Assembly: GCA_902794075.1 (NCBI GenBank)
Contig: CADBGE010000001.1
Location: 208,137-272,136 of the forward strand
Direction of reading: 5' to 3'
DNA length: 64,000 nucleotides
DNA from: an uncultured Erysipelotrichaceae bacterium
GTDB taxonomy: Bacteria > Bacillota_I > Bacilli_A > RF39 > UBA660
Shown: piece by piece, positions 1-64,000 of the stretch
Layout of the letters: every line of letters starts with the position of its first letter
Numbering within the stretch: the first letter of the stretch is position 1
The notes under the pieces: generated by a model
What the model was told of the DNA's origin: nothing
Databases searched by the model: none
What the model saw: only the letters and a program-made list of their open reading frames with translations
Made by a program: the position numbers and the translations under genes

Positions 1-283
1 TGGATTATATTCATGCCATCGATGATCCACGTCAAGGAACTTAAAGAAATTAAAGTTATGGTCATTCACATATTGAAGCAGATCATCAAAATCCTTAAAT
101 TCAGTGGGTTCATTCTTTCCGTCATATAAAGAAATCTTATTCTTAACTACAACGACAGTTCCAACACTATTCAGATCATTATTAACAAGAGTCATTGTAC
201 AGTCTTCACTAATGTCAATAATCTGAGGGATGTTACGAGCGTTTTCCTTAGTCAGTTTCTTCGTTTCTTCTTTCTTTGCCATA
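1..283 (-). CDS. Hypothetical protein; ATG at 283-281, 3' end lies beyond the window start
   Basis: Minus-strand frame is open from the ATG at 283-281 to the window edge (94 codons, no stop; begins MAKKEETKKLTKENARNIPQ...). Absent from the ORF track because it has no in-window stop. Confidence 0.45.
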
Positions 284-355
284 ATTTTGTTTTTTAAGTT
301 TGTTTTACAATTATGTTTTTAAAATATAAATAACCAATTAAAAAATTCAAAAAAA

Positions 356-634
356 CTATGTTTTATTTGCACGTCCAACATAAAAATTGCAGGCTCTATC
401 AATAATCTTTTTAAGATTTGTTTCATCAAGATTTGCAACCATCATTGAAGGAGCCGCAGTTGCGCCAACCTTATCACAATAATTGCACCACTTATCCCAA
501 ATATGCTCACCAAGTGAATATTTCCAATCTTCACCAGGTTCATTAAAAATAATTCCGCATTCTACTTTATTCCACATGTTCCACATATAAATGTGATAAC
601 TTAGTGTTTCTTTTACTGCTGAATAATCAGTCAT
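356..634 (-). CDS. Hypothetical small protein (Trp/Cys-rich, 92 aa)
   Basis: Only sizeable ORF in this interval. Flanked by AT-rich intergenic DNA. Confidence 0.5.
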   Translation of the reverse strand: MTDYSAVKETLSYHIYMWNMWNKVECGIIFNEPGEDWKYSLGEHIWDKWCNYCDKVGATAAPSMMVANLDETNLKKIIDRACNFYVGRANKT

Positions 635-773
635 AATGATTAAGTTTAATAAGTGTTGAACAATTTATTTTTGTAATTCTAATATATAATTGTTATGCAA
701 AAAATTCAATTCTTAGACAAGAAAATTTTCAATATTTTTATATATAATAAAAATGAATTTTGCTTATTGAGAC

Positions 774-2384
774 ATGGCTGAAAAACTAAATGTAGATACT
801 ATAAAACGAATTTCCGAATTAACTACTGTTAAAAAAATATCTGATCTTCAAACAATTCCAATAATAGAAAATGTAAATGGAACATATGTAACAACACAAC
901 AGTATAATAATTCTTATTTATTATCATCAACATATTTTCCAGATAACACATCTTATGGTAGATACATTAATTATAAAGTTAAGATATCTGATGTTACATA
1001 TTATTTATCTACTTTGGGTTCAGAAGATTTAAATTCATTTAAAGCAACATTCAATAATTTCATTAATAATTTATGTGAAAATACTAAAAACTCATATGTT
1101 CAGCTCGTTAAAAATCAAGATGCGACAGATGATTATTCATATACTTTTAAATATCAGTTAAGTTCTATTATGCCAGAATCGCACTCTCCATTTAGTTATA
1201 ATGATGGAGAAAATTCTACTTATGCATATACTAATAAATTAACTGATGGTATTGTAACAAATTACGTTCTTGAGGAATATATTCGTGAAACATTAGGAAG
1301 AATTCTTGGAGTTCCATCAACACCGGCATATATTTCTGAAGCAATAGATTCAGTTATAGAATTTGTTGATTGGTTTAAGGGATACACAAAAGATAAAGAT
1401 GGGTTAAATGAATTACTCACAAAAATTGATAACAAAGATAATGAAATAATAGCATCATATACGAATGCAGATCAAGATATAATAGATTCATATACAGCAG
1501 CAGATACTGAAATTATTAATAAAATAAATAACATAAATATTAAACCAAAAGCCGGAACAAATATTTCTATTGGAGAAGACAATAGTGTAAATTGCGATAT
1601 TGGATTAGATTCAACCAATAATAAATCATTCACGATTGGTAATAGTAAATATTCTTTAAATTTTGTTGGAGGACAATTTTATATAAGTGAAGTAAATAAT
1701 CCATATGTTCAAATAACATTAACATTAAATTCACCAAGTTCGGCAACATTACCTCCCATTGAATATGGGGATGAAAATGCATTAACCACAATAAATTTGA
1801 GTGCAACACCTTCTAAAGATTGTACAATTATAAGCGGCACATCATCAAATTGGGCAACAGTGAGTTCAACAACCCAATCAGCAGGTACAGCAATTAAAGC
1901 AAACAATGTACCATGTTCCACAACATCAAATTTTTCAGCATCATTAAAAGTTAAAGAAATATTAACACAAGATGAAATTGATTATGGGGGCAATACAGCA
2001 AAAACAGCAGACATCACGGTAAAAAGAAATATAATATATGATAGTTGGAGATATTTTAATGTTACTGCATTAGATCTTACTAATGGATTAACATCAACAG
2101 ATTTTGCTAATTTTAGTAAATTAAATAATAAAAATTCAAATGGCTATTCATCACAATATATTTTTACAGATTCTGAAATGTCGGGTGGTAAATATGTATA
2201 TATATTAATAAAAAAATCAAGCGGTACATTTATTCTTGGAAGCGAAACAACGCCAGGACAATTTCCAGGTGGCGTTACAAATACAGAAAAAACATATAAA
2301 CCTTATGGTTCAAGTGGACCAACATATTATTTATATAGGGTTACAGAAAGGCAATCAGGTGCTTTTAATATAACAGTTTCTTAA
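774..2384 (+). CDS. Putative virion structural / fibre-associated protein (536 aa)
   Basis: Starts the plus-strand structural operon. Carries the ADxxII.SYT decapeptide motif twice (IASYTNADQDIIDSYTAADTEIIN), which is also tandemly repeated in fibre 33903-35525. Ser/Thr/Asn-rich beta-type composition. Confidence 0.7.
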   Translation: MAEKLNVDTIKRISELTTVKKISDLQTIPIIENVNGTYVTTQQYNNSYLLSSTYFPDNTSYGRYINYKVKISDVTYYLSTLGSEDLNSFKATFNNFINNLCENTKNSYVQLVKNQDATDDYSYTFKYQLSSIMPESHSPFSYNDGENSTYAYTNKLTDGIVTNYVLEEYIRETLGRILGVPSTPAYISEAIDSVIEFVDWFKGYTKDKDGLNELLTKIDNKDNEIIASYTNADQDIIDSYTAADTEIINKINNINIKPKAGTNISIGEDNSVNCDIGLDSTNNKSFTIGNSKYSLNFVGGQFYISEVNNPYVQITLTLNSPSSATLPPIEYGDENALTTINLSATPSKDCTIISGTSSNWATVSSTTQSAGTAIKANNVPCSTTSNFSASLKVKEILTQDEIDYGGNTAKTADITVKRNIIYDSWRYFNVTALDLTNGLTSTDFANFSKLNNKNSNGYSSQYIFTDSEMSGGKYVYILIKKSSGTFILGSETTPGQFPGGVTNTEKTYKPYGSSGPTYYLYRVTERQSGAFNITVS

Positions 2385-2417
2385 ATATAAATTAAAAAAT
2401 AATTAGTAAACAATCAT

Positions 2418-5400
2418 ATGGCCAAAACAGAAGATAAATCAAATAAATTATATGGCACAGGCGTTGGTGAAAATAATATTACTCCAACAACAAATAATTT
2501 AACAAATATTGGTTCAAAAATAACGTCATTAAATCCAGGTGATGAATATGCAATGATTGATGCGTTCAACATTGATTGGGAAAGCGGTGAATATAAATAT
2601 TCAGATGATAGTGATGATATTATTCATTCTACCGGTCATTTTGTTGAAATTGTTAAACAAAAGGCTGCCGAAGGCGGTGCTGATGTATGGGATGATATAA
2701 AAGTAAGTAATTATATAACTTCTCAAATAATTATTTATGCAACAAGTAATGTAAAAACACCACCTGAATGTGATTTTTCTGGTGAACCAATAAACATAAA
2801 TAATTATGATAAACAAGTTTATGCTAACCTTCCTGAAGGGTGGGTAGAATCATTAGACAATGTTGAAAGTAATTATTATGTATTCCAAACATCTGTTTAT
2901 GAGGTAAGAACATTAAATAATGAACGCATAGGTTATCATGAGCCAATTGGTGAAGTGATTTATTTACTTGGAGAAAATGGTATAAATGGCAATTTTAAGA
3001 GTACTGTATTTTGTAGAACAAATGAAACACCTGTTGCACCAAAACAAGGAGCATATTACAATACGGGGCTTCCGAGTGACATAAAAGTATATAGAGATAA
3101 TAATAGTTCACAAGAATCAGAAATATCTAACGCAGAATGGTCAGACGGTATTCCAGAAGGTCAAGAAATTCTTTGGGCATCAACAGCTATAATTTCAGAT
3201 AATAATGGAAGTGAAGATGAGACGGCAGTTTGGACTACTCCAAGACAAATGACTGATACTGCCACATATGACGTTGAATTTTCACCTTACTCTAACTCAA
3301 ATAATACTGCCCCATTGACACTTCCATCAGATAACGATAATGAAAATGGAAATAGACATAATACTTCTCTTTCAAGAAATCAACGTTGGTTTGATTTAAC
3401 ATTAGATAATGAATTACGAAACGGGATAAGTAATGTTGATGAAAATGGACAAATTCCTATATCTGGAGGCAATAAGCCAACTTGGAAATCTATGATTTGG
3501 CGTGCTGAACGTGAGTGTATAAATGGCGTTTGGTCTAATTGGACAATAAGTAGAATTAAAGGTGAGCAAGGAACTGCTGGTATTAAGGGAGATTTTAAAT
3601 CAACTGTATTTAAGCGTTCTGAAAATATGCCTGACCGTCCGTCTGATAATGACGGTACCTATAACAATCCTGTTCCAAGTGGTTGGTCTGATGGTATTCC
3701 TAATGGAATAGGTCCAGTATGGTCAACATGGAGAACATTTAGTGTGAATGACAATAATTCTAGTTGGACAACACCGACACTTGTTGCTGATACTCCAACT
3801 TATGATGTTGAATTTAGTCAATTACAATCAGAATACGGTAATCCAACAGACAACCCAAATAACTGGTTTGATCCCACAAAAGATACATTACCAGAAGACA
3901 TAACATGGGAAGACATGATTTGGCGTGCTGAACGTAATCGAGCAACATCTCAGGATGAATGGTCAGAATGGGTAATCACAAAAATAAAAGGTGAAGATGG
4001 TACAATAGGTTTAAATTCTCCATACTTTGAACAACGTTGGGGTGTATTTGATAAAACAATTACTCCAACAGCACCAGATAATAATGCTATAACATTAAAT
4101 ACAGATCACACTACTTGGAAACTAACTCCACAATATACTCCAGGAAAGAACACATGGATGACTGCTCGTAAAGTTATTTATACTATTAACAATAATGAGC
4201 AGTCTGCTCAATATGATGAAGATTCTACATGGAGTACACCAATGCGTATGTCTGGAGTTGATGGAGTTTCTCAACCAATACAACCCGTACTTAAATATCA
4301 ATGGACAGCTTCTAACATAGTCACACCTCAGTTAGATCAGAATGGAAATACTGAAAATCCTGGAAATGCATGGAAAGAAGCACCAGGAAATCCCACATCA
4401 ACAAATAAATATCTTTGGATGATTCAGGGCCAACGTCAAAATGGTTCAATGATAACTTGGGATGCTAATTCAGATGAAACAGTTGGAACTAATGAATATT
4501 GGACGTCACCTGTTTGCTTAAGTGGAGCCGATGGTCAACCAGGTAAAGATGGAGATGATTTAGAATTCATATATCATGTGTATGATGAAGTGCCTGCATT
4601 CAGCAATGATAACAATAATCCAGCATATTGGGAAGTTAGTTCACAAGATAATTATTTAGGACCAGAAAATAACAAATGGAATAATAATCCAACTGGTGTT
4701 ACTATAACAGATAAATATGAATATTGTTCATATCGTAGAAAAACAGGAAATCCAAAGGCTTGGACAAAATTTAGCATGCCATTTCCTTGGTCTATATATG
4801 GAGAAAACGGTATAGATGGAGACGGAGTCGAATACATATATGCAGTTACTCCAACAGATACAGCACCAACTCAACCAGAAATAACTTCAGACAATTATAC
4901 ATCATCACAACAATCAGAATGGGGCGTTGATGAAAATATTAATGGAGTTATATGGCATGATGATCCACAACAATTAAATAATGAAAACCAAAAATATCAA
5001 TGGGTATCAGTAAGAAAATATAGATATCCAAAACAAAATGAAACGCTTGGTGGTAATGCATTAGATCATAATAAGAAATATTGGTTTAATTATTCAACAC
5101 CGCAACTTTGGAATTGGTATATAAATAACGGTACAAATGCTCCAAGAATTGTGATGGCATATAAACGTACAAGTTCAAACGATATATCATCATTATATTC
5201 TGTTGGAACAACAGATATTCTTTATCCTAATGATGGACATATATGGATAAGCGGTGAGCATAGTTATGATCAAAATTGGTGTGAAAGCCCAGGAAACAAT
5301 ACACAAGATACTGGTGATGAATTTCTATGGATGATTCAAGCATATTATACAAATGTTGAAAATAATGTCCGCGCAAATGGTGGAACATTTAATAAATATA

Positions 5401-8400
5401 CATTAGAAGGATCATGGTCAACACCAATATGTCTAACAGGCGAACCTGGGCATGAAGGTGAAGATGGTTCTGATATAGAATTCATATATTATAGAACTGC
5501 TGATGATAATAAAGTGCCAACAGTTCCTGATTCAGAAAATTTTGAGGACGGACAGTATAATGAATCAGATTGGCCATTTGTCAATCTAAAAAGAACTCAT
5601 GATGAAATAACTAATTCATCAGTTTTTGATTCAACAATAACTAAAGATGGAATAAAATATTTGATTAATGACAATAAATATGATATTCTTGAAGATGAAA
5701 CAATATATAATAGTTATTCTGATAATTTTACACAAATACCATCTGACATGCTTCATGATGTTTGGACTGACAATCCTCTTGGTGTAACATCAACATATGA
5801 TTATGAATATGCAGCAGTTCGTAGAAAACCTGCTGGAAGTAATTCGCAATGGGGTGAATTTTCACCAGTGTTCCTGTGGTCAAAATATGGTGAAGACGGT
5901 GTAGACGGTGATGGAGTTGAGTATATATATTATTTAAGTTCAGATGAAAATGAAGTAACATTTGATGCATTATCAGAAACAAGTAATAATTCATCAAACA
6001 ATCCAGCAAATTGGGAAATTAGTCAAAATCCAGAATATATAGCAAATAATGGATGGACTGATGATCCATCAGGAGTTTCCATAGATAATAGATGGGAATA
6101 CGTATCTGTCCGTCATAAAAGATTTGATGCAGAATCTAATACTACAACATGGGGTAAATATTCTGAACCATCGCTTTGGGCTCATTTTGCAGTAGACGGA
6201 CTTGCAACAAATCTTGTTCTTGAATCAGATAATGACAATATAACTGTTGGTATAACAAGTGAAGGAACTATAAATAATAATTATAGTGATTCAGTTAATT
6301 TTACTCTTGTATTTAATACAAGGCCACTTAATTTAGATACTGACTATACATTAAAAATTTTAACTGAACCAACACCATCTGGTGAAAGTAATTATAATCC
6401 ATTTGGAACAAAAACAGATACTACAATACCGTTTAATAATGATTTATTCCAAGGAAATTTCGCATCTTTAACAAATAACACATTAACAGTCAATATACCT
6501 GAAGGTTTTGACATGAGTCAATATGATTACATTATGTCTATAACTCTTGAGGCAAAAATTATACGAAACGATATTGATGGATTAGAAATAGATACTCCAG
6601 CAATATTTACATTAAAAATATCTGGTGTTGAACTATCAATTAATGACATATATAAGTTAAATATTGATAGACAGGTTATTAAATTAGACCCAAATGATCA
6701 GAAATATGATACTTTAAACATAAGTTTAAAATCGTTAACAAGTGTTAATTCTATAACAGAAAACAGTGAAGCAACAGATAAACATTTATATATAAGATAT
6801 AATATTTCTGAAAGAAACAATATAGATCCTGATGGTAATTTAATAAATGTTAATAATTATTATATACCAATTGGCGATTATACTCCAGATAAACATTATA
6901 ATAAGCATACATTTAGATTATATTATATATTAGATGATAGCTTTTTTGATGAACCTCGTTTTGATTATAAATTAACAGACAATGTATTAAATGCGCATGG
7001 TGCTGTATTATTAGACACTGAAACAATATCTGCTGTATGGGATGGCGCTAATGGTAACCCAGGAACTGATTCTAAATCACAAGAATATATATATTTTGTA
7101 ACAGATGACATATCTTATTTTGAAAGCGGAAATCACGCAAACATAAATCCAAATAATTGGGATACACACGAAAATGTTATCATAAATAATGTATCGTATT
7201 ACGCATATCTTACAGATGATTTTCCGTTTGTCAATGGACAAACTACATATCTTGGATGGGAAGATACTCACATAGGAATTAGTGAAGAACATCCATATCA
7301 GTTCATGTCCACTCGTGAATATAACACAACAACTAAAGAATGGGGTAAGTTTAGTTCTCCAGAATGTTCTCACAATTGGGGACACTCTGGTGAAGATGGA
7401 GATGGAGTTGAATATATCTATTATTTAAATGATTCTGCAACATTTAATGGTGATAAACCACAGACATGGTATAATGATACTAACTATCAAAATTCTGAAT
7501 ATATAAAAACAAATACAAATTGGACTGATAATCCATCAGGTGTTTCAGAAAATAAAAAATATGAATGGATTTCTGTTCGTAAATATAAATATGAATGCCC
7601 ATCAGATATACTATGGAATGCTATATTAAAAGAGGGAATATACAATGTAGACGAATGGCAAAAATTTGAAAATGATTTTAATATAAATAGTTATAATACA
7701 AAACAAGCATTTACATCGAAATATGAAGAAGAGGGCAGTCCAATTTCATTCCAGGATGTAGGAAACGATAATAGTAATATAAAACAATTTTTAGAAGATA
7801 ATCATGCGTTTTCTGATGGAAATCCATTTTGGGAAGCAATAAAATATGTATATAAATTATTTAGAACATATGATGAATTAGAAAATGTATTTAATCATAC
7901 AAAAAATAAAATATGGTCGCAATATTCAGAACCAACTCTTTGGGCAAAATATGGGGGAAAAGGTGCCACTGGAGATACTGGTGGTTCAGGGTTAACTTTT
8001 GATTTTGACAATCCAAGTATTCAGATTGCTGTAAATAGTAATGGAAAGATAAAAGATTATCAAGAAGTTACAACATATTTAAATGTTTATGAAGGCGCTT
8101 CAAAAATTTCTGCAAAAGATATAACATTATCCATAATTTCTAATGGTACTCATGATGCATTTGAACATTCATATAGTGATACTGATAAATATGGATATAC
8201 ATTATTTAACAGTAATAGTAGTAACAATGGAACATCAACATATTATACTTGGAAAATTGGTGATGTAGATATTGATAATATTGGAAATAATAATATTGTA
8301 CAGCTCACAGAAAATTCAAGTATAGAATTTAATATAAGTTATAAAGGCAATGATTATGTAAAGCGCGTTTCATTAGTTCCAATCAAATATGGTGAAGATG

Positions 8401-11400
8401 GGGCAAATGCTGTTGTGTTTGATTTATATTGTCCTACGTCAGTAATTCATTATAATGCAATGGATAACACTCCATCGTTTAACCCAACTACTATATCTGA
8501 CATAAAGGTTAGAAAAATAGAAAATAGTAATGTTGAATATAAAATTACTGAAGGAAATAATGAAAATGAAAATGGATTTTCAATAAGTTATTATATGGAA
8601 TTTCCATTAGCTACTTCTCAAGCAACAGGCGGAAATGCTGGTGAAATTGGAGGAAGTATAGTTAGACCAAAGTCATCACCACAAATGGCAGCAAAAAATA
8701 TTTCTGGCTACATATATAATGAAACATTAGATATTAATGACAAAATAAATAATGCTTTAAACGATGATAAGAACTATGATATTCCTAAAACAGTAAAACT
8801 TTCATTATATCATACAGAAAGCGATACTACAGCATTATGGGATGAAACAGATCTTGAGATTATATATGATGGCATAAATGGTGTTGACGGACGATATGAA
8901 GAATATATTTATTATTGTCCACAAAACTCAAATCAAATAAATTGGACAACAATAAATGATGCTTTGAATCCTACAACATGGGCAGCAAATTCAACAAATA
9001 AAGACAATGAAAAACTTTCCGATGTTGATGATTTCATTAAGTCAGGTCAAGAAGAAAATTGGTATGACCATCCAACAGGCGTTGATGAAACACATGTGTA
9101 TGAATATTTTGCACATCGTACATTCAATAAAACAACCGGTAAATGGAACATTTATGATACGGTAGGAATATGGTCACATTGGGGAAGTGACGGTAAAGAT
9201 GGCGATGGTGTTGAATATATATATGCTGTTGGAAATAATTCAGATTGGAAAACAGCAATAGGGTGGAGCGATGGAGCTATACAAAATGCAGATAGAGACC
9301 CAAGAAGATGGATTTTGTTTAAAGGTGGAAATCAATCAACATTATCTACAATAGCTTGGAACGACAATTATCAAACAACAGAATATCATAGAACAGATTC
9401 AAATTTTTCAACAGTATGGGAAGATGACCCAATTAAAAATTTATCTGAAGGTTATTATCAATTTTGTTCAACAAGAAAATATAAATTATTAACGCAAGAA
9501 TACGTTAATAACATAACTATATCAACATTACAATCAGAATTTGGATTTATATCTATAGAATCAACACAAGAAAAATTAAATACTGTTAAATCAATTTTAT
9601 CGTCATATATTGGACAAAAAATATGGCTCCCATATTCCGAACCAACTATTTGGTCAAGTAATATACCTGGGCAGCCCGGGCAAAAAGGTGCTGATGCAGT
9701 AGTATTAGATTGGACAAATGACCAGATTAATTTAGCTGTTGATGAAAATGGAAAAATATATAATGGTGTTCCACAATATAAATCAACAACATTAAAATTA
9801 TTAAATTCAGGTAATGATTTAACAATAACTGATTTAAACTGTTATGGCGATAATGATTATTTTGAAATTAATCTAACAAACTCAGCCGGAGGAGAAGGTG
9901 ATACAATTGAAGTTAATGATAAAATAAACATATATTCATCTTACTCAGAAAGTGATAAAGATTTTACAATAAATATTTCTATTGCTAGTAATTTTAATGA
10001 AGACATAACAATTCCTGAGAATGGTTTAGAAGTAACATTTACTGTTACATTATCTAATAGTAAAACATTAACAAAGGTACTTAAAATCTGTGGTCAACAT
10101 ATTCCAAGTGACGGTATTAATGGACAAAACGCCGTTACTTATGAATTAGATGTTACACCAAATTCATTATCATATTCATCTTTTTCACCAAATGTAAATG
10201 TTACGATAAATGTATTAAAATATAATGGAACATCTGTAACGAGATTAAGTACATCAGAAGACTTTGGCGCAAATAATATATATTTTACAACATCATTTTA
10301 TGATATAACGTTTGAACATACTGTAGTAGACACATATAATCAATCAAATTCTAAATCAATACCTAAAACATTTAGAGGACGAGATATTTATAATACAGGA
10401 TATGTTGTAATTAAAATGTATTATAAAAATGATGGAACTTATATCCAAATTGATTCAGAAACAATACCTGTGATTTGTGACGGTGAACAAGGTGCTCAAG
10501 GATTTACTGGACCTGTTGTTAGAAACTGTGGAGAATATTCTCACTCAAGAAAATACGGTAATGGCAATTATAATAAATCTAATGCTGGACCACAATATGA
10601 TGAAACTTCAATATTATATAAAGATATTGTATCATATACAAATAGAATAGGTACAAAATTTTATACTCCTTCAACATCAACAACATATATAACAGAAACA
10701 AATAATACATATCTATGTAAAGGAAGTGCATATATTGTTGGAACATATCCTGCTCCACCAAATACTAATTCAATAAATACGGGTTGGACAGTAGCTACTC
10801 AGTTTGATTTCATTGCCACAAAACTTCTATATGCTGACCAAGCGTTGATTAACCAAATATCAACACATGATTTGATTGCTACTAATAAGGATGGTTATCC
10901 TGTTGCAGGTGTAACCAGTGGTTCAAAGATGTACGATAAGAATAACAATGAAATTACATCATATCTTTCAACACTTGGAACAGTAAATTATTCAGAAAAC
11001 GCCGTATCATCTCAGAATGATCCGTCAAATGTTCGTATCTTTGCTGGAGAAATATGGGATGGTAATAATTCATATTCATTAACATATGCGCCATTTAATG
11101 TTCGTCAAGACGGTACGGCATATATGAGTAAAGCTATTATTGAAGGTACTGTTACAGCTAGTAATTTAAAACTTAAAGAAAATGTAAATGCAAATACGCT
11201 CGACCAAAAAGGTTCGTTTACATATTGGGATATATTAAATGGAGACAGATACGTACCGAATCTTAATGAAGGTGAGGTTGGTTTATACTATATATTATCA
11301 ATATATGGAAATAGTAATAGTAATATACATATAAAAACACCATATCCAGGAAATGGTATTCCACGTAATGCATTCTTTAAAAAATCAATAAATGGTAAAT

Positions 11401-11885
11401 CTGTTTTATCTGATGATGCTTATTACATGAGGCCTCCAAAGAATACATTATGTCAATTAGTTGGAATCAATGCAGATAATATAACATATTGGAATATTAT
11501 TGAGACACCATTAGCAGAACAAAAAATACCAGATACAATTCTTGAGCATTATGATTGTACAGATGATGTAATTTTATTTGCATATAACTTAGGAGATTAT
11601 TATACTAAAAATAATAATGGAAATGATGTTAAAATAAGTTATTTATGCACACGAGCAGATGATTATGATGGTTTTCTGCCAATACGTAGAGTTACCTTTG
11701 AAGGCGGAAACGGAACTGATGCGGACGATGTTTGGGTAGAATATACTTTTTTAACATATTTACAAAGTGATTCATCTAAACATACTACTAATGGCGCATA
11801 TGCTAATTTGGGTTTTTTGAGATATGTTAAGGATGAGTATAAGTCTTGGCGACCAGAAGGAGAATCAGTAAATCCAAATTCATAA
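2418..11885 (+). CDS. Giant (3155 aa) repeat-containing virion protein, putative tail fibre / adhesin
   Basis: Single uninterrupted ORF. About 10 iterations of W(S/T)xP...G(E/A)DG.DG.GVEYIY(Y/A): short collagen-like Gly-X-Y runs followed by an EYIY strand, e.g. YGENGIDGDGVEYIYAV, YGEDGVDGDGVEYIYYL, GADGQPGKDGDDLEFIYHV. The C-terminal region resembles fibre tips. Confidence 0.8.
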   Translation: MAKTEDKSNKLYGTGVGENNITPTTNNLTNIGSKITSLNPGDEYAMIDAFNIDWESGEYKYSDDSDDIIHSTGHFVEIVKQKAAEGGADVWDDIKVSNYITSQIIIYATSNVKTPPECDFSGEPININNYDKQVYANLPEGWVESLDNVESNYYVFQTSVYEVRTLNNERIGYHEPIGEVIYLLGENGINGNFKSTVFCRTNETPVAPKQGAYYNTGLPSDIKVYRDNNSSQESEISNAEWSDGIPEGQEILWASTAIISDNNGSEDETAVWTTPRQMTDTATYDVEFSPYSNSNNTAPLTLPSDNDNENGNRHNTSLSRNQRWFDLTLDNELRNGISNVDENGQIPISGGNKPTWKSMIWRAERECINGVWSNWTISRIKGEQGTAGIKGDFKSTVFKRSENMPDRPSDNDGTYNNPVPSGWSDGIPNGIGPVWSTWRTFSVNDNNSSWTTPTLVADTPTYDVEFSQLQSEYGNPTDNPNNWFDPTKDTLPEDITWEDMIWRAERNRATSQDEWSEWVITKIKGEDGTIGLNSPYFEQRWGVFDKTITPTAPDNNAITLNTDHTTWKLTPQYTPGKNTWMTARKVIYTINNNEQSAQYDEDSTWSTPMRMSGVDGVSQPIQPVLKYQWTASNIVTPQLDQNGNTENPGNAWKEAPGNPTSTNKYLWMIQGQRQNGSMITWDANSDETVGTNEYWTSPVCLSGADGQPGKDGDDLEFIYHVYDEVPAFSNDNNNPAYWEVSSQDNYLGPENNKWNNNPTGVTITDKYEYCSYRRKTGNPKAWTKFSMPFPWSIYGENGIDGDGVEYIYAVTPTDTAPTQPEITSDNYTSSQQSEWGVDENINGVIWHDDPQQLNNENQKYQWVSVRKYRYPKQNETLGGNALDHNKKYWFNYSTPQLWNWYINNGTNAPRIVMAYKRTSSNDISSLYSVGTTDILYPNDGHIWISGEHSYDQNWCESPGNNTQDTGDEFLWMIQAYYTNVENNVRANGGTFNKYTLEGSWSTPICLTGEPGHEGEDGSDIEFIYYRTADDNKVPTVPDSENFEDGQYNESDWPFVNLKRTHDEITNSSVFDSTITKDGIKYLINDNKYDILEDETIYNSYSDNFTQIPSDMLHDVWTDNPLGVTSTYDYEYAAVRRKPAGSNSQWGEFSPVFLWSKYGEDGVDGDGVEYIYYLSSDENEVTFDALSETSNNSSNNPANWEISQNPEYIANNGWTDDPSGVSIDNRWEYVSVRHKRFDAESNTTTWGKYSEPSLWAHFAVDGLATNLVLESDNDNITVGITSEGTINNNYSDSVNFTLVFNTRPLNLDTDYTLKILTEPTPSGESNYNPFGTKTDTTIPFNNDLFQGNFASLTNNTLTVNIPEGFDMSQYDYIMSITLEAKIIRNDIDGLEIDTPAIFTLKISGVELSINDIYKLNIDRQVIKLDPNDQKYDTLNISLKSLTSVNSITENSEATDKHLYIRYNISERNNIDPDGNLINVNNYYIPIGDYTPDKHYNKHTFRLYYILDDSFFDEPRFDYKLTDNVLNAHGAVLLDTETISAVWDGANGNPGTDSKSQEYIYFVTDDISYFESGNHANINPNNWDTHENVIINNVSYYAYLTDDFPFVNGQTTYLGWEDTHIGISEEHPYQFMSTREYNTTTKEWGKFSSPECSHNWGHSGEDGDGVEYIYYLNDSATFNGDKPQTWYNDTNYQNSEYIKTNTNWTDNPSGVSENKKYEWISVRKYKYECPSDILWNAILKEGIYNVDEWQKFENDFNINSYNTKQAFTSKYEEEGSPISFQDVGNDNSNIKQFLEDNHAFSDGNPFWEAIKYVYKLFRTYDELENVFNHTKNKIWSQYSEPTLWAKYGGKGATGDTGGSGLTFDFDNPSIQIAVNSNGKIKDYQEVTTYLNVYEGASKISAKDITLSIISNGTHDAFEHSYSDTDKYGYTLFNSNSSNNGTSTYYTWKIGDVDIDNIGNNNIVQLTENSSIEFNISYKGNDYVKRVSLVPIKYGEDGANAVVFDLYCPTSVIHYNAMDNTPSFNPTTISDIKVRKIENSNVEYKITEGNNENENGFSISYYMEFPLATSQATGGNAGEIGGSIVRPKSSPQMAAKNISGYIYNETLDINDKINNALNDDKNYDIPKTVKLSLYHTESDTTALWDETDLEIIYDGINGVDGRYEEYIYYCPQNSNQINWTTINDALNPTTWAANSTNKDNEKLSDVDDFIKSGQEENWYDHPTGVDETHVYEYFAHRTFNKTTGKWNIYDTVGIWSHWGSDGKDGDGVEYIYAVGNNSDWKTAIGWSDGAIQNADRDPRRWILFKGGNQSTLSTIAWNDNYQTTEYHRTDSNFSTVWEDDPIKNLSEGYYQFCSTRKYKLLTQEYVNNITISTLQSEFGFISIESTQEKLNTVKSILSSYIGQKIWLPYSEPTIWSSNIPGQPGQKGADAVVLDWTNDQINLAVDENGKIYNGVPQYKSTTLKLLNSGNDLTITDLNCYGDNDYFEINLTNSAGGEGDTIEVNDKINIYSSYSESDKDFTINISIASNFNEDITIPENGLEVTFTVTLSNSKTLTKVLKICGQHIPSDGINGQNAVTYELDVTPNSLSYSSFSPNVNVTINVLKYNGTSVTRLSTSEDFGANNIYFTTSFYDITFEHTVVDTYNQSNSKSIPKTFRGRDIYNTGYVVIKMYYKNDGTYIQIDSETIPVICDGEQGAQGFTGPVVRNCGEYSHSRKYGNGNYNKSNAGPQYDETSILYKDIVSYTNRIGTKFYTPSTSTTYITETNNTYLCKGSAYIVGTYPAPPNTNSINTGWTVATQFDFIATKLLYADQALINQISTHDLIATNKDGYPVAGVTSGSKMYDKNNNEITSYLSTLGTVNYSENAVSSQNDPSNVRIFAGEIWDGNNSYSLTYAPFNVRQDGTAYMSKAIIEGTVTASNLKLKENVNANTLDQKGSFTYWDILNGDRYVPNLNEGEVGLYYILSIYGNSNSNIHIKTPYPGNGIPRNAFFKKSINGKSVLSDDAYYMRPPKNTLCQLVGINADNITYWNIIETPLAEQKIPDTILEHYDCTDDVILFAYNLGDYYTKNNNGNDVKISYLCTRADDYDGFLPIRRVTFEGGNGTDADDVWVEYTFLTYLQSDSSKHTTNGAYANLGFLRYVKDEYKSWRPEGESVNPNS

Positions 11886-11924
11886 GTAAAAAAATAAAAA
11901 ATATAATTTAATTTTATATATAAT

Positions 11925-12410
11925 ATGCCAAATCAAACAGTATATCCACAAATAGATCAACCAACAGTTATTACTGGAGACGGTATGCAAATACCTCTTG
12001 CATGGGGCGGTAAAGCTGGAGGTATATCATTTAATAAAATAGCAATACCACCTGGATTAACATTACATAAAATAGTTATACATTATTCAAAAAATAATGG
12101 TATTGGGTCAATTGATGGATTTCCAATTCACACAACTTATGTAATGCCAAATGCAGCATTTGCTGCTAGTGGAATTGCTGTAGAAAATGTTCCAACTGGC
12201 GGATATTCTCAAAGCAAATATATATCTTATATAGATTTATCAAATATTAATTCTTTTATGAATGAACAGGCTGATAATATAAATAAAATAACTCAAGAAG
12301 AATCAATAATTGATGCAGCAGGGGCATTATATGCAGCAGATAGTTGGGTTACAACAAATACGTTTTATGTAAAAAATGCAGAAACAGTAGACGCAAAGGA
12401 TCCTTCTTAA
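11925..12410 (+). CDS. Hypothetical structural-operon protein (161 aa)
   Basis: Follows the giant gene on the same strand. Ends just before a strong bidirectional terminator. Confidence 0.6.
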   Translation: MPNQTVYPQIDQPTVITGDGMQIPLAWGGKAGGISFNKIAIPPGLTLHKIVIHYSKNNGIGSIDGFPIHTTYVMPNAAFAASGIAVENVPTGGYSQSKYISYIDLSNINSFMNEQADNINKITQEESIIDAAGALYAADSWVTTNTFYVKNAETVDAKDPS

Positions 12411-12450
12411 ATTAATAAGAACTATTAAAAACAGTAACAAAAATTACATA

Positions 12451-12485
12451 AAAAATCCATGGAACTCGAGTTCCATGGATTTTTA
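12451..12485. terminator. Bidirectional rho-independent terminator
   Basis: Perfect palindrome AAAAATCCATGGAACTC|GAGTTCCATGGATTTTT between convergent genes (11925-12410 plus, 12510-13166 minus). A-tract and T-tract on both sides. Confidence 0.8.
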
Positions 12486-12509
12486 GTAAATATTATATAT
12501 CATTAAAAA

Positions 12510-13166
12510 TTATATGTTAATGAAATGCGATTCGTTAATGTTTTCTTTTTCATGATCATCTTCATAAATTTCTTCTTCAGGATTATCTTCATCAATGATT
12601 TTTTCAACATCACCTTCTATTGGTACATTAGTTTCTTCATCTTCTTTATCAACTTCTTCTATAATAACATCGGTTGTTTTATCATCCTTAAGATATGATG
12701 AATTTTTTGAATTATCTTCAAGATAGTTTGCGATCATTGCTGTCATGGCAAGCGCGACAATCGGGAGAACGGCTCCCACTATGTATGTGACTAATACTGT
12801 AGTGACATTATCAGGCAAATCAGTCCAAACAAAGATAGGCTCTTTAAAATATTGAAGATCCCCCACATTGTGCTGCATTAGATACTTATATGAACTAAAA
12901 ACATTACCAATTATTTGAACTAAAGTCAATAAAGTCATTAAAGCCCATGGCATAAATCTACTTCTATCTTTACTTGATGTTAGAATAGCAAATAGCACAG
13001 CAGCCTGTCCAATTTCAAATGCAGTACCAAGCATAATGCTCATACCAGTATTGTTTGCTAATCCAAAAAAACTAAAACTATGTATTAACGATACTAACGC
13101 AACAACTGCATATAGTATCGCAAATAATGTTATATATATGTTTCGTTTTGTAAAAAATTTTTTCAT
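12510..13166 (-). CDS. Integral membrane protein with highly acidic C-terminal tail
   Basis: About 4 hydrophobic helices (LFAILYAVVALVSLI, AAVLFAILTS, LMTLLTLVQIIG, VLPIVALAMTAMIA). The C-terminal 50 aa are D/E-rich. Confidence 0.65.
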   Translation of the reverse strand: MKKFFTKRNIYITLFAILYAVVALVSLIHSFSFFGLANNTGMSIMLGTAFEIGQAAVLFAILTSSKDRSRFMPWALMTLLTLVQIIGNVFSSYKYLMQHNVGDLQYFKEPIFVWTDLPDNVTTVLVTYIVGAVLPIVALAMTAMIANYLEDNSKNSSYLKDDKTTDVIIEEVDKEDEETNVPIEGDVEKIIDEDNPEEEIYEDDHEKENINESHFINI

Positions 13167-13216
13167 TTTAATTTTCTTTAACTTTCCTTAATCTTTTTTA
13201 ATTATTTTTTAACATT

Positions 13217-13309
13217 AACTATGTATCTTAGAACATCCCAGACTATATCCAGATCATCATCCAATGACTTTTTATAATCATTTTAATAAATTATATAGTT
13301 GCTATTTTT
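13217..13309. repeat. 93-bp intergenic element, copy A (second copy at 45160-45252)
   Basis: Aligned by eye with 45160-45252: 89/93 identical. Three of the four differences are C/T at the same position of an iterated TC(C/T)A submotif spaced about 11-12 bp apart. Lies between a gene stop (13324) and the next gene start (13166) on the minus strand. Confidence 0.8.
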
Positions 13310-13323
13310 TAATTCATTAGAAG

Positions 13324-13773
13324 TCATTTAATGAACATTTTTCTTATGTCATCAGGTATTTTTGGCGATCCTTTAAATATATTATTTGTCATACATCCTT
13401 TAGAAAGTTTCCATTTCATAATCCCATCAAGATCCTCAAGTTCAGGACATAAAGAAAACATATTGACCATGTTAAAAATATTTGAAATATCCCATGTATC
13501 AAGTCCAATTATTTGTTCAAGATTTGGACAATTACAGAACATATATTTTGTTTCTGTAAACATAGATGTGTTCCATCCTGTTACATTTATAATTTTAGAT
13601 TCATTTGTTAAGAATTGAAAATCCATTTCTTCAAAGGATCTGTCATTTTCAAAATATATGTCACTTAAATCTAAAATACCATTTTCTGTTGTTCTTTCTT
13701 TAACTATTTTTTGAAATTCAATTTTATTCTTTACACATGTAACACTTTTATAATCTTTATTTATCTTAATCAT
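13324..13773 (-). CDS. DUF285 / BspA-like repeat protein (149 aa)
   Basis: Contains the W-D-(V/I)-S-N...MF..C..(L/F)-x repeat signature (GWNTSMF...MFCNCPNLEQ...LDTWDISNIFNMVNMFSLCPELE), typical of DUF285 surface-protein repeats. Confidence 0.6.
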   Translation of the reverse strand: MIKINKDYKSVTCVKNKIEFQKIVKERTTENGILDLSDIYFENDRSFEEMDFQFLTNESKIINVTGWNTSMFTETKYMFCNCPNLEQIIGLDTWDISNIFNMVNMFSLCPELEDLDGIMKWKLSKGCMTNNIFKGSPKIPDDIRKMFIK

Positions 13774-13787
13774 TCATTTGCCATATT

Positions 13788-14303
13788 TTATTTGTCATAT
13801 TCACATGAATCATATTTGAAAACTATATCTGTGTCATTATATGAATTACTTTCATATGCATTAAAGATTTTGTCTAATGTTTCATCGATATTATCTTCTT
13901 CCTCAATCATTAGTTCAAACTTTGAAAACATCATTTTAAATCTTAGTTTTGTCAATCTAAAAGTAACAATTTTTGATTCATCAGGTGCATCTTTTCCAAG
14001 ATTATCGTCATATATTATATCAACAATGTCTTTCTTATAATCAAGTCTTTGAAAACTATCATATTCAAAATAAGCATCATTAATATATTTTACATTATTT
14101 CTAAAATACTTCTTAGCAATGTCTTGATTACTTGGCATCTGTTCTAATAATAGATCATCTATATATTGATGAATGTCATCTTCTTGAAAAGTCTCAGGAC
14201 AGTTAATAAGAATTTCATCTTTATTGCAGTTATATGTAACTTCAAGATTATTTATTGATTTCTGTTCAAATGCTTCTTTTAAATATGTAACTAAGTTTTT
14301 CAT
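13788..14303 (-). CDS. Hypothetical protein with CTS-like N-terminus (MKNLVTYLKE)
   Basis: ATG-start ORF of 171 aa. N-terminal decapeptide matches the MK.L..Y(I/L).E family signature. Confidence 0.6.
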   Translation of the reverse strand: MKNLVTYLKEAFEQKSINNLEVTYNCNKDEILINCPETFQEDDIHQYIDDLLLEQMPSNQDIAKKYFRNNVKYINDAYFEYDSFQRLDYKKDIVDIIYDDNLGKDAPDESKIVTFRLTKLRFKMMFSKFELMIEEEDNIDETLDKIFNAYESNSYNDTDIVFKYDSCEYDK

Positions 14304-14615
14304 TTAGATTTCTGTAATTCTTTTTCTCTCAAGTTCCTTTTGAACTGAAGCCCTAAGCCCATTGCTTTTGTATGTGTTATTCCAAAAATTATTTGAATCT
14401 TCTAATGAATACCAAAATTCCAATGAATCTGGTTCTGATGTATTTGTTGCTCGAGGCTTAAAAAGATATGCATAATCAATATCCTTTAATGTCTTAAGAG
14501 TATCTAATGCCTCTGATCTTGACTTTACTAATTTTCTATCAATACTTCCGTTTTTTGTTCTATATTCAAGATCATACATATTTATACTTTCTAAAAATTG
14601 TTTTAATGTTTTCAT
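14304..14615 (-). CDS. Hypothetical protein with CTS-like N-terminus (MKTLKQFLES)
   Basis: 103 aa. 4-nt ATGA overlap with the upstream sigma-like gene indicates translational coupling. Confidence 0.6.
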   Translation of the reverse strand: MKTLKQFLESINMYDLEYRTKNGSIDRKLVKSRSEALDTLKTLKDIDYAYLFKPRATNTSEPDSLEFWYSLEDSNNFWNNTYKSNGLRASVQKELERKRITEI

Positions 14616-15790
14616 TCGTCGTCTGAATTATTATTTTTAATGATATCGTTTGTGTTTAGACCGTCCTCAATAAGATCATCATCATGTTCATATTCATGTA
14701 AACATTCCTTCATAAGTTCATAAATCTCTTTCATTTTTGCCATGACAGTCTTATCGTTCTTAATAAAATTGTTTACTGTGTTACAGTAATATGTAACGAG
14801 TGATGGCTGACATCCAATCTTTTCAGCAATTTCTTTATTCTTTAGTTTCTCACGTCCATTAAGACCCATGAATGAATACCAAGCTTCAATGACCTTCTTA
14901 TCAAATTCTTTCTCAAGAATACGATATACATCAGCCCACAACTTGTCAAGATCTTGTTGGTCAAGTGTGCGTTCACCATCGTCTGTTCCTCCTACAAAAT
15001 CAAATAATGACTTCTTGCCACCATCGTCATCTTTACCAACCTTTTTATCGCCACTAATGGTGTTGTTTTTAGTAATAGATCCTTTCTCTTTCTTTTCTTT
15101 ACTGAGAACAGAAATTGGAATACGAACAAGACGTGAAGCATTATTAACTTCAGCAACAATTGCGAAACGTATCATATATGCAGCAAATTGTCCAAATGTA
15201 TATGTCTTTACAGCTTTCTCATCTTCTATATCTTTGTATGCTGATTTCTTTCCGTATGTATTCATTGCGTTAACAAATCCCTCTAATGCAGCGGACTTAA
15301 GCTGTTTGTCATCCAAGTTAACCTTGCCTTCCCATTGATGAATAATCTTGTATATTAGTTTCATATACTTTTGAACTAACGCATTACGTCCTTCTTCACT
15401 CTTAAGGTCAAGAATGATGCTATCGGGTGCTTCCTTACCTGAAATGATTGCATTAAACTGTTCCTTAGTCTGTAGTGTTGGAATCTCAAGAAGTCTGTTG
15501 TTCTTTTCAAGCTTAGACAGTGCTGCATAAAGATCCTTTAATTCTCCAGAGGATGGACGAGGATGAGAATAGAATGATACTAGACAATTGTCATTAGATC
15601 CCTTTCCAAGAGTTTCAACATAAGTTTTGTTGTTCTTAATCATATAATTAATTATGGTCATAGCCTCTTGAGAAAGAAAGTTCTTAGCAATTTCTACATA
15701 TTTCTTCAAATCTTCTACATCAATAAAATTAATTCCATTGTCCTGTACATCAAGTGTTCTACCTTCCAATAATTGAGTAAATTTCTTCAT
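14612..15790 (-). CDS. Sigma-70 family RNA polymerase sigma factor (phage-encoded)
   Basis: Region 2 signature FGQFAAYMIRFAIVAEVNNASRLVRIP (compare F.TYA.WWIRQAI.R.I..Q.R.IRIP). C-terminal region-4-like HTH at EKLKNKEIAEKIGCQPSLVTYYCNTV. Confidence 0.7.
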   Translation of the reverse strand: MKKFTQLLEGRTLDVQDNGINFIDVEDLKKYVEIAKNFLSQEAMTIINYMIKNNKTYVETLGKGSNDNCLVSFYSHPRPSSGELKDLYAALSKLEKNNRLLEIPTLQTKEQFNAIISGKEAPDSIILDLKSEEGRNALVQKYMKLIYKIIHQWEGKVNLDDKQLKSAALEGFVNAMNTYGKKSAYKDIEDEKAVKTYTFGQFAAYMIRFAIVAEVNNASRLVRIPISVLSKEKKEKGSITKNNTISGDKKVGKDDDGGKKSLFDFVGGTDDGERTLDQQDLDKLWADVYRILEKEFDKKVIEAWYSFMGLNGREKLKNKEIAEKIGCQPSLVTYYCNTVNNFIKNDKTVMAKMKEIYELMKECLHEYEHDDDLIEDGLNTNDIIKNNNSDDE

Positions 15791-15895
15791 ATGTTATATA
15801 TATAGTTATTTATTATATTATCTTATTATTTACAATTTGACAGTACAAAAATATAACATTTTTTCGACATATTAAAATTTTTTTATGATTTTTTC

Positions 15896-15926
15896 TTGTT
15901 AAATTTTGTTAAATTTTTGTTAAAGA
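15896..15926. promoter_or_regulatory. Divergent promoter region with three tandem TTGTTAAA(TTTT) units
   Basis: CTTGTTAAATTTTGTTAAATTTTTGTTAAAG lies between divergent genes (sigma-like minus at 15790; plus gene starting 15942/15999). TTTG-containing iterated motif. Confidence 0.4.
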
Positions 15927-15998
15927 AAATGTCATACTGTTTTGAATTTAATGTGCCCGAAATTATATTTTATATATATAAAAATATTATGTAATTTT

Positions 15999-16526
15999 AT
16001 GTTAGGCATTTTTAAGTATGGTATAATATATAGAACATACGATTTCATAAAATCATATATATCTTATAGAAAGACATTACGGAATATAAGGGAAGTTTTT
16101 TATGGAGATGACTTTAAGAATGTCGTACATAGGTATTTAAATGTTGAACTTGACAAGGATTGGCTTGGTCGTTTATATGGTGTGATAAATCCAAATATAG
16201 ATATAAATGGAAATTTTAATGTAGATAACGTAGTAATAGAAATAGATGGCAACAATACTAACACGGATGAATATGTAAAGAATTGGATATATAAACAGTT
16301 AAATCTTATGGGGCAATTGTTTAAAATGAAAAGTTTATATTCAAATATAAATTTGGAAATTGAGCACATTGAGCCAGTTGAGTATGATAATTATTTAATT
16401 GTGTTTGATATTGCTGATAGACCAATAATGGCTGATTCTTTTAAAAAATTATGTAAAACATTTGTGACATATACTATAATAGCAGGAACAACACTTGGCA
16501 TATTATTTGCCATGAATATCATATGA
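15999..16526 (+). CDS. Hypothetical protein with C-terminal TM helix; start uncertain
   Basis: The ORF-track start at 15942 is a TTG and reads through an AT-rich promoter-like leader. The first in-frame ATG giving protein-like sequence is at 15999 (MLGIFKYG...); another ATG lies at 15951. C-terminal hydrophobic segment TYTIIAGTTLGILFAMNII. Confidence 0.5.
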   Translation: MLGIFKYGIIYRTYDFIKSYISYRKTLRNIREVFYGDDFKNVVHRYLNVELDKDWLGRLYGVINPNIDINGNFNVDNVVIEIDGNNTNTDEYVKNWIYKQLNLMGQLFKMKSLYSNINLEIEHIEPVEYDNYLIVFDIADRPIMADSFKKLCKTFVTYTIIAGTTLGILFAMNII

Positions 16527-16555
16527 TAATTATATATAAATAAATTTTAAGTATT

Positions 16556-17044
16556 ATGAGTCTAGACAAACAGAAAGAACTTGATGAATTTAAGAAGAAA
16601 TGTCAGTCAATGACACGAGCAGAACTTGAGGAACTTGAGCAAGAGTATATCAAGAAAGCAGACGAAGTTGACAAGGAAACTGCCGAAGCAATGTTTGAGT
16701 TGCCTACAGAGAATTATAAGAATGTTGCGGCAGGCATTCGAATGTTCCTCAATAAACAAACAATCCAATGGCAGTATACTCTCGGAATGAAGGTACTGTA
16801 TGAGTATTGGAATCCTGATGTACAGCCTAAGGAAATTAATTATCCTACACTTGACAGTACTCTTCGTACAATTGGTGAGCTTCAGTTCACTGGTTATGAT
16901 GAGTGGTGCGCAGTCGTTGACATCAATAAGTTCATGGAACCTCTTCGTGACAAGTATGTTGAAGTTACAGAAAAGGTTTATGATGTAGCAGCTCATCACA
17001 ATATCATTATGGACGAATTGAAGTTAAATACTCCAATGAAGTAA
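16556..17044 (+). CDS. Hypothetical protein (162 aa)
   Basis: Clean ATG ORF followed by a hairpin terminator at 17064-17095. Confidence 0.65.
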   Translation: MSLDKQKELDEFKKKCQSMTRAELEELEQEYIKKADEVDKETAEAMFELPTENYKNVAAGIRMFLNKQTIQWQYTLGMKVLYEYWNPDVQPKEINYPTLDSTLRTIGELQFTGYDEWCAVVDINKFMEPLRDKYVEVTEKVYDVAAHHNIIMDELKLNTPMK

Positions 17045-17063
17045 TTATAATGAATATGTGTAT

Positions 17064-17095
17064 AGAGTGGGTTAGCGATAGCTCACTCTTTTTTA
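17064..17095 (+). terminator. Rho-independent terminator after gene 16556-17044
   Basis: AGAGTGGGTT-AGCGAT-AGCTCACTCT hairpin (10-bp stem including 2 G-U pairs) followed by TTTTTT. It lies inside the ORF-track N-terminus of ORF 17050-18033, showing that start is wrong. Confidence 0.65.
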
Positions 17096-17109
17096 AGATA
17101 ATAAAGAAA

Positions 17110-18033
17110 ATGATAAGTTTAATTGATTACATAAAAAGCATTACGACTTCAAAACATAGAAATGTATTCAATGAATCGTATGAAGAATTTTATAATAAAA
17201 CTAATAAGTCATATGATGAATACATTGAATCGTTTTATAAAAACAAAGAAATGTGTAGACGATTTAACTTTGATGTTGATGATGAATCATATGAAAAACA
17301 AATACAAGATTTATATGAAACATTATTAAGTTCTAGTTCAAATGATTATTTTATAGATTGTTTTAAACAACGATTTAGAAATGATTTTGTTCGAGCAGAC
17401 ATACCATCGTATATAGATAATCAAAAAGTAGACGGATGCGTTAAACTAAAAGTCAAAAAATCATTTGATGAAGAATCTGAACGGTTCAAAAGTTTTCTAA
17501 ATGTACATAATTATTATATAGTTAAGATTGATGAAGAAATAGCATATAAAATTATATATGTTGAACGATACATACAAGACAATTACACAAATGAAGTATA
17601 TGAAACATATAATGGAATATTATATCATGTGACAACAAAAAACAAAAAAGATAAGATATTGAAATTTGGATTACATCCTAAAGGAAATGAATATGAAAGG
17701 TCACATGTAAATTTAATTGGATTGGGAAATAAAGATGTGAAACATCCAAAAAGATTATATTTCTTTGCAAACAAAAAACATAGTGAAACACTATATAGAA
17801 CATTGCATAATAATATTGATGAAATATGTGTTTTAAGAATAGATTTAAAGAAATATAAAAACACAATAAGATTTTTTAGAGATGATTCATTTTCTGACTT
17901 AAGATCAATATTCACGTATGAGCCAATACCTCCATATTGCATAAGTGAAGTTAACAACACGAATGTTCTTATGAATAATGACATATTCATATCATTCGTA
18001 AATAAAATAAAGAAACTTTTTAAGATTTATTAA
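17110..18033 (+). CDS. ADP-ribosyltransferase-fold (Tpt1/KptA- or PARP-like) domain protein with CTS-like N-terminus (MISLIDYIKS)
   Basis: Corrected start at ATG 17110, downstream of the terminator. Motif YNGILYHVTTKNKKDKILKFGLHPKG...RSHVNL resembles the Tpt1 LYHGT...I...GL.P..R.HVHL pattern. Paralogous to 58033-58773 and 61847-62755. Confidence 0.55.
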   Translation: MISLIDYIKSITTSKHRNVFNESYEEFYNKTNKSYDEYIESFYKNKEMCRRFNFDVDDESYEKQIQDLYETLLSSSSNDYFIDCFKQRFRNDFVRADIPSYIDNQKVDGCVKLKVKKSFDEESERFKSFLNVHNYYIVKIDEEIAYKIIYVERYIQDNYTNEVYETYNGILYHVTTKNKKDKILKFGLHPKGNEYERSHVNLIGLGNKDVKHPKRLYFFANKKHSETLYRTLHNNIDEICVLRIDLKKYKNTIRFFRDDSFSDLRSIFTYEPIPPYCISEVNNTNVLMNNDIFISFVNKIKKLFKIY

Positions 18034-18036
18034 TAA

Positions 18037-19788
18037 ATGATACATTTTAAATTTTCAGAAAACGACACAAGATATGTTTTTCTAAAATGTGATACTAAAC
18101 TTGATGAAGTGAACATAGGAAATTTAATTAAACATATCAATCTTGTGGATCCTATATGCTATCTTCCTACATATAAGGGTATACCATATACACAAGACTT
18201 CATATGGAAATATGTTAAAAAAGATGGTAGAAAGCTGTGGTATGCTGCGATTGGAATGACACAACCAATCATTGAGTTTTTCAAAGCAAATGGCATAGAA
18301 TATGATGGAATAGAATCACATTATTTCAAAAGACGAATGATTCATACGTTTGAGGAGTTTACTGATATTGTTGATTCATGGAACTTAAAATATAAACCAC
18401 GCCCATACCAATATGAAGTAGCATACAAAGTATTAACATATTATCAATCATTAAGCATAGCAGCAACAAGAGCGGGAAAGACACTTATTAGCTATATTGT
18501 GTTCAGATATGCAATGGAATACTTAGGCGTTAAGAAGATACTTATGATAGTTCCAAGCATTGACTTGGTAAAGCAAGGGTATAATGACTTCAGTGATTAT
18601 GCAGAATTCTTTAAGACAGAATGCGTATGGGGTGGAGGAAAGTTAGTTGAGTCATCTAATCTTACTATAGGAACATTCCAAAGTCTAATTAAGTTCTTAG
18701 ATAAGAAGTCAAAGAAGTATAATCCACACTTCTATGATGACTATGATTGTGTGTTCGTTGATGAAGTTCATAGAGCGACTGCAGCTCAAACTAAGACAAT
18801 CATTAGTCAACCATTCATGAAGACTGCAAAGATAGTGTTTGGTATGACAGGAACATTGCCAAAGGAGCACACGATACCTCGGTATGTACTTCATAGTTTG
18901 CTTGGAAGTAAGATTCAGGAAATTACTCCAAGAGAACTTATGGATGCAGGATATATAGCAAATGTAGACATAAGACAGATAAGACTGAACTATAGTAATG
19001 TTGATGAGCAGAAGAAGCTCTGGATACGATGCGCAGAATATGCACTTTCAGATTTCATGTATCAGAAGAACGAAAAGACGGGAAGAAACGAAAAGATTAA
19101 GCTACCTAATGGTAAGTTTCTGTTGCAGAACATGAAGAAACTTCCGTCAGGCATACAGATAGCAAAGGAAAGGATCTATGAAAGAATGGGTGAGTTTGCT
19201 GCAGAGGAATCCTACATAGAAATGCTTAAGGGAACTATCAAGGAAAGTACAAAGAGCAATCTCCTACAGATAGAAAAGATGATGGTTCACTTTATGAAGC
19301 CACGTATCAAATTCTTATTAGACGACGTCATTCCAAAGTGCAATCATAACACTATTCTATTCTGTCATCATACAGAGTACTTACGATATGTTGAACAAAA
19401 GCTCAAAGAAACATTCCCGGAACGCCACATAGCAAGTATTAGTGGGGCAGTTGGTAGTAAAAGACGAGATGAGATTAAACAGATGCTAAAGGATTATAAT
19501 GATTGTATTCTTGTAGCTAGTTATGCATGTGTTGGAACAGGATTGACATTAAACAATTTATGTTACGGAATATTGTTTGAGAGCTTCAAGTCCGAGGTTA
19601 TAAACATGCAAAGTATCGGTAGAGGCCTGGGATTGTCAGACATGCGCGATACTTTCATATTGTATGATATTATTGATGTGTTTGATAAGAATGTACTAAG
19701 TAATAAACTATTCCTTCAGGGTCTTGCAAAGATTAAGATATACCAAGAAAACAAATATGCATATCATATAGAGAACATTAATCTATAA
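18037..19788 (+). CDS. SF2 DEAD/DExH-box DNA helicase (UvsW/Rad25-like)
   Basis: Motif I ATRAGKT, motif II VFVDEVHRA, motif III MTGT, motif VI QSIGRGLG. Confidence 0.8.
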   Translation: MIHFKFSENDTRYVFLKCDTKLDEVNIGNLIKHINLVDPICYLPTYKGIPYTQDFIWKYVKKDGRKLWYAAIGMTQPIIEFFKANGIEYDGIESHYFKRRMIHTFEEFTDIVDSWNLKYKPRPYQYEVAYKVLTYYQSLSIAATRAGKTLISYIVFRYAMEYLGVKKILMIVPSIDLVKQGYNDFSDYAEFFKTECVWGGGKLVESSNLTIGTFQSLIKFLDKKSKKYNPHFYDDYDCVFVDEVHRATAAQTKTIISQPFMKTAKIVFGMTGTLPKEHTIPRYVLHSLLGSKIQEITPRELMDAGYIANVDIRQIRLNYSNVDEQKKLWIRCAEYALSDFMYQKNEKTGRNEKIKLPNGKFLLQNMKKLPSGIQIAKERIYERMGEFAAEESYIEMLKGTIKESTKSNLLQIEKMMVHFMKPRIKFLLDDVIPKCNHNTILFCHHTEYLRYVEQKLKETFPERHIASISGAVGSKRRDEIKQMLKDYNDCILVASYACVGTGLTLNNLCYGILFESFKSEVINMQSIGRGLGLSDMRDTFILYDIIDVFDKNVLSNKLFLQGLAKIKIYQENKYAYHIENINL

Positions 19789-20418
19789 GTATAAATATCT
19801 TTTATTTAATGGAATCATTGACAGTAATTTATGAAATTCATTTTCAAGTTCATTGTTCGCAATTCCACATTTTTTATAAATTTTTAACAGATCAGAACCA
19901 AGCTTAATTTTATAAAATATATTTTTACAGCTATTGGGTATGCATTGGTTATAGATTAATTCCTTTATTTTTATATGATAATTAATTGATTCATACAAAA
20001 TTTTTGATGTATGTATTTCGCCGTTATAATAATAAGTTATTTCTTTAACTAATAAATTATTTTTATATTCTTTTTTATCATCTAATATTTTTTTTGTTTT
20101 GTTACAGATATCAACAAATAAATATTGTTTTTGTATATTGGATAATATTTGTTTAATCACATTATTTAAATACTTAAAAACATCGTTCAATTCACCCTCA
20201 TCAACGAGTTCCAAATTTTCATTATGTAAAACAATAATGTCTAAATCTTTATTTATGTTTCTTTTAACATCACGTAAATTATAAAATGGCTCATTATAAA
20301 GTAATGAGCCAACTAATACAAAACAATATTTATCTTTAAAATATTTAGAAACATTTTCATATATATGTATATAGATATTAAATCTACTGTTATTAATTCT
20401 ATCGTCCATCATATTCAA
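19783..20418 (-). CDS. Hypothetical protein, weak nucleotidyltransferase-like motif
   Basis: 211 aa. VLVGSLLYNEP...DLDIIVL loosely fits the GS...D.D pattern of Pol-beta-type nucleotidyltransferases. Convergent 6-nt overlap with the helicase stop. Confidence 0.45.
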   Translation of the reverse strand: MNMMDDRINNSRFNIYIHIYENVSKYFKDKYCFVLVGSLLYNEPFYNLRDVKRNINKDLDIIVLHNENLELVDEGELNDVFKYLNNVIKQILSNIQKQYLFVDICNKTKKILDDKKEYKNNLLVKEITYYYNGEIHTSKILYESINYHIKIKELIYNQCIPNSCKNIFYKIKLGSDLLKIYKKCGIANNELENEFHKLLSMIPLNKRYLYL

Positions 20419-22822
20419 TATAATTAACTAACTGAACAATTTTTGTTGTTTCATATGTATCATCAAAAGTAATTGTAATATTACTTTCATATTTAAAAAT
20501 TGCATCGTTTTGAGTATGACCATTATGCCACAAATTATCAATTTTTTCTGTATCACTCCCACTTAAATTATCGTATATATCATTCCATGTTGGAAATATC
20601 TTAGCACCGTATCCATCTACATAATCTTTTATAGTTATTTCAGACATAGTATTTAAGCATAATTGTATATTGTCAAAATACAAATTATCCCATTCTCCAT
20701 TTACAGTTGGATTAGCAAAATCATTTGATGAACTACCTCTATAATAAGTTTGAAAATGAATAGTTTTTATTTTAACAGGCACGGAAAAATTTATTACTAT
20801 TTTATGATGTTCTAACGTATTAATTATATCTGAAACATCATCGTCTTCAATTCTACGCCATTTATCATCACCATATTTTCTTATAGATTCATAAATATAT
20901 CCGTCTGTTACATTCACTGAACTATAATCAACCGCCGTAGGAGCAGTCATAGTTTCATCTGACATGATCCATGAAAGATTTCCTATTACTGTTCCAGTTC
21001 CAGAATAATTATCACGAATTTCACAATATAATGGATAATCTGTAGATTCACCATAATCAATGATGTTAGTATTATTATTTGAATGTATATCGCAACATAT
21101 ATAATATGACTTATGAGGCTCTAAAGTTACAGGTTTTAAATAGTTTGTAAGATCTGGTGAATAATTGGTTCCAACTGCTGTCATTGTCGTGGCGTCATAC
21201 ACTACAGGCTTAACGACATATGGGTTACTATTTGCACTTTCTCCAATAGGTTTACCAACAAAACATATATCTCTACTTTCTGAAGAAAAGTTAGTAAATT
21301 TTATATATTCTGATGATACAAATTCAATTATTGTTGGATCTTCATCATCAACATTATTATGACCTTCATATTTTCCTTGAGTCTTTTCAATATATATCAT
21401 TGGATTTACTGTATATTGAATACTACAAGAATTATCTCCAGCATATATTGTTGCTGTGTTTGTACCTGTTACATATGGATTTAATTTAACTATAATTCCC
21501 GACATTGCATAAACAGCATCATAAAGAAAGAGTGATGCGTTTTCTGATTCGCAAAAATCAGCAATATTATTTGTCGTTATTAATGATGGGTCAATCCATC
21601 CACCAGATGGATTAATTGTCCATAATGCATATATATCATCACCATACAAGAATTCAGTTTTACCATTATTTAATTTAGAATCTAATTGTAATGACATTGA
21701 GTTAATGTCATATATAGATGTAAAATCAAATTCTTTACGTATACAGTCTAAACCGTATGGATACTCTGATATGTTGCCAGGATCTACCCATTGTTCAAAA
21801 TTAATTATACAATGACCTTTTAAATCAGGAAGATTTGCGAAATATCTAAAAAGTGTTTTAGTTGGATAGTTCGTTTTATAATTTGCAACAAGATTGTTAT
21901 CTGAAAAACTATTTGAAACTATTTGCAATTTGGTTTCAGAAGTTTTTAATCGCGGATTACAGTTTGAAAAGTTAAAGAAGTCCGTTCCATCTAATAATTC
22001 ATCTTCTTTACGGGCATAAACGTATGAAACTGATTCATATCCTCTAACACATCCACCGGTATTACCAGACTGACTACTAGGAAATGATACTGTACTAATT
22101 GTGTATGAATAATCAGAATTTACAGTTATGTCATTATAGCTATAAGTATTTTCACCACTAGAATTATTTGGAACTACTGGGGTAAATCTTAAACCCTGTG
22201 TTGCCCACTTATTAGTACCATCAGTTGTTCCTACACTAAAAGTATGTCCATAAATATTATCTGTACCGAATACTAAATTATCAATATTACCTGATGCAAC
22301 TTCTTCAGAAATGTCAATCAATAAATATGTTATATTATTATTTTGTTTTTTATATTGTATTATAGATAAAGAATCTGAATATGATGTTACATCTTTTATT
22401 GTAACATTGCTTGGAGAAATAGTTGCATAAAAATTTAAATCATGATTAGCCTGATTAATTAATGTTAAATTATTATAATTTAAATGTATTTGTTTAATGC
22501 TGCCAATTGTTTCCCCATACGGAAAAACGCTTATGTCAGTTGCTGCAACAGTTCTAGTAATAATTTTAGTTTTTGCAGTTATTAATTCAATAGGCACAAG
22601 CCGTTTATTTTCATATTGACCATTAACAGATAAATATCCAATTGTGATAGTACCGTCTCCTCCAGAATCAGTTTCAACATTAACAGAATTAATAGTTTCA
22701 TATGTTAGACACCGATATGAATCATCATTATAATAATGTGTATTCCACCAATCCGAAAAAGTGGCATTTTCAAGATGTTTAATTAAAGTTCTTATTTTTG
22801 AAACGGTATTTATTTCTCCCAT
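20399..22822 (-). CDS. Large tail / receptor-binding structural protein (807 aa)
   Basis: First gene (distal end) of the minus-strand fibre cassette. Ser/Thr/Asn/Tyr-rich beta composition. Confidence 0.65.
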   Translation of the reverse strand: MGEINTVSKIRTLIKHLENATFSDWWNTHYYNDDSYRCLTYETINSVNVETDSGGDGTITIGYLSVNGQYENKRLVPIELITAKTKIITRTVAATDISVFPYGETIGSIKQIHLNYNNLTLINQANHDLNFYATISPSNVTIKDVTSYSDSLSIIQYKKQNNNITYLLIDISEEVASGNIDNLVFGTDNIYGHTFSVGTTDGTNKWATQGLRFTPVVPNNSSGENTYSYNDITVNSDYSYTISTVSFPSSQSGNTGGCVRGYESVSYVYARKEDELLDGTDFFNFSNCNPRLKTSETKLQIVSNSFSDNNLVANYKTNYPTKTLFRYFANLPDLKGHCIINFEQWVDPGNISEYPYGLDCIRKEFDFTSIYDINSMSLQLDSKLNNGKTEFLYGDDIYALWTINPSGGWIDPSLITTNNIADFCESENASLFLYDAVYAMSGIIVKLNPYVTGTNTATIYAGDNSCSIQYTVNPMIYIEKTQGKYEGHNNVDDEDPTIIEFVSSEYIKFTNFSSESRDICFVGKPIGESANSNPYVVKPVVYDATTMTAVGTNYSPDLTNYLKPVTLEPHKSYYICCDIHSNNNTNIIDYGESTDYPLYCEIRDNYSGTGTVIGNLSWIMSDETMTAPTAVDYSSVNVTDGYIYESIRKYGDDKWRRIEDDDVSDIINTLEHHKIVINFSVPVKIKTIHFQTYYRGSSSNDFANPTVNGEWDNLYFDNIQLCLNTMSEITIKDYVDGYGAKIFPTWNDIYDNLSGSDTEKIDNLWHNGHTQNDAIFKYESNITITFDDTYETTKIVQLVNYIEYDGR

Positions 22823-22840
22823 ATTTTAAAACATTAATTC

Positions 22841-23785
22841 TTATTTTTTCTCAAGTTCTTTAATTCTTTCCTCTAATTCAGTAATCTTATTTATTAATTT
22901 ACTAACAACTAATGACAAAGAAGAATTATAATCAACAGATTTAACATTATGTATTTCTCCAGAATTATCGGAAGATGTAGTCACAAGTTCAGGATGCATT
23001 TTTTCTAAGTCTTGAGCAACAAATCCATACATATGAGAACCATTCATATTGAACTCATACATATTTATTTCGTCAATGTTCGCAATCTTTTCAATATCCG
23101 TTTTTAATCTTTCATCAGAATTCTCCATGAATTTTGGAGCAACAATCTGACCAGAAGTGCTGTTGGCTTCTAAAGATATTTTATTATTTGGACCAATTCT
23201 AACATAAGTATATGATACACTACTGCTGACATTAAAGTGTAATCCATCAACATTAGTATAATCATTTATAGATATACCTGATCTTGACAAAATTGCTTCA
23301 GGGTATGTTTGTATAAATCCTTGTGAACCACCAATTGTAATAGATCCTTTGTTCCATCCTATGGAAGAATTAGTTATATGTAATCCATCTATATTTCCTG
23401 AATATTGACTCCAATGAATTTCTTGGTCAGTATCGACTTTATTTGAACCGCTCTTTGAAACATAATTAGATATTTGAGAAGAAGTTGATTCAACAGCATC
23501 AAGGCGAGAATTAAGAACAGCCAATCCAATTGCTGTTGTCTGTTCATTCTCAATCATCTTTGTGTATATAACTTTATTCTGAACAGGATTAGTTGAAGTA
23601 TTGTTTAGTGTATCGTCAACTTTAACATGTCCATATGCTGTAGTTGATGCATGAATATTATGATCATTCCATGCTTTTGTAAGAGATTTAGTTGTGCCAT
23701 TATCATTAATTTGAACTAATCCTGCATAAGTAATTGGAAGCAATATGTCACTACCATTTTGTAATTTAATTGGATATGTTGCCAT
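22841..23785 (-). CDS. Tail fibre with C-terminal intramolecular chaperone (peptidase S74-like) domain
   Basis: N-terminal IKL.NG..LLPIT anchor motif shared with the other fibres. C-terminus ...SDERLKTDIEKI....MYGFVAQDLEKMHPELV... matches the endosialidase-type self-cleaving chaperone domain. Confidence 0.75.
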   Translation of the reverse strand: MATYPIKLQNGSDILLPITYAGLVQINDNGTTKSLTKAWNDHNIHASTTAYGHVKVDDTLNNTSTNPVQNKVIYTKMIENEQTTAIGLAVLNSRLDAVESTSSQISNYVSKSGSNKVDTDQEIHWSQYSGNIDGLHITNSSIGWNKGSITIGGSQGFIQTYPEAILSRSGISINDYTNVDGLHFNVSSSVSYTYVRIGPNNKISLEANSTSGQIVAPKFMENSDERLKTDIEKIANIDEINMYEFNMNGSHMYGFVAQDLEKMHPELVTTSSDNSGEIHNVKSVDYNSSLSLVVSKLINKITELEERIKELEKK

Positions 23786-23837
23786 GAATAAATATTGTGA
23801 TTGTTTGTAAAAAACTAATTTTATTTTATATATAAAA

Positions 23838-23931
23838 ATATTTTCCTAAAATGATTTCGTGTATCTATAATAGACGATATATTTTCCTAAAATGATTTCG
23901 TGTATCTATAATAGACGATATATTCTTAAAA
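23838..23931. repeat. 41-bp direct tandem repeat (2.3 copies) in an intergenic region
   Basis: ATATTTTCCTAAAATGATTTCGTGTATCTATAATAGACGAT at 23838-23878 and 23879-23919, plus a partial third copy. Lies upstream of the fibre gene start at 23785 (minus). Confidence 0.85.
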
Positions 23932-23932
23932 A

Positions 23933-24763
23933 TTATCCTCCAGTAAATTCTACTGAAGTTGAACTAAAGTACATCTTATTTGTTACTTTATCTATAAACC
24001 CGTATCTTTGTAATGCTAAATTGCCAGGCATTAAACGAATTGGAACAAGATAATGAGCAATATCATTATTTTCTGGAAGGCCATTCCAAATCTTTACATA
24101 ATATATTCTACCTTTAAAGGGGACGTCTAAGTCAGACTTTGTATTTGATGATGTAGCAGTTGTATTTCCTCCACCTCGAGCAAACAAAAATAAATCCTTT
24201 GCAATAGTTGCATTATAATATGCTGAACCATTACCTGTTTTTTTTATTATTCCATTATGACGAATATCCCATGCTCCGTTTGTGTCATTAATGTTCCAAT
24301 TAAATACATAATTATTATTTATATTAATTGGATTCATTATACTGACTGCTCCTGACTTATTTGTTCCAGATGTACCACCTGTTGCATAATCATTATTTAA
24401 CGCCATATACCCATATAATCTATTTGGATTTTTTGCATCATTATAGCTAAACTTTAATAAACATAATGTATGATACCCAGTAGATCTATATGCTTGTCCA
24501 AAAACACTTTCTTGTGCGCGCTCTAAATCATTAAATTTATATTTTATTTCTAAACTTTGTTTACCTATGTTTAAAGGAATTTTAGTATTTATGTATGAAT
24601 TACCGTCACCTTCTATGTAGTTCACATATTCAAACATATTATCTATATGTAAATCATTATCATCTAAACATGTACTAGCAATTGGAAATAATTCATTACG
24701 TGTCATAATGAATTTATTTTTAAGATAATTTGCATGAAAATTAAATAATCTAAGATTTTTCAT
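23933..24763 (-). CDS. Receptor-binding protein with LamG/concanavalin-like lectin domain
   Basis: GRIYYVKIWNGLPENNDIAHYL... matches the LamG-type jelly-roll signature (vRiYNraLs..Ei). Confidence 0.6.
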   Translation of the reverse strand: MKNLRLFNFHANYLKNKFIMTRNELFPIASTCLDDNDLHIDNMFEYVNYIEGDGNSYINTKIPLNIGKQSLEIKYKFNDLERAQESVFGQAYRSTGYHTLCLLKFSYNDAKNPNRLYGYMALNNDYATGGTSGTNKSGAVSIMNPININNNYVFNWNINDTNGAWDIRHNGIIKKTGNGSAYYNATIAKDLFLFARGGGNTTATSSNTKSDLDVPFKGRIYYVKIWNGLPENNDIAHYLVPIRLMPGNLALQRYGFIDKVTNKMYFSSTSVEFTGG

Positions 24764-24804
24764 TTATTCTTATACATTTTTTAAAATTTTTTAAAAGTTA
24801 TAAT

Positions 24805-25692
24805 TTAGCCACCAATGAATATAGGTTCAGCTGGTTCTACAGATATAGCAGTTGGATCATTTTGTATTGTAGTACTATCTATTTGTGAAATATGTTCATT
24901 TATTTCAACACCGGATAAATTTTCATGAGTATGCCATGTATGATCTATAGTATCGTATAATCCGTATTGTCCGTCTGAATTATGTTTGCACGGAACTAAA
25001 TTATGAACAAGAACTCTATCATGATACATTTGAAGATGATGCAAGTATATCCATGATATATAAATAGCTGAATTTGATCCGAAATATCCATTAGTATTTT
25101 CAAAAAAACCTAATTTATTCCTGCTATACTGTTTAACAAATACATCATCTACATATAAATTAGCTGAATACTCTGTGGCACTTGAAGTTGATCTTGTAGT
25201 ATCAAATTTTAATACTTGTGGTTTTAATGGATCAGTTGATGCTAAAACAGTATTTATACCTATATTACCTTCAATTGAAAATAGTGTTTTTGAACCTGAT
25301 TGTGTTATACCGAAAACCCCACTAGTTTGTGCGTTACCAAAAAATTGGGATGCTGGACTGCTTCCACCTGTATTTCCAATTTTTGATTCTTGCCATGAAC
25401 ATTTTACAACCCATCTAATATGTGTTAATCCAGTATTTGATACCGCAAAACGACCTAATCCAGCCAATGAAGCAGTGTTATAAACATATCTGCATTTCGT
25501 GTATTCATCAGGAATTATGTCTGCTCCAAAGAATCCATTATTTTCTATATGGATATATTTACCATCATATGAATATGTATTAGTAGATGTATATGTAGAT
25601 ACTACAGGACATACATAACTCTGACGAATATTCAGATTTTCATTGGTATTTGCATTTGATAATGATGAATAATTAGATAATAAATATTTCAT
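24805..25692 (-). CDS. Putative tail fibre / receptor-binding protein
   Basis: Beta-rich and Gly/Ser/Thr/Asn-rich. Located within the fibre cassette. Confidence 0.6.
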   Translation of the reverse strand: MKYLLSNYSSLSNANTNENLNIRQSYVCPVVSTYTSTNTYSYDGKYIHIENNGFFGADIIPDEYTKCRYVYNTASLAGLGRFAVSNTGLTHIRWVVKCSWQESKIGNTGGSSPASQFFGNAQTSGVFGITQSGSKTLFSIEGNIGINTVLASTDPLKPQVLKFDTTRSTSSATEYSANLYVDDVFVKQYSRNKLGFFENTNGYFGSNSAIYISWIYLHHLQMYHDRVLVHNLVPCKHNSDGQYGLYDTIDHTWHTHENLSGVEINEHISQIDSTTIQNDPTAISVEPAEPIFIGG

Positions 25693-25714
25693 GTTTAGCT
25701 TATATATAAAATGT

Positions 25715-26362
25715 TTACTGTTGAGTTATTGTGATAGTTGGCTGTGTGATGTTTGAAAGTACCGTTAGTGTATTCGTAGGTGAAAATGTATGATTATGAT
25801 CTGGTATAGTAACAGTTTTATCTGGAATAGTAACTGAACATGATTGACCACCAACCGCAATTGTTTGTTCAGCTAATGTATATGTATATGATAATGTTGT
25901 TTCACTAGTTCCACCTGCTAAACCTAATGATGTATTATCAATGGTAACACTTATAGCATTATATTTTGTATATTTTAAATTAGAAACTGTTCCATTAATA
26001 TTTAGTGCAGGAATTGTTATGCTTTTTGTTCCTGTGGTTCCAGAAGCAGTGAATGATGCTAAAGTACCAGATAATGATTTACTTCCTATCGTTCCACCAG
26101 TTGTCTTATCGTATTTTGCTGTTCCACCACTAGCGGTTGCTCTATATGTTGGTATGGATGTTATATATCCAGCATCCTCTAATACTTCAACTCTATCATT
26201 AAGATCATTATATCCTGCAGCAGTTACTTCTTCATTCTCAAGAATTACATCCTTAACAGATTTAACCTGTCCATCAACAGACATTTGAACAACAGATGCA
26301 TCAGTTACTGGAATAAGAGTTACATTGTTGTTATCAGTTAGTTTTATGATTTTTGCGCTCAT
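25715..26362 (-). CDS. Tail fibre paralog (N-terminal anchor MSAKIIKLTDNNNVTLIPVTDASVVQ)
   Basis: Shares the IKL(T/K)...L.PvT.a.VvQ N-terminal motif with 22841, 27349, 30878 and 33903. Confidence 0.65.
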   Translation of the reverse strand: MSAKIIKLTDNNNVTLIPVTDASVVQMSVDGQVKSVKDVILENEEVTAAGYNDLNDRVEVLEDAGYITSIPTYRATASGGTAKYDKTTGGTIGSKSLSGTLASFTASGTTGTKSITIPALNINGTVSNLKYTKYNAISVTIDNTSLGLAGGTSETTLSYTYTLAEQTIAVGGQSCSVTIPDKTVTIPDHNHTFSPTNTLTVLSNITQPTITITQQ

Positions 26363-26468
26363 TTATACATATAAAAATTTTTGATATATTTAAAAATAAA
26401 ATATTCATAAAAAAATCCCTATCGTAAGATAAGGATATTATATATTTCATTATAATTGTGTTAATGAC

Positions 26469-27242
26469 TTATAAACCTAAATTAAACCTTTTATTGTCAA
26501 TCATTTGATTATGTCGCATTTCATCAGCAGATAATAATCTATTATAAATTCTTATAGAATATATATGTCCAACAAATTTTGTACCACTATTGTTTAACTC
26601 TCTGTTACCTATAGTATTTATTGTGTTATTACCTCCCCAATAATTACTTGCTATGCTTGTTCTATTGTTACTAAAATCTAATATACCAGCATTTTTGTTT
26701 ATGCTTATAGTATGCGGTACAGTGTTATATAAATCTGATGAAAATACATGTTCTGCATTTGCAACACTTCCGCCAGCATTTGGGTTAGCAGGATATATGC
26801 ACGCTCTACGTCCATTATCAAAGTATCCATAGGAAATTGATCCTACGGTCTTTTGTAGGAATAATAAACATCTTTTATTAGCTACAGTTGGCTTATATGT
26901 AATTTCAATCGTTGAAGATAAGTAATTAAAATCAATAGTGTCAGAGTTTTTAAGATACCCATTAGCATCTGACGTAAATATAAATGAATTATTGTCAGAA
27001 GTTATAGAACTATTGTTCTTTGTAAAGACATGCCCACCAATCAAATCTGTCCAAGCATTTGCCGTAGACCCCTTATCTATGCCGTCCAAATGAAATACTA
27101 AACCATTCTCTATATAATTTCTACCGTATATAACTGACAAAGGATTTCTGACTGTTATCACAACTGGTAAACTTGACACTGCTGATGAAAGACTGTCTGA
27201 ATTCTTATCAGCTTCTGTATCGTATACTCTTAAATACTTCAT
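26469..27242 (-). CDS. Receptor-binding protein with LamG-like lectin domain
   Basis: C-terminal GHIYSIRIYNRLLSADEMRHN is a classic LamG-type motif. Confidence 0.65.
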   Translation of the reverse strand: MKYLRVYDTEADKNSDSLSSAVSSLPVVITVRNPLSVIYGRNYIENGLVFHLDGIDKGSTANAWTDLIGGHVFTKNNSSITSDNNSFIFTSDANGYLKNSDTIDFNYLSSTIEITYKPTVANKRCLLFLQKTVGSISYGYFDNGRRACIYPANPNAGGSVANAEHVFSSDLYNTVPHTISINKNAGILDFSNNRTSIASNYWGGNNTINTIGNRELNNSGTKFVGHIYSIRIYNRLLSADEMRHNQMIDNKRFNLGL

Positions 27243-27260
27243 AAATTACGTTTCGTTAAA

Positions 27261-27274
27261 TATAATTAAAAATA
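27261..27274 (-). promoter_or_regulatory. Recurrent promoter-like motif (minus-strand reading ...TTTTTAATTATA...)
   Basis: One of at least 6 near-identical ATTTTTAATTATAT(A) motifs 25-50 nt upstream of minus-strand ATGs (also near 29178, 33817, 39341, 45529, 50595). Confidence 0.4.
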
Positions 27275-27288
27275 TTAATCAATTATAT

Positions 27289-27326
27289 AAAAAATCCTCC
27301 AAACGCGCGCGTTTGGAGGATTTTTG
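27289..27326. terminator. Bidirectional rho-independent terminator
   Basis: AAAAAATCCTCCAAACGCGC|GCGTTTGGAGGATTTTT, a perfect GC-rich palindrome with A and T tracts. Downstream of fibre gene 27349-29148. Confidence 0.8.
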
Positions 27327-27348
27327 TAAATTATATTTAATATAATTT

Positions 27349-29148
27349 TTAGCTTATTGTTGCTGTAACTTGTGTAAGATCTGCTAAACTAATTGTTTGA
27401 GTAAATTGACTATCTGCAAATAAACTAAAATCATTTGTTGTATCAGGACCAATTTTAACTTTTAATCCACTATCATGTGGAGTTACTTTTATAGTTGGCG
27501 CAGAACCAGCTGTTACATGGCCTTGATCATCAACAGCAAATTTATATAATCCTTCTGTTTTTGTTTTTCCAGTATTAGCATGAGCAATTGTTAACTTATC
27601 TTTATCTGTTGTAGTTAATTGTATACCATTGCTTGGAACAAAATAAACTTTACTATTTGAACCACTTAAATTTAATTCATAATTTCCTGATGTTCCAGCG
27701 GTCTTATTAACAAATGCATGTGTTTGGTCTTGAGGAGTGTCAGTTGAATAAATATTAGCTGCAGTATATGCAGTAATATGACCGTATTCATTAATTGTTA
27801 AACCAGTAATTACTTTTTGCTTATTAGTGCTACCGGTTACATCCTTATCTGATGGAGTAACATTTGACACACTATGAGTATTATGATTAATGTGATTATT
27901 ACTTGAATCAATAGTTATTTCATTTCCACTATAATATAATGTATTCTTTGAATAAATATCAGCAGCAGTATATGATGTAACATGACCATAACTATTTACT
28001 GTAATACCTGTAATTACTTTTTGCTGTCCTGTTGTACCAGTTACATCTTTATTAGATGCTTGAGGATTACTTGTTCCTGCCGAAGTTGTTTCATGAGTAA
28101 TATGTACGTCATCTGCAAGTGTTTCATCTGTAACAACAATAGCAGTATTATCTGAAATAATTTTTATAGTTTTATTCGCCTTTGCAGAAGAATCACCTAA
28201 TTCATTCCAAGAATTGCCATTCCAAATATATTCTTTTTTATCTGCTCCAGCACCTGATAATACAATATCTCCATTTTTTGGAGTTATTGATTCATTATTA
28301 ATTGTTATAGGTTTAGTAGTTGCACCATCTGTTAATGTTGTAGATGTAACACCACGATAATTCATTGCAGAAATAACAAGACTGTCAGCATGTGCAATTG
28401 CTTCAGCCTTAGCTTTATCAATAGCATTTTGAGTAGGAACACTATAATGTTTAACATTATTCGCAGTAACAGATTCACCATTTGAACCAGACATTGTTAT
28501 TGTTTCACTCTTAAGAACATCTACAGAATATGTAGTTACCGCAACAGATTCAGCTGAACTTTTAGGGGTAATTGACGCTGAAGTTAACTTATGATCTTCA
28601 TCAGTTCCCCAATCAATAGTAGTTCCATTATATTTTAATACTTGACCTGATGCAGTTGGAGCATTAATAAATCCAGTTGTATCAGCTCCAGTTTGATATG
28701 CTATTTTTTTAGCTCCACCACCCTTAATATTAGTTGATTTGTTAACTGTTGGAGATAAAGATGTACCTAATGGAGTAGATGATAATGTAATATCTCCAGT
28801 AAAACCAATATTATGATTATGATCATTTTTTGCAATATTATAACCACTTATAACAAATTTATTTGCGGTAGTATTATCAATACTAATATATGCTCCACCT
28901 TCAATTGAAACTGATCCTGTTGCATTATGTGCACCGCTTAATGAAATATTATATGAATTTGCAGCTTTAGTTAATGAAATGCCTGTTGTTATATGATCAT
29001 TTACAGAACCAGCTGTTATACCAATTGCTTCTTGTACAGATGTATATGAATTTGTTCCATAATCATATTGCACAGCAGCTGCAACAGTTACTGGCACATA
29101 TGTTAAGGTGCCGTTAGTTAATTTTATTATTTTTGTATTTGTTGCCAT
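27349..29148 (-). CDS. Long tail fibre paralog (599 aa)
   Basis: N-terminus MATNTKIIKLTNGTLTYVPVT matches the anchor motif. The body is Thr/Ser/Gly/Asn-rich with internal repeats (KDVTGTTGQQKVITGITVNSYGHVTSYTAADIYS occurs twice). Confidence 0.7.
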   Translation of the reverse strand: MATNTKIIKLTNGTLTYVPVTVAAAVQYDYGTNSYTSVQEAIGITAGSVNDHITTGISLTKAANSYNISLSGAHNATGSVSIEGGAYISIDNTTANKFVISGYNIAKNDHNHNIGFTGDITLSSTPLGTSLSPTVNKSTNIKGGGAKKIAYQTGADTTGFINAPTASGQVLKYNGTTIDWGTDEDHKLTSASITPKSSAESVAVTTYSVDVLKSETITMSGSNGESVTANNVKHYSVPTQNAIDKAKAEAIAHADSLVISAMNYRGVTSTTLTDGATTKPITINNESITPKNGDIVLSGAGADKKEYIWNGNSWNELGDSSAKANKTIKIISDNTAIVVTDETLADDVHITHETTSAGTSNPQASNKDVTGTTGQQKVITGITVNSYGHVTSYTAADIYSKNTLYYSGNEITIDSSNNHINHNTHSVSNVTPSDKDVTGSTNKQKVITGLTINEYGHITAYTAANIYSTDTPQDQTHAFVNKTAGTSGNYELNLSGSNSKVYFVPSNGIQLTTTDKDKLTIAHANTGKTKTEGLYKFAVDDQGHVTAGSAPTIKVTPHDSGLKVKIGPDTTNDFSLFADSQFTQTISLADLTQVTATIS

Positions 29149-29177
29149 TTATATCTTAAACAATATTTTTTTTATTT

Positions 29178-29190
29178 TATAATTAAAAAT
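29178..29190 (-). promoter_or_regulatory. Promoter-like ATTTTTAATTATA motif upstream of gene start at 29148
   Basis: Same motif family as 27261. Immediately follows terminator 29194-29217 in the direction of transcription. Confidence 0.4.
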
Positions 29191-29193
29191 AAA

Positions 29194-29217
29194 ATGGGTG
29201 GGTGCGCACCCACCCAT
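29194..29217. terminator. Rho-independent terminator (palindrome ATGGGTGGGTGC|GCACCCACCCAT)
   Basis: 12-bp perfect inverted repeat, followed on the minus strand by TTTTATTTTT. Downstream of 29245-30834. Confidence 0.75.
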
Positions 29218-29244
29218 AATTATATTGTTATTTTATTATATCTA

Positions 29245-30834
29245 TTATGCTTCTGGATTAAATATGTTTGCAACTTCACCATTCCATGATGCAACCTGTT
29301 CATATTGTAATTTAGAAACATTTCCAAGAGCGCTATCATCAACAGTTAATGTAACATTATTACCGTCTTTTGCAGCAGAAATCTTAACATATGTATTGTC
29401 ATTGTCGCCAATAATACTGGTTACAGCATTTCCACCATTATCCGAAATCTTATTGGCAATCTTATTTAATGCATCATGTAAATTAGTTGGAAGATTTCCG
29501 CTGCCAAGTAATTTATAAAGACCTGATTCAGAATTAAATGTAGTAGTCTTAACATTTTCATCAGTTAAACCAATATATGAAGCAGCTGTTAACTTACCAT
29601 CAGTCTCTGTTACACCCGTCATTACATAGCTGAAATTGTTTTCTGTCTTAGCAGCAATTTCAGAATCAAGACCAGCAATTAAATCACCAGTATATGCGTT
29701 AGCATTAGCTTCAGCGGTATTAATAGCAGATTGAACACCACTTAACTTAATACCATCAGATTCAACTGTCAAGAATTCTTCAGAACTAGCGTCTAAACCA
29801 ACAGCAATTGTAGAACCAGTTTTTACAATACCATTTCCACGTTCTGCTTGTGTAAAGAATTTAGATATATCAATCTTAGTTATAGAATACGTGCCATTTG
29901 CAAGTTTATGAACAAAATTCATACTTTGTGCGTCATCAACACTATTCTTTGTTACAGTACCAGTTGTAGCATCAACCGTATCGTTATTTGCGCCAAGATA
30001 TACTTCTACTAATGTGCTGTCTGCTGGTATATCAATAGTTTCTGCAACAGCAGTTGCAGTGCCTCCATTTATTGATTGCATTAATTGGTATCTTGCACCT
30101 ACAGTTGCAGGTAGATCAGTTGTTACTTTATTAATAGTATAACGAGCAGCATCACCAACAGCAGCGTCAATCTCAGTTTGTAAATGTTCAAGTGTTGCCT
30201 GTGTACTTAATGTTGTAGCAGGACTATCACCAGCAATATTAAATTTATTATTACTGTTATCTACATCAACATATTGTGCGTCAATATTGCCTGGAGTTGC
30301 AGTAACAAGACCGTCAGTTTCAGAAACAGAAATAATTGCCTTTCCTGCTGAAGTCATTTCAGATTTATCAAGTCCTTGAATAGCATTTGTAATTTGTGTT
30401 TGAACACTGCCTTCACCATCACCGGCAAGACCTGCTAATGTTGCTTGAAGACCTTCAATAGCAGATTTAACGTTACTGTTACCATTGTATGAAACAACAG
30501 AAGCATCAAGCCAAATTTGATTATATGAAGTTAATTTACCGGCAGCTTCAGTTATGCTTCCAAATACATATCCATTATCTGCTGTAATTGTAGAATTAAG
30601 ACCATTTATGGAATCACTAGTATATGATTTTGCTGTTTCTAAATCACTATTACCCTTATTTAGTAAATATGTAAGAGCATCTTGAACACTTAACGCATTA
30701 TCTACATTATATCCAGAAAATTTTGTTTTATCGGCATTAGCAAGTTCAATCAATTTAGCTTTAGAAATAGGAAGAATTTGTTCTGTTCCATTATTAAGAA
30801 GAACTGCTAATGAAGCATTATATTTATTTCCCAT
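29245..30834 (-). CDS. Tail fibre paralog (529 aa)
   Basis: N-terminus ...VLLNNGTEQILPISKAKLIEL is an anchor-motif variant. Ala/Thr/Gly/Asn-rich fibre-like body. Confidence 0.65.
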   Translation of the reverse strand: MGNKYNASLAVLLNNGTEQILPISKAKLIELANADKTKFSGYNVDNALSVQDALTYLLNKGNSDLETAKSYTSDSINGLNSTITADNGYVFGSITEAAGKLTSYNQIWLDASVVSYNGNSNVKSAIEGLQATLAGLAGDGEGSVQTQITNAIQGLDKSEMTSAGKAIISVSETDGLVTATPGNIDAQYVDVDNSNNKFNIAGDSPATTLSTQATLEHLQTEIDAAVGDAARYTINKVTTDLPATVGARYQLMQSINGGTATAVAETIDIPADSTLVEVYLGANNDTVDATTGTVTKNSVDDAQSMNFVHKLANGTYSITKIDISKFFTQAERGNGIVKTGSTIAVGLDASSEEFLTVESDGIKLSGVQSAINTAEANANAYTGDLIAGLDSEIAAKTENNFSYVMTGVTETDGKLTAASYIGLTDENVKTTTFNSESGLYKLLGSGNLPTNLHDALNKIANKISDNGGNAVTSIIGDNDNTYVKISAAKDGNNVTLTVDDSALGNVSKLQYEQVASWNGEVANIFNPEA

Positions 30835-30877
30835 AATTTTTTATAATTTATTAATATATTTTTTCTTAATTTATTTT

Positions 30878-32563
30878 TTAAGGATTTGTAGTTTCTGAAG
30901 TAATACCGTGCATCTGCAAGAAACCTTCAGTTACACCATCAGTTGATGTTCCAGAATCATATTTAAGTGAGCTAGTTAAACTAACAACACCATTAGAAAC
31001 AGTTCCAGCAGTTCCATCAAGAGTTACACCAGTTATGTGTGATACAGAAGCAGTCTCAAGTGCCTCAACTTTAGTCTCAAGAGTATCAACACGATCTTCA
31101 AGAGCACTTACCTTAGTATCAATTTCATTAGTAACAGTTCCAAGAATGCTCTTAATAGAAACTACAGAATAAGACTTAGCATTATCAACCTTCCAAATAA
31201 ATACCAAAGCAGGAAGTTCTGCAAGTTCTTCAGTGGATAATGTCATACCACTTGGAAGTTTGGTTGCAACATCACTTTGAGAATTTATATAGTATACAGA
31301 ATCCAAGAACTGATCTTTAGGAATATTAATAGTTCCAATTGTTTCAGAATTCTGAGTTAGTGTATAAACCTTTGCAAAGTCTGTACTATCTGATGGAGTT
31401 ACAGTAACTTTATACTTACCATCAAGCGCAGTTGCATTAGATGCAGCTGCAAGTTCTTTAATCTTACTATCATATTCATCATAGAACTCTTGAACTGTCT
31501 TTTGTCCATCAGTATGCTCAACTGGAGTACCTTCTACAGTAACTGTATAACTATAAGTAACATTAATGTTATCTGCGTCTAATCCACCTTCTATTTGTGA
31601 AGGCTGAATCATACCAGAGATATTGTTTGCATATGTAGTTACACCTGTAAGATCTAACTTAGATTCATCAATCGTTAAACCAGAACTTGTTTCCTTTAAT
31701 TTTCCATCAGAATTTAAAATTAAACCAACTGATACTGCACCATTCTTTTCTATTCCGTCGCCAGTACCTTGAACAAGTATTGTATTAGGTGTTGATGATG
31801 CAACTGAATTAACTGCTCCTTTTACGGCATTATCAATTGTTCTGTCTAATGCATTTACCTTAGTTTCTAATGCATCAAGTGCACCATCTACATTAGTAAC
31901 ACTATTAAATATAGTTGTTGTATTAGAAGGTTCAAATGAAACAGCTGACGCGTCTATTGAAAGATTTCCTTCAGGGAATAAATCATTAACCTTTGCATAA
32001 GCATATTCAAGGTCAGATTTAGCATCAGTTAAATCACTTTCCAATGTACCTACTCGGCTTTCTAATGAATCAATATCAGATTCTGCTGTAGTAACTCGTG
32101 TTGTTAATCCGTCAACATTACCATTAATTGTTGAAATGCTAGAATTCAGTTCTGTTTTATTATTGTCTATCTTTGTATCAATAGCCTCTATAACCTTTTG
32201 AACTGATACATAAGATATTCCATCAGGTCCTCCATTATAATCATTTTCAAGATCACTAAAATAAGAACTATTATCAAATACTATATATGAAGCATAATCT
32301 GGTTTTTGAACGTATGATGAAAAATAAGCAAATGCTTCATTAATAGAATCAGTAAGTGTATTAAATCGTGTATCCTGATTTGTTAATGTTGAATTAATGT
32401 CATCGATATAGCTGTTGACATTATTTAAATCACCACTTAAAGTATCAAGATAACTTCTTACGTCTATACCATTTTTATATTCTACATAGTACGATAACGT
32501 AATTGGTAACAACGCATTACCTTGATTGTCTTTCAGTAATATATTTTTATAGTTTGTTGCCAT
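30878..32563 (-). CDS. Tail fibre paralog (561 aa)
   Basis: N-terminus MATNYKNILLKDNQGNALLPITLSYYVEY. Coiled-coil-like segments (LESRVGTLESDLTDAKSDLEYAYAKVNDL). Confidence 0.65.
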   Translation of the reverse strand: MATNYKNILLKDNQGNALLPITLSYYVEYKNGIDVRSYLDTLSGDLNNVNSYIDDINSTLTNQDTRFNTLTDSINEAFAYFSSYVQKPDYASYIVFDNSSYFSDLENDYNGGPDGISYVSVQKVIEAIDTKIDNNKTELNSSISTINGNVDGLTTRVTTAESDIDSLESRVGTLESDLTDAKSDLEYAYAKVNDLFPEGNLSIDASAVSFEPSNTTTIFNSVTNVDGALDALETKVNALDRTIDNAVKGAVNSVASSTPNTILVQGTGDGIEKNGAVSVGLILNSDGKLKETSSGLTIDESKLDLTGVTTYANNISGMIQPSQIEGGLDADNINVTYSYTVTVEGTPVEHTDGQKTVQEFYDEYDSKIKELAAASNATALDGKYKVTVTPSDSTDFAKVYTLTQNSETIGTINIPKDQFLDSVYYINSQSDVATKLPSGMTLSTEELAELPALVFIWKVDNAKSYSVVSIKSILGTVTNEIDTKVSALEDRVDTLETKVEALETASVSHITGVTLDGTAGTVSNGVVSLTSSLKYDSGTSTDGVTEGFLQMHGITSETTNP

Positions 32564-32601
32564 ATTTTTTTGTAATATATATTATGTATTTTAGTTTTTT
32601 A

Positions 32602-33783
32602 TTATTCTTGTGACTGTATAAATGCATCACTTAACTTATAATCTTTTCCAAATGTATCGTATTCTGAATACTTACTTACATATGTATATATATTAGTTAC
32701 TTCAGTATTCATATCATTTCTAAGTTGTGCAATATCATCTGCATTATTATTTATTAATGTTGTTAAGTCGTTCTTTGCATCACTAATACTATTGTCAATA
32801 TAGTTCTTGACATTTGACATGTCACCAACCCAATTTCCGTTCTCATCTATGAACTTAAACTTACTTTCAGCATTTGCAAGAACAACTTCATTGTTTACTA
32901 CAAGTTGTCCAAGTTCATTAATATATATAGATCTATTATCTACTATCTCAGACGTATTTACACTAACTTTATTGTCATCACTAATGTTTATACCAAAACC
33001 TGCTGTATATGAATGTATATACGATAATATATTAGTTACATCTATTGTATGCTGAGCAGCAAGTTCATCAACAACTCCAGACAATTCACTATTAAGTTGG
33101 ATTAAGTATTCTCGAAGTTGAGTTAGCTTATCATCAGTTTCATTTGATAACTTTTCAATGTTTGACGAAGTATATGCGTATGCTAAATCATTATTTCCAG
33201 ATACTATTCCTTGAAGTTGCGCAACTTCATTATCTATTTCAGTTAACTTATCTGATGTTTCACTAAATAATGAATAAGCATATTCATATGACAAATCCTG
33301 TGCCTCATTTATGTCACGTGATAATTCATAATGCTTTTGAGCAGATCTTTCTTCAAGATCATTTACTAATGACTGAGATCGTGAATATGAATATTCTAAG
33401 TTTCTTTCTATTAATTCATTGGCCTGATTTATTTTATTAAATGCATCAGATAGACCACTAGTTATTTGAGAATTAAGAATAGCAAGTTCATCATCTAAAT
33501 TCTTAGTGTTGTCAATAAGAACATATGCTGATGAAGTTATTGGATATAATTTTCCATCTTCATTATTATTTATCATCACAGGAGTACCTGCTCCAGTTGA
33601 TGCGAAAATATCGTCAATCTTATCAAATCTTGGAAAATTCTTGGTAAATTCATATGAAGTATGAAGACTATCTATGATTTCATTGATTTTTCCAACTGTT
33701 GCATTATATTCATATGCATGAAGTATATTACCACGATACTTTATTGGAATGTTAAGATGTTCAATATATGTTAATTCTGCCAT
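32602..33783 (-). CDS. Fibre-associated coiled-coil protein (paralog of 35573-36226)
   Basis: Shares the N-terminal motif NIPIKYRGNILHAYEYNATVGKINEIIDSLH with TIPRKFKGDTLHALEFNDVVDKINEIRRHLN of 35573. Confidence 0.6.
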   Translation of the reverse strand: MAELTYIEHLNIPIKYRGNILHAYEYNATVGKINEIIDSLHTSYEFTKNFPRFDKIDDIFASTGAGTPVMINNNEDGKLYPITSSAYVLIDNTKNLDDELAILNSQITSGLSDAFNKINQANELIERNLEYSYSRSQSLVNDLEERSAQKHYELSRDINEAQDLSYEYAYSLFSETSDKLTEIDNEVAQLQGIVSGNNDLAYAYTSSNIEKLSNETDDKLTQLREYLIQLNSELSGVVDELAAQHTIDVTNILSYIHSYTAGFGINISDDNKVSVNTSEIVDNRSIYINELGQLVVNNEVVLANAESKFKFIDENGNWVGDMSNVKNYIDNSISDAKNDLTTLINNNADDIAQLRNDMNTEVTNIYTYVSKYSEYDTFGKDYKLSDAFIQSQE

Positions 33784-33816
33784 ACAGTTAAGTGATATGA
33801 AACTATTTTATATATA

Positions 33817-33832
33817 ATATAATTAAAAATAA
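33817..33832 (-). promoter_or_regulatory. Promoter-like ATTTTTAATTATAT motif upstream of start at 33783
   Basis: Motif family as above. Downstream of terminator 33852-33877 in the direction of transcription. Confidence 0.4.
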
Positions 33833-33851
33833 TTTAGAATGAAAGCATAAA

Positions 33852-33877
33852 AAATCCTGGTCTTAAGACCAGGATTT
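33852..33877. terminator. Rho-independent terminator (AAATCCTGGTCTTAAGACCAGGATTT)
   Basis: Perfect 11-bp stem. On the minus strand it is followed by TTTTTTAT. Downstream of fibre 33903-35525. Confidence 0.75.
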
Positions 33878-33902
33878 GTTCATTTATGTTAAATTAGAAT
33901 TT

Positions 33903-35525
33903 TTAGAGAGATACATCATCAATATTGGTGAAACCTGTAGCTTCCTCAAAATATACACCAGCAGCAAGTACTTCATCAACAGTATGAGTAGTTGCAGATG
34001 TATCAGAACCAATCTTGTAAGTATTTGAAGTATTAATCTGATTAGCATTAACTGTAACTTCACCGTTTGCATTAGGTGCTTGGTTATTTACTTTCTTAAC
34101 TGCAGCGCCGTTAAGTGTATCGATGCGAGCTGCAAGTTTTCCTAATGTGTTGTTATCTGTATTAGCATTACCAAGTAATTCTGTCTTAACTGCAGCAGCA
34201 GCTCCCGCAGCTTCAACTTCAACAGAATCAACGGCAGTAATCTTACCATCAACTTCAGTAACACCACTTACAACGAATGTACCATTATGCTGTGCTGTAC
34301 CGGTTGCATCAAGATCTGCATCAAGTGCTTCAATAGCAGTTTGGATTTGAGTAGCAACTGAACCACCATTACCAAGTTCACCTTCAATACGTGCGATTGC
34401 CTGTGCAACAGTTTCCTCAGTAACATTGTTTTGAGCATCAGCTTCACGATAAATAATCTTGGACGCAGCAATCTTACCAATTGTCGCTGTAATCTTATGA
34501 TTTGCATCCTGTGATAATGTTACTTCAGCGGTAGATTCTACTGAGTTATATTCAATAAGTGAAGCAACATCAATATAGAACGGATTACCATTTTGAATTG
34601 TCAACTTAATGAATGTACCATCATTGTTCTCACCATCTTTATATACAATTTCACCACTAACTGCAACTAAGTCCTTAGGAATATTGATAGTACCTATAGA
34701 ATTACCGCCTTGAGAAATTGTGTACACTTTAAGAACATCACCTGAGCCAGCTGCTTCAGTTAATGATACAGTGTAACTTGATTTAAGAGCATTAATTTCA
34801 CTAGTTAATGCAGCATCAGCAGCCTGATAAGCAGTAATGATTGCACTATCAGCAGCGGTATAAGAAGAAATAATAGCAGTATCTGCTTGAGTATAACCAG
34901 TGATGATTGCAGCATCAGCGTTTTCATAAGCAGTAATGATAGCAGAATCAGCCTCTTCAGAAGCAGTCTTTGTAATATAAGCAGCCTCAATAGCATTTAC
35001 CTTATTTGTAAGAGTTTGTAAACCTTCTGAAGTTGCAATAGAACCAAGATCTACATAGCGACCGTTTGTCTCATCACTTGCAACAGTAACAAACGTATCA
35101 TTCAACTTAACTTTTGATAAGAACTTGCCATCAGCATAATCTTTAGCATTTTGCTCAGCAGCATTTGCTTTTGTTTCAGCCCATGCATAAGAATTTGCTT
35201 GAGCAGCAGCAGCATCAGCAGCAGATTGAGCATATGCAAGTGCAAGATATGCAGTGTCTTGTGCATCTACATAATTAGCAACAGCACGTTGATTTTCAAG
35301 AACTCCTTCAAGAGCATTCTTTATTTTGGTTAAATCAGCATCCCAAGCTGCTTTGTTAGTGTTGACATAACTTACAAGAGCCTGCAATGCGTCTTGTACT
35401 GATTTGGAGGTCCAGCCACCATCAATGTCTAAACCTGTAATTGCAGATACTTGTACAAGTTGTGATCTGGTCAACGGTAGTACAACACTACCTTGACGAT
35501 CTTTAAGTTTTATAACTTTTGCCAT
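33903..35525 (-). CDS. Tail fibre paralog with intragenic 10-aa tandem repeat
   Basis: N-terminus MAKVIKLKDRQGSVVLPLTRSQLVQV. Contains 5 copies of AD(S/A/T)AII(T/S).Y..., encoded by a 30-bp DNA tandem repeat at about 34806-34960. The C-terminal 'NIPKD' beta module is shared with 30878. Confidence 0.7.
   Translation of the reverse strand: MAKVIKLKDRQGSVVLPLTRSQLVQVSAITGLDIDGGWTSKSVQDALQALVSYVNTNKAAWDADLTKIKNALEGVLENQRAVANYVDAQDTAYLALAYAQSAADAAAAQANSYAWAETKANAAEQNAKDYADGKFLSKVKLNDTFVTVASDETNGRYVDLGSIATSEGLQTLTNKVNAIEAAYITKTASEEADSAIITAYENADAAIITGYTQADTAIISSYTAADSAIITAYQAADAALTSEINALKSSYTVSLTEAAGSGDVLKVYTISQGGNSIGTINIPKDLVAVSGEIVYKDGENNDGTFIKLTIQNGNPFYIDVASLIEYNSVESTAEVTLSQDANHKITATIGKIAASKIIYREADAQNNVTEETVAQAIARIEGELGNGGSVATQIQTAIEALDADLDATGTAQHNGTFVVSGVTEVDGKITAVDSVEVEAAGAAAAVKTELLGNANTDNNTLGKLAARIDTLNGAAVKKVNNQAPNANGEVTVNANQINTSNTYKIGSDTSATTHTVDEVLAAGVYFEEATGFTNIDDVSL
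34806..34960. repeat. 30-bp period intragenic tandem repeat (about 5 copies) within fibre gene
   Basis: Repeating GCAGCATCAGC...GTAATGATNGCA units are visible directly in the sequence. They encode the decapeptide repeat ADxAIIxxYx. Confidence 0.7.
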
Positions 35526-35572
35526 AGTATTTTTATAATTTTATTATATATATTTCTATTATTTAAAAAATA

Positions 35573-36226
35573 TTAATCATGATATTCACCATCATATAGA
35601 TCATCATTATTGTCATATATGATTTTTTGTTCAACTGTTGGTTCAGTTCTTACATCATAATCAAATGTAAGAGTCGTGTCATTTATATGAGTGTATAAAC
35701 GTGTGTATGATTCATCAGTATATTCTTTTGCTTGTTCTACAGATGATTGAACTGCAGCTGTATATGAATTTTCTATTCTATCATCTACAGTATTTAATTC
35801 ATCCTTCATATCGTTTATTTCATTACCATATATACCTAAAGTTTCACCAATTGAATCAAGATTAGATAATATATCATTAATGTTTGAACTATTTGTAGAA
35901 ATTTTTTCATCTGATGAATTAAGCTTAATATTTATTTCATTTAATTCATCAAGTATTGATTTTGTGGAATTTTCATTAATAGGTATATTATCTGCTCTTA
36001 ATGACAATTGAACATTATTTATCTTATCCAATATATATGAAGTTGTTTCTGTTATTGTGTCGCGGACTGGTCCATTTAAATGTCTGCGTATTTCATTTAT
36101 CTTATCTACAACATCATTAAATTCTAATGCGTGTAGTGTGTCACCCTTAAATTTTCTAGGTATAGTTAAACTATCTATAAAGGTCATTGTTTCATTGATA
36201 TTGTCATATATATCGTTCATACACAA
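35573..36226 (-). CDS. Fibre-associated coiled-coil protein (paralog of 32602-33783)
   Basis: See 32602-33783. It opens the fibre cassette in the direction of transcription. Confidence 0.6.
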   Translation of the reverse strand: MCMNDIYDNINETMTFIDSLTIPRKFKGDTLHALEFNDVVDKINEIRRHLNGPVRDTITETTSYILDKINNVQLSLRADNIPINENSTKSILDELNEINIKLNSSDEKISTNSSNINDILSNLDSIGETLGIYGNEINDMKDELNTVDDRIENSYTAAVQSSVEQAKEYTDESYTRLYTHINDTTLTFDYDVRTEPTVEQKIIYDNNDDLYDGEYHD

Positions 36227-36408
36227 TTATTACAAGCAAATATTATAAGTTATATATTTAATAATAAATTTAGTTTAGTTAAAATTACAAAAAACAATAA
36301 AAATGGATCATCTCATTTCACAATGGGACAATCCAATTAAAATGTGTTTCTTTATTTTAATATTTCCTTGTTCTTCTAACTATTCGTTTCACAACGAAAA
36401 TTTATTGT

Positions 36409-36846
36409 TCAATCTTCTTTTTTGTCATCCTTCTTTGTTCTTTTTCTAGTAACTTTCTTTTTAGGTTTTTCGTCTTTTTCTGTCTGTTGAGATTCCGCAG
36501 AAACATTCTTTGAATTCTTTTCTACTTTTTCAGATAATTGTTGTTTATTAGATTTCTTAGTATATGTTCGTTTAACTTTATCTGTTTTTTCAGTATTTTT
36601 TATAGTATTGTTGATCTTTTCAATTTTTTTGCTTTCATTGATAACCTCTTTCTTAACATTGTCATTGATTGTTTCCTCTTTTGTTACTTTAGCATTGTCA
36701 ATGTTCTTTTCAAATAGCTTTGAATTATCATTGTTATTATTCACAACTGCGGGCTTGTTATTAATCTCAACAGGATCTTTGCATGTGCAAACTTTATTAT
36801 TCTTTTTAAATAATTTTTTCAACCAATTAGTAAAATTTTTGAACAT
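36409..36846 (-). CDS. Lysine-rich, highly basic low-complexity protein (possible DNA-binding / internal virion protein)
   Basis: 145 aa and strongly K-rich (..KKVTRKRTKKDDKKED). A CTCK motif lies near the N-terminus. Confidence 0.55.
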   Translation of the reverse strand: MFKNFTNWLKKLFKKNNKVCTCKDPVEINNKPAVVNNNNDNSKLFEKNIDNAKVTKEETINDNVKKEVINESKKIEKINNTIKNTEKTDKVKRTYTKKSNKQQLSEKVEKNSKNVSAESQQTEKDEKPKKKVTRKRTKKDDKKED

Positions 36847-36903
36847 AATATATTATCTTTATTTATATATATAAAAATATAAACTTTTTCTAAAAATCAA
36901 CGG

Positions 36904-37233
36904 TTATTTCGTACCAAATGTTTCATCTAATATTTCTTGATTAATTTCATCCGAAATTTCTTTTCCATATTTTACTGGGATGTCAGAATCATTAACTACT
37001 ATTTTTTCGGATGACTCAATTCCATAGTTAAGTCCTTTATAAAAACCCGCGTTATATAATGTTTCAAGAAATTTTATTATTGGAAACATATCATTTAATT
37101 CATTTATTAACTTTGTACACTTGAATACTTCGGTTATTTTCATAAGAGCAGATAAAAAATATTCCTGTCTATCTTTTTCCATCTCAATTCTATATTCTGC
37201 TCCTATTTTGTCAAGATGTTCATCAAGTGTCAT
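36904..37233 (-). CDS. Hypothetical protein (109 aa)
   Basis: ATG ORF located between two terminator-flanked units. Confidence 0.55.
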   Translation of the reverse strand: MTLDEHLDKIGAEYRIEMEKDRQEYFLSALMKITEVFKCTKLINELNDMFPIIKFLETLYNAGFYKGLNYGIESSEKIVVNDSDIPVKYGKEISDEINQEILDETFGTK

Positions 37234-37260
37234 AAACTAAAAAATAAATTTTTATATTTA

Positions 37261-37286
37261 AAAGTGCGATCATATGATCGCACTTT
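37261..37286. terminator. Rho-independent terminator (AAAGTGCGATCATATGATCGCACTTT)
   Basis: Perfect palindrome downstream of the ssb stop (37309). T-tract on the minus strand. Confidence 0.75.
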
Positions 37287-37308
37287 CATATGATATATTT
37301 ATCAATCC

Positions 37309-38385
37309 TTAGAATGGAAGATCATCATCTTCAGGTGCATTTGTCTGAGGTGCAGCGGGTTGCGGAGCACTTGTTGAACTTAATCCAAAGGGATCATTGT
37401 CTGGAGTCGGATCTGTTGTTACATTACCATAAGTAGCAGGATCCTCACCCTTAAGAACAATGTCAATCCAATTCTGTACTCGCTTTTTCTGTTCATCAGT
37501 CCACTCCTTATATCCAAGTTCCTCAATCAGGTTAGGTGCAAATGACTTGATTTGCTCAAGTACTCGCTTGTAGATTTCACCAAGCTTCTTGGTGTTCTCC
37601 TGAGCATTAATTTCCTTAGTCTTGTTCATACGGAACTCTGGATCGCGAGAACGCCAAACCTCCTTCATTGCATTTACATAAGTATCAAGTACTTGCTGTT
37701 CCTCAGCATTCAGAAGAGGACTTCCGTCAGGATTTTTACAGCTTACAATATCCTCAGAGATCTCACCCATGTAAGAAATCTCACGAAGTTTGCGCTCAGG
37801 TGCGTTACGATCATCAGGTCCAGGATGTACCTCAAGATAAATCTCACGTCCAAAGAGGAAGTCCATTACAGGAACAGGAGCACGACCACTATCCTTTGAA
37901 GGATTCATCTTTGCATTAATAATCTCGTACACTGACTTCGGAAGTTTCCAAAACATATATTGTCCAACAAGGTCAGGATTATTCTTGTCCTCCATAATCT
38001 GAACAAGTACATAACGGCTAAAACGCTTTTGGAAAATTCCCTTCTTGTGCTGTTCATTAAGAACAGTTCCCTCTGGAGCATAACGGCACTTCTTCCATGC
38101 AGTAAAGATAGGACAACTTGTGTCATTGTTTGTCAACTTACTTACAACACTGAACCAACCATCCTTATCCTGCATTGCATAAACTTGCTGCTCAAGAATT
38201 GAGTTCTTTACATCAAAAGGATTGTAAATGATTTTAATTGTCGAATGATAAATTCCATCCTCAGTCTTACTATCTGCGGGACGAGGCTTGTAAATGTTTT
38301 GGTTTCCCGATGCATGGGGAGTTTCTTCACGATTAAATAAGTCTTGCGGGTTAAAACCCAAAATGTCTAATTCATTCATTTTCAA
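37309..38385 (-). CDS. ssb: Single-stranded DNA-binding protein
   Basis: C-terminal acidic tail ...APEDDDLPF (compare bacterial SSB DDDIPF). A Gln/Pro-rich linker precedes it. Sits in the replication neighbourhood. Confidence 0.75.
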   Translation of the reverse strand: MKMNELDILGFNPQDLFNREETPHASGNQNIYKPRPADSKTEDGIYHSTIKIIYNPFDVKNSILEQQVYAMQDKDGWFSVVSKLTNNDTSCPIFTAWKKCRYAPEGTVLNEQHKKGIFQKRFSRYVLVQIMEDKNNPDLVGQYMFWKLPKSVYEIINAKMNPSKDSGRAPVPVMDFLFGREIYLEVHPGPDDRNAPERKLREISYMGEISEDIVSCKNPDGSPLLNAEEQQVLDTYVNAMKEVWRSRDPEFRMNKTKEINAQENTKKLGEIYKRVLEQIKSFAPNLIEELGYKEWTDEQKKRVQNWIDIVLKGEDPATYGNVTTDPTPDNDPFGLSSTSAPQPAAPQTNAPEDDDLPF

Positions 38386-38524
38386 AAATTTTTAAAGTTA
38401 ATTTATTAAGTTATTTGTTCAATTATTTGTTCATTATATAACGAACAATAGTTTTATATAATTTTAATATATTATTTGCAAAAGTATTTTTTCAAATTTT
38501 TTTAAATAATTGTTAAAAAATGTT

Positions 38525-38857
38525 TCATCTAATTCCTAATGTATTTGGTATTACACCATTTATAATAGGAGTATTTAGTGAATTAATCCTTGCTGTTTGA
38601 GTCGTAGGACTACCTACAGTTATTACTGTACCAAATATTTCCGAGTTCTTTATATAATAATCAATAGCAGAAGCAAATACTTCAGCCAACTGTTCTGATA
38701 CTAATTCATCAAAATTATTTGCAAAATCTTCTGCAACAGTGTCACCAATGTCAGACTTTGAAGGCCACATTCTTTTGAAGCATTCCTCAATGGCTGGTCT
38801 AACTATTGTTGACATACCATTTGCTAACTGATCTTTTAATGTCTCTTTATCAAGCAT
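38525..38857 (-). CDS. Hypothetical protein (110 aa)
   Basis: ATG ORF co-oriented in the gene block. Confidence 0.55.
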   Translation of the reverse strand: MLDKETLKDQLANGMSTIVRPAIEECFKRMWPSKSDIGDTVAEDFANNFDELVSEQLAEVFASAIDYYIKNSEIFGTVITVGSPTTQTARINSLNTPIINGVIPNTLGIR

Positions 38858-38860
38858 ATC

Positions 38861-39316
38861 TTATCTATTTATTACCCAGCATGCAAATTCAAACAGTCCT
38901 GCATATACGTCATCAACAACTTTCTTGTCCATTTTTCCATAAGGACGAATATATGTATCTACATATTCTCCAACAATCTTATGAAGATGAAGCTGCATAT
39001 CCATTGGAACACTCTTTGAAGGCAATTCTGGAACTTTCTTTTCATTCTTAATTGCTTCATTATGAATTTCATCACCAGCTTCCTTAATGTCTTTAATGAT
39101 GTCCTTCAAATCAAAACCAAATATTGTACTAAAAAGTAATCTTGTCAAATTATTTACTGAATCGTCGTTATTGCAAATCTTATCACATTCATCAACGTAT
39201 TTATTAAACTTTGCATAATCTTCGTCTTTAGTAAGATCTAATTTTTCTATATCTTCAGTGTCATTAACAGTTGAAAATACATCTTCCAATAATTTCAAAA
39301 TTCCGTCGTTGTTCAT
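38861..39316 (-). CDS. Hypothetical acidic protein (151 aa)
   Basis: ATG ORF with the promoter-like motif at 39341-39357 upstream. Confidence 0.55.
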   Translation of the reverse strand: MNNDGILKLLEDVFSTVNDTEDIEKLDLTKDEDYAKFNKYVDECDKICNNDDSVNNLTRLLFSTIFGFDLKDIIKDIKEAGDEIHNEAIKNEKKVPELPSKSVPMDMQLHLHKIVGEYVDTYIRPYGKMDKKVVDDVYAGLFEFACWVINR

Positions 39317-39340
39317 AATATAAAAGTTTGATATAATTTA

Positions 39341-39357
39341 TATATAATTAAAATATA
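39341..39357 (-). promoter_or_regulatory. Promoter-like ATTTTAATTATATA motif upstream of start at 39316
   Basis: Motif family as above. Confidence 0.35.
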
Positions 39358-39392
39358 TTATTGTTCTTTTTTAAAATTCAAAATTAGTTTAA

Positions 39393-39701
39393 CTAAAACA
39401 ATGCAGGTAAGGTAACTATAGCTCCAAGTATAACACCTGTAACATCAGCATATAAATCATCAATATCTGCACAACCATCACGAAAAATATCATCAATAAG
39501 ATATTCCTTTATTACTCCGATTAACAATGTCAAAAAAGTTGCCCATACAATAGCAAATCCTGGAACTAATATTAGCTGTAATATATTAAATAAAAGTACA
39601 AATATTAATGCTGATACTCCGGCATGAATAATTAAGTCTGTTCTTATTGAGCCCAATTTGTCATTTATGTAATTAAATGTGTTCTTTACAAAATTTTTCA
39701 T
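39393..39701 (-). CDS. Small membrane protein, VanZ-like
   Basis: Hydrophobic helices plus KEYLIDDIFRDGCADIDDLYADVTGVILG, which resembles the VanZ-family conserved E...R..D.DD....G motif. Confidence 0.45.
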   Translation of the reverse strand: MKNFVKNTFNYINDKLGSIRTDLIIHAGVSALIFVLLFNILQLILVPGFAIVWATFLTLLIGVIKEYLIDDIFRDGCADIDDLYADVTGVILGAIVTLPALF

Positions 39702-39715
39702 AATATTTTAAAAAG

Positions 39716-40078
39716 TTAAATTTTTCCTAATTTTTTTAACATCTTTTCAACATCTTCTTTACTATTATATTTCATAGGAACCTTTTTAAATTCTTCTTTG
39801 ACTATATCATATAATTTCTTTATCTCATCATATGTTTCCATTATATATATTTGATTATTGTCATGTACAAGAAGTTCGGATATATTACAATATTTTTTAA
39901 ATCCATCATCTTGTATTTCACCATTGTGTATTACTTTATAACCAAATGTAGTATCATCAATAAATCTTCCATATATCATTTGACATCTTTGATATACTTC
40001 ATATTTATTGTTAAGTCCATATTTAACCTTTATGGTATAAAAGTATTTGTTTACTGGAATTTTTGATGATATTTGCAT
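39716..40078 (-). CDS. Hypothetical protein (120 aa)
   Basis: ATG ORF. Confidence 0.5.
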   Translation of the reverse strand: MQISSKIPVNKYFYTIKVKYGLNNKYEVYQRCQMIYGRFIDDTTFGYKVIHNGEIQDDGFKKYCNISELLVHDNNQIYIMETYDEIKKLYDIVKEEFKKVPMKYNSKEDVEKMLKKLGKI

Positions 40079-40129
40079 AATGATATAAGTTTCCTACTAA
40101 AATATTATATATAAAAATATTTTCGTAGT

Positions 40130-40408
40130 TCATAAATCACGTTCTTTTCTAAATATGCATATAGGCTCATTATTTCTATTAAAATACATACTCAATAATC
40201 GAACTTTTTCATATGCTTCTTCCGTCCAAGGTTTTGACTTTAGATCATCAAAAAATTTTCCTTTATAAAAAATGAACTCTTTATATATTGGCTCATAAGA
40301 TTCTTTGTTCTCATTAAATAAATATGTCTGCCAATATCCATAACAAACATCAAGATCTAATATGTTCTTGATGTCTGTCATAATGAGATGTTTTTTATCT
40401 TCAGCCAT
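40130..40408 (-). CDS. Hypothetical protein (92 aa)
   Basis: ATG ORF. Confidence 0.5.
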   Translation of the reverse strand: MAEDKKHLIMTDIKNILDLDVCYGYWQTYLFNENKESYEPIYKEFIFYKGKFFDDLKSKPWTEEAYEKVRLLSMYFNRNNEPICIFRKERDL

Positions 40409-40429
40409 ATTTCTTTTTTTAAAAACTTC

Positions 40430-40753
40430 TTAGATAATTAATTTGTTTTCAGGTGAATTGCTTTCATTAACAGTATCGTGTCCATCATCAGTTAATTTAT
40501 AATATTCACGATCCTTCTTAAGTATTGTTCCACATTTTGAACACACTAGAATCTGGTCAGGCATTAATTGTGTCTTATTTGGACTGCCCAACAGTACTCC
40601 AGGAATCTTCTTAATAATCATTGCAGTAGTGAATGCTACATTTCCACACTTATCGCAGCACAATGAAGGATACTCCGTAGGATCTACTTGCGGCATCTGA
40701 AAGTTCTTATTGCTGTTTGCTGCGTCAATAATTTTTCCAAAATCTTCTGTCAT
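40430..40753 (-). CDS. C4 zinc-ribbon protein
   Basis: CCDKCGN...(29 aa)...CSKCGT pairs of CxxC. Confidence 0.55.
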   Translation of the reverse strand: MTEDFGKIIDAANSNKNFQMPQVDPTEYPSLCCDKCGNVAFTTAMIIKKIPGVLLGSPNKTQLMPDQILVCSKCGTILKKDREYYKLTDDGHDTVNESNSPENKLII

Positions 40754-40863
40754 AATCTTTCTTATTTTTTATTTATATATATTAAAATATTAATTTTATT
40801 TGCAAAAATTTAATGATATCCTTAACAAAAAATATTTCTGATTTCATTAAAATTCTTTAACAT

Positions 40864-43800
40864 ATGTTAAAATATTATAATAAAATCAAAGAAAATAGCA
40901 AATATAATTTAAATCATTTTATGGTGAATAATTCATTATCCAAATCATTAGGTACATATTTAAAACAAATTTCTGACAAGTATAAGAATAAAGAAAATGG
41001 CGACTTAACAGGAATCTTAAGTTCCTTTAGTCAAATGAGTAAAGATTATTCGGAATTCACAAACACTAAGCAGGATGAATTCGCATATTCAAATTATGAA
41101 TATTCTAAATGTAGTGAAGTTGAGAAAAAAGATTTTATAAATCAACAACTACAGTTCATTGAATGTCTTGTTCTTGATAATATATATAATATGTCAGGAA
41201 CTATTCGTAATTGGTATGAAATTTATTCATTGATGACAAATAAGTTATATAAGAACGTTGAGAAGAAAAATCGTAAAGTCATATATTCTTGTACTTCAAC
41301 ATCACGTCCTGTAGGAGAAAAGTCTTATATGACCTGGAATGGATTTCAGATTATAGACCTTGATATTAAAAATTCTAAATTGTCTGATGATTTAAAACCG
41401 TTATTATTTAATGAACTATGCAAATATAATTGGTTTCTTGGTGTATATAAATCGGCATCAGGAAAAGGACTTCATATATGGACAAAGATAAAGCCACTTT
41501 CACTTGACCAAAGAGGAAAACGTATTGAATACTTATGTAATTTCCGTCATAAATATTCTTATGTATATATAGTATTATTAAAATACGCATCAAAATTTAA
41601 CTACACAAAGGATGACATTTTGCAGTATATGGATATGGCAATGGCAAAACCGCAGCAAGGATCATTCATATCATACGACAATACTGCTTTGATGTCGACT
41701 AATTTTAAAGATTTTAGACTTGATGTAAATTTTGAAAGTTCAATCACAAATGGTATAGAAACTATTGATTGGATTGCCCATCCTGATTTGAAGATGATTT
41801 TTAGAAAACTTGATTGGTTTGCAAATGAATCATTTGACAAATCTTCTAATGTTGATGTGTCTGACATTGAGGAAGTCTCAAACAGAGATAAGAAAAAGTC
41901 AAATGGACGTAAGCACTATAAACATGCTCAACGATGGCAGATTGCAAACACTCTTGTTTCTATATATGGAGAGAAAAAGGCACTTGATTTAATTATAGAA
42001 ATATGTAAAGATACTCCGTATCGCGAGTTGGCAGGTGACATTAGAACTGCAAGTATTCATAATAAGCCAATTTCTATATGGGCTATAAAAGAACTAAATG
42101 CGCAACATGGTTTTAACATTAAGATAAATAATACGAATATATATAGTGATGAATTAGAAGAAATTGAGAAAAAGATGTCTGAAGATGCATCAAACTTAGA
42201 TGATCCAACTCGTGTTCTTAATGATTCTACTGTTGCTACTACTATATATATAAAAAGTAATCAATATCTTTCTGATGTGAAAGATCAGATATTGGAAAAT
42301 TTATCACATATTACATTGCTTGAAGCCGGCGCAGGATATGGAAAGACTGAAATGATTAAAGCGTTCAAAGCTAAGACATTACTTATTCTTCCATTTACTT
42401 CAACAATTAAAGCAAAAGTAGAATCAAGTGAGACAACAAAAGATTGGTTATATTTCTATGGAAACAAAAGACCAACACTTGACAATATATTTGATAATAG
42501 ATCTATGACTATGACAATTGATAAGTTCTCAAGACTAAATATTATGGAACTTAATCAAGCAGGATTTGATTATATAGTTGTGGATGAAAGCCACTTATTG
42601 TTCACAAGTTCATATAGGGATGTCATGAGTCCTGCCATTCAAAGACTTGCGAATAGTTCTGCAAAAGTAATTATGATGACAGGAACTCCTACAGGTGAAA
42701 TGCTGTTTTTTCCAAATATTAGACATATAAAGGTCATAAAGGAAGACACACGAATAAAACAATGCACCGTTCATACATACCCATATAAACTTGAGACATT
42801 TTATAGAATGTGCGAGATGATGGCAAATGACATCATTAATGGTTATAAAGTATTATATCCATCAAATAAAGGAAATTTATATTTTGAGACTGTCACAGGA
42901 TTCATTCAGTACATATTAAATAATTCTAAAGATAAAGATACAGGAAAACCAATATCTCATAAGTTAAAGGCATTTTATTATAAAAAATCAAACTATGGTG
43001 AGGAAAGTATGGAAAACATAAATATCAATAAGACTTATGGAGATAATGACATCATATTCTGTTCAAGTTATTTAAGTGTTGGTGTTGATATTTGTGATGA
43101 CAAGACTTTCTCAATATATTTTACGGATCTTATGATTCCGCAGGACATTGAACAATATGCAAACCGACTTCGTAATAATGACTTATTTATTCATATAATG
43201 CTACCAAGAAATGATGATGATGGTACACCAATAAGATATGACATTGTGAAGCCTCTTGATCTTAACTTTGATGAAGCTGATTTATTGTTTATACGAGACT
43301 TATTAAGAACAATGAATGATATGCTCGAACGTAATTCCGAAGAATCAAAATATTCACCAATTCTTAGTTCAATTCTTGCAGCACATAAGGCACTGAAATA
43401 TGATGAAAACGAATGTAAATATTATATAGATGAAACAACATATAAATTAAACATTTTTGAAGAAAGATATAATGAATATTCTAAGCAACTTAAGGTATTG
43501 ACAAAAGGATTACGTTATTATGGATACACAATAGACTTTGACAATAATGAAAAAGTAATGACAGAAAGTGGACGAGCATATATTGAAGATTTTAAAAGAA
43601 CTTGTAGAAATATAAAACATAATGCAGATACAGCAAAGACATTTGAACTTCTTGACCATATTAATGATGAGAACATTGAAATATATAAAGAATTTATGAA
43701 AGGTTCATATGAAATATTCAGGGCTCCGGAATATTCAGAAGAACGAATAAGTAATAAACTATTTGTGAAGGACATTGAAATAATTGGAAAGAATATGCCA

Positions 43801-44598
43801 ATCATCATCTCATTATATAAATTCTATAATATTGATACTATAAAAGACATATATAAGTTTTGTGTTAATTATAGATCAAATGCTATCAACTATACTCAAC
43901 TTAAAAGAATTAGACAGTTCATTAAAATTGAAGCAAATAGAAGATATAAGAGAGTTGATTTTCCTGTCATAAAATTTATTAATGAAGCAAAAAAGTTCGC
44001 GACAGATAATTCATCAACTAATCAGTCAGCAATTGATATGTTCCTTGCTGATTATGCAACAAGATATGCAAACTCAATTAAAGATGTCGTCGTTGAAGAC
44101 CTTCAGTATCATCAATACATTTATGAATTAGTTAGAGAACTTTGGAAAGTCATAATCGTTGAGACTAAATCAAGAAAAGGAAGTATAAATATAAAGCCAT
44201 TTGAATTGTTATGGGAGGAAAAAGATAAGACAAAGAATTTATTTGGTGATGAAATGACACAACAGTTCTTCTTGGTTGATGAACTTATGGAAAACATGAA
44301 GGATGAAAATGGAAATATATTGAATATTGATAAAGTCGTTGATGAAAGTGAAACTGAACAAGAATTTGAACATACTTCAAAGAAAAGAATTTCTGACATT
44401 AAAAATGAAATTCCAACAATTGTTCATAGTGATTTTGATTACGAAAAGTATTCAGAACTTGATGGATCTAATGAACGATTCATCCGTAAACAGAAAAACA
44501 CAAATCATTTGGTTGATAGTGTGTTTGCAATGGAAGAACGTGATAATGATTTAAGAAATGCTGAACTAAAAGAAATGACATTATTTGATGAAGAATGA
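40864..44598 (+). CDS. AEP-family primase (PrimPol-like) fused to a DExH helicase, replicative primase-helicase
   Basis: N-terminal AEP motif I FQIIDLDIK (hhhDhD) and motif II SGKGLHIW (sG.G.H). Downstream Walker A GAGYGKTEM and Walker B/DExH IVVDESHLL. 1244 aa. Confidence 0.75.
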   Translation: MLKYYNKIKENSKYNLNHFMVNNSLSKSLGTYLKQISDKYKNKENGDLTGILSSFSQMSKDYSEFTNTKQDEFAYSNYEYSKCSEVEKKDFINQQLQFIECLVLDNIYNMSGTIRNWYEIYSLMTNKLYKNVEKKNRKVIYSCTSTSRPVGEKSYMTWNGFQIIDLDIKNSKLSDDLKPLLFNELCKYNWFLGVYKSASGKGLHIWTKIKPLSLDQRGKRIEYLCNFRHKYSYVYIVLLKYASKFNYTKDDILQYMDMAMAKPQQGSFISYDNTALMSTNFKDFRLDVNFESSITNGIETIDWIAHPDLKMIFRKLDWFANESFDKSSNVDVSDIEEVSNRDKKKSNGRKHYKHAQRWQIANTLVSIYGEKKALDLIIEICKDTPYRELAGDIRTASIHNKPISIWAIKELNAQHGFNIKINNTNIYSDELEEIEKKMSEDASNLDDPTRVLNDSTVATTIYIKSNQYLSDVKDQILENLSHITLLEAGAGYGKTEMIKAFKAKTLLILPFTSTIKAKVESSETTKDWLYFYGNKRPTLDNIFDNRSMTMTIDKFSRLNIMELNQAGFDYIVVDESHLLFTSSYRDVMSPAIQRLANSSAKVIMMTGTPTGEMLFFPNIRHIKVIKEDTRIKQCTVHTYPYKLETFYRMCEMMANDIINGYKVLYPSNKGNLYFETVTGFIQYILNNSKDKDTGKPISHKLKAFYYKKSNYGEESMENININKTYGDNDIIFCSSYLSVGVDICDDKTFSIYFTDLMIPQDIEQYANRLRNNDLFIHIMLPRNDDDGTPIRYDIVKPLDLNFDEADLLFIRDLLRTMNDMLERNSEESKYSPILSSILAAHKALKYDENECKYYIDETTYKLNIFEERYNEYSKQLKVLTKGLRYYGYTIDFDNNEKVMTESGRAYIEDFKRTCRNIKHNADTAKTFELLDHINDENIEIYKEFMKGSYEIFRAPEYSEERISNKLFVKDIEIIGKNMPIIISLYKFYNIDTIKDIYKFCVNYRSNAINYTQLKRIRQFIKIEANRRYKRVDFPVIKFINEAKKFATDNSSTNQSAIDMFLADYATRYANSIKDVVVEDLQYHQYIYELVRELWKVIIVETKSRKGSINIKPFELLWEEKDKTKNLFGDEMTQQFFLVDELMENMKDENGNILNIDKVVDESETEQEFEHTSKKRISDIKNEIPTIVHSDFDYEKYSELDGSNERFIRKQKNTNHLVDSVFAMEERDNDLRNAELKEMTLFDEE

Positions 44599-44649
44599 TT
44601 TAAAAAATTTATATATTTGCTATTATTTTATAATACTGTGAAAAAATTA

Positions 44650-44687
44650 GAACCTGTATTGTTGCGAAACAACGCAGGTTCATTTTA
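44650..44687 (+). terminator. Candidate terminator after primase-helicase gene
   Basis: GAACCTG...(18 nt)...CAGGTTC 7-bp stem followed by ATTTTAATAAT. Imperfect inner region. Confidence 0.4.
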
Positions 44688-44710
44688 ATAATATATATAA
44701 AGTAATATCT

Positions 44711-44914
44711 TTAATCAATTATCATATTCATTTCATAACATTCACGAATGAACACAAACATATCAAGATTAGTGTTTAGACCACTGCAATTCAATTTTCC
44801 TGGAGAAGATATAAGTTTCCAACCTTCTTGACCAAGTTTGTTCAATTCTTCGCATATGCCCATTGATGACAAGCCATCAAAGCATCGCATAAGATATTCA
44901 TATTTAGTTTTCAT
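44711..44914 (-). CDS. Hypothetical small protein (67 aa)
   Basis: ATG ORF. Overlaps the next ORF by 11 nt. Confidence 0.4.
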   Translation of the reverse strand: MKTKYEYLMRCFDGLSSMGICEELNKLGQEGWKLISSPGKLNCSGLNTNLDMFVFIRECYEMNMIID

Positions 44915-45122
44915 AAAGTCTCATTAAATCTATTTCTATAACCTCAGGTTCCATTTCCCAAGTCATCTTTGAGTGAGATATCATATTGTCTATATTCTTC
45001 TGTACAATTGAATTTACATAAGGTCTTGTTGATACCCATGTCCCAGAATTCATGCATCGTGTTGGCTCAACCGTATGAAGAGATACTTTTCTATTCTTAT
45101 TAACTCCGATAAATATCTGCAT
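44904..45122 (-). CDS. Hypothetical small protein (72 aa)
   Basis: ATG ORF whose start lies 38 bp downstream of repeat copy B. Confidence 0.45.
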   Translation of the reverse strand: MQIFIGVNKNRKVSLHTVEPTRCMNSGTWVSTRPYVNSIVQKNIDNMISHSKMTWEMEPEVIEIDLMRLYEN

Positions 45123-45159
45123 ATTATTTTTTATAAAAAATGTTAAAAATATTAAAGTG

Positions 45160-45252
45160 AACTATGTATCTTAGAACATCCTAGACTATATCTAGATCAT
45201 CATCTAATGACTTTTTATAATCATTTTAATAAATTATATAGTTGCCATTTTT
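45160..45252. repeat. 93-bp intergenic element, copy B (copy A at 13217-13309)
   Basis: See copy A. The flanking sequences are unrelated, so this is a discrete element. Confidence 0.8.
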
Positions 45253-45279
45253 AGAGGCTGTCTAAGATGATATATGAAC

Positions 45280-45510
45280 TTATTCTTTAACGCAATCACC
45301 ATATACATATACTACGTTTGATAATGCAATTTGAGTGATTTCATATTCATCAATTAGTTCATCATCCATTGCCTTTATTACCTTTGCTTGTACATCAGCT
45401 GGGTCAACAGCATCAACAAGATGAGTTTCTTTTACTTTCTTTACTTTCCCATTTGAATCTTCTTGTGTGAACGATATGGTTGCTGTGTAAAATTTATTAA
45501 TTGGTTGCAT
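45280..45510 (-). CDS. Hypothetical small protein (76 aa)
   Basis: ATG ORF with the promoter-like motif 45529-45544 upstream. Confidence 0.5.
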   Translation of the reverse strand: MQPINKFYTATISFTQEDSNGKVKKVKETHLVDAVDPADVQAKVIKAMDDELIDEYEITQIALSNVVYVYGDCVKE

Positions 45511-45528
45511 AAGTCATAATCTTATTTT

Positions 45529-45544
45529 TATATAATTAAAAATA
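45529..45544 (-). promoter_or_regulatory. Promoter-like ATTTTTAATTATATA motif upstream of start at 45510
   Basis: Motif family as above. Immediately downstream (in transcript direction) of the dnaJ terminator. Confidence 0.4.
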
Positions 45545-45548
45545 AAAA

Positions 45549-45572
45549 AAGATCTACATAAAGTAGATCTTC
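45549..45572 (-). terminator. Rho-independent terminator of dnaJ
   Basis: AAGATCTAC-ATAAA-GTAGATCTT hairpin. On the minus strand it is followed by TTTTTTTATTTTT. Abuts the dnaJ stop at 45577. Confidence 0.7.
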
Positions 45573-45576
45573 ATTT

Positions 45577-46650
45577 TCATTTATGTTCTTTACGAATTTT
45601 TTCAAGCAATTTTCTTTCTTCTTTATTGATTGATGTAGGCATGATTACATTTATTATATATCTATATTCATATCCATTTATTGTACCTCCATATATGTTC
45701 GCTTCATTTTGCGTGCATTCCTTTAACTTTAGATTAATTGTCTTTCCATTTGGAATTGTCATTTTCATTTCTTTACCAATAATTGCGTCATAATATGGAA
45801 CATCAATCTTTTCATATATTGTTCTTCCTTGTACAAGATATTTATTCTTATCATACTGATGAAGCAATATGACTTGTAAATCTCCAGTAGGTGCTCCAGG
45901 AGTCTTACTTTCACATCCTGCACCATTTATAACAAGTGTATGTCCATTTTGACATCCTTTAGGAATATTAATCGTTACACTATTTTCTTTACTAATTAGA
46001 CCTTCACCATGGCATTTTTTACATTTATTCTTAATGATTTTTCCAGTGGCGCCACAGTATTGGCATGGATGAGAATTCTGTACCATTCCAAATCCAGTTC
46101 TATGAATCTCTGTGATCATACCAGTTCCATGACAATGCGGGCAAGTATCAACTCCAGTACCACCAGTTCCGTTACAGTCAGTACATCTTACATTACGATT
46201 ATATTTAAATGTTTTTTCTCCACCGTCAAGAATCTCCTTAATTCCAATTCCAACTTGTATTCTCAAGTTCTGACCAGGTTCTGGTCCTCTTGGTTGCTGT
46301 TGACGAGGTCTTCCACTGCCTCCAAAGAAACGTTCGAATCCTCCTAAATCAAAATCATCAAAGAATGAACTGAAATGAGAGAACATATCCGCACCACCAG
46401 ACCAGCCTTGCCCATAATTGTCCATACTTCCGTATCGGTCATAATGCGCTCTCTTGTTAGCATCAGACAAGCATTCATATGCTTCCTGGACATCCTTGAA
46501 GTTTTCCTCAGCTTTCTTTTTCTCATCATCTGACTTTCCTGCCTGTCTATCCGGATGATACTTCAAACACATTTTCTTATACTGCTTCTTTAAGTCATCT
46601 TCTGTGAAGTTCTTATCAACTCCTAAAATTTTATAGTAGTCTTTAGCCAT
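45577..46650 (-). CDS. dnaJ: DnaJ (Hsp40) co-chaperone, full type I
   Basis: J domain with HPD (DYYKILGV...YHPDRQ). G/F-rich region. Four CxxCxGxG zinc-finger repeats (CTDCNGTG, CPHCHGTG, CQYCGATG, CKKCHGEG). C-terminal substrate-binding domains. Confidence 0.9.
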   Translation of the reverse strand: MAKDYYKILGVDKNFTEDDLKKQYKKMCLKYHPDRQAGKSDDEKKKAEENFKDVQEAYECLSDANKRAHYDRYGSMDNYGQGWSGGADMFSHFSSFFDDFDLGGFERFFGGSGRPRQQQPRGPEPGQNLRIQVGIGIKEILDGGEKTFKYNRNVRCTDCNGTGGTGVDTCPHCHGTGMITEIHRTGFGMVQNSHPCQYCGATGKIIKNKCKKCHGEGLISKENSVTINIPKGCQNGHTLVINGAGCESKTPGAPTGDLQVILLHQYDKNKYLVQGRTIYEKIDVPYYDAIIGKEMKMTIPNGKTINLKLKECTQNEANIYGGTINGYEYRYIINVIMPTSINKEERKLLEKIRKEHK

Positions 46651-46712
46651 AATATTAAAAAAATCTTATATAAAAATTAACAATATTAAAATATTAATTT
46701 TATTATTAAATT

Positions 46713-47258
46713 TCAATCGTTATACAATATAATGATTTTAAATTTTTCTATATTGTCAACATCAAACTTTCCTCTCTTAAAAAGTGATCTTCCTATTATA
46801 TACATCAGCACATCATCATCTTTTATACGAATAAGCTGTACGTTGTTCTTTGATGCTCGAGAATTTGATTGAAACAACAATTCAGATAAATCTTCTTCAT
46901 TTGCAATAGTAATAATTTCTTTCAACATTTTATTCTTCCCATAATTGTCAGGGCGATACTTATGATACCATAATAATTTGATATGATCATATTCATTAAT
47001 GTTATTTATTATTTCATCAGCAAAATTAAGTAATCTATTGGTAACACCTCCATCTTTATCTGTGACCCATAGCCAGGTATATTGGATTGCATCTTTTGAA
47101 ACTTTCGCATCAATATTTTGCGGATCACACCATATTTTCTTTGCAAGTTCCAATAATTGACTTGCCGTATCTATGTAATCTTTGTTGATAATTAATTTTT
47201 CATCAAATCGTTTATTGATGATAAGACGTTCTTCTATATGCTGAGACAATGATTTCAT
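46713..47258 (-). CDS. Hypothetical protein with CTS-like N-terminus (MKSLSQHIEE)
   Basis: 181 aa. The N-terminus carries the family signature followed by the (E)KLIINK(D/N)(Y/F) second motif shared with 47255, 50630 and 54273. Confidence 0.6.
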   Translation of the reverse strand: MKSLSQHIEERLIINKRFDEKLIINKDYIDTASQLLELAKKIWCDPQNIDAKVSKDAIQYTWLWVTDKDGGVTNRLLNFADEIINNINEYDHIKLLWYHKYRPDNYGKNKMLKEIITIANEEDLSELLFQSNSRASKNNVQLIRIKDDDVLMYIIGRSLFKRGKFDVDNIEKFKIIILYND

Positions 47259-47950
47259 TTTTCTAGTACATCAAATATTTCTTTAGTATATTTATACATT
47301 TTTTCACATTCTTCATATATATCAAATATTTCTCTTAATGACTTTGGATGAACTGCTTTACCATTTGGTGTTTTTAACTTATTTTCACGAATGAATTTTC
47401 GTGCTTCCTTTGATGAATTGAACAGCATACCGTTAAACGTGGTATAAAAGCCATGTGCTGTTTTTCCTAAATTATTTATTCTTGATGATGTATCTATAAA
47501 ATTCCATTTTGCATAAAAACCGAACAAGTTATCAAGAAGATAATCGCCAAGTTTATCTTTTAATCTATATAAACCCCATATCCAATTGTCCATACCATAT
47601 CTGCTGTCATACGGTGAATCATTTAGATTTGTTTTGTTTTCTTTTTTAATGAATAAATGCGGTTCTCCATCAACATCATATACCTTATAAATGAACTTAT
47701 AAATCATTTTATTCTCTTCATAATATTGGTTCATTATATCTGCAACTGATGTAGATATTTTAGTTGTGTCTTTTAATGAATCTATATCAAATTCTTTAAA
47801 ATCTTTATTAACTATTAACTTTTCAGCAATATTTACATTTTGATGTAAAGCTTTGCTTTCAGCAATATTTACATTTTGATGTAAAGCTTTGCTTTCAGCA
47901 ATATATTTTTCAACAATATTTTCATTAATATATTTGACTAATGATTTCAT
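47255..47950 (-). CDS. Hypothetical protein with CTS-like N-terminus (MKSLVKYINE) and internal 12-aa duplication
   Basis: 231 aa. AESKALHQNVNI is repeated twice, encoded by a 36-bp DNA tandem repeat at 47822-47893. ATGA overlap with the downstream gene. Confidence 0.6.
   Translation of the reverse strand: MKSLVKYINENIVEKYIAESKALHQNVNIAESKALHQNVNIAEKLIVNKDFKEFDIDSLKDTTKISTSVADIMNQYYEENKMIYKFIYKVYDVDGEPHLFIKKENKTNLNDSPYDSRYGMDNWIWGLYRLKDKLGDYLLDNLFGFYAKWNFIDTSSRINNLGKTAHGFYTTFNGMLFNSSKEARKFIRENKLKTPNGKAVHPKSLREIFDIYEECEKMYKYTKEIFDVLEK
47822..47905. repeat. 36-bp in-frame tandem duplication (2.3 copies) inside CDS 47255-47950
   Basis: TTCAGCAATATTTACATTTTGATGTAAAGCTTTGCT occurs twice, plus a partial third copy. 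Confidence 0.8.
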
Positions 47951-47960
47951 ATTTTATAAT

Positions 47961-48497
47961 TTATATATATTTCTTGTCAGTTTCACAGAATATTGGTTTG
48001 ATGTTCTTTATGTTTGCCCATTTACAGAATTTTCCAAATGTATCATATAACTGCACTCGTGGAAGATATTCATTAACTAACAATACATAATGAATTTTAC
48101 CATTATGACGAATCATCTTTAGTTCCATTGTTTCATTTTGTATTGATAACTGTTGTCCTTCGCCAAGTTGCGTCAATGCTGTTGTCATTTGTTTTTGAAC
48201 TTTATGAGATGGAAGCATTGAAATGATTGCTGCTTTTTCATCAGTACTTAAGTTTGATGATTTTCTTGCAATGTATTTTTTATTATTTCTTTCCCATGTT
48301 TCATCCGTATCCTGGAACTGTTTGTTGACTATCATACAAGCGTTTTCATAAGTTATAAGATGATAGCTTTCATTTTCCATTTCATACACACGTCTATCAT
48401 CACCATCATTCCATGGTGAAATCTGCAGATAATGAGTTGGTAGCATCTTAAACACTTTGTTATCTGCAGTACATATGTAATAGGAATTTTCTTTCAT
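47961..48497 (-). CDS. Hypothetical protein (178 aa)
   Basis: ATG ORF between dnaK and the MKSL genes. No recognisable GrpE features. Confidence 0.55.
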   Translation of the reverse strand: MKENSYYICTADNKVFKMLPTHYLQISPWNDGDDRRVYEMENESYHLITYENACMIVNKQFQDTDETWERNNKKYIARKSSNLSTDEKAAIISMLPSHKVQKQMTTALTQLGEGQQLSIQNETMELKMIRHNGKIHYVLLVNEYLPRVQLYDTFGKFCKWANIKNIKPIFCETDKKYI

Positions 48498-48570
48498 TTG
48501 CTTTATAAAATATTATATATAAAAATCAAAAATCAAGCTTTTTCATTTTAATGAAAATAAAAATCAAAAA

Positions 48571-48603
48571 ATAGTGAGTGGGCTCAATTGCCACACCCAC
48601 TAT
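48571..48603 (-). terminator. Terminator downstream of the Hsp70 gene
   Basis: ATAGTGAGTGGGC-TCAATTG-CCACACCCACTAT imperfect hairpin. On the minus strand it is followed by TTTTTTGATTTTTATTTT. Confidence 0.55.
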
Positions 48604-48631
48604 TTCATTAGTCATAATCTTATATAGTGTA

Positions 48632-50548
48632 TCATTTGACTTCCTCAGCTTGTACATCTTCAGCATCCTTGAATGGATTGTCTCCACCCATCTGAGCAAA
48701 TGGATTGCTCTGCGCTTGCTGAGACTGTTCACCTTGCTTTGGAGCAGATTCCTGATAGATTCTAGTGATGATTGGTTGATAGTAATCCTCAAGTGCCTTA
48801 CGAGCAGGCTCAATCTTCTCGAGATCCTTTGTCTGCAGTTGTTCATCAAATTCTTTCAGAAGTTCATTAATCTTCTCTTTCTCCTCATCAGTGAACTTGC
48901 TGCCCATGTGCTCATCCTTCAATGATGCTTCAACGGCATACTTATATCCTTCTGCAGTATTCAGCTTGTCAATCTCTTCTTTCTTTTTCTTGTCCTCTTC
49001 AGCATGATCTGCAGCATCTTTCTTGATACGGTCAATTTCTTCTTGAGATAGCGAATTGCCCTTCTCAATAGTGATGTGTTGTTCCTTTTGAGTACCAAGA
49101 TCCTTTGCAGTGACTGTCAAGATACCGTTAGCATCCATCTCAAATGTAACCTCAATCTGAGGAACGCCACGAGGAGCAGGAGCAATGCCGTCCAAGTTGA
49201 ATTGACCAATGATCTTATTGTCACGACTCATAGGACGCTCACCCTGAAGAACAATGATACTTACTGCAGGTTGGTTATCAACAGCAGTTGTGAATACTTG
49301 AGACTTACGAACAGGAATAGTTGTGTTTGCATCAATCAATTTACCCATCTGACTTCCGTTCACCTCGATACCGAGTGAGATAGGTGTTACATCAAGAAGA
49401 AGAACATCAGTGTCAGAAGTGTTGCCCACCAAGATGTTTGCCTGGATTGCAGCACCTTCAGCTACAGCAAGGTCAAGGTCAGCTTTATGAATTAATTCAA
49501 CACCGAACTTATCGGTAAGACGCTTCTGAAGAAGAGGAATACGGCAAGAACCACCAACCAAGATAATACCATCAAGAGTACAGTTTGCCTTTTCACGAGC
49601 ATCCTCAGCACACTTGATTACTTTATCTACATACTTGCTTGCGATATTCTCAAATGCTGCTTTGTTAAGTTTCTTAACAAAGTGTTTAGGCATACCGTCA
49701 ATTGCTGTAATATATGGTAGGTTAATTTCAGTCTCAGTAACTCCTGACAGTTCAATCTTTGCTTTCTCTGCAGCCTCAACTACACGTTGCATAGCCATAG
49801 GATCCTTGCTTAAGTCAAAATTCTCCTGTTTCTTGAACTCATCAACGATCCATTGTGCGACTGCATTGTCAATATCTGCACCACCAAGCCATGTATCGCC
49901 ATAACTTGAAAGTACTTCAATCAGTTGAGAATCTTTGTCATAATCAAGAACAGTTACATCTGTAGTGGAACCACCAAAATCCACAACAGCATACTTACCT
50001 GATTTCTCCAGTTTACTTGCAAGACATGCCGCAGTAGGCTCATTGATGATACGCAATACATTTAGACCAGCAAGTTCACCAGCCTCTTTAGTAGCATTAC
50101 GCTGTGAATCATCAAACAATGCAGGAACTGTAATGACAGCATCTTCGACGGAATGGCCAAGATATTCCTCAGCCTGCTTCTTTAGTTCTTGAAGAATCCA
50201 TGAACTGATTTCTTGTGGAGAATACTCCTTATCGTTAATCTTTACATAGGGATAGCCATTATGATTCACAACATCATAATGCAAGTGCTTGATAGCATCC
50301 TGAGCTTCTTCCCAGTTGCGTCCAATTAGTCTCTTAATTAAATTGATTGTTTGTTTAGGTTTCATCAACATTTGACGCTTTGCTGATGAGCCTACACGAC
50401 GCTCACCATTGTCATCGATGTTGACTACTGATGGAAATGTTTTAGAACCTTCTGCGGTAAGTACAATAGCCGGACGGCCGTTTTCCATCACACATACTTC
50501 CGACATTGTTGACCCAAGGTCAACACCAATTGCTTTCTTGTTGCTCAT
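48632..50548 (-). CDS. dnaK: Hsp70-family chaperone (divergent DnaK homolog)
   Basis: 638 aa. N-terminal phosphate-1 motif AIGVDLGSTMSEV (compare IGIDLGTTNS). DFGGSTTDVTVL (compare DLGGGTFD). ILVGGSCRIPLLQ (compare LVGGQTRMP). A substrate-binding domain and a charged C-terminal tail follow. Confidence 0.85.
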   Translation of the reverse strand: MSNKKAIGVDLGSTMSEVCVMENGRPAIVLTAEGSKTFPSVVNIDDNGERRVGSSAKRQMLMKPKQTINLIKRLIGRNWEEAQDAIKHLHYDVVNHNGYPYVKINDKEYSPQEISSWILQELKKQAEEYLGHSVEDAVITVPALFDDSQRNATKEAGELAGLNVLRIINEPTAACLASKLEKSGKYAVVDFGGSTTDVTVLDYDKDSQLIEVLSSYGDTWLGGADIDNAVAQWIVDEFKKQENFDLSKDPMAMQRVVEAAEKAKIELSGVTETEINLPYITAIDGMPKHFVKKLNKAAFENIASKYVDKVIKCAEDAREKANCTLDGIILVGGSCRIPLLQKRLTDKFGVELIHKADLDLAVAEGAAIQANILVGNTSDTDVLLLDVTPISLGIEVNGSQMGKLIDANTTIPVRKSQVFTTAVDNQPAVSIIVLQGERPMSRDNKIIGQFNLDGIAPAPRGVPQIEVTFEMDANGILTVTAKDLGTQKEQHITIEKGNSLSQEEIDRIKKDAADHAEEDKKKKEEIDKLNTAEGYKYAVEASLKDEHMGSKFTDEEKEKINELLKEFDEQLQTKDLEKIEPARKALEDYYQPIITRIYQESAPKQGEQSQQAQSNPFAQMGGDNPFKDAEDVQAEEVK

Positions 50549-50576
50549 AATAAAATATGTTAATAAATTTGTAGCT

Positions 50577-50594
50577 CAGGTTGTTGCCAACCTG
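50577..50594 (-). other. Hairpin in the 5' leader of the Hsp70 gene
   Basis: CAGGTTG-TTGC-CAACCTG (7-bp stem). Lies between the promoter-like motif (50595-50610) and the ATG at 50548. No adjacent T-tract on either strand. Confidence 0.4.
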
Positions 50595-50610
50595 TATATA
50601 ATTAAAAATA
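50595..50610 (-). promoter_or_regulatory. Promoter-like ATTTTTAATTATATA motif upstream of Hsp70
   Basis: Motif family as above, about 47 nt upstream of the ATG. Confidence 0.4.
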
Positions 50611-50629
50611 TAATTTTAGTCAAAAAAAT

Positions 50630-51136
50630 TTAATGATGTATCTCATTAAAAATTTCTTTTAATGAATCAAATATTTCTTTGTCTATTATAAAATAATTTA
50701 CTGCTGTTCCAGGATATTCTAATGAGGACTTGTTAAATAATGATATGTTTTTTAATTGCTGTGCTTCTACATAACGAATTTGAACATCATTAATGTATCT
50801 AATTCGAATGTCATCATATAAATTTACATATTTGTCATGTCTTTGTAAACGATGAACTAAAAATAAATTTTGTATAACTTCATTAAAGCCACATACATAT
50901 TCACCTTCATTGGCAATGACATTCATCTTATTGAATGATATCTCTTTACCAGACCTTTTTATATAATTAATTATGTCTTTAAACGCATTTTTATCTTTTG
51001 TGTTAATTGTATATAAATGAGATGACCATGAATAGCTTCTTAAAGTATCTTCAAAACTTTCTGATTTGAAATTTTTGTTGATGACAAGTTTTTCATTAAA
51101 AAATGACTCATGCAAATGCTGTTTTAATGATTTCAT
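50630..51136 (-). CDS. Hypothetical protein with CTS-like N-terminus (MKSLKQHLHE)
   Basis: The ORF-track start at 51172 is a GTG that overlaps the upstream stop. The first ATG (51136) gives the family N-terminus MKSLKQHLHESFFNEKLVINKNF, so it was preferred. Confidence 0.55.
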   Translation of the reverse strand: MKSLKQHLHESFFNEKLVINKNFKSESFEDTLRSYSWSSHLYTINTKDKNAFKDIINYIKRSGKEISFNKMNVIANEGEYVCGFNEVIQNLFLVHRLQRHDKYVNLYDDIRIRYINDVQIRYVEAQQLKNISLFNKSSLEYPGTAVNYFIIDKEIFDSLKEIFNEIHH

Positions 51137-51168
51137 TACATATTGAACATATTTTTCAATTAAAAATA

Positions 51169-51597
51169 TCACTTCATTTGCCTTATAATTTCAATAACTT
51201 TACTACCATCTGCTGCAGGATATTTATCTTTCACATATCCCATGATGTGCTTCATGTTTTGTGGCTTAGGTTCATAACCACTATCAATGATTGCTTGCTT
51301 CAATTCATCTTGACTAGGAACCTTAGGCAAGAAACTTTGAAGAATATTCAATCGTTCAGTTAGTTCTGTGACATCCCTATTTGCTTTAATGAACATATCT
51401 CTCTCATCCTGCCATGACTTTTCCATCTTCATAAGAATTGAGATCTCTTTTGCGTCATTGAAATCACTTTTCTTGAATCCCTTGCTTGTCTTATATTCAA
51501 GAAATTTTGCCTTAATCATTTTCAGTACATAAAGACGATTTGCATCTTTTGACTTCATCGCGTCTGCAATTTCCTTATTAATGTTCTCTCTAAGCAT
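51169..51597 (-). CDS. GatB/YqeY-domain protein
   Basis: 142 aa. MLRENINKEIADAMKSKDANRLYVLKMIKAKFLEY... resembles the YqeY/GatB C-terminal domain family. Confidence 0.55.
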   Translation of the reverse strand: MLRENINKEIADAMKSKDANRLYVLKMIKAKFLEYKTSKGFKKSDFNDAKEISILMKMEKSWQDERDMFIKANRDVTELTERLNILQSFLPKVPSQDELKQAIIDSGYEPKPQNMKHIMGYVKDKYPAADGSKVIEIIRQMK

Positions 51598-51623
51598 AAT
51601 TTTAATTATTTTTTTTTAATTTA

Positions 51624-51809
51624 TTAATTACAACGTACCGCTGTATCACATAATGTTGCCTTTTCAATATGAAGCAAGTTCTTGTAATAACTATTTTCAA
51701 TATATTGTTCACATGCTTCTTTATCGGTTGTCCAATGAGTTTCTGCACTCTTGTAATTATAATTATCAATGCATACAACACGATAAATTTCTTGAATTGT
51801 AAATGTCAT
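51624..51809 (-). CDS. Hypothetical small Cys-containing protein (61 aa)
   Basis: ATG ORF directly downstream of rtcB. Confidence 0.4.
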   Translation of the reverse strand: MTFTIQEIYRVVCIDNYNYKSAETHWTTDKEACEQYIENSYYKNLLHIEKATLCDTAVRCN

Positions 51810-51813
51810 AATT

Positions 51814-53034
51814 TTAATTATTTGCTTTAAAATTGTAAAGTGGTTTAATTTGCTTGATAATATCTACTGTATCACCAATTGCATTGATAATTGATTCCAT
51901 AGGCTTATATGCCATAGGTGCTTCATCAATAGTATCAGTGTTGACTGAAGTAGTATAAATACCCTTCATAGAATTTTTGAAATCTTCCATGTTCAATTCA
52001 GCTTTTGCCTTAGAACGACTCATTATACGACCTGCTCCATGAGGTGCAGAATAATTCCAATCCGCATTACCCCTACCAACACAAATCAATGAACCATCTC
52101 TCATGTTCATGGTGATAATCAAATTTTCACCATCCGCCGCAGAAACAGCTCCTTTACGAAGCATCATATATTCATCAATATAATTATGAGTAGTAAATAT
52201 ATGTTCATCGAATTTCCAATTCATATATTTACCAATTACCTGACAAATAGTTTCATGATTTATATATGCGAATTGTGAACACTTCCACATATCATTAATG
52301 TAACCTGAAAAATCATCGCCATCGAGATTCTTATCAAGATATGCCATTTCATTAGAAACTGCAGGGCGTTTAATTTTCTTAAGTTCTGACTGAATCTCCT
52401 TTTCACGTCCTTCTGCTTTCAAACGCTTAATAAGTTCATCAACTTCACCCTTCTTTGATGTTCTATTCTGAATTGCCTTAGTCTGCCAATACTTGCACAC
52501 TTCAACACCTAAATGACGAGAACCACAATGAATAAGAAGATATACTTCATTTGTCTCCTCGCACCATTCTACAGAAATAAAATGATTACCTCCGCCAAGT
52601 GTTCCTAAAGAATATAGTGTATATCTCTTATTAATTGGACATTTAATCTCGTCAAGAAAATTTACACATTGTTTTTGCATACTCGCAGGAACATCATCAA
52701 GTACATTACGAATATTGGTTCCTGAAGGAATATGCTCATGAATCACATTATCTAATTTTTCTTTAACAGTATCAAACCACTGCTTTCCATTTACCTTCTT
52801 AGGTAACTTAATGCGATGTGCTGATACGGTACATCCGATGTCGACGCCAACGAAATTAGGAGTAATCTTATCAGTAATCTGCATGGTTGTACCAACAGTA
52901 CAGCCTTTACCAGCATGGCAATCAGGCATCATACGAATAATGTTGTTCTTATATGCATCTGACTTAGCCATTGCATAAATCTGGTTCAGAGCCTCGGGCT
53001 CAACAATCTCTGCATATATCTTTAAAGTTTCCAT
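51814..53034 (-). CDS. rtcB: RtcB-family RNA 3'-phosphate/2',3'-cyclic phosphate ligase
   Basis: Signature motifs CHAGKGCTVG, GGGNHFISVEW and HGAGR (APHGAGRIMS) are present. 406 aa. Confidence 0.9.
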   Translation of the reverse strand: METLKIYAEIVEPEALNQIYAMAKSDAYKNNIIRMMPDCHAGKGCTVGTTMQITDKITPNFVGVDIGCTVSAHRIKLPKKVNGKQWFDTVKEKLDNVIHEHIPSGTNIRNVLDDVPASMQKQCVNFLDEIKCPINKRYTLYSLGTLGGGNHFISVEWCEETNEVYLLIHCGSRHLGVEVCKYWQTKAIQNRTSKKGEVDELIKRLKAEGREKEIQSELKKIKRPAVSNEMAYLDKNLDGDDFSGYINDMWKCSQFAYINHETICQVIGKYMNWKFDEHIFTTHNYIDEYMMLRKGAVSAADGENLIITMNMRDGSLICVGRGNADWNYSAPHGAGRIMSRSKAKAELNMEDFKNSMKGIYTTSVNTDTIDEAPMAYKPMESIINAIGDTVDIIKQIKPLYNFKANN

Positions 53035-53106
53035 AATTTATTTATTTATTGTATAAATAAAATAAAAAAGTTCCCTAAAAAATTCAATTTTTAAAGAACC
53101 TTATTT

Positions 53107-53445
53107 CTATAAATTATCAATTAGTTTTTTATTTTCTTTTAGTTTGTGTTTTATCTTATCACAATATTTTTTATACATTTTCTTTATTGTTGTCTTATCA
53201 ATGCACCACATTATGTAATCATCATAATCAATTAAGTTTCTAACATATTCATATGAATTTTTCTTATACACATTTATACGTTCTTTAACATAAGTATAAT
53301 GTTCTTTATGTTTTAATGATAAACATATTTGTTCCGAATATTGTGATTTTTCAATATTAAAGATTTCGTATATTTCTATATCTCCTGTCTGAAAATTACA
53401 ACGATAAATTATATTTCCTATATGCAGACTTTCAAATGTCTTCAT
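53107..53445 (-). CDS. Hypothetical protein (112 aa)
   Basis: ATG ORF. 1-nt overlap with the upstream gene. Confidence 0.5.
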   Translation of the reverse strand: MKTFESLHIGNIIYRCNFQTGDIEIYEIFNIEKSQYSEQICLSLKHKEHYTYVKERINVYKKNSYEYVRNLIDYDDYIMWCIDKTTIKKMYKKYCDKIKHKLKENKKLIDNL

Positions 53446-53837
53446 TACATACTTTGAATAATGCGTTTTTTATTTTCATCAAACAACACAAGAGCTGAAT
53501 CAGTTCCTGGATGCCATTTTCCAAATTTAATTGAATCCAATAAATGATCAGCATCTAATGATACAATATCTGCTTCAATGTTGTTACGCTTACAGAAATC
53601 AATAACCTCCTGCATAATCAAACGATGAAGATAATTGAATTTTTCATTAAGTGATTCATTTTCCCATTCATCCCATTCATAAAAATGAGCATGATTTAGC
53701 ACACGTTTTTCATCATAAAGTTTCTTTTGGAAATCATCAGGACGCTCAACATATGTATGAAGGTGAGCATATTCAGAATAATCATTCCCTTCGTGCCCAC
53801 ACATTCCAGCCAATTCAGCAAAAAGTTCATTTTCCAT
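53445..53837 (-). CDS. Hypothetical His-rich protein (130 aa)
   Basis: ATG ORF with several His/Trp clusters (HAHFYEWDEW, HPGTDSA). No confident family assignment. Confidence 0.5.
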   Translation of the reverse strand: MENELFAELAGMCGHEGNDYSEYAHLHTYVERPDDFQKKLYDEKRVLNHAHFYEWDEWENESLNEKFNYLHRLIMQEVIDFCKRNNIEADIVSLDADHLLDSIKFGKWHPGTDSALVLFDENKKRIIQSM

Positions 53838-53925
53838 AATCTTAAAAATCTTAAAGTTTATTATATAATTTAATATATAACTTCATTATGTAACAATTCA
53901 ATAATCATTGGAGAGAAAATATATA

Positions 53926-54276
53926 TTATGATTCTAATTTTTCCAATGCGTCAGGCCCTTCATATTCATAATCACCCCATAAATCATTTTCATCAACCCA
54001 ATTCAAAAAATTAATTAATGGAATAATGTCATCTTTTATATTATTTCTATTTATGACTGGCCAATTATTTGTATCATCAAGAACATCATATAGATCGTTC
54101 ATTTGTTGTTTTTCTTCATCAGATAATACATTCCAATATTCAGAATACTTTTTTATTTCAGAATCTTCACCAATATTTCCTGTTAATAGACCGACCAAGG
54201 ATGCTATAGCGTCTCTTTCACTTTCTGTTAGTTTAAAATATCTTGTTTCATTTATATAAGTTATTAATGATTTCAT
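53926..54276 (-). CDS. Hypothetical acidic protein with CTS-like N-terminus (MKSLITYINE)
   Basis: 116 aa. Last gene of a 3-gene overlapping MKSL array. Confidence 0.6.
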   Translation of the reverse strand: MKSLITYINETRYFKLTESERDAIASLVGLLTGNIGEDSEIKKYSEYWNVLSDEEKQQMNDLYDVLDDTNNWPVINRNNIKDDIIPLINFLNWVDENDLWGDYEYEGPDALEKLES

Positions 54277-55073
54277 TCTACTCCTTTTGGTTTATATTTA
54301 TTTACTATATTGCAATTACTGAACATTTTGTCCGTTTTTGCTGTATCTTTAATTTTCCATTTACTTAAGTTACAATTAAAATTTTCGCACCATCCAAACA
54401 TCCAAGAAAAATTCTCTCCTTTACTAACATTCCATTTACTTAAATCATAATTAAATTTTGAACAACCATAAAACATTGAATCAAAGTTTGTTGAATTACT
54501 TACATCCCATTTACTTAAATCTGAATTGAAATTTGGGCAGTTAAAGAACATTTTTTTAAAAGTCTGGCCGTTTCTAACATTCCATTTTCTTAAATCGCCA
54601 TTAAATTTTATACAGTCTTCAAACATCCAATAAAAAAATTCTCCATTACTTACATCCCATTCGCTTAAGTTTTGATTAAATTTTTTACATTCATAAAACA
54701 TTGCTCCAAAATTCTCTCCATTGCGAACATCCCAATTGCTTAAGTCGCAATTGAATTTTTTACACCCATAAAACATATAATAAAAATCCTTACCATTACT
54801 TACATCCCATTTACTAATATCAAAATCTTTATTTCCGGTATTTTTATCTTGTAGAAACAATTTGCTAAAATCAGTTATTTCGGATACGTCTATATCATTT
54901 AAGTCATATATGCCTTTATTATAATGTTCACGTATTGCTAATTCTAATTCATTTCTGTCTTTTGGGTGATAATTATAAATGTCACTATAATTTTTATTAA
55001 TGACAAGTTTTTCATCTACTTGTGATGGAATAATGATAAGTTTTTCAGATATGTAATTTATTAATGACTTCAT
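54273..55073 (-). CDS. DUF285 / BspA-like repeat protein with CTS-like N-terminus (MKSLINYISE)
   Basis: About 7 tandem 23-aa repeats SKWDVSNG..F..MF..C.KFN.DL. The N-terminus has the family motif plus EKLVINKNY. Confidence 0.7.
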   Translation of the reverse strand: MKSLINYISEKLIIIPSQVDEKLVINKNYSDIYNYHPKDRNELELAIREHYNKGIYDLNDIDVSEITDFSKLFLQDKNTGNKDFDISKWDVSNGKDFYYMFYGCKKFNCDLSNWDVRNGENFGAMFYECKKFNQNLSEWDVSNGEFFYWMFEDCIKFNGDLRKWNVRNGQTFKKMFFNCPNFNSDLSKWDVSNSTNFDSMFYGCSKFNYDLSKWNVSKGENFSWMFGWCENFNCNLSKWKIKDTAKTDKMFSNCNIVNKYKPKGVE

Positions 55074-55453
55074 TTCATAAAATTAAATTTTTTTCTATTA
55101 AAAACTACAATACCAATATTATCATTAAGTATTGTATCATAATTATATATCTCACGATCATCATCAACATTAACTATAATTCCGTTATCTGAACTTTCAT
55201 ATTTATATATATTTGATGTATCAACAATATTATAATATGAAGAATCTGTTTCAATAATTTTACAGATTACATATTCATTGTCATTACCAAATTCTTTATT
55301 TTCTAATTTATTAAATATTCTTTTAATGCTATTTTCATTTTCAATAGCAATTCCTAAAACAATATTATCTGGTATTCTATTACCACTTTCTGAACATTTA
55401 AGTCTGAATGGTGCTGGGCCGCGTTCATTAATGTATTCTACTAAACTTTTCAT
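55070..55453 (-). CDS. Hypothetical protein with CTS-like N-terminus (MKSLVEYINE)
   Basis: The ORF-track start at 55495 adds 14 AT-rich codons. The internal ATG at 55453 gives a near-consensus family N-terminus, so it was preferred. Confidence 0.55.
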   Translation of the reverse strand: MKSLVEYINERGPAPFRLKCSESGNRIPDNIVLGIAIENENSIKRIFNKLENKEFGNDNEYVICKIIETDSSYYNIVDTSNIYKYESSDNGIIVNVDDDREIYNYDTILNDNIGIVVFNRKKFNFMK

Positions 55454-55550
55454 TTTTATGTTGATAAAATTTATATATATAAAAATAAAATCCATAAAGT
55501 ATATGCGTATATATCACAAATATTTTTAAATATATACTTCATTAAATATC

Positions 55551-56372
55551 ATGAGAACTACAGTAAAACTAAATAGTAAGGGCGAAGATGTAAAGTATCT
55601 TCAGAAGCTTCTTGGTTTGACAGCTGATGGAGCTTTTGGTCCAAAGACAGACTCTGCAGTAAAAAAGTTCCAGAAAGATCATAGTCTTGTTGCTGACGGT
55701 ATAGTCGGAGCAAAGACGTGGGCAGAACTTGAGAAACTAAACGCGTCAAAGCCCGCTGTTTCAACAGTTAATTCAAAGCAAGTTGACCCATCAGTAATAT
55801 ATGCACCTCTTAAATGCTGCTTATCAAAACTTGCGAATAGACAAATCAAATACATAGCAATTCATTACACTGCAGGTGGAAGTTCTACACCAGGCCGTGC
55901 AATCAGCATGAAGAATTCTTGGGAGAACACAAAGAGAGCTTCAGCGGACTTTGGTGTTGATGACAGAGACATAGTCCAATTCAACCCAGATCCTAAGAAC
56001 TATTATTGCTGGTCAGTCGGTGACAAGAAGGCAGCTCATGTAAATGTTCCTGATGGACGAAATAGTAACACAATAAATATTGAGATATGTTCAAATCTTA
56101 GAAAAGGAACAAGTGCAGCAGTACCAAATCATGAAGGTTGGTACTATACAGACAAGGCAATTGAGAATGCAATCAAGTTAACGAAGATCCTGATGAAGAA
56201 GTATAATATTCCTGTTGAAAGAGTCGTTCGTCATTATGACATCAGTGGTAAACTTTGCCCGGGTATCATTGGTTGGAATGATGGTCAACTATACGACACA
56301 AATGGAAAGTTATTAGTAGGAAAAAGAAACAATAGTAATAAATGGAAAAAATTTAAGAATAAGCTGAAATGA
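55551..56372 (+). CDS. Endolysin: N-terminal peptidoglycan-binding domain + N-acetylmuramoyl-L-alanine amidase (Amidase_2/PGRP)
   Basis: PG_binding_1-like LGLTADGAFGPKTDSAVKKFQKDHSLVADGIVGAKTW. Amidase_2 features IAIHYTAGG...RVVRHYDISGKLCPG. Confidence 0.85.
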   Translation: MRTTVKLNSKGEDVKYLQKLLGLTADGAFGPKTDSAVKKFQKDHSLVADGIVGAKTWAELEKLNASKPAVSTVNSKQVDPSVIYAPLKCCLSKLANRQIKYIAIHYTAGGSSTPGRAISMKNSWENTKRASADFGVDDRDIVQFNPDPKNYYCWSVGDKKAAHVNVPDGRNSNTINIEICSNLRKGTSAAVPNHEGWYYTDKAIENAIKLTKILMKKYNIPVERVVRHYDISGKLCPGIIGWNDGQLYDTNGKLLVGKRNNSNKWKKFKNKLK

Positions 56373-56390
56373 TAAAATCAACATATGCAA

Positions 56391-56420
56391 AACGGACTGC
56401 TCATATATGAGCAGTCCGTT
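56391..56420. terminator. Bidirectional terminator (AACGGACTGCTCATATATGAGCAGTCCGTT)
   Basis: Perfect 12-bp stem between the convergent lysin (plus) and 56423-56803 (minus). A/T tracts on both sides. Confidence 0.8.
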
Positions 56421-56422
56421 CT

Positions 56423-56803
56423 TTAATATTCCATGTATTGCTTACACCATTCTCCAAACTGACGAGCCTTTGTTTCAAGATATTCAATACTATGCTTAGG
56501 ATAATCCAAGTGCAAGTCAATTCGTTCATCCGTGTCTCTGGAGATCATAATCACTGGCTCAATAGAATACATTGATTCCTGAGGAACTCTGTCAGCATAA
56601 TCTTCAAAATTCCATATCTTAAGAATTAGTTGATTAATGGCTCGTGTATCACCATACTTATCATCATCATATTCAATTACTTTATATAAATAGTGTGTGC
56701 CGTTTGAGTTTATCTTTTCATCAAACTTAAAGTTCTTTTTATATCCTTTTAGCTCAAGTTCCTTACATGTATCAATAAATTCTGCTCTTGTCATAATATG
56801 CAT
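56423..56803 (-). CDS. Hypothetical protein (126 aa)
   Basis: ATG ORF. Confidence 0.55.
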   Translation of the reverse strand: MHIMTRAEFIDTCKELELKGYKKNFKFDEKINSNGTHYLYKVIEYDDDKYGDTRAINQLILKIWNFEDYADRVPQESMYSIEPVIMISRDTDERIDLHLDYPKHSIEYLETKARQFGEWCKQYMEY

Positions 56804-56812
56804 TATTTTAAA

Positions 56813-57181
56813 TTATTTATACACAAAATACTTTATTCTATACTTATGCCGTGATAATGGAATATATGATGTTACTAAATTAACTGTATCATTGACATTA
56901 ACATAATTATATACATCATATGAATTTAATGTTGTGACATTATTACCATCGCTCACACGGACAATTGGCTTATTTAGTATCTTTTCTTTTGATGTAACTA
57001 CAACAATTATTGTGTCATTAATAGGTGTAAAATATTCTGTCTTATACATATCAAAAAAATGATTGACATTCCAGACATTTTGTCCATTTCTTTGTCCAAT
57101 AATTGTCTTCGGAGTACTAAAAAGTTCACCTGCAATAATTACTATAATTAAAAATAGAATTGCGAATAATGTCTTTTTCAT
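56813..57181 (-). CDS. Secreted/exported protein with N-terminal signal peptide
   Basis: MKKTLFAILFLIIVIIAGELFS hydrophobic leader. No lipobox Cys. Confidence 0.55.
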   Translation of the reverse strand: MKKTLFAILFLIIVIIAGELFSTPKTIIGQRNGQNVWNVNHFFDMYKTEYFTPINDTIIVVVTSKEKILNKPIVRVSDGNNVTTLNSYDVYNYVNVNDTVNLVTSYIPLSRHKYRIKYFVYK

Positions 57182-57184
57182 AAC

Positions 57185-57487
57185 TTATTTATTCTTAATA
57201 TATAATTTAATGATTTCATAAATGGATACAATCAACCATACTATATTAAACGCTGGTACAAAAATAGCAATATAAGCGTTTAGCCAATTAATCTTTGATG
57301 CATATTTATAATCACATACTGAATTATATGTACTATATAATGCATCAGAAAACATCAAAGCATCTTTATATTTTTCTTTAATAACATCATTGTTAAAACC
57401 ACTGAAATGCATTATAAGTTCAATATTTACAAGTGCTGCAAAGAAATGTACACTTAATAATGTCAATAAAAATGTGACTGAATCCAT
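57185..57487 (-). CDS. Small two-TM membrane protein (holin-like candidate)
   Basis: Two hydrophobic helices (FLLTLLSVHFFAALV and IAIFVPAFNIVWLIVSI) with a charged C-terminus. About 1.1 kb from the endolysin. Confidence 0.45.
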   Translation of the reverse strand: MDSVTFLLTLLSVHFFAALVNIELIMHFSGFNNDVIKEKYKDALMFSDALYSTYNSVCDYKYASKINWLNAYIAIFVPAFNIVWLIVSIYEIIKLYIKNK

Positions 57488-57514
57488 ATTGTAAAAATTG
57501 TAAATATTAATTTT

Positions 57515-58024
57515 TTAATCCCACCAATCACGCATATATCTTTCACGTAACATATGATATAGTCTCCAAGCTTTTTCAACTCTTAATTGAGTTTTCCAAA
57601 AATTTGGACTTTCTTTTATTCTAGTCTCTTTAAGCCATGGCAAATATCTGTGCCAATTGTTAATGTTAACATAAGCATCAACAACATAACAATTATCTGA
57701 TAATTTATTATATCTATGGTTCTCATCAAACCACTTATAATCATCAGGGAAATTAATATGCCACCATTCGTTCTTTTCTAAAATAATGTCAAGTAATGAA
57801 ATAGCCAATTTCATTTGTTTGACTACAGTATCTCCAGATGTACAATGACCATAATTATTTGTTTCATACCAATGAACCATATTTTTTAACTTATTATATT
57901 CTAGTTCTAGCATAAAACCATAATCCCACTCTCTATCTTTCCATAGTGTAGGAATCCATCTGATTATATTTCTGATGTTCTTGAAGAAGTGAGTAATTTT
58001 GTTCATAATACTATTCATAATCAA
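57515..58024 (-). CDS. Hypothetical Trp-rich protein (169 aa)
   Basis: ATG ORF with unusually high Trp content. Confidence 0.55.
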   Translation of the reverse strand: MIMNSIMNKITHFFKNIRNIIRWIPTLWKDREWDYGFMLELEYNKLKNMVHWYETNNYGHCTSGDTVVKQMKLAISLLDIILEKNEWWHINFPDDYKWFDENHRYNKLSDNCYVVDAYVNINNWHRYLPWLKETRIKESPNFWKTQLRVEKAWRLYHMLRERYMRDWWD

Positions 58025-58032
58025 ACCAATAT

Positions 58033-58773
58033 TTAAAATGATTTTACAAATTTAATAAGTTCAGCAGGAATATTGTGATATGTGAATATTGCTTCCTCTT
58101 CTTTCATTGCAGTATCTTTATATATTGGAATATTGTGAACATGGTTAAAATCAATTTTTAATACTGAAATATTATCATTGCAATTTAATATCTTATCACA
58201 AAAATCTTTTACTTTATCGGTTAATTTTCCATTGTTAAATATTCTTTCATTTGTTTTATATAAGAAAATACGTTCAGGAAAATTACGATATTTTGCCTTT
58301 TTACATCTTAGCCCATTCTTTAATATACTCTCCACATTTTTTGTATATGTAAAATGATAACAAATATTATGATATTCATTTAAATCAACAGTTTTAGAGT
58401 ATGTTGGTTCAATGAATAATAACTTTGTTTTAATATCAACACCAGACAAATAATACCCATAAAATTCTAAAATTCTTTTGAATTTTTTGTCGTTTGATAA
58501 ATATATGTAATTTGATTTATTTACCTTTATTGTGAATGAGCCATTATCATAATCATCAAATTCTATTTCATATTCATTATTGAATTCTTGAAATAACTTT
58601 GATTTTAGTTTTTCAACATCATGTGAATTTAAAGCTTCAAGAATATAATCAATGTTTGCGTCAATATTATTGGGATCTAAATCTTCATTAAAAAAATCAC
58701 ATAATGATTCATAGTATTGTCTCCACCAAAATTTCTTTGAACTTTCATTAATAAATTCTTTTAATGTTTTCAT
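58033..58773 (-). CDS. ADP-ribosyltransferase-fold (Tpt1/PARP-like) protein with CTS-like N-terminus (MKTLKEFINE)
   Basis: Paralog of 61847-62755 (ILEFYGYYLSG...HNICYHFTYTKNVESILKNGLRCKKAKYRNFPERIFLY versus IIEFYGYYISG...HNICYHFTDNKSAESILKNGLRCKSGSYREYPERIYLY). H-x-T...GL...R pattern. Confidence 0.55.
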   Translation of the reverse strand: MKTLKEFINESSKKFWWRQYYESLCDFFNEDLDPNNIDANIDYILEALNSHDVEKLKSKLFQEFNNEYEIEFDDYDNGSFTIKVNKSNYIYLSNDKKFKRILEFYGYYLSGVDIKTKLLFIEPTYSKTVDLNEYHNICYHFTYTKNVESILKNGLRCKKAKYRNFPERIFLYKTNERIFNNGKLTDKVKDFCDKILNCNDNISVLKIDFNHVHNIPIYKDTAMKEEEAIFTYHNIPAELIKFVKSF

Positions 58774-58806
58774 AAAAAATTATCGTATTTTTTAAGTAAT
58801 AATATT

Positions 58807-59301
58807 TTATAACTTAAATTCATCATCAATGACAAGTTCAAGTTCTTTAATCGTGCAGTCATGCCAATCATCCCATTTATGTTCATAATATTCAATATAC
58901 TTTTCCCAATCATCGGCAGTATACTTATTGTCATAATGGGTTGTTAAATAATTAATGCACCATTCATTATATTTATCTCCTAAATAATCACAGAGTTTAT
59001 TTATTGTTTCCTGTTGTTCATCTGTTCTATGAAGTTCATCATCATTATTTGGAATATTATGTTCCTCACAAAACTTATTAAGTTCAATATCAAAGAAATC
59101 ATCATAAAAATGATTGTCTACTTCATTGAAAATTTCATCAGTTAATGAATGATCATAAATATGTGATTTATCAACCTCTTTAGCAAATTCATAAGCATCA
59201 TCTTTATTTGTGAAGCACTTCTCAACCCATTCACAATAGTCATCATATGAACCTTTGCTTGATACGACGGCATAAATTGTAACTGTTTTATTCATAACCA
59301 A
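58807..59301 (-). CDS. Highly acidic Trp-rich protein (possible DNA-mimic / anti-restriction candidate)
   Basis: 164 aa, about 30% Asp+Glu, with many aromatic residues. Confidence 0.5.
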   Translation of the reverse strand: MVMNKTVTIYAVVSSKGSYDDYCEWVEKCFTNKDDAYEFAKEVDKSHIYDHSLTDEIFNEVDNHFYDDFFDIELNKFCEEHNIPNNDDELHRTDEQQETINKLCDYLGDKYNEWCINYLTTHYDNKYTADDWEKYIEYYEHKWDDWHDCTIKELELVIDDEFKL

Positions 59302-59373
59302 ATATTTTTTAATTTACAAAAATAAAATATAAATGAAACGTCAAAAATTCAATAGTGAGTCAATAATCTTTTA

Positions 59374-59592
59374 TTAATCTCCTTTAATTCCAATTTTCCA
59401 CTTAATTAGTTCAACAGCATCTTTATATGCAGGATCTTTATTGATGATTTCAAGTACCGCCCATACACCAGAACAATATCCTTCGCAATAAATTTTTCTT
59501 AAATTTTGATAAAAGTCAGAATTCTTATATTCATCAAGATTCAATTCAGCATCTTCTTCTGCGTTTTGCCAAAGAGTTTTCATAAATTTCAT
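59374..59592 (-). CDS. Hypothetical small protein (72 aa)
   Basis: ATG ORF. Confidence 0.45.
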   Translation of the reverse strand: MKFMKTLWQNAEEDAELNLDEYKNSDFYQNLRKIYCEGYCSGVWAVLEIINKDPAYKDAVELIKWKIGIKGD

Positions 59593-59604
59593 TAAGTGAT
59601 TTTA

Positions 59605-59913
59605 TTAAAATTCAAGAGCATCATCATTAAGAATAGTCTCAGTAAATTCATCAATCATATTTCTATGATTTTTGTATGCTAGTTGAAGAAATCCTCGTGG
59701 ACTGTCATTGACAAACTCATCCATGATCATCTTGATAGTTTTTGCCTGATATTTAGCTCCGACCAGTGATTCACCAATTGTGAACTTAATCAGGCCACGT
59801 TCATTATTAATCTCAGGAATAATGTTCTGTGAACTTAGCACACGACGCTTAGAACCATTCAAAATCATCATATTGTCCTTGTCATTAAATCCTTGAAAAA
59901 TAATTGTTGCCAT
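59605..59913 (-). CDS. Hypothetical protein (102 aa)
   Basis: ATG ORF. Confidence 0.5.
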   Translation of the reverse strand: MATIIFQGFNDKDNMMILNGSKRRVLSSQNIIPEINNERGLIKFTIGESLVGAKYQAKTIKMIMDEFVNDSPRGFLQLAYKNHRNMIDEFTETILNDDALEF

Positions 59914-59983
59914 TTTCTTAAAGTTTTTAGAATGTTACACAATCAAATTAACAAATACAAAATAGAAATGTTGCTTCAAAAAT

Positions 59984-60568
59984 TCAAAATTTACTTCTAT
60001 ATTTTTCTAATAATTCTTCAATATTATTTTTAATTTCTGGATATCGGCACCTCAGTCTCCATCTAAACTTCAGTTCATCATTCATACGAATTGCATTGAC
60101 TACTTCAACACCGTTCAATATATCAACGCATATTTTAGCATCACGTTCTGTGATTCCCTCATAAGTATCTGTCTGAACAAAATTGAACAACTGATAATCA
60201 CACATATCGGAATCATCATCAAGAATTACATAACTATCCACTTCAGGATGTTCATTCATATAGAATCTGATTTCATCACCACGCAATCCGCCAATGCTTT
60301 CCGTCATTCCAATAATGTTGTTAATGAACTTGTCAAACTCTTTTTTAAAGTGATCTAAATATTGGTTCTTGATGAAGTACTGTTTCAAAGATTCATGAAA
60401 AGCAGACACAACATTAGCATAACCAATTCTCCAAGAAGATGTAACAACAATCTTTGCATCCGTTTTGTCGCAGATATCATTGATTATCTTAACATTATTC
60501 ATATCAATCTTCCACCGTGTATTAAGTGTGGTTATCACACCATCAAAATCAAGAAATAGTATTTTCAT
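59984..60568 (-). CDS. HAD-superfamily phosphatase (polynucleotide 3'-phosphatase / nucleotidase-like)
   Basis: HAD motif I ILFLDFDGVITT (DxDGV), motif II IVVTSSW, motif IV VILDDDSD. Confidence 0.6.
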   Translation of the reverse strand: MKILFLDFDGVITTLNTRWKIDMNNVKIINDICDKTDAKIVVTSSWRIGYANVVSAFHESLKQYFIKNQYLDHFKKEFDKFINNIIGMTESIGGLRGDEIRFYMNEHPEVDSYVILDDDSDMCDYQLFNFVQTDTYEGITERDAKICVDILNGVEVVNAIRMNDELKFRWRLRCRYPEIKNNIEELLEKYRSKF

Positions 60569-60592
60569 AATCCTTATAAAAATGTTAAATAT

Positions 60593-61567
60593 TTATACCT
60601 TATATTTTTCTAATCGTTTAACATCAAACAATATGTCATTTGAATTAATATATAAAGTTGTGTTCTTTCGTCTTTTTAATAATAAATCACAAACAATTTT
60701 TGGTAATAACTGATTGAATTTTTTATAAAACTTATTCCATGCATTTGTAAATTCTTTTCTTAATTTACTAAATGTTACGTTCTTGTTCCATTCTTTATTA
60801 TATGCATCAACAAAATGTTTCTTATCATCTTCGGACATTGAATTCATTTTCACAATAAATGTTCCACAATCAAAATATATTTTCCACACCCCAGATTTTT
60901 GTAATTTTTCCCTAAATTTTGTATAATCAAAATGCGTGATGTTATATTGGTCAAGTAATTTATCGCATGTTTCTTCAAGCTGTCCAAAATATGCTCGTTG
61001 TTCCTTGTCATTCAAGAAATATTTACATTGGCCGAGTATTCTATATTCATATATATTAGATTTAACATTTCTAAATGCCTTAATATATTCATCTGAAAAA
61101 TAATCAAATATTGATGGTTCTCCATTATTGATTCTATTTATATCCTCATAGGCATGCATAAGCTCATGAAGAAGAGCACTTTTTATTTCCCATTCATTTG
61201 GAATTCCATTATTTATGTATAAATCAAATTCAACAACATTATTCTTTATTCCTTTGTAACTGCCATAAACATATTTGTCAGTTATAACGTGTAAATTTAT
61301 TTTTTTGAAAAATATGTTAAATTTGCTACAATCAATTAATATTTCATAATCTTTATTTTCTTTATATCTTTCGTTTTCAAATATTCCATAATATGATATA
61401 AAATCAATAAGATCTTTATAGTTTGAAAAATGTCCAAGTTCTTCATTTATCATCCCATAAAAATCATTGTAGTTCGCAAATAATTCAATGTTTATATGTT
61501 CTTTAAGAATGTTGAATAATTTATCCTCAAAATTCTTTGATATTATATGTTCTTTAAAATTTTTCAT
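60593..61567 (-). CDS. Putative zinc metallopeptidase with HExxH motif (SprT/Wss1- or ImmA-like)
   Basis: ALLHELMHAY at about residue 135 of 324 aa. N-terminus MKNFKEHIIS loosely resembles the family leader. Confidence 0.45.
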   Translation of the reverse strand: MKNFKEHIISKNFEDKLFNILKEHINIELFANYNDFYGMINEELGHFSNYKDLIDFISYYGIFENERYKENKDYEILIDCSKFNIFFKKINLHVITDKYVYGSYKGIKNNVVEFDLYINNGIPNEWEIKSALLHELMHAYEDINRINNGEPSIFDYFSDEYIKAFRNVKSNIYEYRILGQCKYFLNDKEQRAYFGQLEETCDKLLDQYNITHFDYTKFREKLQKSGVWKIYFDCGTFIVKMNSMSEDDKKHFVDAYNKEWNKNVTFSKLRKEFTNAWNKFYKKFNQLLPKIVCDLLLKRRKNTTLYINSNDILFDVKRLEKYKV

Positions 61568-61761
61568 TAATTTTTAATATTTATTTCATCCTTAATTACT
61601 TTTAATTTATATATATTATTAATGTTTGAATGTCCTTCGCACATAAACTTTTCTGTCTCATATTGTATGCTGTCTATTTCATCAGAATCAGCACCAATAT
61701 ACGTCTGTGTGACATCAGAATAATATGGATCTATTGCTGTGTATTTGACTATTCTTTTCAT
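61567..61761 (-). CDS. Hypothetical small protein (64 aa)
   Basis: ATG ORF. 1-nt overlap with the downstream gene. Confidence 0.45.
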   Translation of the reverse strand: MKRIVKYTAIDPYYSDVTQTYIGADSDEIDSIQYETEKFMCEGHSNINNIYKLKVIKDEINIKN

Positions 61762-61846
61762 TATTTATTTTAAACTTTTCATCAGTTCAGTAATTCGTTC
61801 CTTTGTGTTTGGATGAATGAATTTAAATGTCTGAAAAATGCTTTAA

Positions 61847-62755
61847 TCATCTTATATAAATTTTTGCTATGCATTCCGCAGGAATATTAGTATATGTGAA
61901 TACACTCTTGTTATCATCTATCATCATTGTGTCTCTATATACAGAAACACCAATATGATTCAAATCAATTTTCAATACAGCTAACCCGTATTTGTGTATC
62001 ATATTGTGATCGCAGATTATGTCAACCATATTTTTGATGTCTGTTCTTAAGTGCATGTTCTTGTCAGTAACATATAAATCACAATATAGATATATACGCT
62101 CAGGATATTCCCTATAACTTCCTGACTTACATCTCAACCCATTCTTAAGTATACTTTCAGCTGATTTATTGTCCGTAAAATGATAGCATATATTGTGTGA
62201 TTTAGTCAATATGTCGTCAGCATTTTTTGAATATTTTGGCTCAATTGTGAGTATTATTGCTGCTTGTTTATCAACAGTAAGTATATAATCTTTTAAATTA
62301 TGTATCTTATCTAATTTGAATATTGATATGTCTCCTAAACCATTTTTACCATATATTCCTGAGATGTAATATCCATAAAACTCAATGATTGATAAAAATT
62401 TCTTGCCTTTTATTATGTTGGCTAATTCATCATCATACTTTAGTATAATTTCAAATGAATCAATTGTTTCATCATCGTTGTTTTTCTCAATACTTATGAG
62501 TGAACTTCCTAAAAATTCATGAAGCTTCTTACTGATTTTAGAAAAATCATGAGAATTTAATGTCTCAAGTATAAAATCAAATCCTGATGAATTATTGAAT
62601 GTTTTGTAATAATTCGCAACATCATCAATCAGATTATCAGGACATGTATCATCAATTGATTCTCCATAAAAATTGATTATGTCATTTCTGATTAAGCTTC
62701 CTTTCTGTATTGGAACATATTTGTTAGTTCTTATATATTCTGTAAACCTTTTCAT
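61847..62755 (-). CDS. ADP-ribosyltransferase-fold (Tpt1/PARP-like) protein, paralog of 58033-58773
   Basis: See 58033-58773. N-terminus MKRFTEYIRT is a leader variant. 302 aa. Confidence 0.55.
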   Translation of the reverse strand: MKRFTEYIRTNKYVPIQKGSLIRNDIINFYGESIDDTCPDNLIDDVANYYKTFNNSSGFDFILETLNSHDFSKISKKLHEFLGSSLISIEKNNDDETIDSFEIILKYDDELANIIKGKKFLSIIEFYGYYISGIYGKNGLGDISIFKLDKIHNLKDYILTVDKQAAIILTIEPKYSKNADDILTKSHNICYHFTDNKSAESILKNGLRCKSGSYREYPERIYLYCDLYVTDKNMHLRTDIKNMVDIICDHNMIHKYGLAVLKIDLNHIGVSVYRDTMMIDDNKSVFTYTNIPAECIAKIYIR

Positions 62756-62756
62756 A

Positions 62757-63008
62757 TTAATTATCTTTAGCTTTAGTTAATGTATTTTCAACAATTTCAC
62801 AAAGTTTCTTATATCTGACATTGTTCAATGTCTTAAAAAGATATGTATCATCCTCTTTATAATACAATTCAAAATTGTCTAACATTGCTGTCGCAGCTTT
62901 TAACTGTTCATTTGTCTTACAAGACTCAATGACATTTTTCACCTTTGTGAATGCGTCATATTTGTTGTGAAGTTCGTATTTCATATTGTTAAATTTAAAA
63001 TTTATCAA
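62757..63008 (-). CDS. Hypothetical protein (83 aa)
   Basis: ATG ORF. Confidence 0.45.
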   Translation of the reverse strand: MINFKFNNMKYELHNKYDAFTKVKNVIESCKTNEQLKAATAMLDNFELYYKEDDTYLFKTLNNVRYKKLCEIVENTLTKAKDN

Positions 63009-63023
63009 ATTTTTATAATCTTA

Positions 63024-63221
63024 TTATTTTTTATCGTTTTCTTTTGAACCTTTCTTCCATAGATAGATACCAGTTATCATTGTCAACACAATCAATATAC
63101 CACCAATAACTTCTCCTCTTAAAAATGTCCACAAGAGAACTACAAGTGCTACAAGTCCTATCAACCCACTGAAAATCATAAGCACGAAGCCTATGATTTG
63201 TTTAAAGTTCCAATCTTCCAT
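63024..63221 (-). CDS. Small single/double-TM membrane protein (65 aa)
   Basis: Hydrophobic core IGFVLMIFSGLIGLVALVVLLWTFL...ILIVLTMITGIYLW. Confidence 0.5.
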   Translation of the reverse strand: MEDWNFKQIIGFVLMIFSGLIGLVALVVLLWTFLRGEVIGGILIVLTMITGIYLWKKGSKENDKK

Positions 63222-63257
63222 GTAATTACAACTTTATAATGTCACATTTAAAAATTA

Positions 63258-63596
63258 TTAATCCTTTAAAACGTTCAACATTTCAGTAAATTTACGTTGA
63301 TATTCGACGGCAATGTTGTTAATCAGTTCCTGAACGGCAAATTTATCCCACCAAATTTCAGTATTGTTGTCTTCGGTACATTCAGCATCATACCAATATG
63401 AATCAATAAAATATCCGTGTGTTCCGTGAAGTGTACCTTCTTCTACGATGTCTTCCGTTTTAATAACTGTGCCAGAATGCACTTCTTCAATCGCAGTAAC
63501 CTTTTCCTTTTGAATCCTTATAGGTGTGCCTGAGTCAGATGCGTAAATAATCTTATACACAGTATCGCCAACCTTCAAATCCTTAAACTTCTTCAT
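63258..63596 (-). CDS. Hypothetical protein (112 aa)
   Basis: ATG ORF. Confidence 0.5.
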   Translation of the reverse strand: MKKFKDLKVGDTVYKIIYASDSGTPIRIQKEKVTAIEEVHSGTVIKTEDIVEEGTLHGTHGYFIDSYWYDAECTEDNNTEIWWDKFAVQELINNIAVEYQRKFTEMLNVLKD

Positions 63597-63600
63597 AATT

Positions 63601-63984
63601 TTATAATTTTAATTCAAAATATTCGTCAAATTCATCCTTGAACCAATGTTCAATATTTTCAATTAGGCAATGAATACTTGTCTCCAAGCCTGACGTCAAT
63701 ATAACATTTGTTCTTAGACAAAATATTCCATAAGGGTCCGTATCAGTGCTATCTGAAACGATTTCCCAACAGCCATCGGAATAGTTGCGATTAACAGCTC
63801 GGGCAAGCCTGCTTAATACGCCCAAGTTATAACACTTGAACCAAATTCTGAACACATCCTTGCCATGTCCGCTACAGGATTCAAATGTTATGACATACGG
63901 AATATTATTTAGTGCATTACACAGTTCAACACATTCCTTATCCATATGTCCATCATAATTTAGACAATTGTCTTGTAATTTCAT
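63601..63984 (-). CDS. Hypothetical Cys-rich protein (127 aa)
   Basis: ATG ORF with scattered Cys/His residues (CVELC, CSGHG). Confidence 0.5.
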   Translation of the reverse strand: MKLQDNCLNYDGHMDKECVELCNALNNIPYVITFESCSGHGKDVFRIWFKCYNLGVLSRLARAVNRNYSDGCWEIVSDSTDTDPYGIFCLRTNVILTSGLETSIHCLIENIEHWFKDEFDEYFELKL

Positions 63985-64000
63985 AATATTTAGTCTTTAT

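Follow-up and report, generated by a model that had tools for sequence, protein, structure and literature searches.

A loose cluster of RNA-repair-related genes around an RtcB–YqeY pair in a ~400-kb gut or rumen phage

Bacteriophages with large genomes carry a variety of RNA-repair genes. The RNA-repair repertoire of jumbo phages was described by Iyer, Anantharaman, Krishnan, Burroughs and Aravind in 2021 and comprises RtcB, Rnl1/Rnl2, PNK-HAD, standalone ‘Swiss-army-knife’ (SAK) HAD proteins and KptA ARTs; HAD phosphatases accompany ATP-grasp ligases and polynucleotide kinases, and RNA repair that counters tRNA-cleaving defence is the literature-backed reading for phage RtcB, SAK-HAD and KptA (PMC7824862). 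YqeY is absent from that account (PMC7824862). [quoted passage not shown] The YqeY domain is found in standalone bacterial proteins (B. subtilis YqeY, PDB 1NG6; rpsU–yqeY operons) and in the YqeY-like tails of GatB and D. radiodurans GlnRS. It has been shown by experiment to enhance tRNA affinity in GlnRS, and is also part of the tRNA-binding tail of GatB (PMC1865053, PMC2811023); in GlnRS it was effective only in cis (PMC1865053). Cellular YqeY is co-regulated with bS21 (PMC13374519), and the occurrence of YqeY beside tRNA arrays has also been noted for phage pf16 (PMC5587285).

The locus described here belongs to a ~400-kb gut or rumen phage in which an RtcB gene adjoins a gene for YqeY. The window is the whole stretch of 64,000 nucleotides that was analysed; with its flanks it brings the inspected part of the ~400-kb genome to ~84 kb. 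With moderate confidence, the region is regarded as an accessory host-interaction zone of a Bacteroidales-infecting megaphage of ~400 kb with T4-like head genes; a relative encodes a T4-type portal. An ORF check of the window found all of the described ORFs at the following coordinates on the minus strand:

45577..46650, minus strand: phage DnaJ (Pfam DnaJ, DnaJ_C and DnaJ_CXXCXGXG)
48632..50548, minus strand: phage DnaK (Hsp70), immediately downstream and in the same orientation (Pfam HSP70 on the identical gene in related contig L006)
50630..51136, minus strand: ORF168, 168 aa, between YqeY and DnaK, with the T4-capsid-targeting-like N-terminus MKSLKQHLHE (motif scan)
51169..51597, minus strand: standalone YqeY, 142 aa, a GatB-tail-like domain of tRNA-binding type, host-captured (PF09424, PDB 1NG6)
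51624..51809, minus strand: ORF61, 61 aa, between RtcB and YqeY, no family match (gene call in all related contigs L006–L011)
51814..53034, minus strand: RtcB RNA ligase, 406 aa, active site intact (PF01139, PHROG 1075, catalytic residues)
58033..58773, minus strand: Tpt1/KptA-fold paralog A (ADP-ribosyltransferase superfamily), 246 aa, with the leader MKTLKEFINE (Foldseek)
59984..60568, minus strand: standalone HAD_SAK_2 phosphatase, 194 aa, without a C1 cap (PF18143, HAD motifs)
61847..62755, minus strand: Tpt1/KptA-fold paralog B, 302 aa (same family profile as paralog A)

RtcB, ORF61, YqeY, ORF168 and DnaK are co-directional and closely spaced, with gaps of 4–81 nt, and their order is retained across all close relatives. 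RtcB and YqeY, which point in the same direction, are separated by 220 nt, with ORF61 starting 4 nt past the RtcB stop codon. No Pfam, PHROG or NCBIfam match was found for ORF61 and no family match (Pfam, PHROG) for ORF168, which is called as a 168-aa gene in relatives. A terminator-like site was not seen between RtcB and YqeY, and the promoter/terminator scan around the pair gave no clear site and did no better than in shuffled sequence. The short sequence TAATTAAAATTATG precedes both ORF61 and YqeY and occurs nowhere else in the window; it was dropped as a shared upstream motif, as at least two matches were obtained in 13 of 100 shuffles. No RNA family reached its gathering threshold when the window was scanned with Rfam, and the 12-kb region had no megablast match in the phage collection. 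The RtcB, YqeY, HAD and Tpt1-like genes lie on one strand and span 11.6 kb, with 7 kb, ~15 unrelated ORFs and an opposite-strand endolysin between RtcB and HAD. The scores of the gene calls are far beyond chance, whilst chance could still account for the gene clustering.

The initial annotation had called a bona fide RtcB from three motifs, and this call proved sound. The protein matches PF01139 over residues 32–403 (profile positions 14–425 of 426; E = 8.4e-57, 193.7 bits against a cutoff of 27) and PHROG 1075, ‘tRNA splicing ligase’ (E = 3e-121), and the motifs C39-H-A-G-K-G44, G148-G-N-H151-F and H332-G-A-G-R336 are all present. In an alignment with four phage RtcBs, residues D65, C68, H151, H169, H283 and H332 are invariant, and the same six line up with the motifs for metal binding and for the nucleophile in the solved T. 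thermophilus and human RtcBs; by the published RtcB literature, the first five are the Asp/Cys/His/His/His set that binds metal and H332, of HGAGR, is the nucleophile that is guanylylated. The active site is intact. Against the E. coli-type equivalog model NF007153 (NCBIfam) the protein scores 129.6 bits, below the cutoff of 407, and it is a family member that does not rank as an equivalog of the E. coli chromosomal enzyme. Identity to the RtcBs of Bacillus and Bacteroides phages is 47–49%, and phage RtcB is common (651 phage records). The protein resembles the RtcBs of Bacillus Herelleviridae phages, mycobacteriophages and Bacteroides phage BS-TP1 in family, size (~400 aa) and catalytic residues, and likewise has no archease or RtcA alongside. 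It differs in that a YqeY gene comes after it, a feature missing from the four phage RtcB loci used for comparison; neither YqeY nor HAD lies beside RtcB in Bacteroides phage BS-TP1, a Bacillus phage and two IMG/VR contigs. The protein would be a functional stand-alone sealing ligase, with GTP- and Mn2+-dependent ligation predicted, that joins 2',3'-cyclic-phosphate or 3'-phosphate ends to 5'-OH ends via a His332–GMP intermediate. Its likeliest role would be the repair of tRNAs, or of other RNAs of translation, that metal-independent host RNases have cut; experimental support for phage RtcB as a counter-defence was not found in the literature searched.

The YqeY/GatB-domain call was also upheld. 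The protein matches PF09424 over profile positions 2–141 of 143 (E = 4.1e-19, 69.5 bits against a cutoff of 27), and residues 2–138 match B. subtilis YqeY (E = 9e-9). As in the bacterial proteins and tails named above, the PF09424 domain is full-length, but the phage gene adjoins RtcB and DnaK, not rpsU as in bacterial operons. The closest non-self homologues are chromosomal genes in Muribaculaceae/Prevotellaceae MAGs (55–60% identity), and the phage gene is one captured from the host lineage. Its adjacency to RtcB is seen in one of 13 independent phage YqeY lineages; it is confined to relatives that are at least 87% identical and is gone at 65% identity. In five of the 13 lineages, YqeY lies inside or beside tRNA gene arrays. 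A true fusion of HAD_SAK_2 and YqeY occurs in a separate gut-phage lineage and recurs at 60–99% identity on contigs of 90–185 kb; where the upstream sequence is long enough, most loci of the fusion lineage have HAD-YqeY 1–6 kb downstream of an NAPRTase–NadE–NMNAT–NUDIX cluster, so that its neighbours are genes of NAD salvage and not of RNA repair, and in part of the gene calls YqeY is merged with an NAD-synthase or NAPRTase domain. The fusion phage has a T4-type Pnkp, and no RtcB was found in 117 kb. The recurrent partners of phage YqeY are HAD_SAK_2 and tRNA gene arrays. YqeY is predicted to handle tRNA, and its position just downstream of RtcB would suit a tRNA theme, in an adjacency that is lineage-specific; the tight spacing kept in relatives could reflect real co-function of the two genes in this lineage.

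A HAD-type phosphatase with DxDGV, S/T and DDD motifs had been noted within about 7 kb, and this description can be extended to the family. The protein covers the whole of PF18143 HAD_SAK_2 (profile positions 1–139 of 139; E = 1.3e-21, 77.8 bits against a cutoff of 27.5), and its four catalytic motifs are conserved in 41 homologues: D7 (>90%) and D9 (invariant) in the motif D7-x-D9-G-V, S44 (>90%), R96-G97 (invariant) and D117-D118 (>90%). The profile assignment makes it a member of the ‘Swiss-Army-Knife RNA-repair’ HAD family and not of a nucleotidase family, the dNMP nucleotidases included. The SAK HAD family is said to have been defined by Burroughs and Aravind in NAR in 2016. Polynucleotide 3'-phosphatase activity would be predicted. 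The family owes its RNA-repair name to genomic association with an RNA ligase and a kinase; neither an ATP-grasp ligase nor a polynucleotide kinase was found in the window and flanks. Small-molecule HAD nucleotidases typically have a large C1 cap. The AlphaFold model (pLDDT 95.1) had no significant match among solved structures by Foldseek (best E = 0.026); its weak structural neighbours, CTDNEP1, TIM50 and T4 Pnkp, act on macromolecules, and its viral structural neighbours are all uncharacterised. There are 785 homologues, the best 120 of which, as listed, carry PF18143, one with a second domain. The neighbours of HAD relatives include DNA methylases, Metallophos, GmrSD, NUDIX and Tpt1-like genes. 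In a 72%-identical relative the proximity of RtcB and HAD is lost and the pairing of HAD with a Tpt1-like gene alone persists, and in locus L056 the HAD gene adjoins an 83%-identical copy of Tpt1-like paralog A.

For the Tpt1-like paralogs that the initial annotation had placed in the window, the fold was borne out, but the Pfam score is sub-threshold and the first catalytic Arg appears to be lost. The two paralogs are 40% identical over 242 aa (E = 2e-42) and belong to a family of 406 representative clusters. Pfam Tpt1 (PF01885) gave paralog A 17.2 bits, against a cutoff of 26, and matched two of 102 family members at E <0.01. The AlphaFold model of paralog A (pLDDT 93.7) matched KptA/Tpt1 in all of its top 18 Foldseek PDB matches, the best of which was TkoKptA 9ld4 (E = 3.4e-6, probability 1.0, ~214 aligned columns, TM (target) 0.48) and the next match was DarT (E = 0.027); this modelling points to a two-lobed Tpt1/KptA fold. 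A profile alignment of the family to E. coli KptA spans 28 residues and covers only the NAD-site motif YH[GF]T..GL. Residue roles follow the catalytic tetrad of Tpt1 in the published literature, Arg-His-Arg-Arg. In a by-eye comparison with E. coli KptA, LRH corresponds to N-[ST]-H, with H51 kept and the first catalytic Arg lost, and ERHYVHL corresponds to ERIFLY, with R168 kept; the third Arg was not located.

The leader of paralog A, MKTLKEFINE, is identical at seven of 10 positions to the T4 CTS MKTYQEFIAE, and at least eight otherwise unrelated ORFs in the window start with MK[ST]L..[YFH]I.E. RtcB, YqeY and HAD do not carry the leader; a capsid-targeting leader on RtcB was considered and rejected, the RtcB N-terminus being part of the conserved RtcB fold. 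No homologue of the gp21 protease was detected in the stretches examined. The leader resembles that of the T4 internal proteins and Alt, and paralog A is like Alt in having an ADP-ribosyltransferase-superfamily fold. The HAD protein travels with a Tpt1/KptA-fold paralog that, because of its T4-like capsid-targeting leader, is probably packaged in the virion and injected. The apparent loss of the first catalytic Arg, together with the capsid-targeting leader on one paralog, suggests that the Tpt1-like protein is an injected NAD-using effector and not a repair enzyme. That many ORFs, one of them Tpt1-fold, begin with a T4-like leader suggests that this gut megaphage carries a bank of injected effectors.

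Taken beside the jumbo-phage repertoire of 2021, the same parts are found here: RtcB, a standalone SAK HAD and KptA/Tpt1-fold proteins. The differences are that the KptA-like proteins are divergent, one with a capsid-targeting-like leader, and that in the ~84 kb no ATP-grasp ligase, ATP-dependent ligase or polynucleotide kinase Pfam domain, RlaP, tRNA gene or archease was found, the last two having been proposed as a check on the repair interpretation. Compared with T4 Pnkp and Rnl1, the proposed purpose is alike and a HAD-type phosphatase is present, but homologues of Pnkp and Rnl1 were not detected in the window: tblastn queries with the T4 proteins Pnkp, Rnl1 and Rnl2 gave nothing in window or flanks at E up to 1. 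The chemistry also differs: RtcB seals 3'-phosphate/5'-OH ends directly with GTP, and therefore kinase–phosphatase healing is unneeded. The repair interpretation is partly supported, since none of the three outcomes named in advance as refuting it was seen: HAD does not classify as a dNMP nucleotidase, the YqeY match is solid and RtcB retains its metal-binding residues. The stronger suggestion that the genes form one set equal to T4 Pnkp/Rnl1 was not supported, as the adjacency is not conserved, the end chemistry conflicts, the kinase and ATP-dependent ligase are absent from window and flanks, the Tpt1-like proteins look more like effectors and YqeY is a host-captured gene beside phage DnaK and DnaJ. 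The genes form a loose cluster rather than a conserved repair machine, and clusters of this kind have been reported from giant phages before. We give about half of our credence to a model in which the RNA- and tRNA-related genes probably act independently, not as one pathway. The locus offers a megaphage example, from Bacteroidales, of phage RNA repair, a recognised counter-measure to tRNA-cleaving immunity, and it also illustrates that co-location of RNA-repair-like genes in a giant phage does not amount to a pathway unless conservation and end chemistry have been checked.

The alternative that fares best, though still unlikely, is that the clustering is coincidental. The region would be a hypervariable zone of accessory genes in which, as at the T4 internal-protein loci, unrelated captured genes build up; YqeY would be a generic host-derived translation factor, and no functional link would join RtcB, YqeY and HAD. 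The great differences among relatives in the neighbours of YqeY and HAD fit such a zone, as do the many nearby ORFs that are orphans sharing the capsid-targeting-like leader and the host derivation of YqeY, and the co-regulation of cellular YqeY with bS21 points to general translation (PMC13374519). It is harder to square with the HAD-YqeY fusion and the repeated association with tRNA arrays, which indicate that the placement of YqeY in phages is non-random, or with the RtcB–ORF61–YqeY spacing, which is operon-like and retained in all close relatives.

The first reading of the locus, that RtcB, YqeY, HAD and the Tpt1-like proteins make up a single tRNA-repair pathway in which YqeY brings in broken tRNA, its ends are cleaned by HAD and Tpt1 and RtcB does the sealing, is rather improbable. 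RtcB works on ends that carry a 3'-phosphate or 2',3'-cyclic phosphate, and the junctions it makes have no 2'-phosphate for Tpt1 to remove. A HAD 3'-phosphatase would be ill-matched with RtcB because it would destroy the RtcB substrate, and the ATP-grasp ligase and kinase partners of HAD are missing from window and flanks. The absence of a 2'-phosphate at RtcB junctions would likewise leave a Tpt1 without a task, and the Tpt1-like proteins are themselves doubtful repair enzymes, being sub-threshold in Pfam, apparently short of the first catalytic Arg and, in one paralog, fitted with a leader. Each of the four gene types is genuine, a single strand holds them within 11.6 kb, and RtcB, SAK-HAD and KptA are each named as jumbo-phage RNA-repair parts (PMC7824862); the two groups are nevertheless parted by the ~15 unrelated ORFs and the endolysin, the closeness of RtcB and HAD does not extend to the 72%-identical relative, and RtcB is near YqeY in the one lineage of 13. 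YqeY-type domains do bind tRNA, and the fusion shows cooperation of HAD and YqeY in a phage that also encodes a T4-type Pnkp, but that phage has no RtcB in its 117 kb.

Hardly probable either is a role for HAD and YqeY in NAD+/nucleotide metabolism or NAD-depletion defence, with HAD a small-molecule phosphatase and RtcB an unrelated neighbour: it draws on the NAD-salvage cluster upstream of most fusion-lineage loci, the gene calls that merge YqeY with NAD-synthase/NAPRTase domains, the two NAD-binding-fold paralogs that flank HAD in the window, a NUDIX gene 6 kb from the HAD relative of L057 and one Tpt1-like family member that is fused to the Thoeris inhibitor Tad6, but Pfam puts HAD in the SAK RNA-repair family, its model shows no large C1 cap and has weak neighbours that act on macromolecules, its fusion partner is a tRNA-binding-type domain, phage YqeY goes with tRNA arrays, and HAD relatives also lie beside DNA methylases and GmrSD in a context that varies.

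Within the independent-genes model, the enzyme that YqeY might partner, if any, is more likely to be HAD; YqeY would bind the body of the tRNA, leaving the cap-less HAD to take off a terminal phosphate. A broader proposal, which we consider a long shot, is that standalone YqeY is a portable tRNA-recognition module that aims phage RNA-end-processing enzymes at tRNA, in cis when fused to HAD_SAK_2 and in trans beside RtcB or in tRNA arrays. A possible job would be to strip off the phosphates that block tRNA ends after host defences have damaged or modified them, for example 3'-phosphorylated or pyrophosphorylated CCA ends. If true, the long-uncharacterised YqeY family would gain its first biochemical role, and tRNA repair a new accessory factor. 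The fusion of phage YqeY to a predicted RNA-end phosphatase and its setting in tRNA arrays provide a concrete, testable lead to function. A trans-acting helper for RtcB or for an unfused HAD is disfavoured because the YqeY domain of GlnRS acted only in cis (PMC1865053). As a tRNA-binding-type protein, YqeY probably belongs to a phage translation-support set with DnaK, DnaJ and an IF-1-like gene that is carried on the flank. YqeY is found near DnaK/DnaJ in three of the 13 phage lineages: in L016, a phage locus unrelated to this one, YqeY has a 47%-identical DnaK 5.8 kb away, and DnaJ adjoins YqeY in L024 and L016 too.

With a GC content of about 30%, the window is AT-rich. Exact matches to its proteins lie on a metagenomic contig of 400,026 bp, and further contigs (0.2-1 Mb) carry near-identical copies; on these grounds the window is megaphage DNA. 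A minus-strand block (45.5-63 kb) holds the RtcB, YqeY, HAD and Tpt1-like genes that the initial annotation had read as a phage RNA-repair set, possibly equivalent to T4 Pnkp/Rnl1. In transcription order, the block contains:

61847-62755, minus strand: Tpt1-like paralog B, followed by a 324-aa ORF
59984-60568, minus strand: HAD, a standalone HAD_SAK_2 protein and predicted phosphatase, followed by three small ORFs
58033-58773, minus strand: Tpt1-like paralog A, followed by about ten orphan ORFs
55551-56372, plus strand: PG_binding_1 + Amidase_2 endolysin, lying among these orphans and the sole plus-strand gene between RtcB and HAD
51814-53034, minus strand: RtcB
51624-51809, minus strand: 61-aa ORF (ORF61)
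51169-51597, minus strand: YqeY
50630-51136, minus strand: 168-aa ORF (ORF168)
48632-50548, minus strand: DnaK, followed by three ORFs
45577-46650, minus strand: DnaJ

The individual gene calls held up well. RtcB is bona fide: profile searches matched PF01139 (8.4e-57) and PHROG 1075 (3e-121). Its active site is defined by D65, C68, H151, H169, H283 and the HGAGR histidine H332; when it is aligned with RtcBs of four other phages none of these residues varies, and they line up with the corresponding motifs in solved RtcB structures. There is little doubt that it is an active RNA ligase, for which counter-defence repair is the most plausible role. YqeY was likewise upheld (PF09424, 4e-19 over the whole profile; B. 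subtilis YqeY, 1NG6, 9e-9), and HAD falls in PF18143 (1.3e-21), with all four HAD motifs conserved. The initial gene observation stands: none of the outcomes that the initial annotation had named as refuting it was seen. The presence of RtcB, SAK-HAD and KptA in giant phages has already been described.

The idea of a functional set was tested by conservation, using phage RtcB loci, YqeY homologues, phage YqeY lineages and HAD homologues. An RNA/tRNA-maintenance theme is reasonable, but these genes are not a conserved module. When 38 phage YqeY loci were clustered at 70% identity into 13 lineages, RtcB was found within 10 kb of YqeY in one (the window), HAD_SAK_2 fused to YqeY or within 10 kb of it in four, tRNA genes within about 4 kb in five and DnaK/DnaJ within 8 kb in three. 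The order RtcB-ORF61-YqeY-ORF168-DnaK is kept in close relatives (at least 87% identity); a phage YqeY homologue with 65% identity already has no RtcB nearby. Phage records with RtcB number 651, and in four loci of other phages no YqeY or HAD was found within ~10 kb of it. An identical 14-nt sequence, TAATTAAAATTATG, runs up to the start codons of both ORF61 (51807-51820) and YqeY (51595-51608) on the minus strand; it has two copies only in the window, a number that does not stand out from shuffled sequence.

End chemistry also argues against a single pathway. The ends that RtcB joins are a 5'-OH and either a 3'-phosphate or a 2',3'-cyclic phosphate, and a 3'-phosphatase would thus counteract it. 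Substrates of ATP-grasp ligases must carry 3'-OH and 5'-phosphate ends, so that these ligases rely on kinases and 3'-phosphatases; in jumbo phages such healing enzymes track ATP-grasp ligases (PMC7824862). Searches of the window and 20 kb of flanks for a kinase, an ATP-dependent ligase, archease or RtcA were negative, and so were those for tRNA genes.

Three features are worth following: a YqeY-HAD_SAK_2 fusion, the association of YqeY with tRNA arrays, and a capsid-targeting-like leader on many ORFs. No other evidence for a functional link within the gene set is as strong as the fusion, and it links YqeY with HAD, not with RtcB. In MT835470.1, a 117-kb human-gut phage scaffold, one 301-aa ORF (29901-30806; L005:11902-12807 in our compared loci) combines HAD_SAK_2 (8e-27) and YqeY (8e-21). 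Contigs of 90-185 kb from a human-gut phage lineage carry the same architecture (L028-L051) with 60-99% identity, nearly always with a NAPRTase-NadE-NMNAT-NUDIX NAD-salvage cluster 1-6 kb upstream; some gene calls join the fusion to NAD-synthase or NAPRTase domains. The MT835470.1 scaffold encodes a T4-type Pnkp homologue (E 1.7e-16), and no RtcB, Tpt1-like or tRNA gene was found on it. Elsewhere HAD had 785 matches, and among the 120 listed essentially all are standalone PF18143 proteins with varying neighbours (methylases, Metallophos, GmrSD, NUDIX). In a 72%-identical relative, HAD is preceded by a 17-tRNA array and followed, as in the window, by the Tpt1-like paralog (83% identical), while neither RtcB nor YqeY lies within 10 kb. 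In the structural model, HAD consists of a small Rossmannoid core and lacks a large C1 cap; its weak structural neighbours, none of them significant, include macromolecule-directed HADs and T4 Pnkp.

The phage YqeY was captured from the host lineage, since its closest non-self homologues (55-60% identity) are chromosomal genes of rumen/gut Muribaculaceae and Prevotellaceae. The association of phage YqeY with tRNA arrays is seen in several independent lineages, with YqeY inside or adjoining the array at these loci:

L023:9666-10586: YqeY between tRNA-Met and tRNA-Val, inside a 22-tRNA array
L095:3635-4278: a tRNA gene 141 nt from YqeY (scripted distance)
L027:8096-10426
L016:7564-10055
L025:10001-14757

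A YqeY-motif protein adjoining tRNA clusters has been recorded in phage pf16 (PMC5587285). In D. radiodurans GlnRS a YqeY-type domain raises tRNA affinity, in cis only, and in GatB such a domain is the tail that binds the D-loop (PMC1865053, PMC2811023); standalone YqeY shares its regulation with ribosomal protein bS21 (PMC13374519). A jumbo-phage survey makes no mention of YqeY (PMC7824862), and our literature search found no paper naming it together with RtcB. The viral contig of L027 also carries a tRNA with a CUA anticodon (1707-1782), labelled tRNA-Pyl by ARAGORN, which may be an amber suppressor; if so, stop codons would be recoded in that phage.

The Tpt1-like paralogs are 40% identical and belong to a family of 406 representative clusters. 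Their fold is KptA/Tpt1-like, KptA/Tpt1 structures being the best matches of a high-confidence model (pLDDT 93.7; E 3.4e-6), but the Pfam score is under threshold, the profile alignment spans the NAD-site motif only and a by-eye alignment with E. coli KptA shows Ser/Thr in place of the catalytic tetrad's first Arg. Injected NAD-using effectors, with T4 Alt as the comparison, are a better likeness for them than RNA-repair 2'-phosphotransferases. A homologue of paralog A (P0161, 372 aa) has at its C-terminus a domain of the type I Thoeris inhibitor Tad6 (Pfam E 7e-28), which hints at a part for the family in NAD/ADPR-signal counter-defence.

Paralog A begins MKTLKEFINE, and an MK[ST]L..[YFH]I.E start is shared by eight or more minus-strand ORFs of the window that are otherwise unrelated, and by two in its flank (L020):

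13788-14303, minus strand
46713-47258, minus strand
47255-47950, minus strand
50630-51136, minus strand: ORF168
53926-54276, minus strand
54273-55073, minus strand
55070-55453, minus strand
58033-58773, minus strand: paralog A
60593-61567: looser match
61847-62755, minus strand: looser match, paralog B
L020:6684-7334 and L020:8104-8706: flank

This leader is very similar to MKTYQEFIAE, the capsid-targeting sequence by which T4 marks anti-defence proteins that are hypervariable and injected (PMC8442874, PMC3012670), and a relative encodes a T4-type portal. The likeness suggests that the leader-bearing ORFs form a bank of virion-packaged effectors, one Tpt1-fold protein included.

Among the remaining genes, a 3,155-aa ORF (2418-11885) is conserved on the source contig and has zero Pfam matches. 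Repeated F(N/D)xDLSxWDVSN units occur in ORF 13324-13773, which matches DUF285 (E 2e-12), and in ORF 54273-55073, which also bears the leader. With an IF-1-like protein just beyond the window edge (L020:2043-2270), the megaphage-encoded DnaK and DnaJ make up a host-like proteostasis and translation gene set; in a distant relative (L016:13797-18004) an FtsH-like protease, DnaK, DnaJ and IF-3 lie consecutively.

What the first reader, a model, noticed from the sequence alone, without database searches (positions are those of the whole stretch)
53926..55453. Three consecutive overlapping leader-family genes including a DUF285 repeat protein
53926-54276, 54273-55073 and 55070-55453 are joined by ATGA overlaps (translational coupling). 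Each starts with MKSL(I/V).YI(N/S)E. The middle gene is about 7 tandem DUF285/BspA-like repeats (SKWDVSNG..F..MF..C.KFN.DL). A second DUF285 protein lies at 13324-13773.

This looks like a locally amplified cassette of leader-tagged cargo. DUF285 repeat proteins are unusual phage cargo and may bind host surface or intracellular targets.
Basis: seen in the sequence. Interest (0 to 1): 0.6.

Follow-up and report, generated by a model that had tools for sequence, protein, structure and literature searches.

The report
Leader-tagged gene trio with inserted repeat-protein cassette
Three overlapping genes of a roughly 400-kb gut phage share a 10-residue N-terminal tag that closely resembles the phage T4 signal for loading proteins into the capsid, and the middle gene, a leucine-rich-repeat-like DUF285 protein, is a single-gene cassette inserted between two otherwise conserved neighbours.

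Summary
Three minus-strand ORFs (127, 266 and 116 aa) are joined by ATGA overlaps, and each starts MKSL..YI.E. The middle one is a DUF285 protein with seven exact 25-residue repeats.

- The three cargos are unrelated, so this is not a local amplification.
- The outer two genes are conserved, always-adjacent orthologues. In four distinct relatives they overlap each other directly. The DUF285 gene is therefore a precise one-gene insertion, flanked by a 15/16-nt direct repeat made of leader codons.
- DUF285 is not unusual in phages. It occurs in 113 phage records, and there are at least 7 more copies in 20 kb elsewhere in this genome.

The leader is a separable module under protein-level selection.
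- It sits on 25 of 125 genes sampled from this phage and on 0 of 511 internal Met positions.
- Its conserved positions (4, 7, 8, 10) are the ones that matter in the T4 capsid targeting sequence (MKTYQEFIAE).
- Extra leader cassettes all end in hydrophobic-x-Glu, the T4 prohead-protease cleavage motif.

Best explanation (inferred, about 0.5): a T4-type propeptide loads these proteins into the capsid for injection.

Caveats:
- The prohead protease of this genome could not be reached.
- The same tag sits on enzymes in other phages.
- Cleavage and packaging are untested.

The parts
55070..55453 (-). Gene 1: 127-aa leader-tagged protein (acidic, pI 4.8; small alpha/beta fold with no known relatives). 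A conserved orthologue in the phage clade.
   Evidence: 68 clusters, 57-100% id; leader residues M1 K2 L4 V5 Y7 I8 E10 invariant; AF2 pLDDT 87.5; helix 4-11; no fold match in PDB or BFVD.
55424..55453 (-). Leader codons 1-10 of gene 1 (MKSLVEYINE).
   Evidence: amino-acid differences between orthologues are 0.06 in the leader against 0.28 in the rest of the gene, and synonymous differences are present.
54273..55073 (-). Gene 2: 266-aa DUF285 / BspA-like LRR-type repeat protein. A lineage-specific one-gene insertion between genes 1 and 3.
   Evidence: (absent at this position in L023, L024, L025, L027).
55058..55073 (-). Left copy of the direct repeat flanking the insert (ATGAAGTCATTAATAA, leader codons 1-5 of the DUF285 gene), including the ATGA overlap with gene 1.
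54261..54276 (-). Right copy of the direct repeat (ATGAAATCATTAATAA, leader codons 1-5 of gene 3), 15/16 identical to the left copy, including the ATGA overlap.
55011..55043 (-). Extra leader cassette KLIIIPSQVDE (residues 11-21), ending V-D-E. Predicted disordered linker.
   Evidence: pLDDT about 50 for residues 12-30; a 10-aa cassette indel relative to the closest homologue, P0001.
54816..55010 (-). KLVINKNY boundary motif plus the N-terminal cap of the DUF285 solenoid (residues 22-86).
   Evidence: the leaderless paralogue aligns from this motif onwards.
54291..54815 (-). Seven exact 25-residue DUF285 repeats (S.W[DN]VS.....MF..C..FN.[DN]L), residues 87-261.
54281..54286 (-). AAGGAG, Shine-Dalgarno-like, inside the conserved C-terminal KPKGVE tail of the DUF285 gene, with 4 nt between it and the ATG of gene 3.
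   Evidence: The same tail precedes other leader genes in L020.
53926..54276 (-). Gene 3: 116-aa leader-tagged, very acidic (pI 4.05) protein. A conserved orthologue and a member of a wider family with 84 representative relatives.
13324..13773 (-). Leaderless DUF285 paralogue that starts exactly at the (K)INKDY boundary motif.
46713..47950 (-). Second ATGA-coupled pair of leader genes (181 and 231 aa). Their leaders carry extra cassettes (ERLIINKRFD; AESKALHQNVNI x2).
50630..51136 (-). Leader gene (168 aa, MKSLKQHLHE...EKLVINKNF).
58033..58773 (-). Leader gene (246 aa, MKTLKEFINE). This is the closest match in the window to the T4 ipI/ipIII N-termini.

Best explanation
Shown:
- The locus is a conserved two-gene, translationally coupled operon (127-aa and 116-aa proteins). 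It is divergently transcribed from the amidase endolysin gene of a roughly 400-kb, 30% GC gut phage.
- One cassette of a massively expanded DUF285 (LRR-like solenoid) gene family has been inserted exactly at the ATGA junction between these two genes.
- All three genes, and about a fifth of the genes sampled from this genome, begin with a modular leader, M-K-[ST]-L-x-x-[YF]-I-x-E. It is predicted to form a short amphipathic helix ahead of the folded cargo.

Inferred mechanism:
- The leader is the counterpart of the T4 capsid targeting sequence, the N-terminal propeptide of the internal proteins (IPII/IPIII, MKTYQEFIAE).
- It would bind the prohead scaffolding core and so load the cargo into the capsid.
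- The T4-type prohead protease would then cut after Glu10, and after the hydrophobic-x-Glu that ends each extra leader cassette.
- The mature proteins would be ejected with the DNA into the next host.
- There the DUF285 solenoids and the small acidic proteins would bind host targets such as defence proteins, as T4 IPI* does.

The shared leader coding sequence also provides the short homology by which single leader-plus-cargo units are inserted, lost and shuffled.
For: Insertion
- In four distinct relatives the 124-127-aa gene overlaps the 115/116-aa gene directly, with no DUF285 gene between them (L023, L024, L025, L027). Synteny is the same (amidase, RtcB, YqeY, HSP70).
- The insert in the window is bounded by 15/16-identical 16-mers made of leader codons.
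- L027 carries a DUF285 gene at a different place.
- The closest homologue, P0001 (73% identity), lies in another locus of a relative. It differs by a leader-cassette indel and by repeat number.

The leader is a separable module
- It is present on unrelated cargos.
- It is absent from some members of the 116-aa family and from the 13324 paralogue, which start exactly at the cargo boundary. It is doubled in P0190 and P0192.
- AF2 places it as helix 4-11, followed in the DUF285 protein by a low-confidence linker.

Selection acts on the protein
- Codons vary synonymously while residues 1, 2, 4, 7, 8 and 10 are kept.

Resemblance to T4
- ipIII and ipII start MKTYQEFIAE, and ipI starts MKTFKEF....
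- T4 mutagenesis maps targeting to residues 4 and 7 and processing to residues 8 and 10 (PMC9026906).
- A profile built only from the metagenomic leaders ranks ipIII and ipII 4th and 5th among 1487 Met-initiated 10-mers of T4.
- Seven different extra-cassette types all end [LIVF]-x-E. This is the same pattern as the T4 gp21 cleavage sites in IPs, gp22, gp21 and Alt.

Context in other phages
- In T4-like contigs L088 and L118, a gene with the same leader sits between the portal/gp67-like genes and the prohead protease gene.
- Another leader family, next to gp4, weakly matches a PHROG annotated as 'virion structural protein' (E=1.6e-4).

Nature of the phage
- The window has a gp32-like SSB and T4-type tail-fibre matches.
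- Contig size, GC content and an eIF-1A gene fit the 'Jug' phages. These are described as T4-like and as having a prohead protease (PMC12880540).

Precedent
- Two DUF285 proteins were detected in virions of the giant virus AaV (PMC7507832).
Against: - No cleavage, packaging or injection data exist for these proteins.
That the phage is a Jug phage is itself an inference.
- About 20% of sampled genes carry the leader. This implies on the order of 100 packaged species, far more than in T4.
- In IMG/VR contigs the same 10-residue N-terminus is attached to polynucleotide kinase/phosphatase, cytidylyltransferase and GroES-like proteins. These are not obvious capsid cargo.
- Leader-bearing loci are not significantly more often T4-like than control loci (54/120 against 10/32).
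- T4 internal proteins are described as basic. The 127-aa and 116-aa cargos here are acidic.
- Synonymous divergence in the leader is somewhat lower than in the rest of the gene (0.17-0.23 against 0.30-0.32). Some DNA- or RNA-level constraint is therefore not excluded.
Confidence: 0.5

Rival explanations
1. The leader is a protein tag that acts inside the infected cell, not a capsid signal. It could be a handle for the phage-encoded DnaK/DnaJ chaperones, for a localisation or assembly factor, or for timed proteolysis. The tagged proteins would then act in the cell where they are made.
For: - The tag is an amphipathic helix under protein-level selection.
- DnaK (48632-50548) and DnaJ (45577-46650) are encoded among leader genes.
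- The follow-on motif K-L-[VI]-I-N-K is a hydrophobic core flanked by basic residues. From general knowledge, this resembles DnaK-binding peptides.
- In other phages the tag sits on enzymes such as PNK and cytidylyltransferase.
- About 20% of sampled genes are tagged.
Against: - It does not explain the specific match to the T4 capsid targeting sequence at the functionally mapped positions.
- It does not explain why every extra cassette ends in hydrophobic-x-Glu.
- It does not explain a leader gene inside the portal-protease head cluster of T4-like contigs.
- No evidence of any kind links the tag to chaperones.
Confidence: 0.2
2. The leader is mainly a nucleic-acid-level module: a shared gene-start sequence. 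It would be kept because it gives efficient translation initiation or re-initiation at ATGA junctions, and because it provides the homology for cassette shuffling. The peptide itself would have no function.
For: - The DUF285 insert is bounded by leader-codon direct repeats.
- Leader cassettes vary in copy number between near-identical genomes (231 against 219 aa) and between homologues.
- Synonymous divergence is modestly reduced in the leader.
- T4-type phages are known to shuffle genes through short repeated regulatory cassettes (PMC2839356).
Against: - Conservation is position-specific at the amino-acid level (residues 4, 7, 8, 10). Codons at these positions vary: TCA/TCG/AGT, TAT/TAC, ATA/ATT, TTA/TTG/CTA/CTT.
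- Intervening residues vary freely.
- The pattern persists across families with under 30% cargo identity.
- A composition-matched control with residues 7 and 8 swapped is at least 9-fold rarer at ORF starts in IMG/VR.
Confidence: 0.15
3. The DUF285 protein is an external virion or cell-surface adhesin, as the name 'BspA-like surface protein' suggests. It would be a receptor-binding decoration or a secreted protein. The trio would be a locally amplified structural module.
For: - DUF285 occurs in giant (1800-2700 aa) proteins of jumbo phages PAU and Aeromonas D3, which could be fibres.
- NCBI names the family as surface proteins.
- The window carries a long run of tail-fibre-like genes.
Against: - By inspection there is no signal peptide or anchor. 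The N-terminus is the amphipathic leader.
- The protein is small and sits between two non-structural-looking small acidic proteins, next to the endolysin and far from the fibre cluster.
- The three genes are not paralogues.
- The gene is absent at this position in relatives.
Confidence: 0.08

Closest known systems
Phage T4 internal proteins IPI, IPII and IPIII and their capsid targeting sequence (CTS), including the polymorphic IP loci of T4-type phages
   Same: - A roughly 10-residue N-terminal tag on otherwise unrelated small proteins.
- The same residue pattern: MK[ST]-aromatic/Leu-x-x-[FY]-I-x-E against MKTYQEFIAE.
- Conserved positions 4, 7, 8 and 10.
- It ends in the I-x-E protease motif.
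- The genes cluster in variable regions. In T4, ipIII and ipII also lie next to the lysozyme gene e.
- Cargo diversity fits an arms race.
   Different: - Scale: about 20% of sampled genes, not 3-4.
- Leaders are extended by reiterated cassettes (EKLVIFPSQVD, EKLIINQRFD, AESKTLHQNVNI and others).
- Cargo includes LRR-like DUF285 solenoids and acidic proteins, rather than small basic proteins.
- Genes are chained by ATGA overlaps.
- Cleavage and packaging are not demonstrated.
Propeptide-processed head and ejection proteins of giant phages (phiKZ, 201phi2-1, SPN3US), cut by a gp21-like prohead protease
   Same: A large capsid carrying many different packaged proteins, some in paralogous families. 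N-terminal propeptides are removed after Glu (PMC5694885, PMC7411985, PMC10052503; abstracts).
   Different: From my own knowledge, the motif there is [S/A/G]-x-E with long, non-uniform propeptides. Here it is a uniform 10-residue tag with hydrophobic-x-E. No sequence homology of the cargos was seen.
DUF285 (PF03382) / PARCEL / 'BspA family LRR surface protein' repeats of Mollicutes, Campylobacter, jumbo phages and the giant virus AaV
   Same: - The same 25-residue repeat: E=3e-52 to the Pfam model.
- Massive paralogous expansion, as in AaV, where 13% of coding regions carry DUF285 and two DUF285 proteins were detected in virions (PMC7507832).
   Different: - Cellular members are lipoproteins or surface proteins, and many jumbo-phage members are giant multi-domain proteins.
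- Here the proteins are short (150-300 aa) and leader-tagged, with no export signal.
- They behave as single-gene cassettes.
PeSL mobile regulatory cassettes that mediate modular gene shuffling in T4-type phages (PMC2839356, PMC4122927)
   Same: Single genes are gained or lost by recombination between short repeated sequences flanking them, in plastic regions of T4-type genomes.
   Different: PeSLs are non-coding promoter plus stem-loop elements. Here the repeat is the coding sequence of the leader itself, and no hairpin or terminator lies at the junctions.

Membership tests
Pfam DUF285 (PF03382) | Whole-protein score above the Pfam gathering threshold | tested here: met
   175.8 bits against a cut-off of 25, E=3.2e-52. 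The paralogue at 13324-13773 scores 47.1 bits.
Pfam DUF285 (PF03382) | Tandem repeats of about 25 residues forming an LRR-like solenoid | tested here: met
   Seven exact 25-residue units. The AF2 body has pLDDT about 98. All top-50 Foldseek PDB hits are LRR proteins, including TpLRR 6mlx (probability 0.93), but only at E>=0.013 and TM<=0.37. No solved structure matches by sequence.
T4-type internal proteins with capsid targeting sequence | N-terminal tag of about 10 residues with key residues at positions 4 and 7 and [L/I]-x-E at positions 8-10 | tested here: met
   MKSLVEYINE, MKSLINYISE and MKSLITYINE against T4 MKTYQEFIAE. Information content peaks at positions 2, 4, 7, 8 and 10. Functional positions in T4 are taken from PMC9026906.
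T4-type internal proteins with capsid targeting sequence | The tag is separable from the cargo and is found on unrelated cargos in variable loci | tested here: met
T4-type internal proteins with capsid targeting sequence | The phage encodes a gp21-family prohead protease and a scaffolding core | not testable with these tools
   No head genes lie in the window or in the 10 kb beyond its start. The rest of the 400-kb contig could not be fetched. Jug phages are reported to be T4-like with a prohead protease (PMC12880540), but assigning this window to them is an inference.
T4-type internal proteins with capsid targeting sequence | The propeptide is cleaved after Glu, and the mature protein is present in the capsid and injected | not testable with these tools
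   This needs virion proteomics or genetics.
T4-type internal proteins with capsid targeting sequence | Small basic proteins (typical of the family, not strictly defining) | tested here: not met
   pI is 4.8 (127 aa), 4.05 (116 aa) and 6.2 (DUF285).
BspA-like cell-surface LRR proteins | N-terminal export signal, lipobox or surface anchor | tested here: not met
   By inspection only. The N-terminus is the charged amphipathic leader, no hydrophobic stretch is present, and AF2 predicts a helix at residues 4-11 followed by a disordered linker.
PeSL-type mobile cassettes | Flanking promoter plus stem-loop repeats | tested here: not met
   No terminator-like hairpin lies at either junction, and promoter-like sites are at the chance level. 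The flanking repeat is coding.

The most novel reading that the evidence does not exclude
An abundant clade of huge human-gut phages, probably the Bacteroides/Phocaeicola-infecting Jug phages, devotes about a fifth of its genes to an arsenal of capsid-packaged, injected effector proteins. Dozens of these are LRR-like DUF285 binders. All are addressed by a T4-like capsid targeting tag that is often extended by reiterated, protease-cleavable cassettes. The arsenal is continually re-sorted because the tag's coding sequence doubles as the recombination joint for single-gene cassette insertion.
Probability: 0.3. Interest if true: 0.8.

Novelty: new variant of a known kind. Interest (0 to 1): 0.6.

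Why it matters
If the tag is a capsid-loading signal, simple sequence inspection would list the whole injected proteome of an uncultured but very abundant gut phage. That would amount to about a hundred candidate first-strike effectors or anti-defence proteins.

It would also extend the T4 internal-protein paradigm from three proteins to a large, modular, shuffling system.

It would give a testable role to DUF285 repeat proteins, a family expanded in many jumbo phages and giant viruses with no known function.

The tag could also serve as a portable handle for loading foreign proteins into such phages.

Even without that, the exact single-gene insertion bounded by leader codons is a clean example of how gene cassettes move within huge phage genomes.

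Tried and rejected
- Close relatives in IMG/VR. Searches with the DUF285 protein, with the 116-aa family alignment and with a long leader DNA pattern found nothing. The amidase search gave only distant loci without leaders.
- Finding the prohead protease. The 10 kb beyond the window start holds replication-type genes only.
- Function of the 116-aa protein. There are no Pfam or PDB hits. A profile search found 84 relatives, some embedded in 500-1100-aa proteins. Only one of these has a Pfam domain, DUF6926.
- The leader in Lak megaphages, PAU, Aeromonas D3, Bo-Finn and Campylobacter CP21. Their DUF285 proteins are giant, or have other N-termini.
- Promoter and terminator scan, and the T4 late-promoter motif TATAAATA. 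Neither was above chance.
- Enrichment of leader loci in T4-like phages. The difference from the control pattern is not significant (54/120 against 10/32), so this argument was dropped.
- Local gene amplification. Rejected, because the three cargos are unrelated.
Full report
**1. Observation**

The region holds three minus-strand ORFs:
- 55453..55070, 127 aa from the MKSL Met. An upstream in-frame ATG at 55495 would add 14 residues.
- 55073..54273, 266 aa.
- 54276..53926, 116 aa.

The plus strand reads 'tcat' at 55070-55073 and at 54273-54276. Both junctions are therefore ATGA stop/start overlaps.

The N-termini are MKSLVEYINE, MKSLINYISE and MKSLITYINE.

The middle protein matches Pfam DUF285 at E=3.2e-52. 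It consists of a leader, an N-terminal cap and seven exact 25-residue repeats at residues 87-261. At DNA level these are 6.3 copies of a 75-nt unit.

The second DUF285 protein at 13324-13773 is real but has no leader. It starts MIKINKDY, with stop codons just upstream in frame.

**2. Source and context**

The window is 30.2% GC.

The exact 266-aa protein is encoded on 12 assembled contigs, eight of them 0.2-1 Mb long. One is a 400,026-bp ENA contig whose gene order matches the window. The window differs from that contig by one 12-residue repeat copy in the gene at 47255-47950. It therefore comes from a near-identical genome, not necessarily that contig.

Neighbouring genes:
- an Amidase_2/PG_binding endolysin, divergently transcribed, at 55551-56372;
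- RtcB, a YqeY-like protein, DnaK and DnaJ;
- a gp32-like SSB and helicases;
- a run of T4-type tail-fibre-like genes;
- a 3155-aa ORF.

The closest cultured relatives of the large helicase are jumbo phages of Bacteroidota and phage PAU.

The contig size, the GC content and an eIF-1A gene just outside the window fit the 'Jug' phages: 360-402 kb, 30% GC, hosts Bacteroides/Phocaeicola. The authors call these T4-like and report a prohead protease (PMC12880540). This assignment is my inference. The main text of that paper does not contain the terms DUF285, BspA, N-terminal or paralog.

**3. The leader is a real, widespread, modular N-terminal tag**

*Frequency in this genome.* I sampled about 95 kb (the window, L020 and L029). 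The pattern M[KR]x[LF]xx[YFH][IL]x[ES] starts 25 of 125 genes and matches 0 of 511 internal Met positions.

*A second locus of the same contig.* L020 has about 20 leader genes in ATGA-type chains, at least seven of them DUF285. There the 10-residue core is often followed by 0-4 copies of short cassettes before a boundary motif KL[VI]INK[ND][YF]. The cassettes are:
- EKLVIFPSQV[DN]
- EKLIINQRF[DN]
- AESKTLHQNVNI
- SQMKTLHSLNEFI[AN]E
- SDKSSLISLSE
- EKLVIRHQPVD

*All seven cassette types end [LIVF]-x-E*.

*The tag is separable from the cargo.*
- The three proteins of the finding share nothing but the leader.
- The leaderless DUF285 paralogue aligns from the boundary motif onwards.
- In the 116-aa family (84 representative relatives), most members have the leader.
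- Some members of that family start exactly at the first cargo motif, some carry leader plus extension, and two have a doubled leader.
- Long proteins carry the domain internally.

*Structure.* AF2 predicts helix 4-11 in both modelled proteins. In the DUF285 protein a low-confidence linker follows at residues 12-30, ahead of a very confident body.

**4. Level of selection**

Within the genome, the conserved residues are encoded by varying synonymous codons.

| Gene | Region | Amino-acid differences between orthologues | Synonymous differences |
|---|---|---|---|
| 127-aa | leader | 0.06 | 0.17 |
| 127-aa | rest of gene | 0.28 | 0.30 |

The constraint is therefore mainly on the peptide. A minor nucleic-acid-level component is possible.

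Of 128 matches, 113 were the first Met of an ORF of at least 50 aa. A composition-matched control with residues 7 and 8 swapped gave 32 loci and 12 such ORF starts.

**5. The DUF285 gene is an inserted cassette**

The 127-aa and 116-aa proteins have orthologues at 57-100% identity (68 and 31 clusters) and nothing more distant in the word-indexed search.

In four distinct relatives the two genes overlap each other directly, with no DUF285 gene between them. These relatives are L023 (a 125-kb contig), L024, L025 and L027. Their 127-aa orthologues are about 62-84% identical to the window's. Flanking synteny is conserved.

In the window the insert runs exactly from its own ATG to its own stop. It is bounded by ATGAAGTCATTAATAA and ATGAAATCATTAATAA, which are leader codons 1-5 and match at 15 of 16 positions.

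Both a nearer and a more distant relative lack the gene here, so a gain in the window's lineage is the more parsimonious reading (inference).

Three observations show that the family is mobile within genomes and evolves by cassette and repeat indels:
- L027 has a 204-aa DUF285 gene elsewhere, next to a different (Amidase_3) endolysin.
- The closest homologue, P0001 (73% identity), lies in another locus of a relative.
- P0001 differs by a 10-residue leader-cassette indel and by repeat number.

Integration by homologous recombination at leader sequences is the likely mechanism. It is comparable in logic to PeSL-mediated shuffling in T4-type phages (PMC2839356). This is inferred, not shown.

**6. 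What the leader most likely does**

*Match to T4.* IPIII and IPII start MKTYQEFIAE, and IPI starts MKTFKEFTSTTTPVSTITE.
- The first 10 residues of IPIII suffice to load foreign proteins into the T4 head.
- Residues 4 and 7 matter for targeting, and residues 8 and 10 for cleavage by the gp21 protease (PMC9026906; PMC3012670).
- These are the positions that carry information in the leader studied here: 2, 4, 7, 8 and 10.

*Profile test.* A profile built only from the metagenomic leaders ranks ipIII and ipII 4th and 5th among 1487 Met-initiated 10-mers in 159 kb of T4. Rank 1 is gene 61.1, MKTFKEFIKE.

*Other T4 examples.*
- IP-locus genes of a T4-like Dhakavirus start MKTYKQFITE and MKTYQEFITE.
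- T4 gp22, gp21 and Alt also have N-terminal hydrophobic-x-Glu motifs.

*Genomic position in T4-like contigs.*
- In L088 and L118, a gene with the same leader lies between the portal/gp67-like genes and the prohead protease gene.
- A leader family next to gp4 weakly matches a PHROG annotated as virion structural protein (E=1.6e-4).
- L100 has a leader-DUF285 gene between gp4 and gp2.

The best-supported reading is therefore a T4-type capsid-targeting propeptide. It would be cleaved after Glu10 and after each cassette, delivering the cargo into the capsid and then into the next host.

**7. Caveats**

- Cleavage and packaging are untested.
- The head genes of this genome were out of reach.
- A fifth of the sampled genes are tagged.
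- In other phages the tag sits on PNK modules, a cytidylyltransferase and a GroES-like protein.
- Leader loci are not significantly more often T4-like than control loci.
- The two small cargos are acidic, unlike the basic T4 internal proteins.

I put this reading at about 0.5. The rivals are:
- an intracellular protein tag, for example for the phage DnaK/DnaJ (0.2);
- a mainly nucleic-acid-level gene-start and recombination module (0.15);
- an external adhesin or structural role (0.08).

**8. Cargo**

*DUF285 protein.* The AF2 model is confident (mean pLDDT 87.5). All top-50 Foldseek PDB hits are LRR proteins, but weakly, and no solved structure matches by sequence. It is an LRR-like solenoid of its own geometry, plausibly a protein binder.

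*DUF285 in phages generally.*
- It occurs in 113 phage records, with up to 40 or more places in some Vibrio jumbo phages.
- 1766 database proteins match at E<=1e-10, and many of the short ones carry this kind of leader.
- In the giant virus AaV it occurs in 13% of coding regions, and two members were found in virions.

*127-aa protein.* It has a confident alpha/beta model with no fold match.

*116-aa protein.* It belongs to a wider phage family with no informative annotation. Only one of the ten longer relatives scanned has a Pfam domain, DUF6926.

**9. Verdict**

What is new relative to the literature I could search is the combination of:
- a T4-CTS-like tag used at very large scale in a huge gut phage;
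- reiterated cleavage-motif cassettes;
- leader-bounded single-gene insertion.

I rate it a new variant of a known kind, interest 0.6.

Noticed in passing
window 47255-47950 (-), compared with L009 17124-17783: The leader cassette AESKALHQNVNI is present twice in the window (231 aa) but once in the otherwise near-identical 400,026-bp contig (219 aa). Leader cassettes therefore vary in copy number between very close genomes.
   Followed up: partly
window 54277-54300 (-); L020 upstream of 1577-2299, 10001-10648 and 10645-11361: DUF285 genes end in a conserved tail, ..KYKPKGV[E/R/Q]. Its codons contain AAGGAG, with 4 nt between it and the ATG of the next leader gene. Another recurrent C-terminal tail, ..(I/Y)(P/T)(N/E)(W/L)(Y/V)(K/Q)(K/R), precedes other leader genes.
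   Followed up: partly
window 58033-58773 (-): A leader-tagged 246-aa protein (MKTLKEFINE) has a weak, sub-threshold Pfam hit to Tpt1/KptA RNA 2'-phosphotransferase (E=0.0057). From my own knowledge that family has an ADP-ribosyltransferase-type fold, which would recall the packaged T4 Alt enzyme. I did not pursue this.
   Followed up: no
L031 18966-19130 (T4 gene 61.1): The best match in T4 to the leader profile is not an annotated internal protein but the 54-aa product of gene 61.1 (MKTFKEFIKE...). It might be an unrecognised CTS-bearing protein.
   Followed up: no
window 45577-46650 and 48632-50548 (-): The phage encodes DnaJ and DnaK (HSP70), with leader-tagged genes lying between and beside them. 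The DnaK gene is conserved in relatives L023 and L025.
   Followed up: no
L023 11315-12511: In the 125-kb relative, a TnpB-like gene (OrfB_IS605 / Cas12f-like TNB) is inserted between RtcB and the YqeY-like gene. It is absent from the window.
   Followed up: no
L027 1332-2632: In this relative the Amidase_2 endolysin next to the locus is replaced by an Amidase_3 enzyme. Its gene overlaps a leader-tagged 204-aa DUF285 gene.
   Followed up: partly
window 22841-36220 (-): A run of a dozen or so fibre-like genes. About half of them (seven) share an N-terminal motif (MA..IKL.D..G..LLP[IV]T), and one matches T4-type long-tail-fibre distal-subunit PHROGs. This looks like a large paralogous receptor-binding repertoire.
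   Followed up: no
window 2418-11885 (+): A 3155-aa ORF with no PHROG hit. I did not run it against Pfam. The 536-aa ORF just upstream (774-2384) also has no hit.
   Followed up: no
L026 (contig end at 6408) and L017 (contig end): Several metagenomic contigs of relatives break right at or next to leader genes. This fits assembly breaks caused by the repeated leader sequence or by population-level presence/absence of cassettes.
   Followed up: no
L048, L084 and others (IMG/VR): In other phage contigs the same 10-residue N-terminus is attached to HAD-phosphatase and P-loop-kinase halves of polynucleotide kinase, and to a cytidylyltransferase-ATPase fusion. RNA-repair or NAD-type enzymes may therefore also be tagged.
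   Followed up: partly
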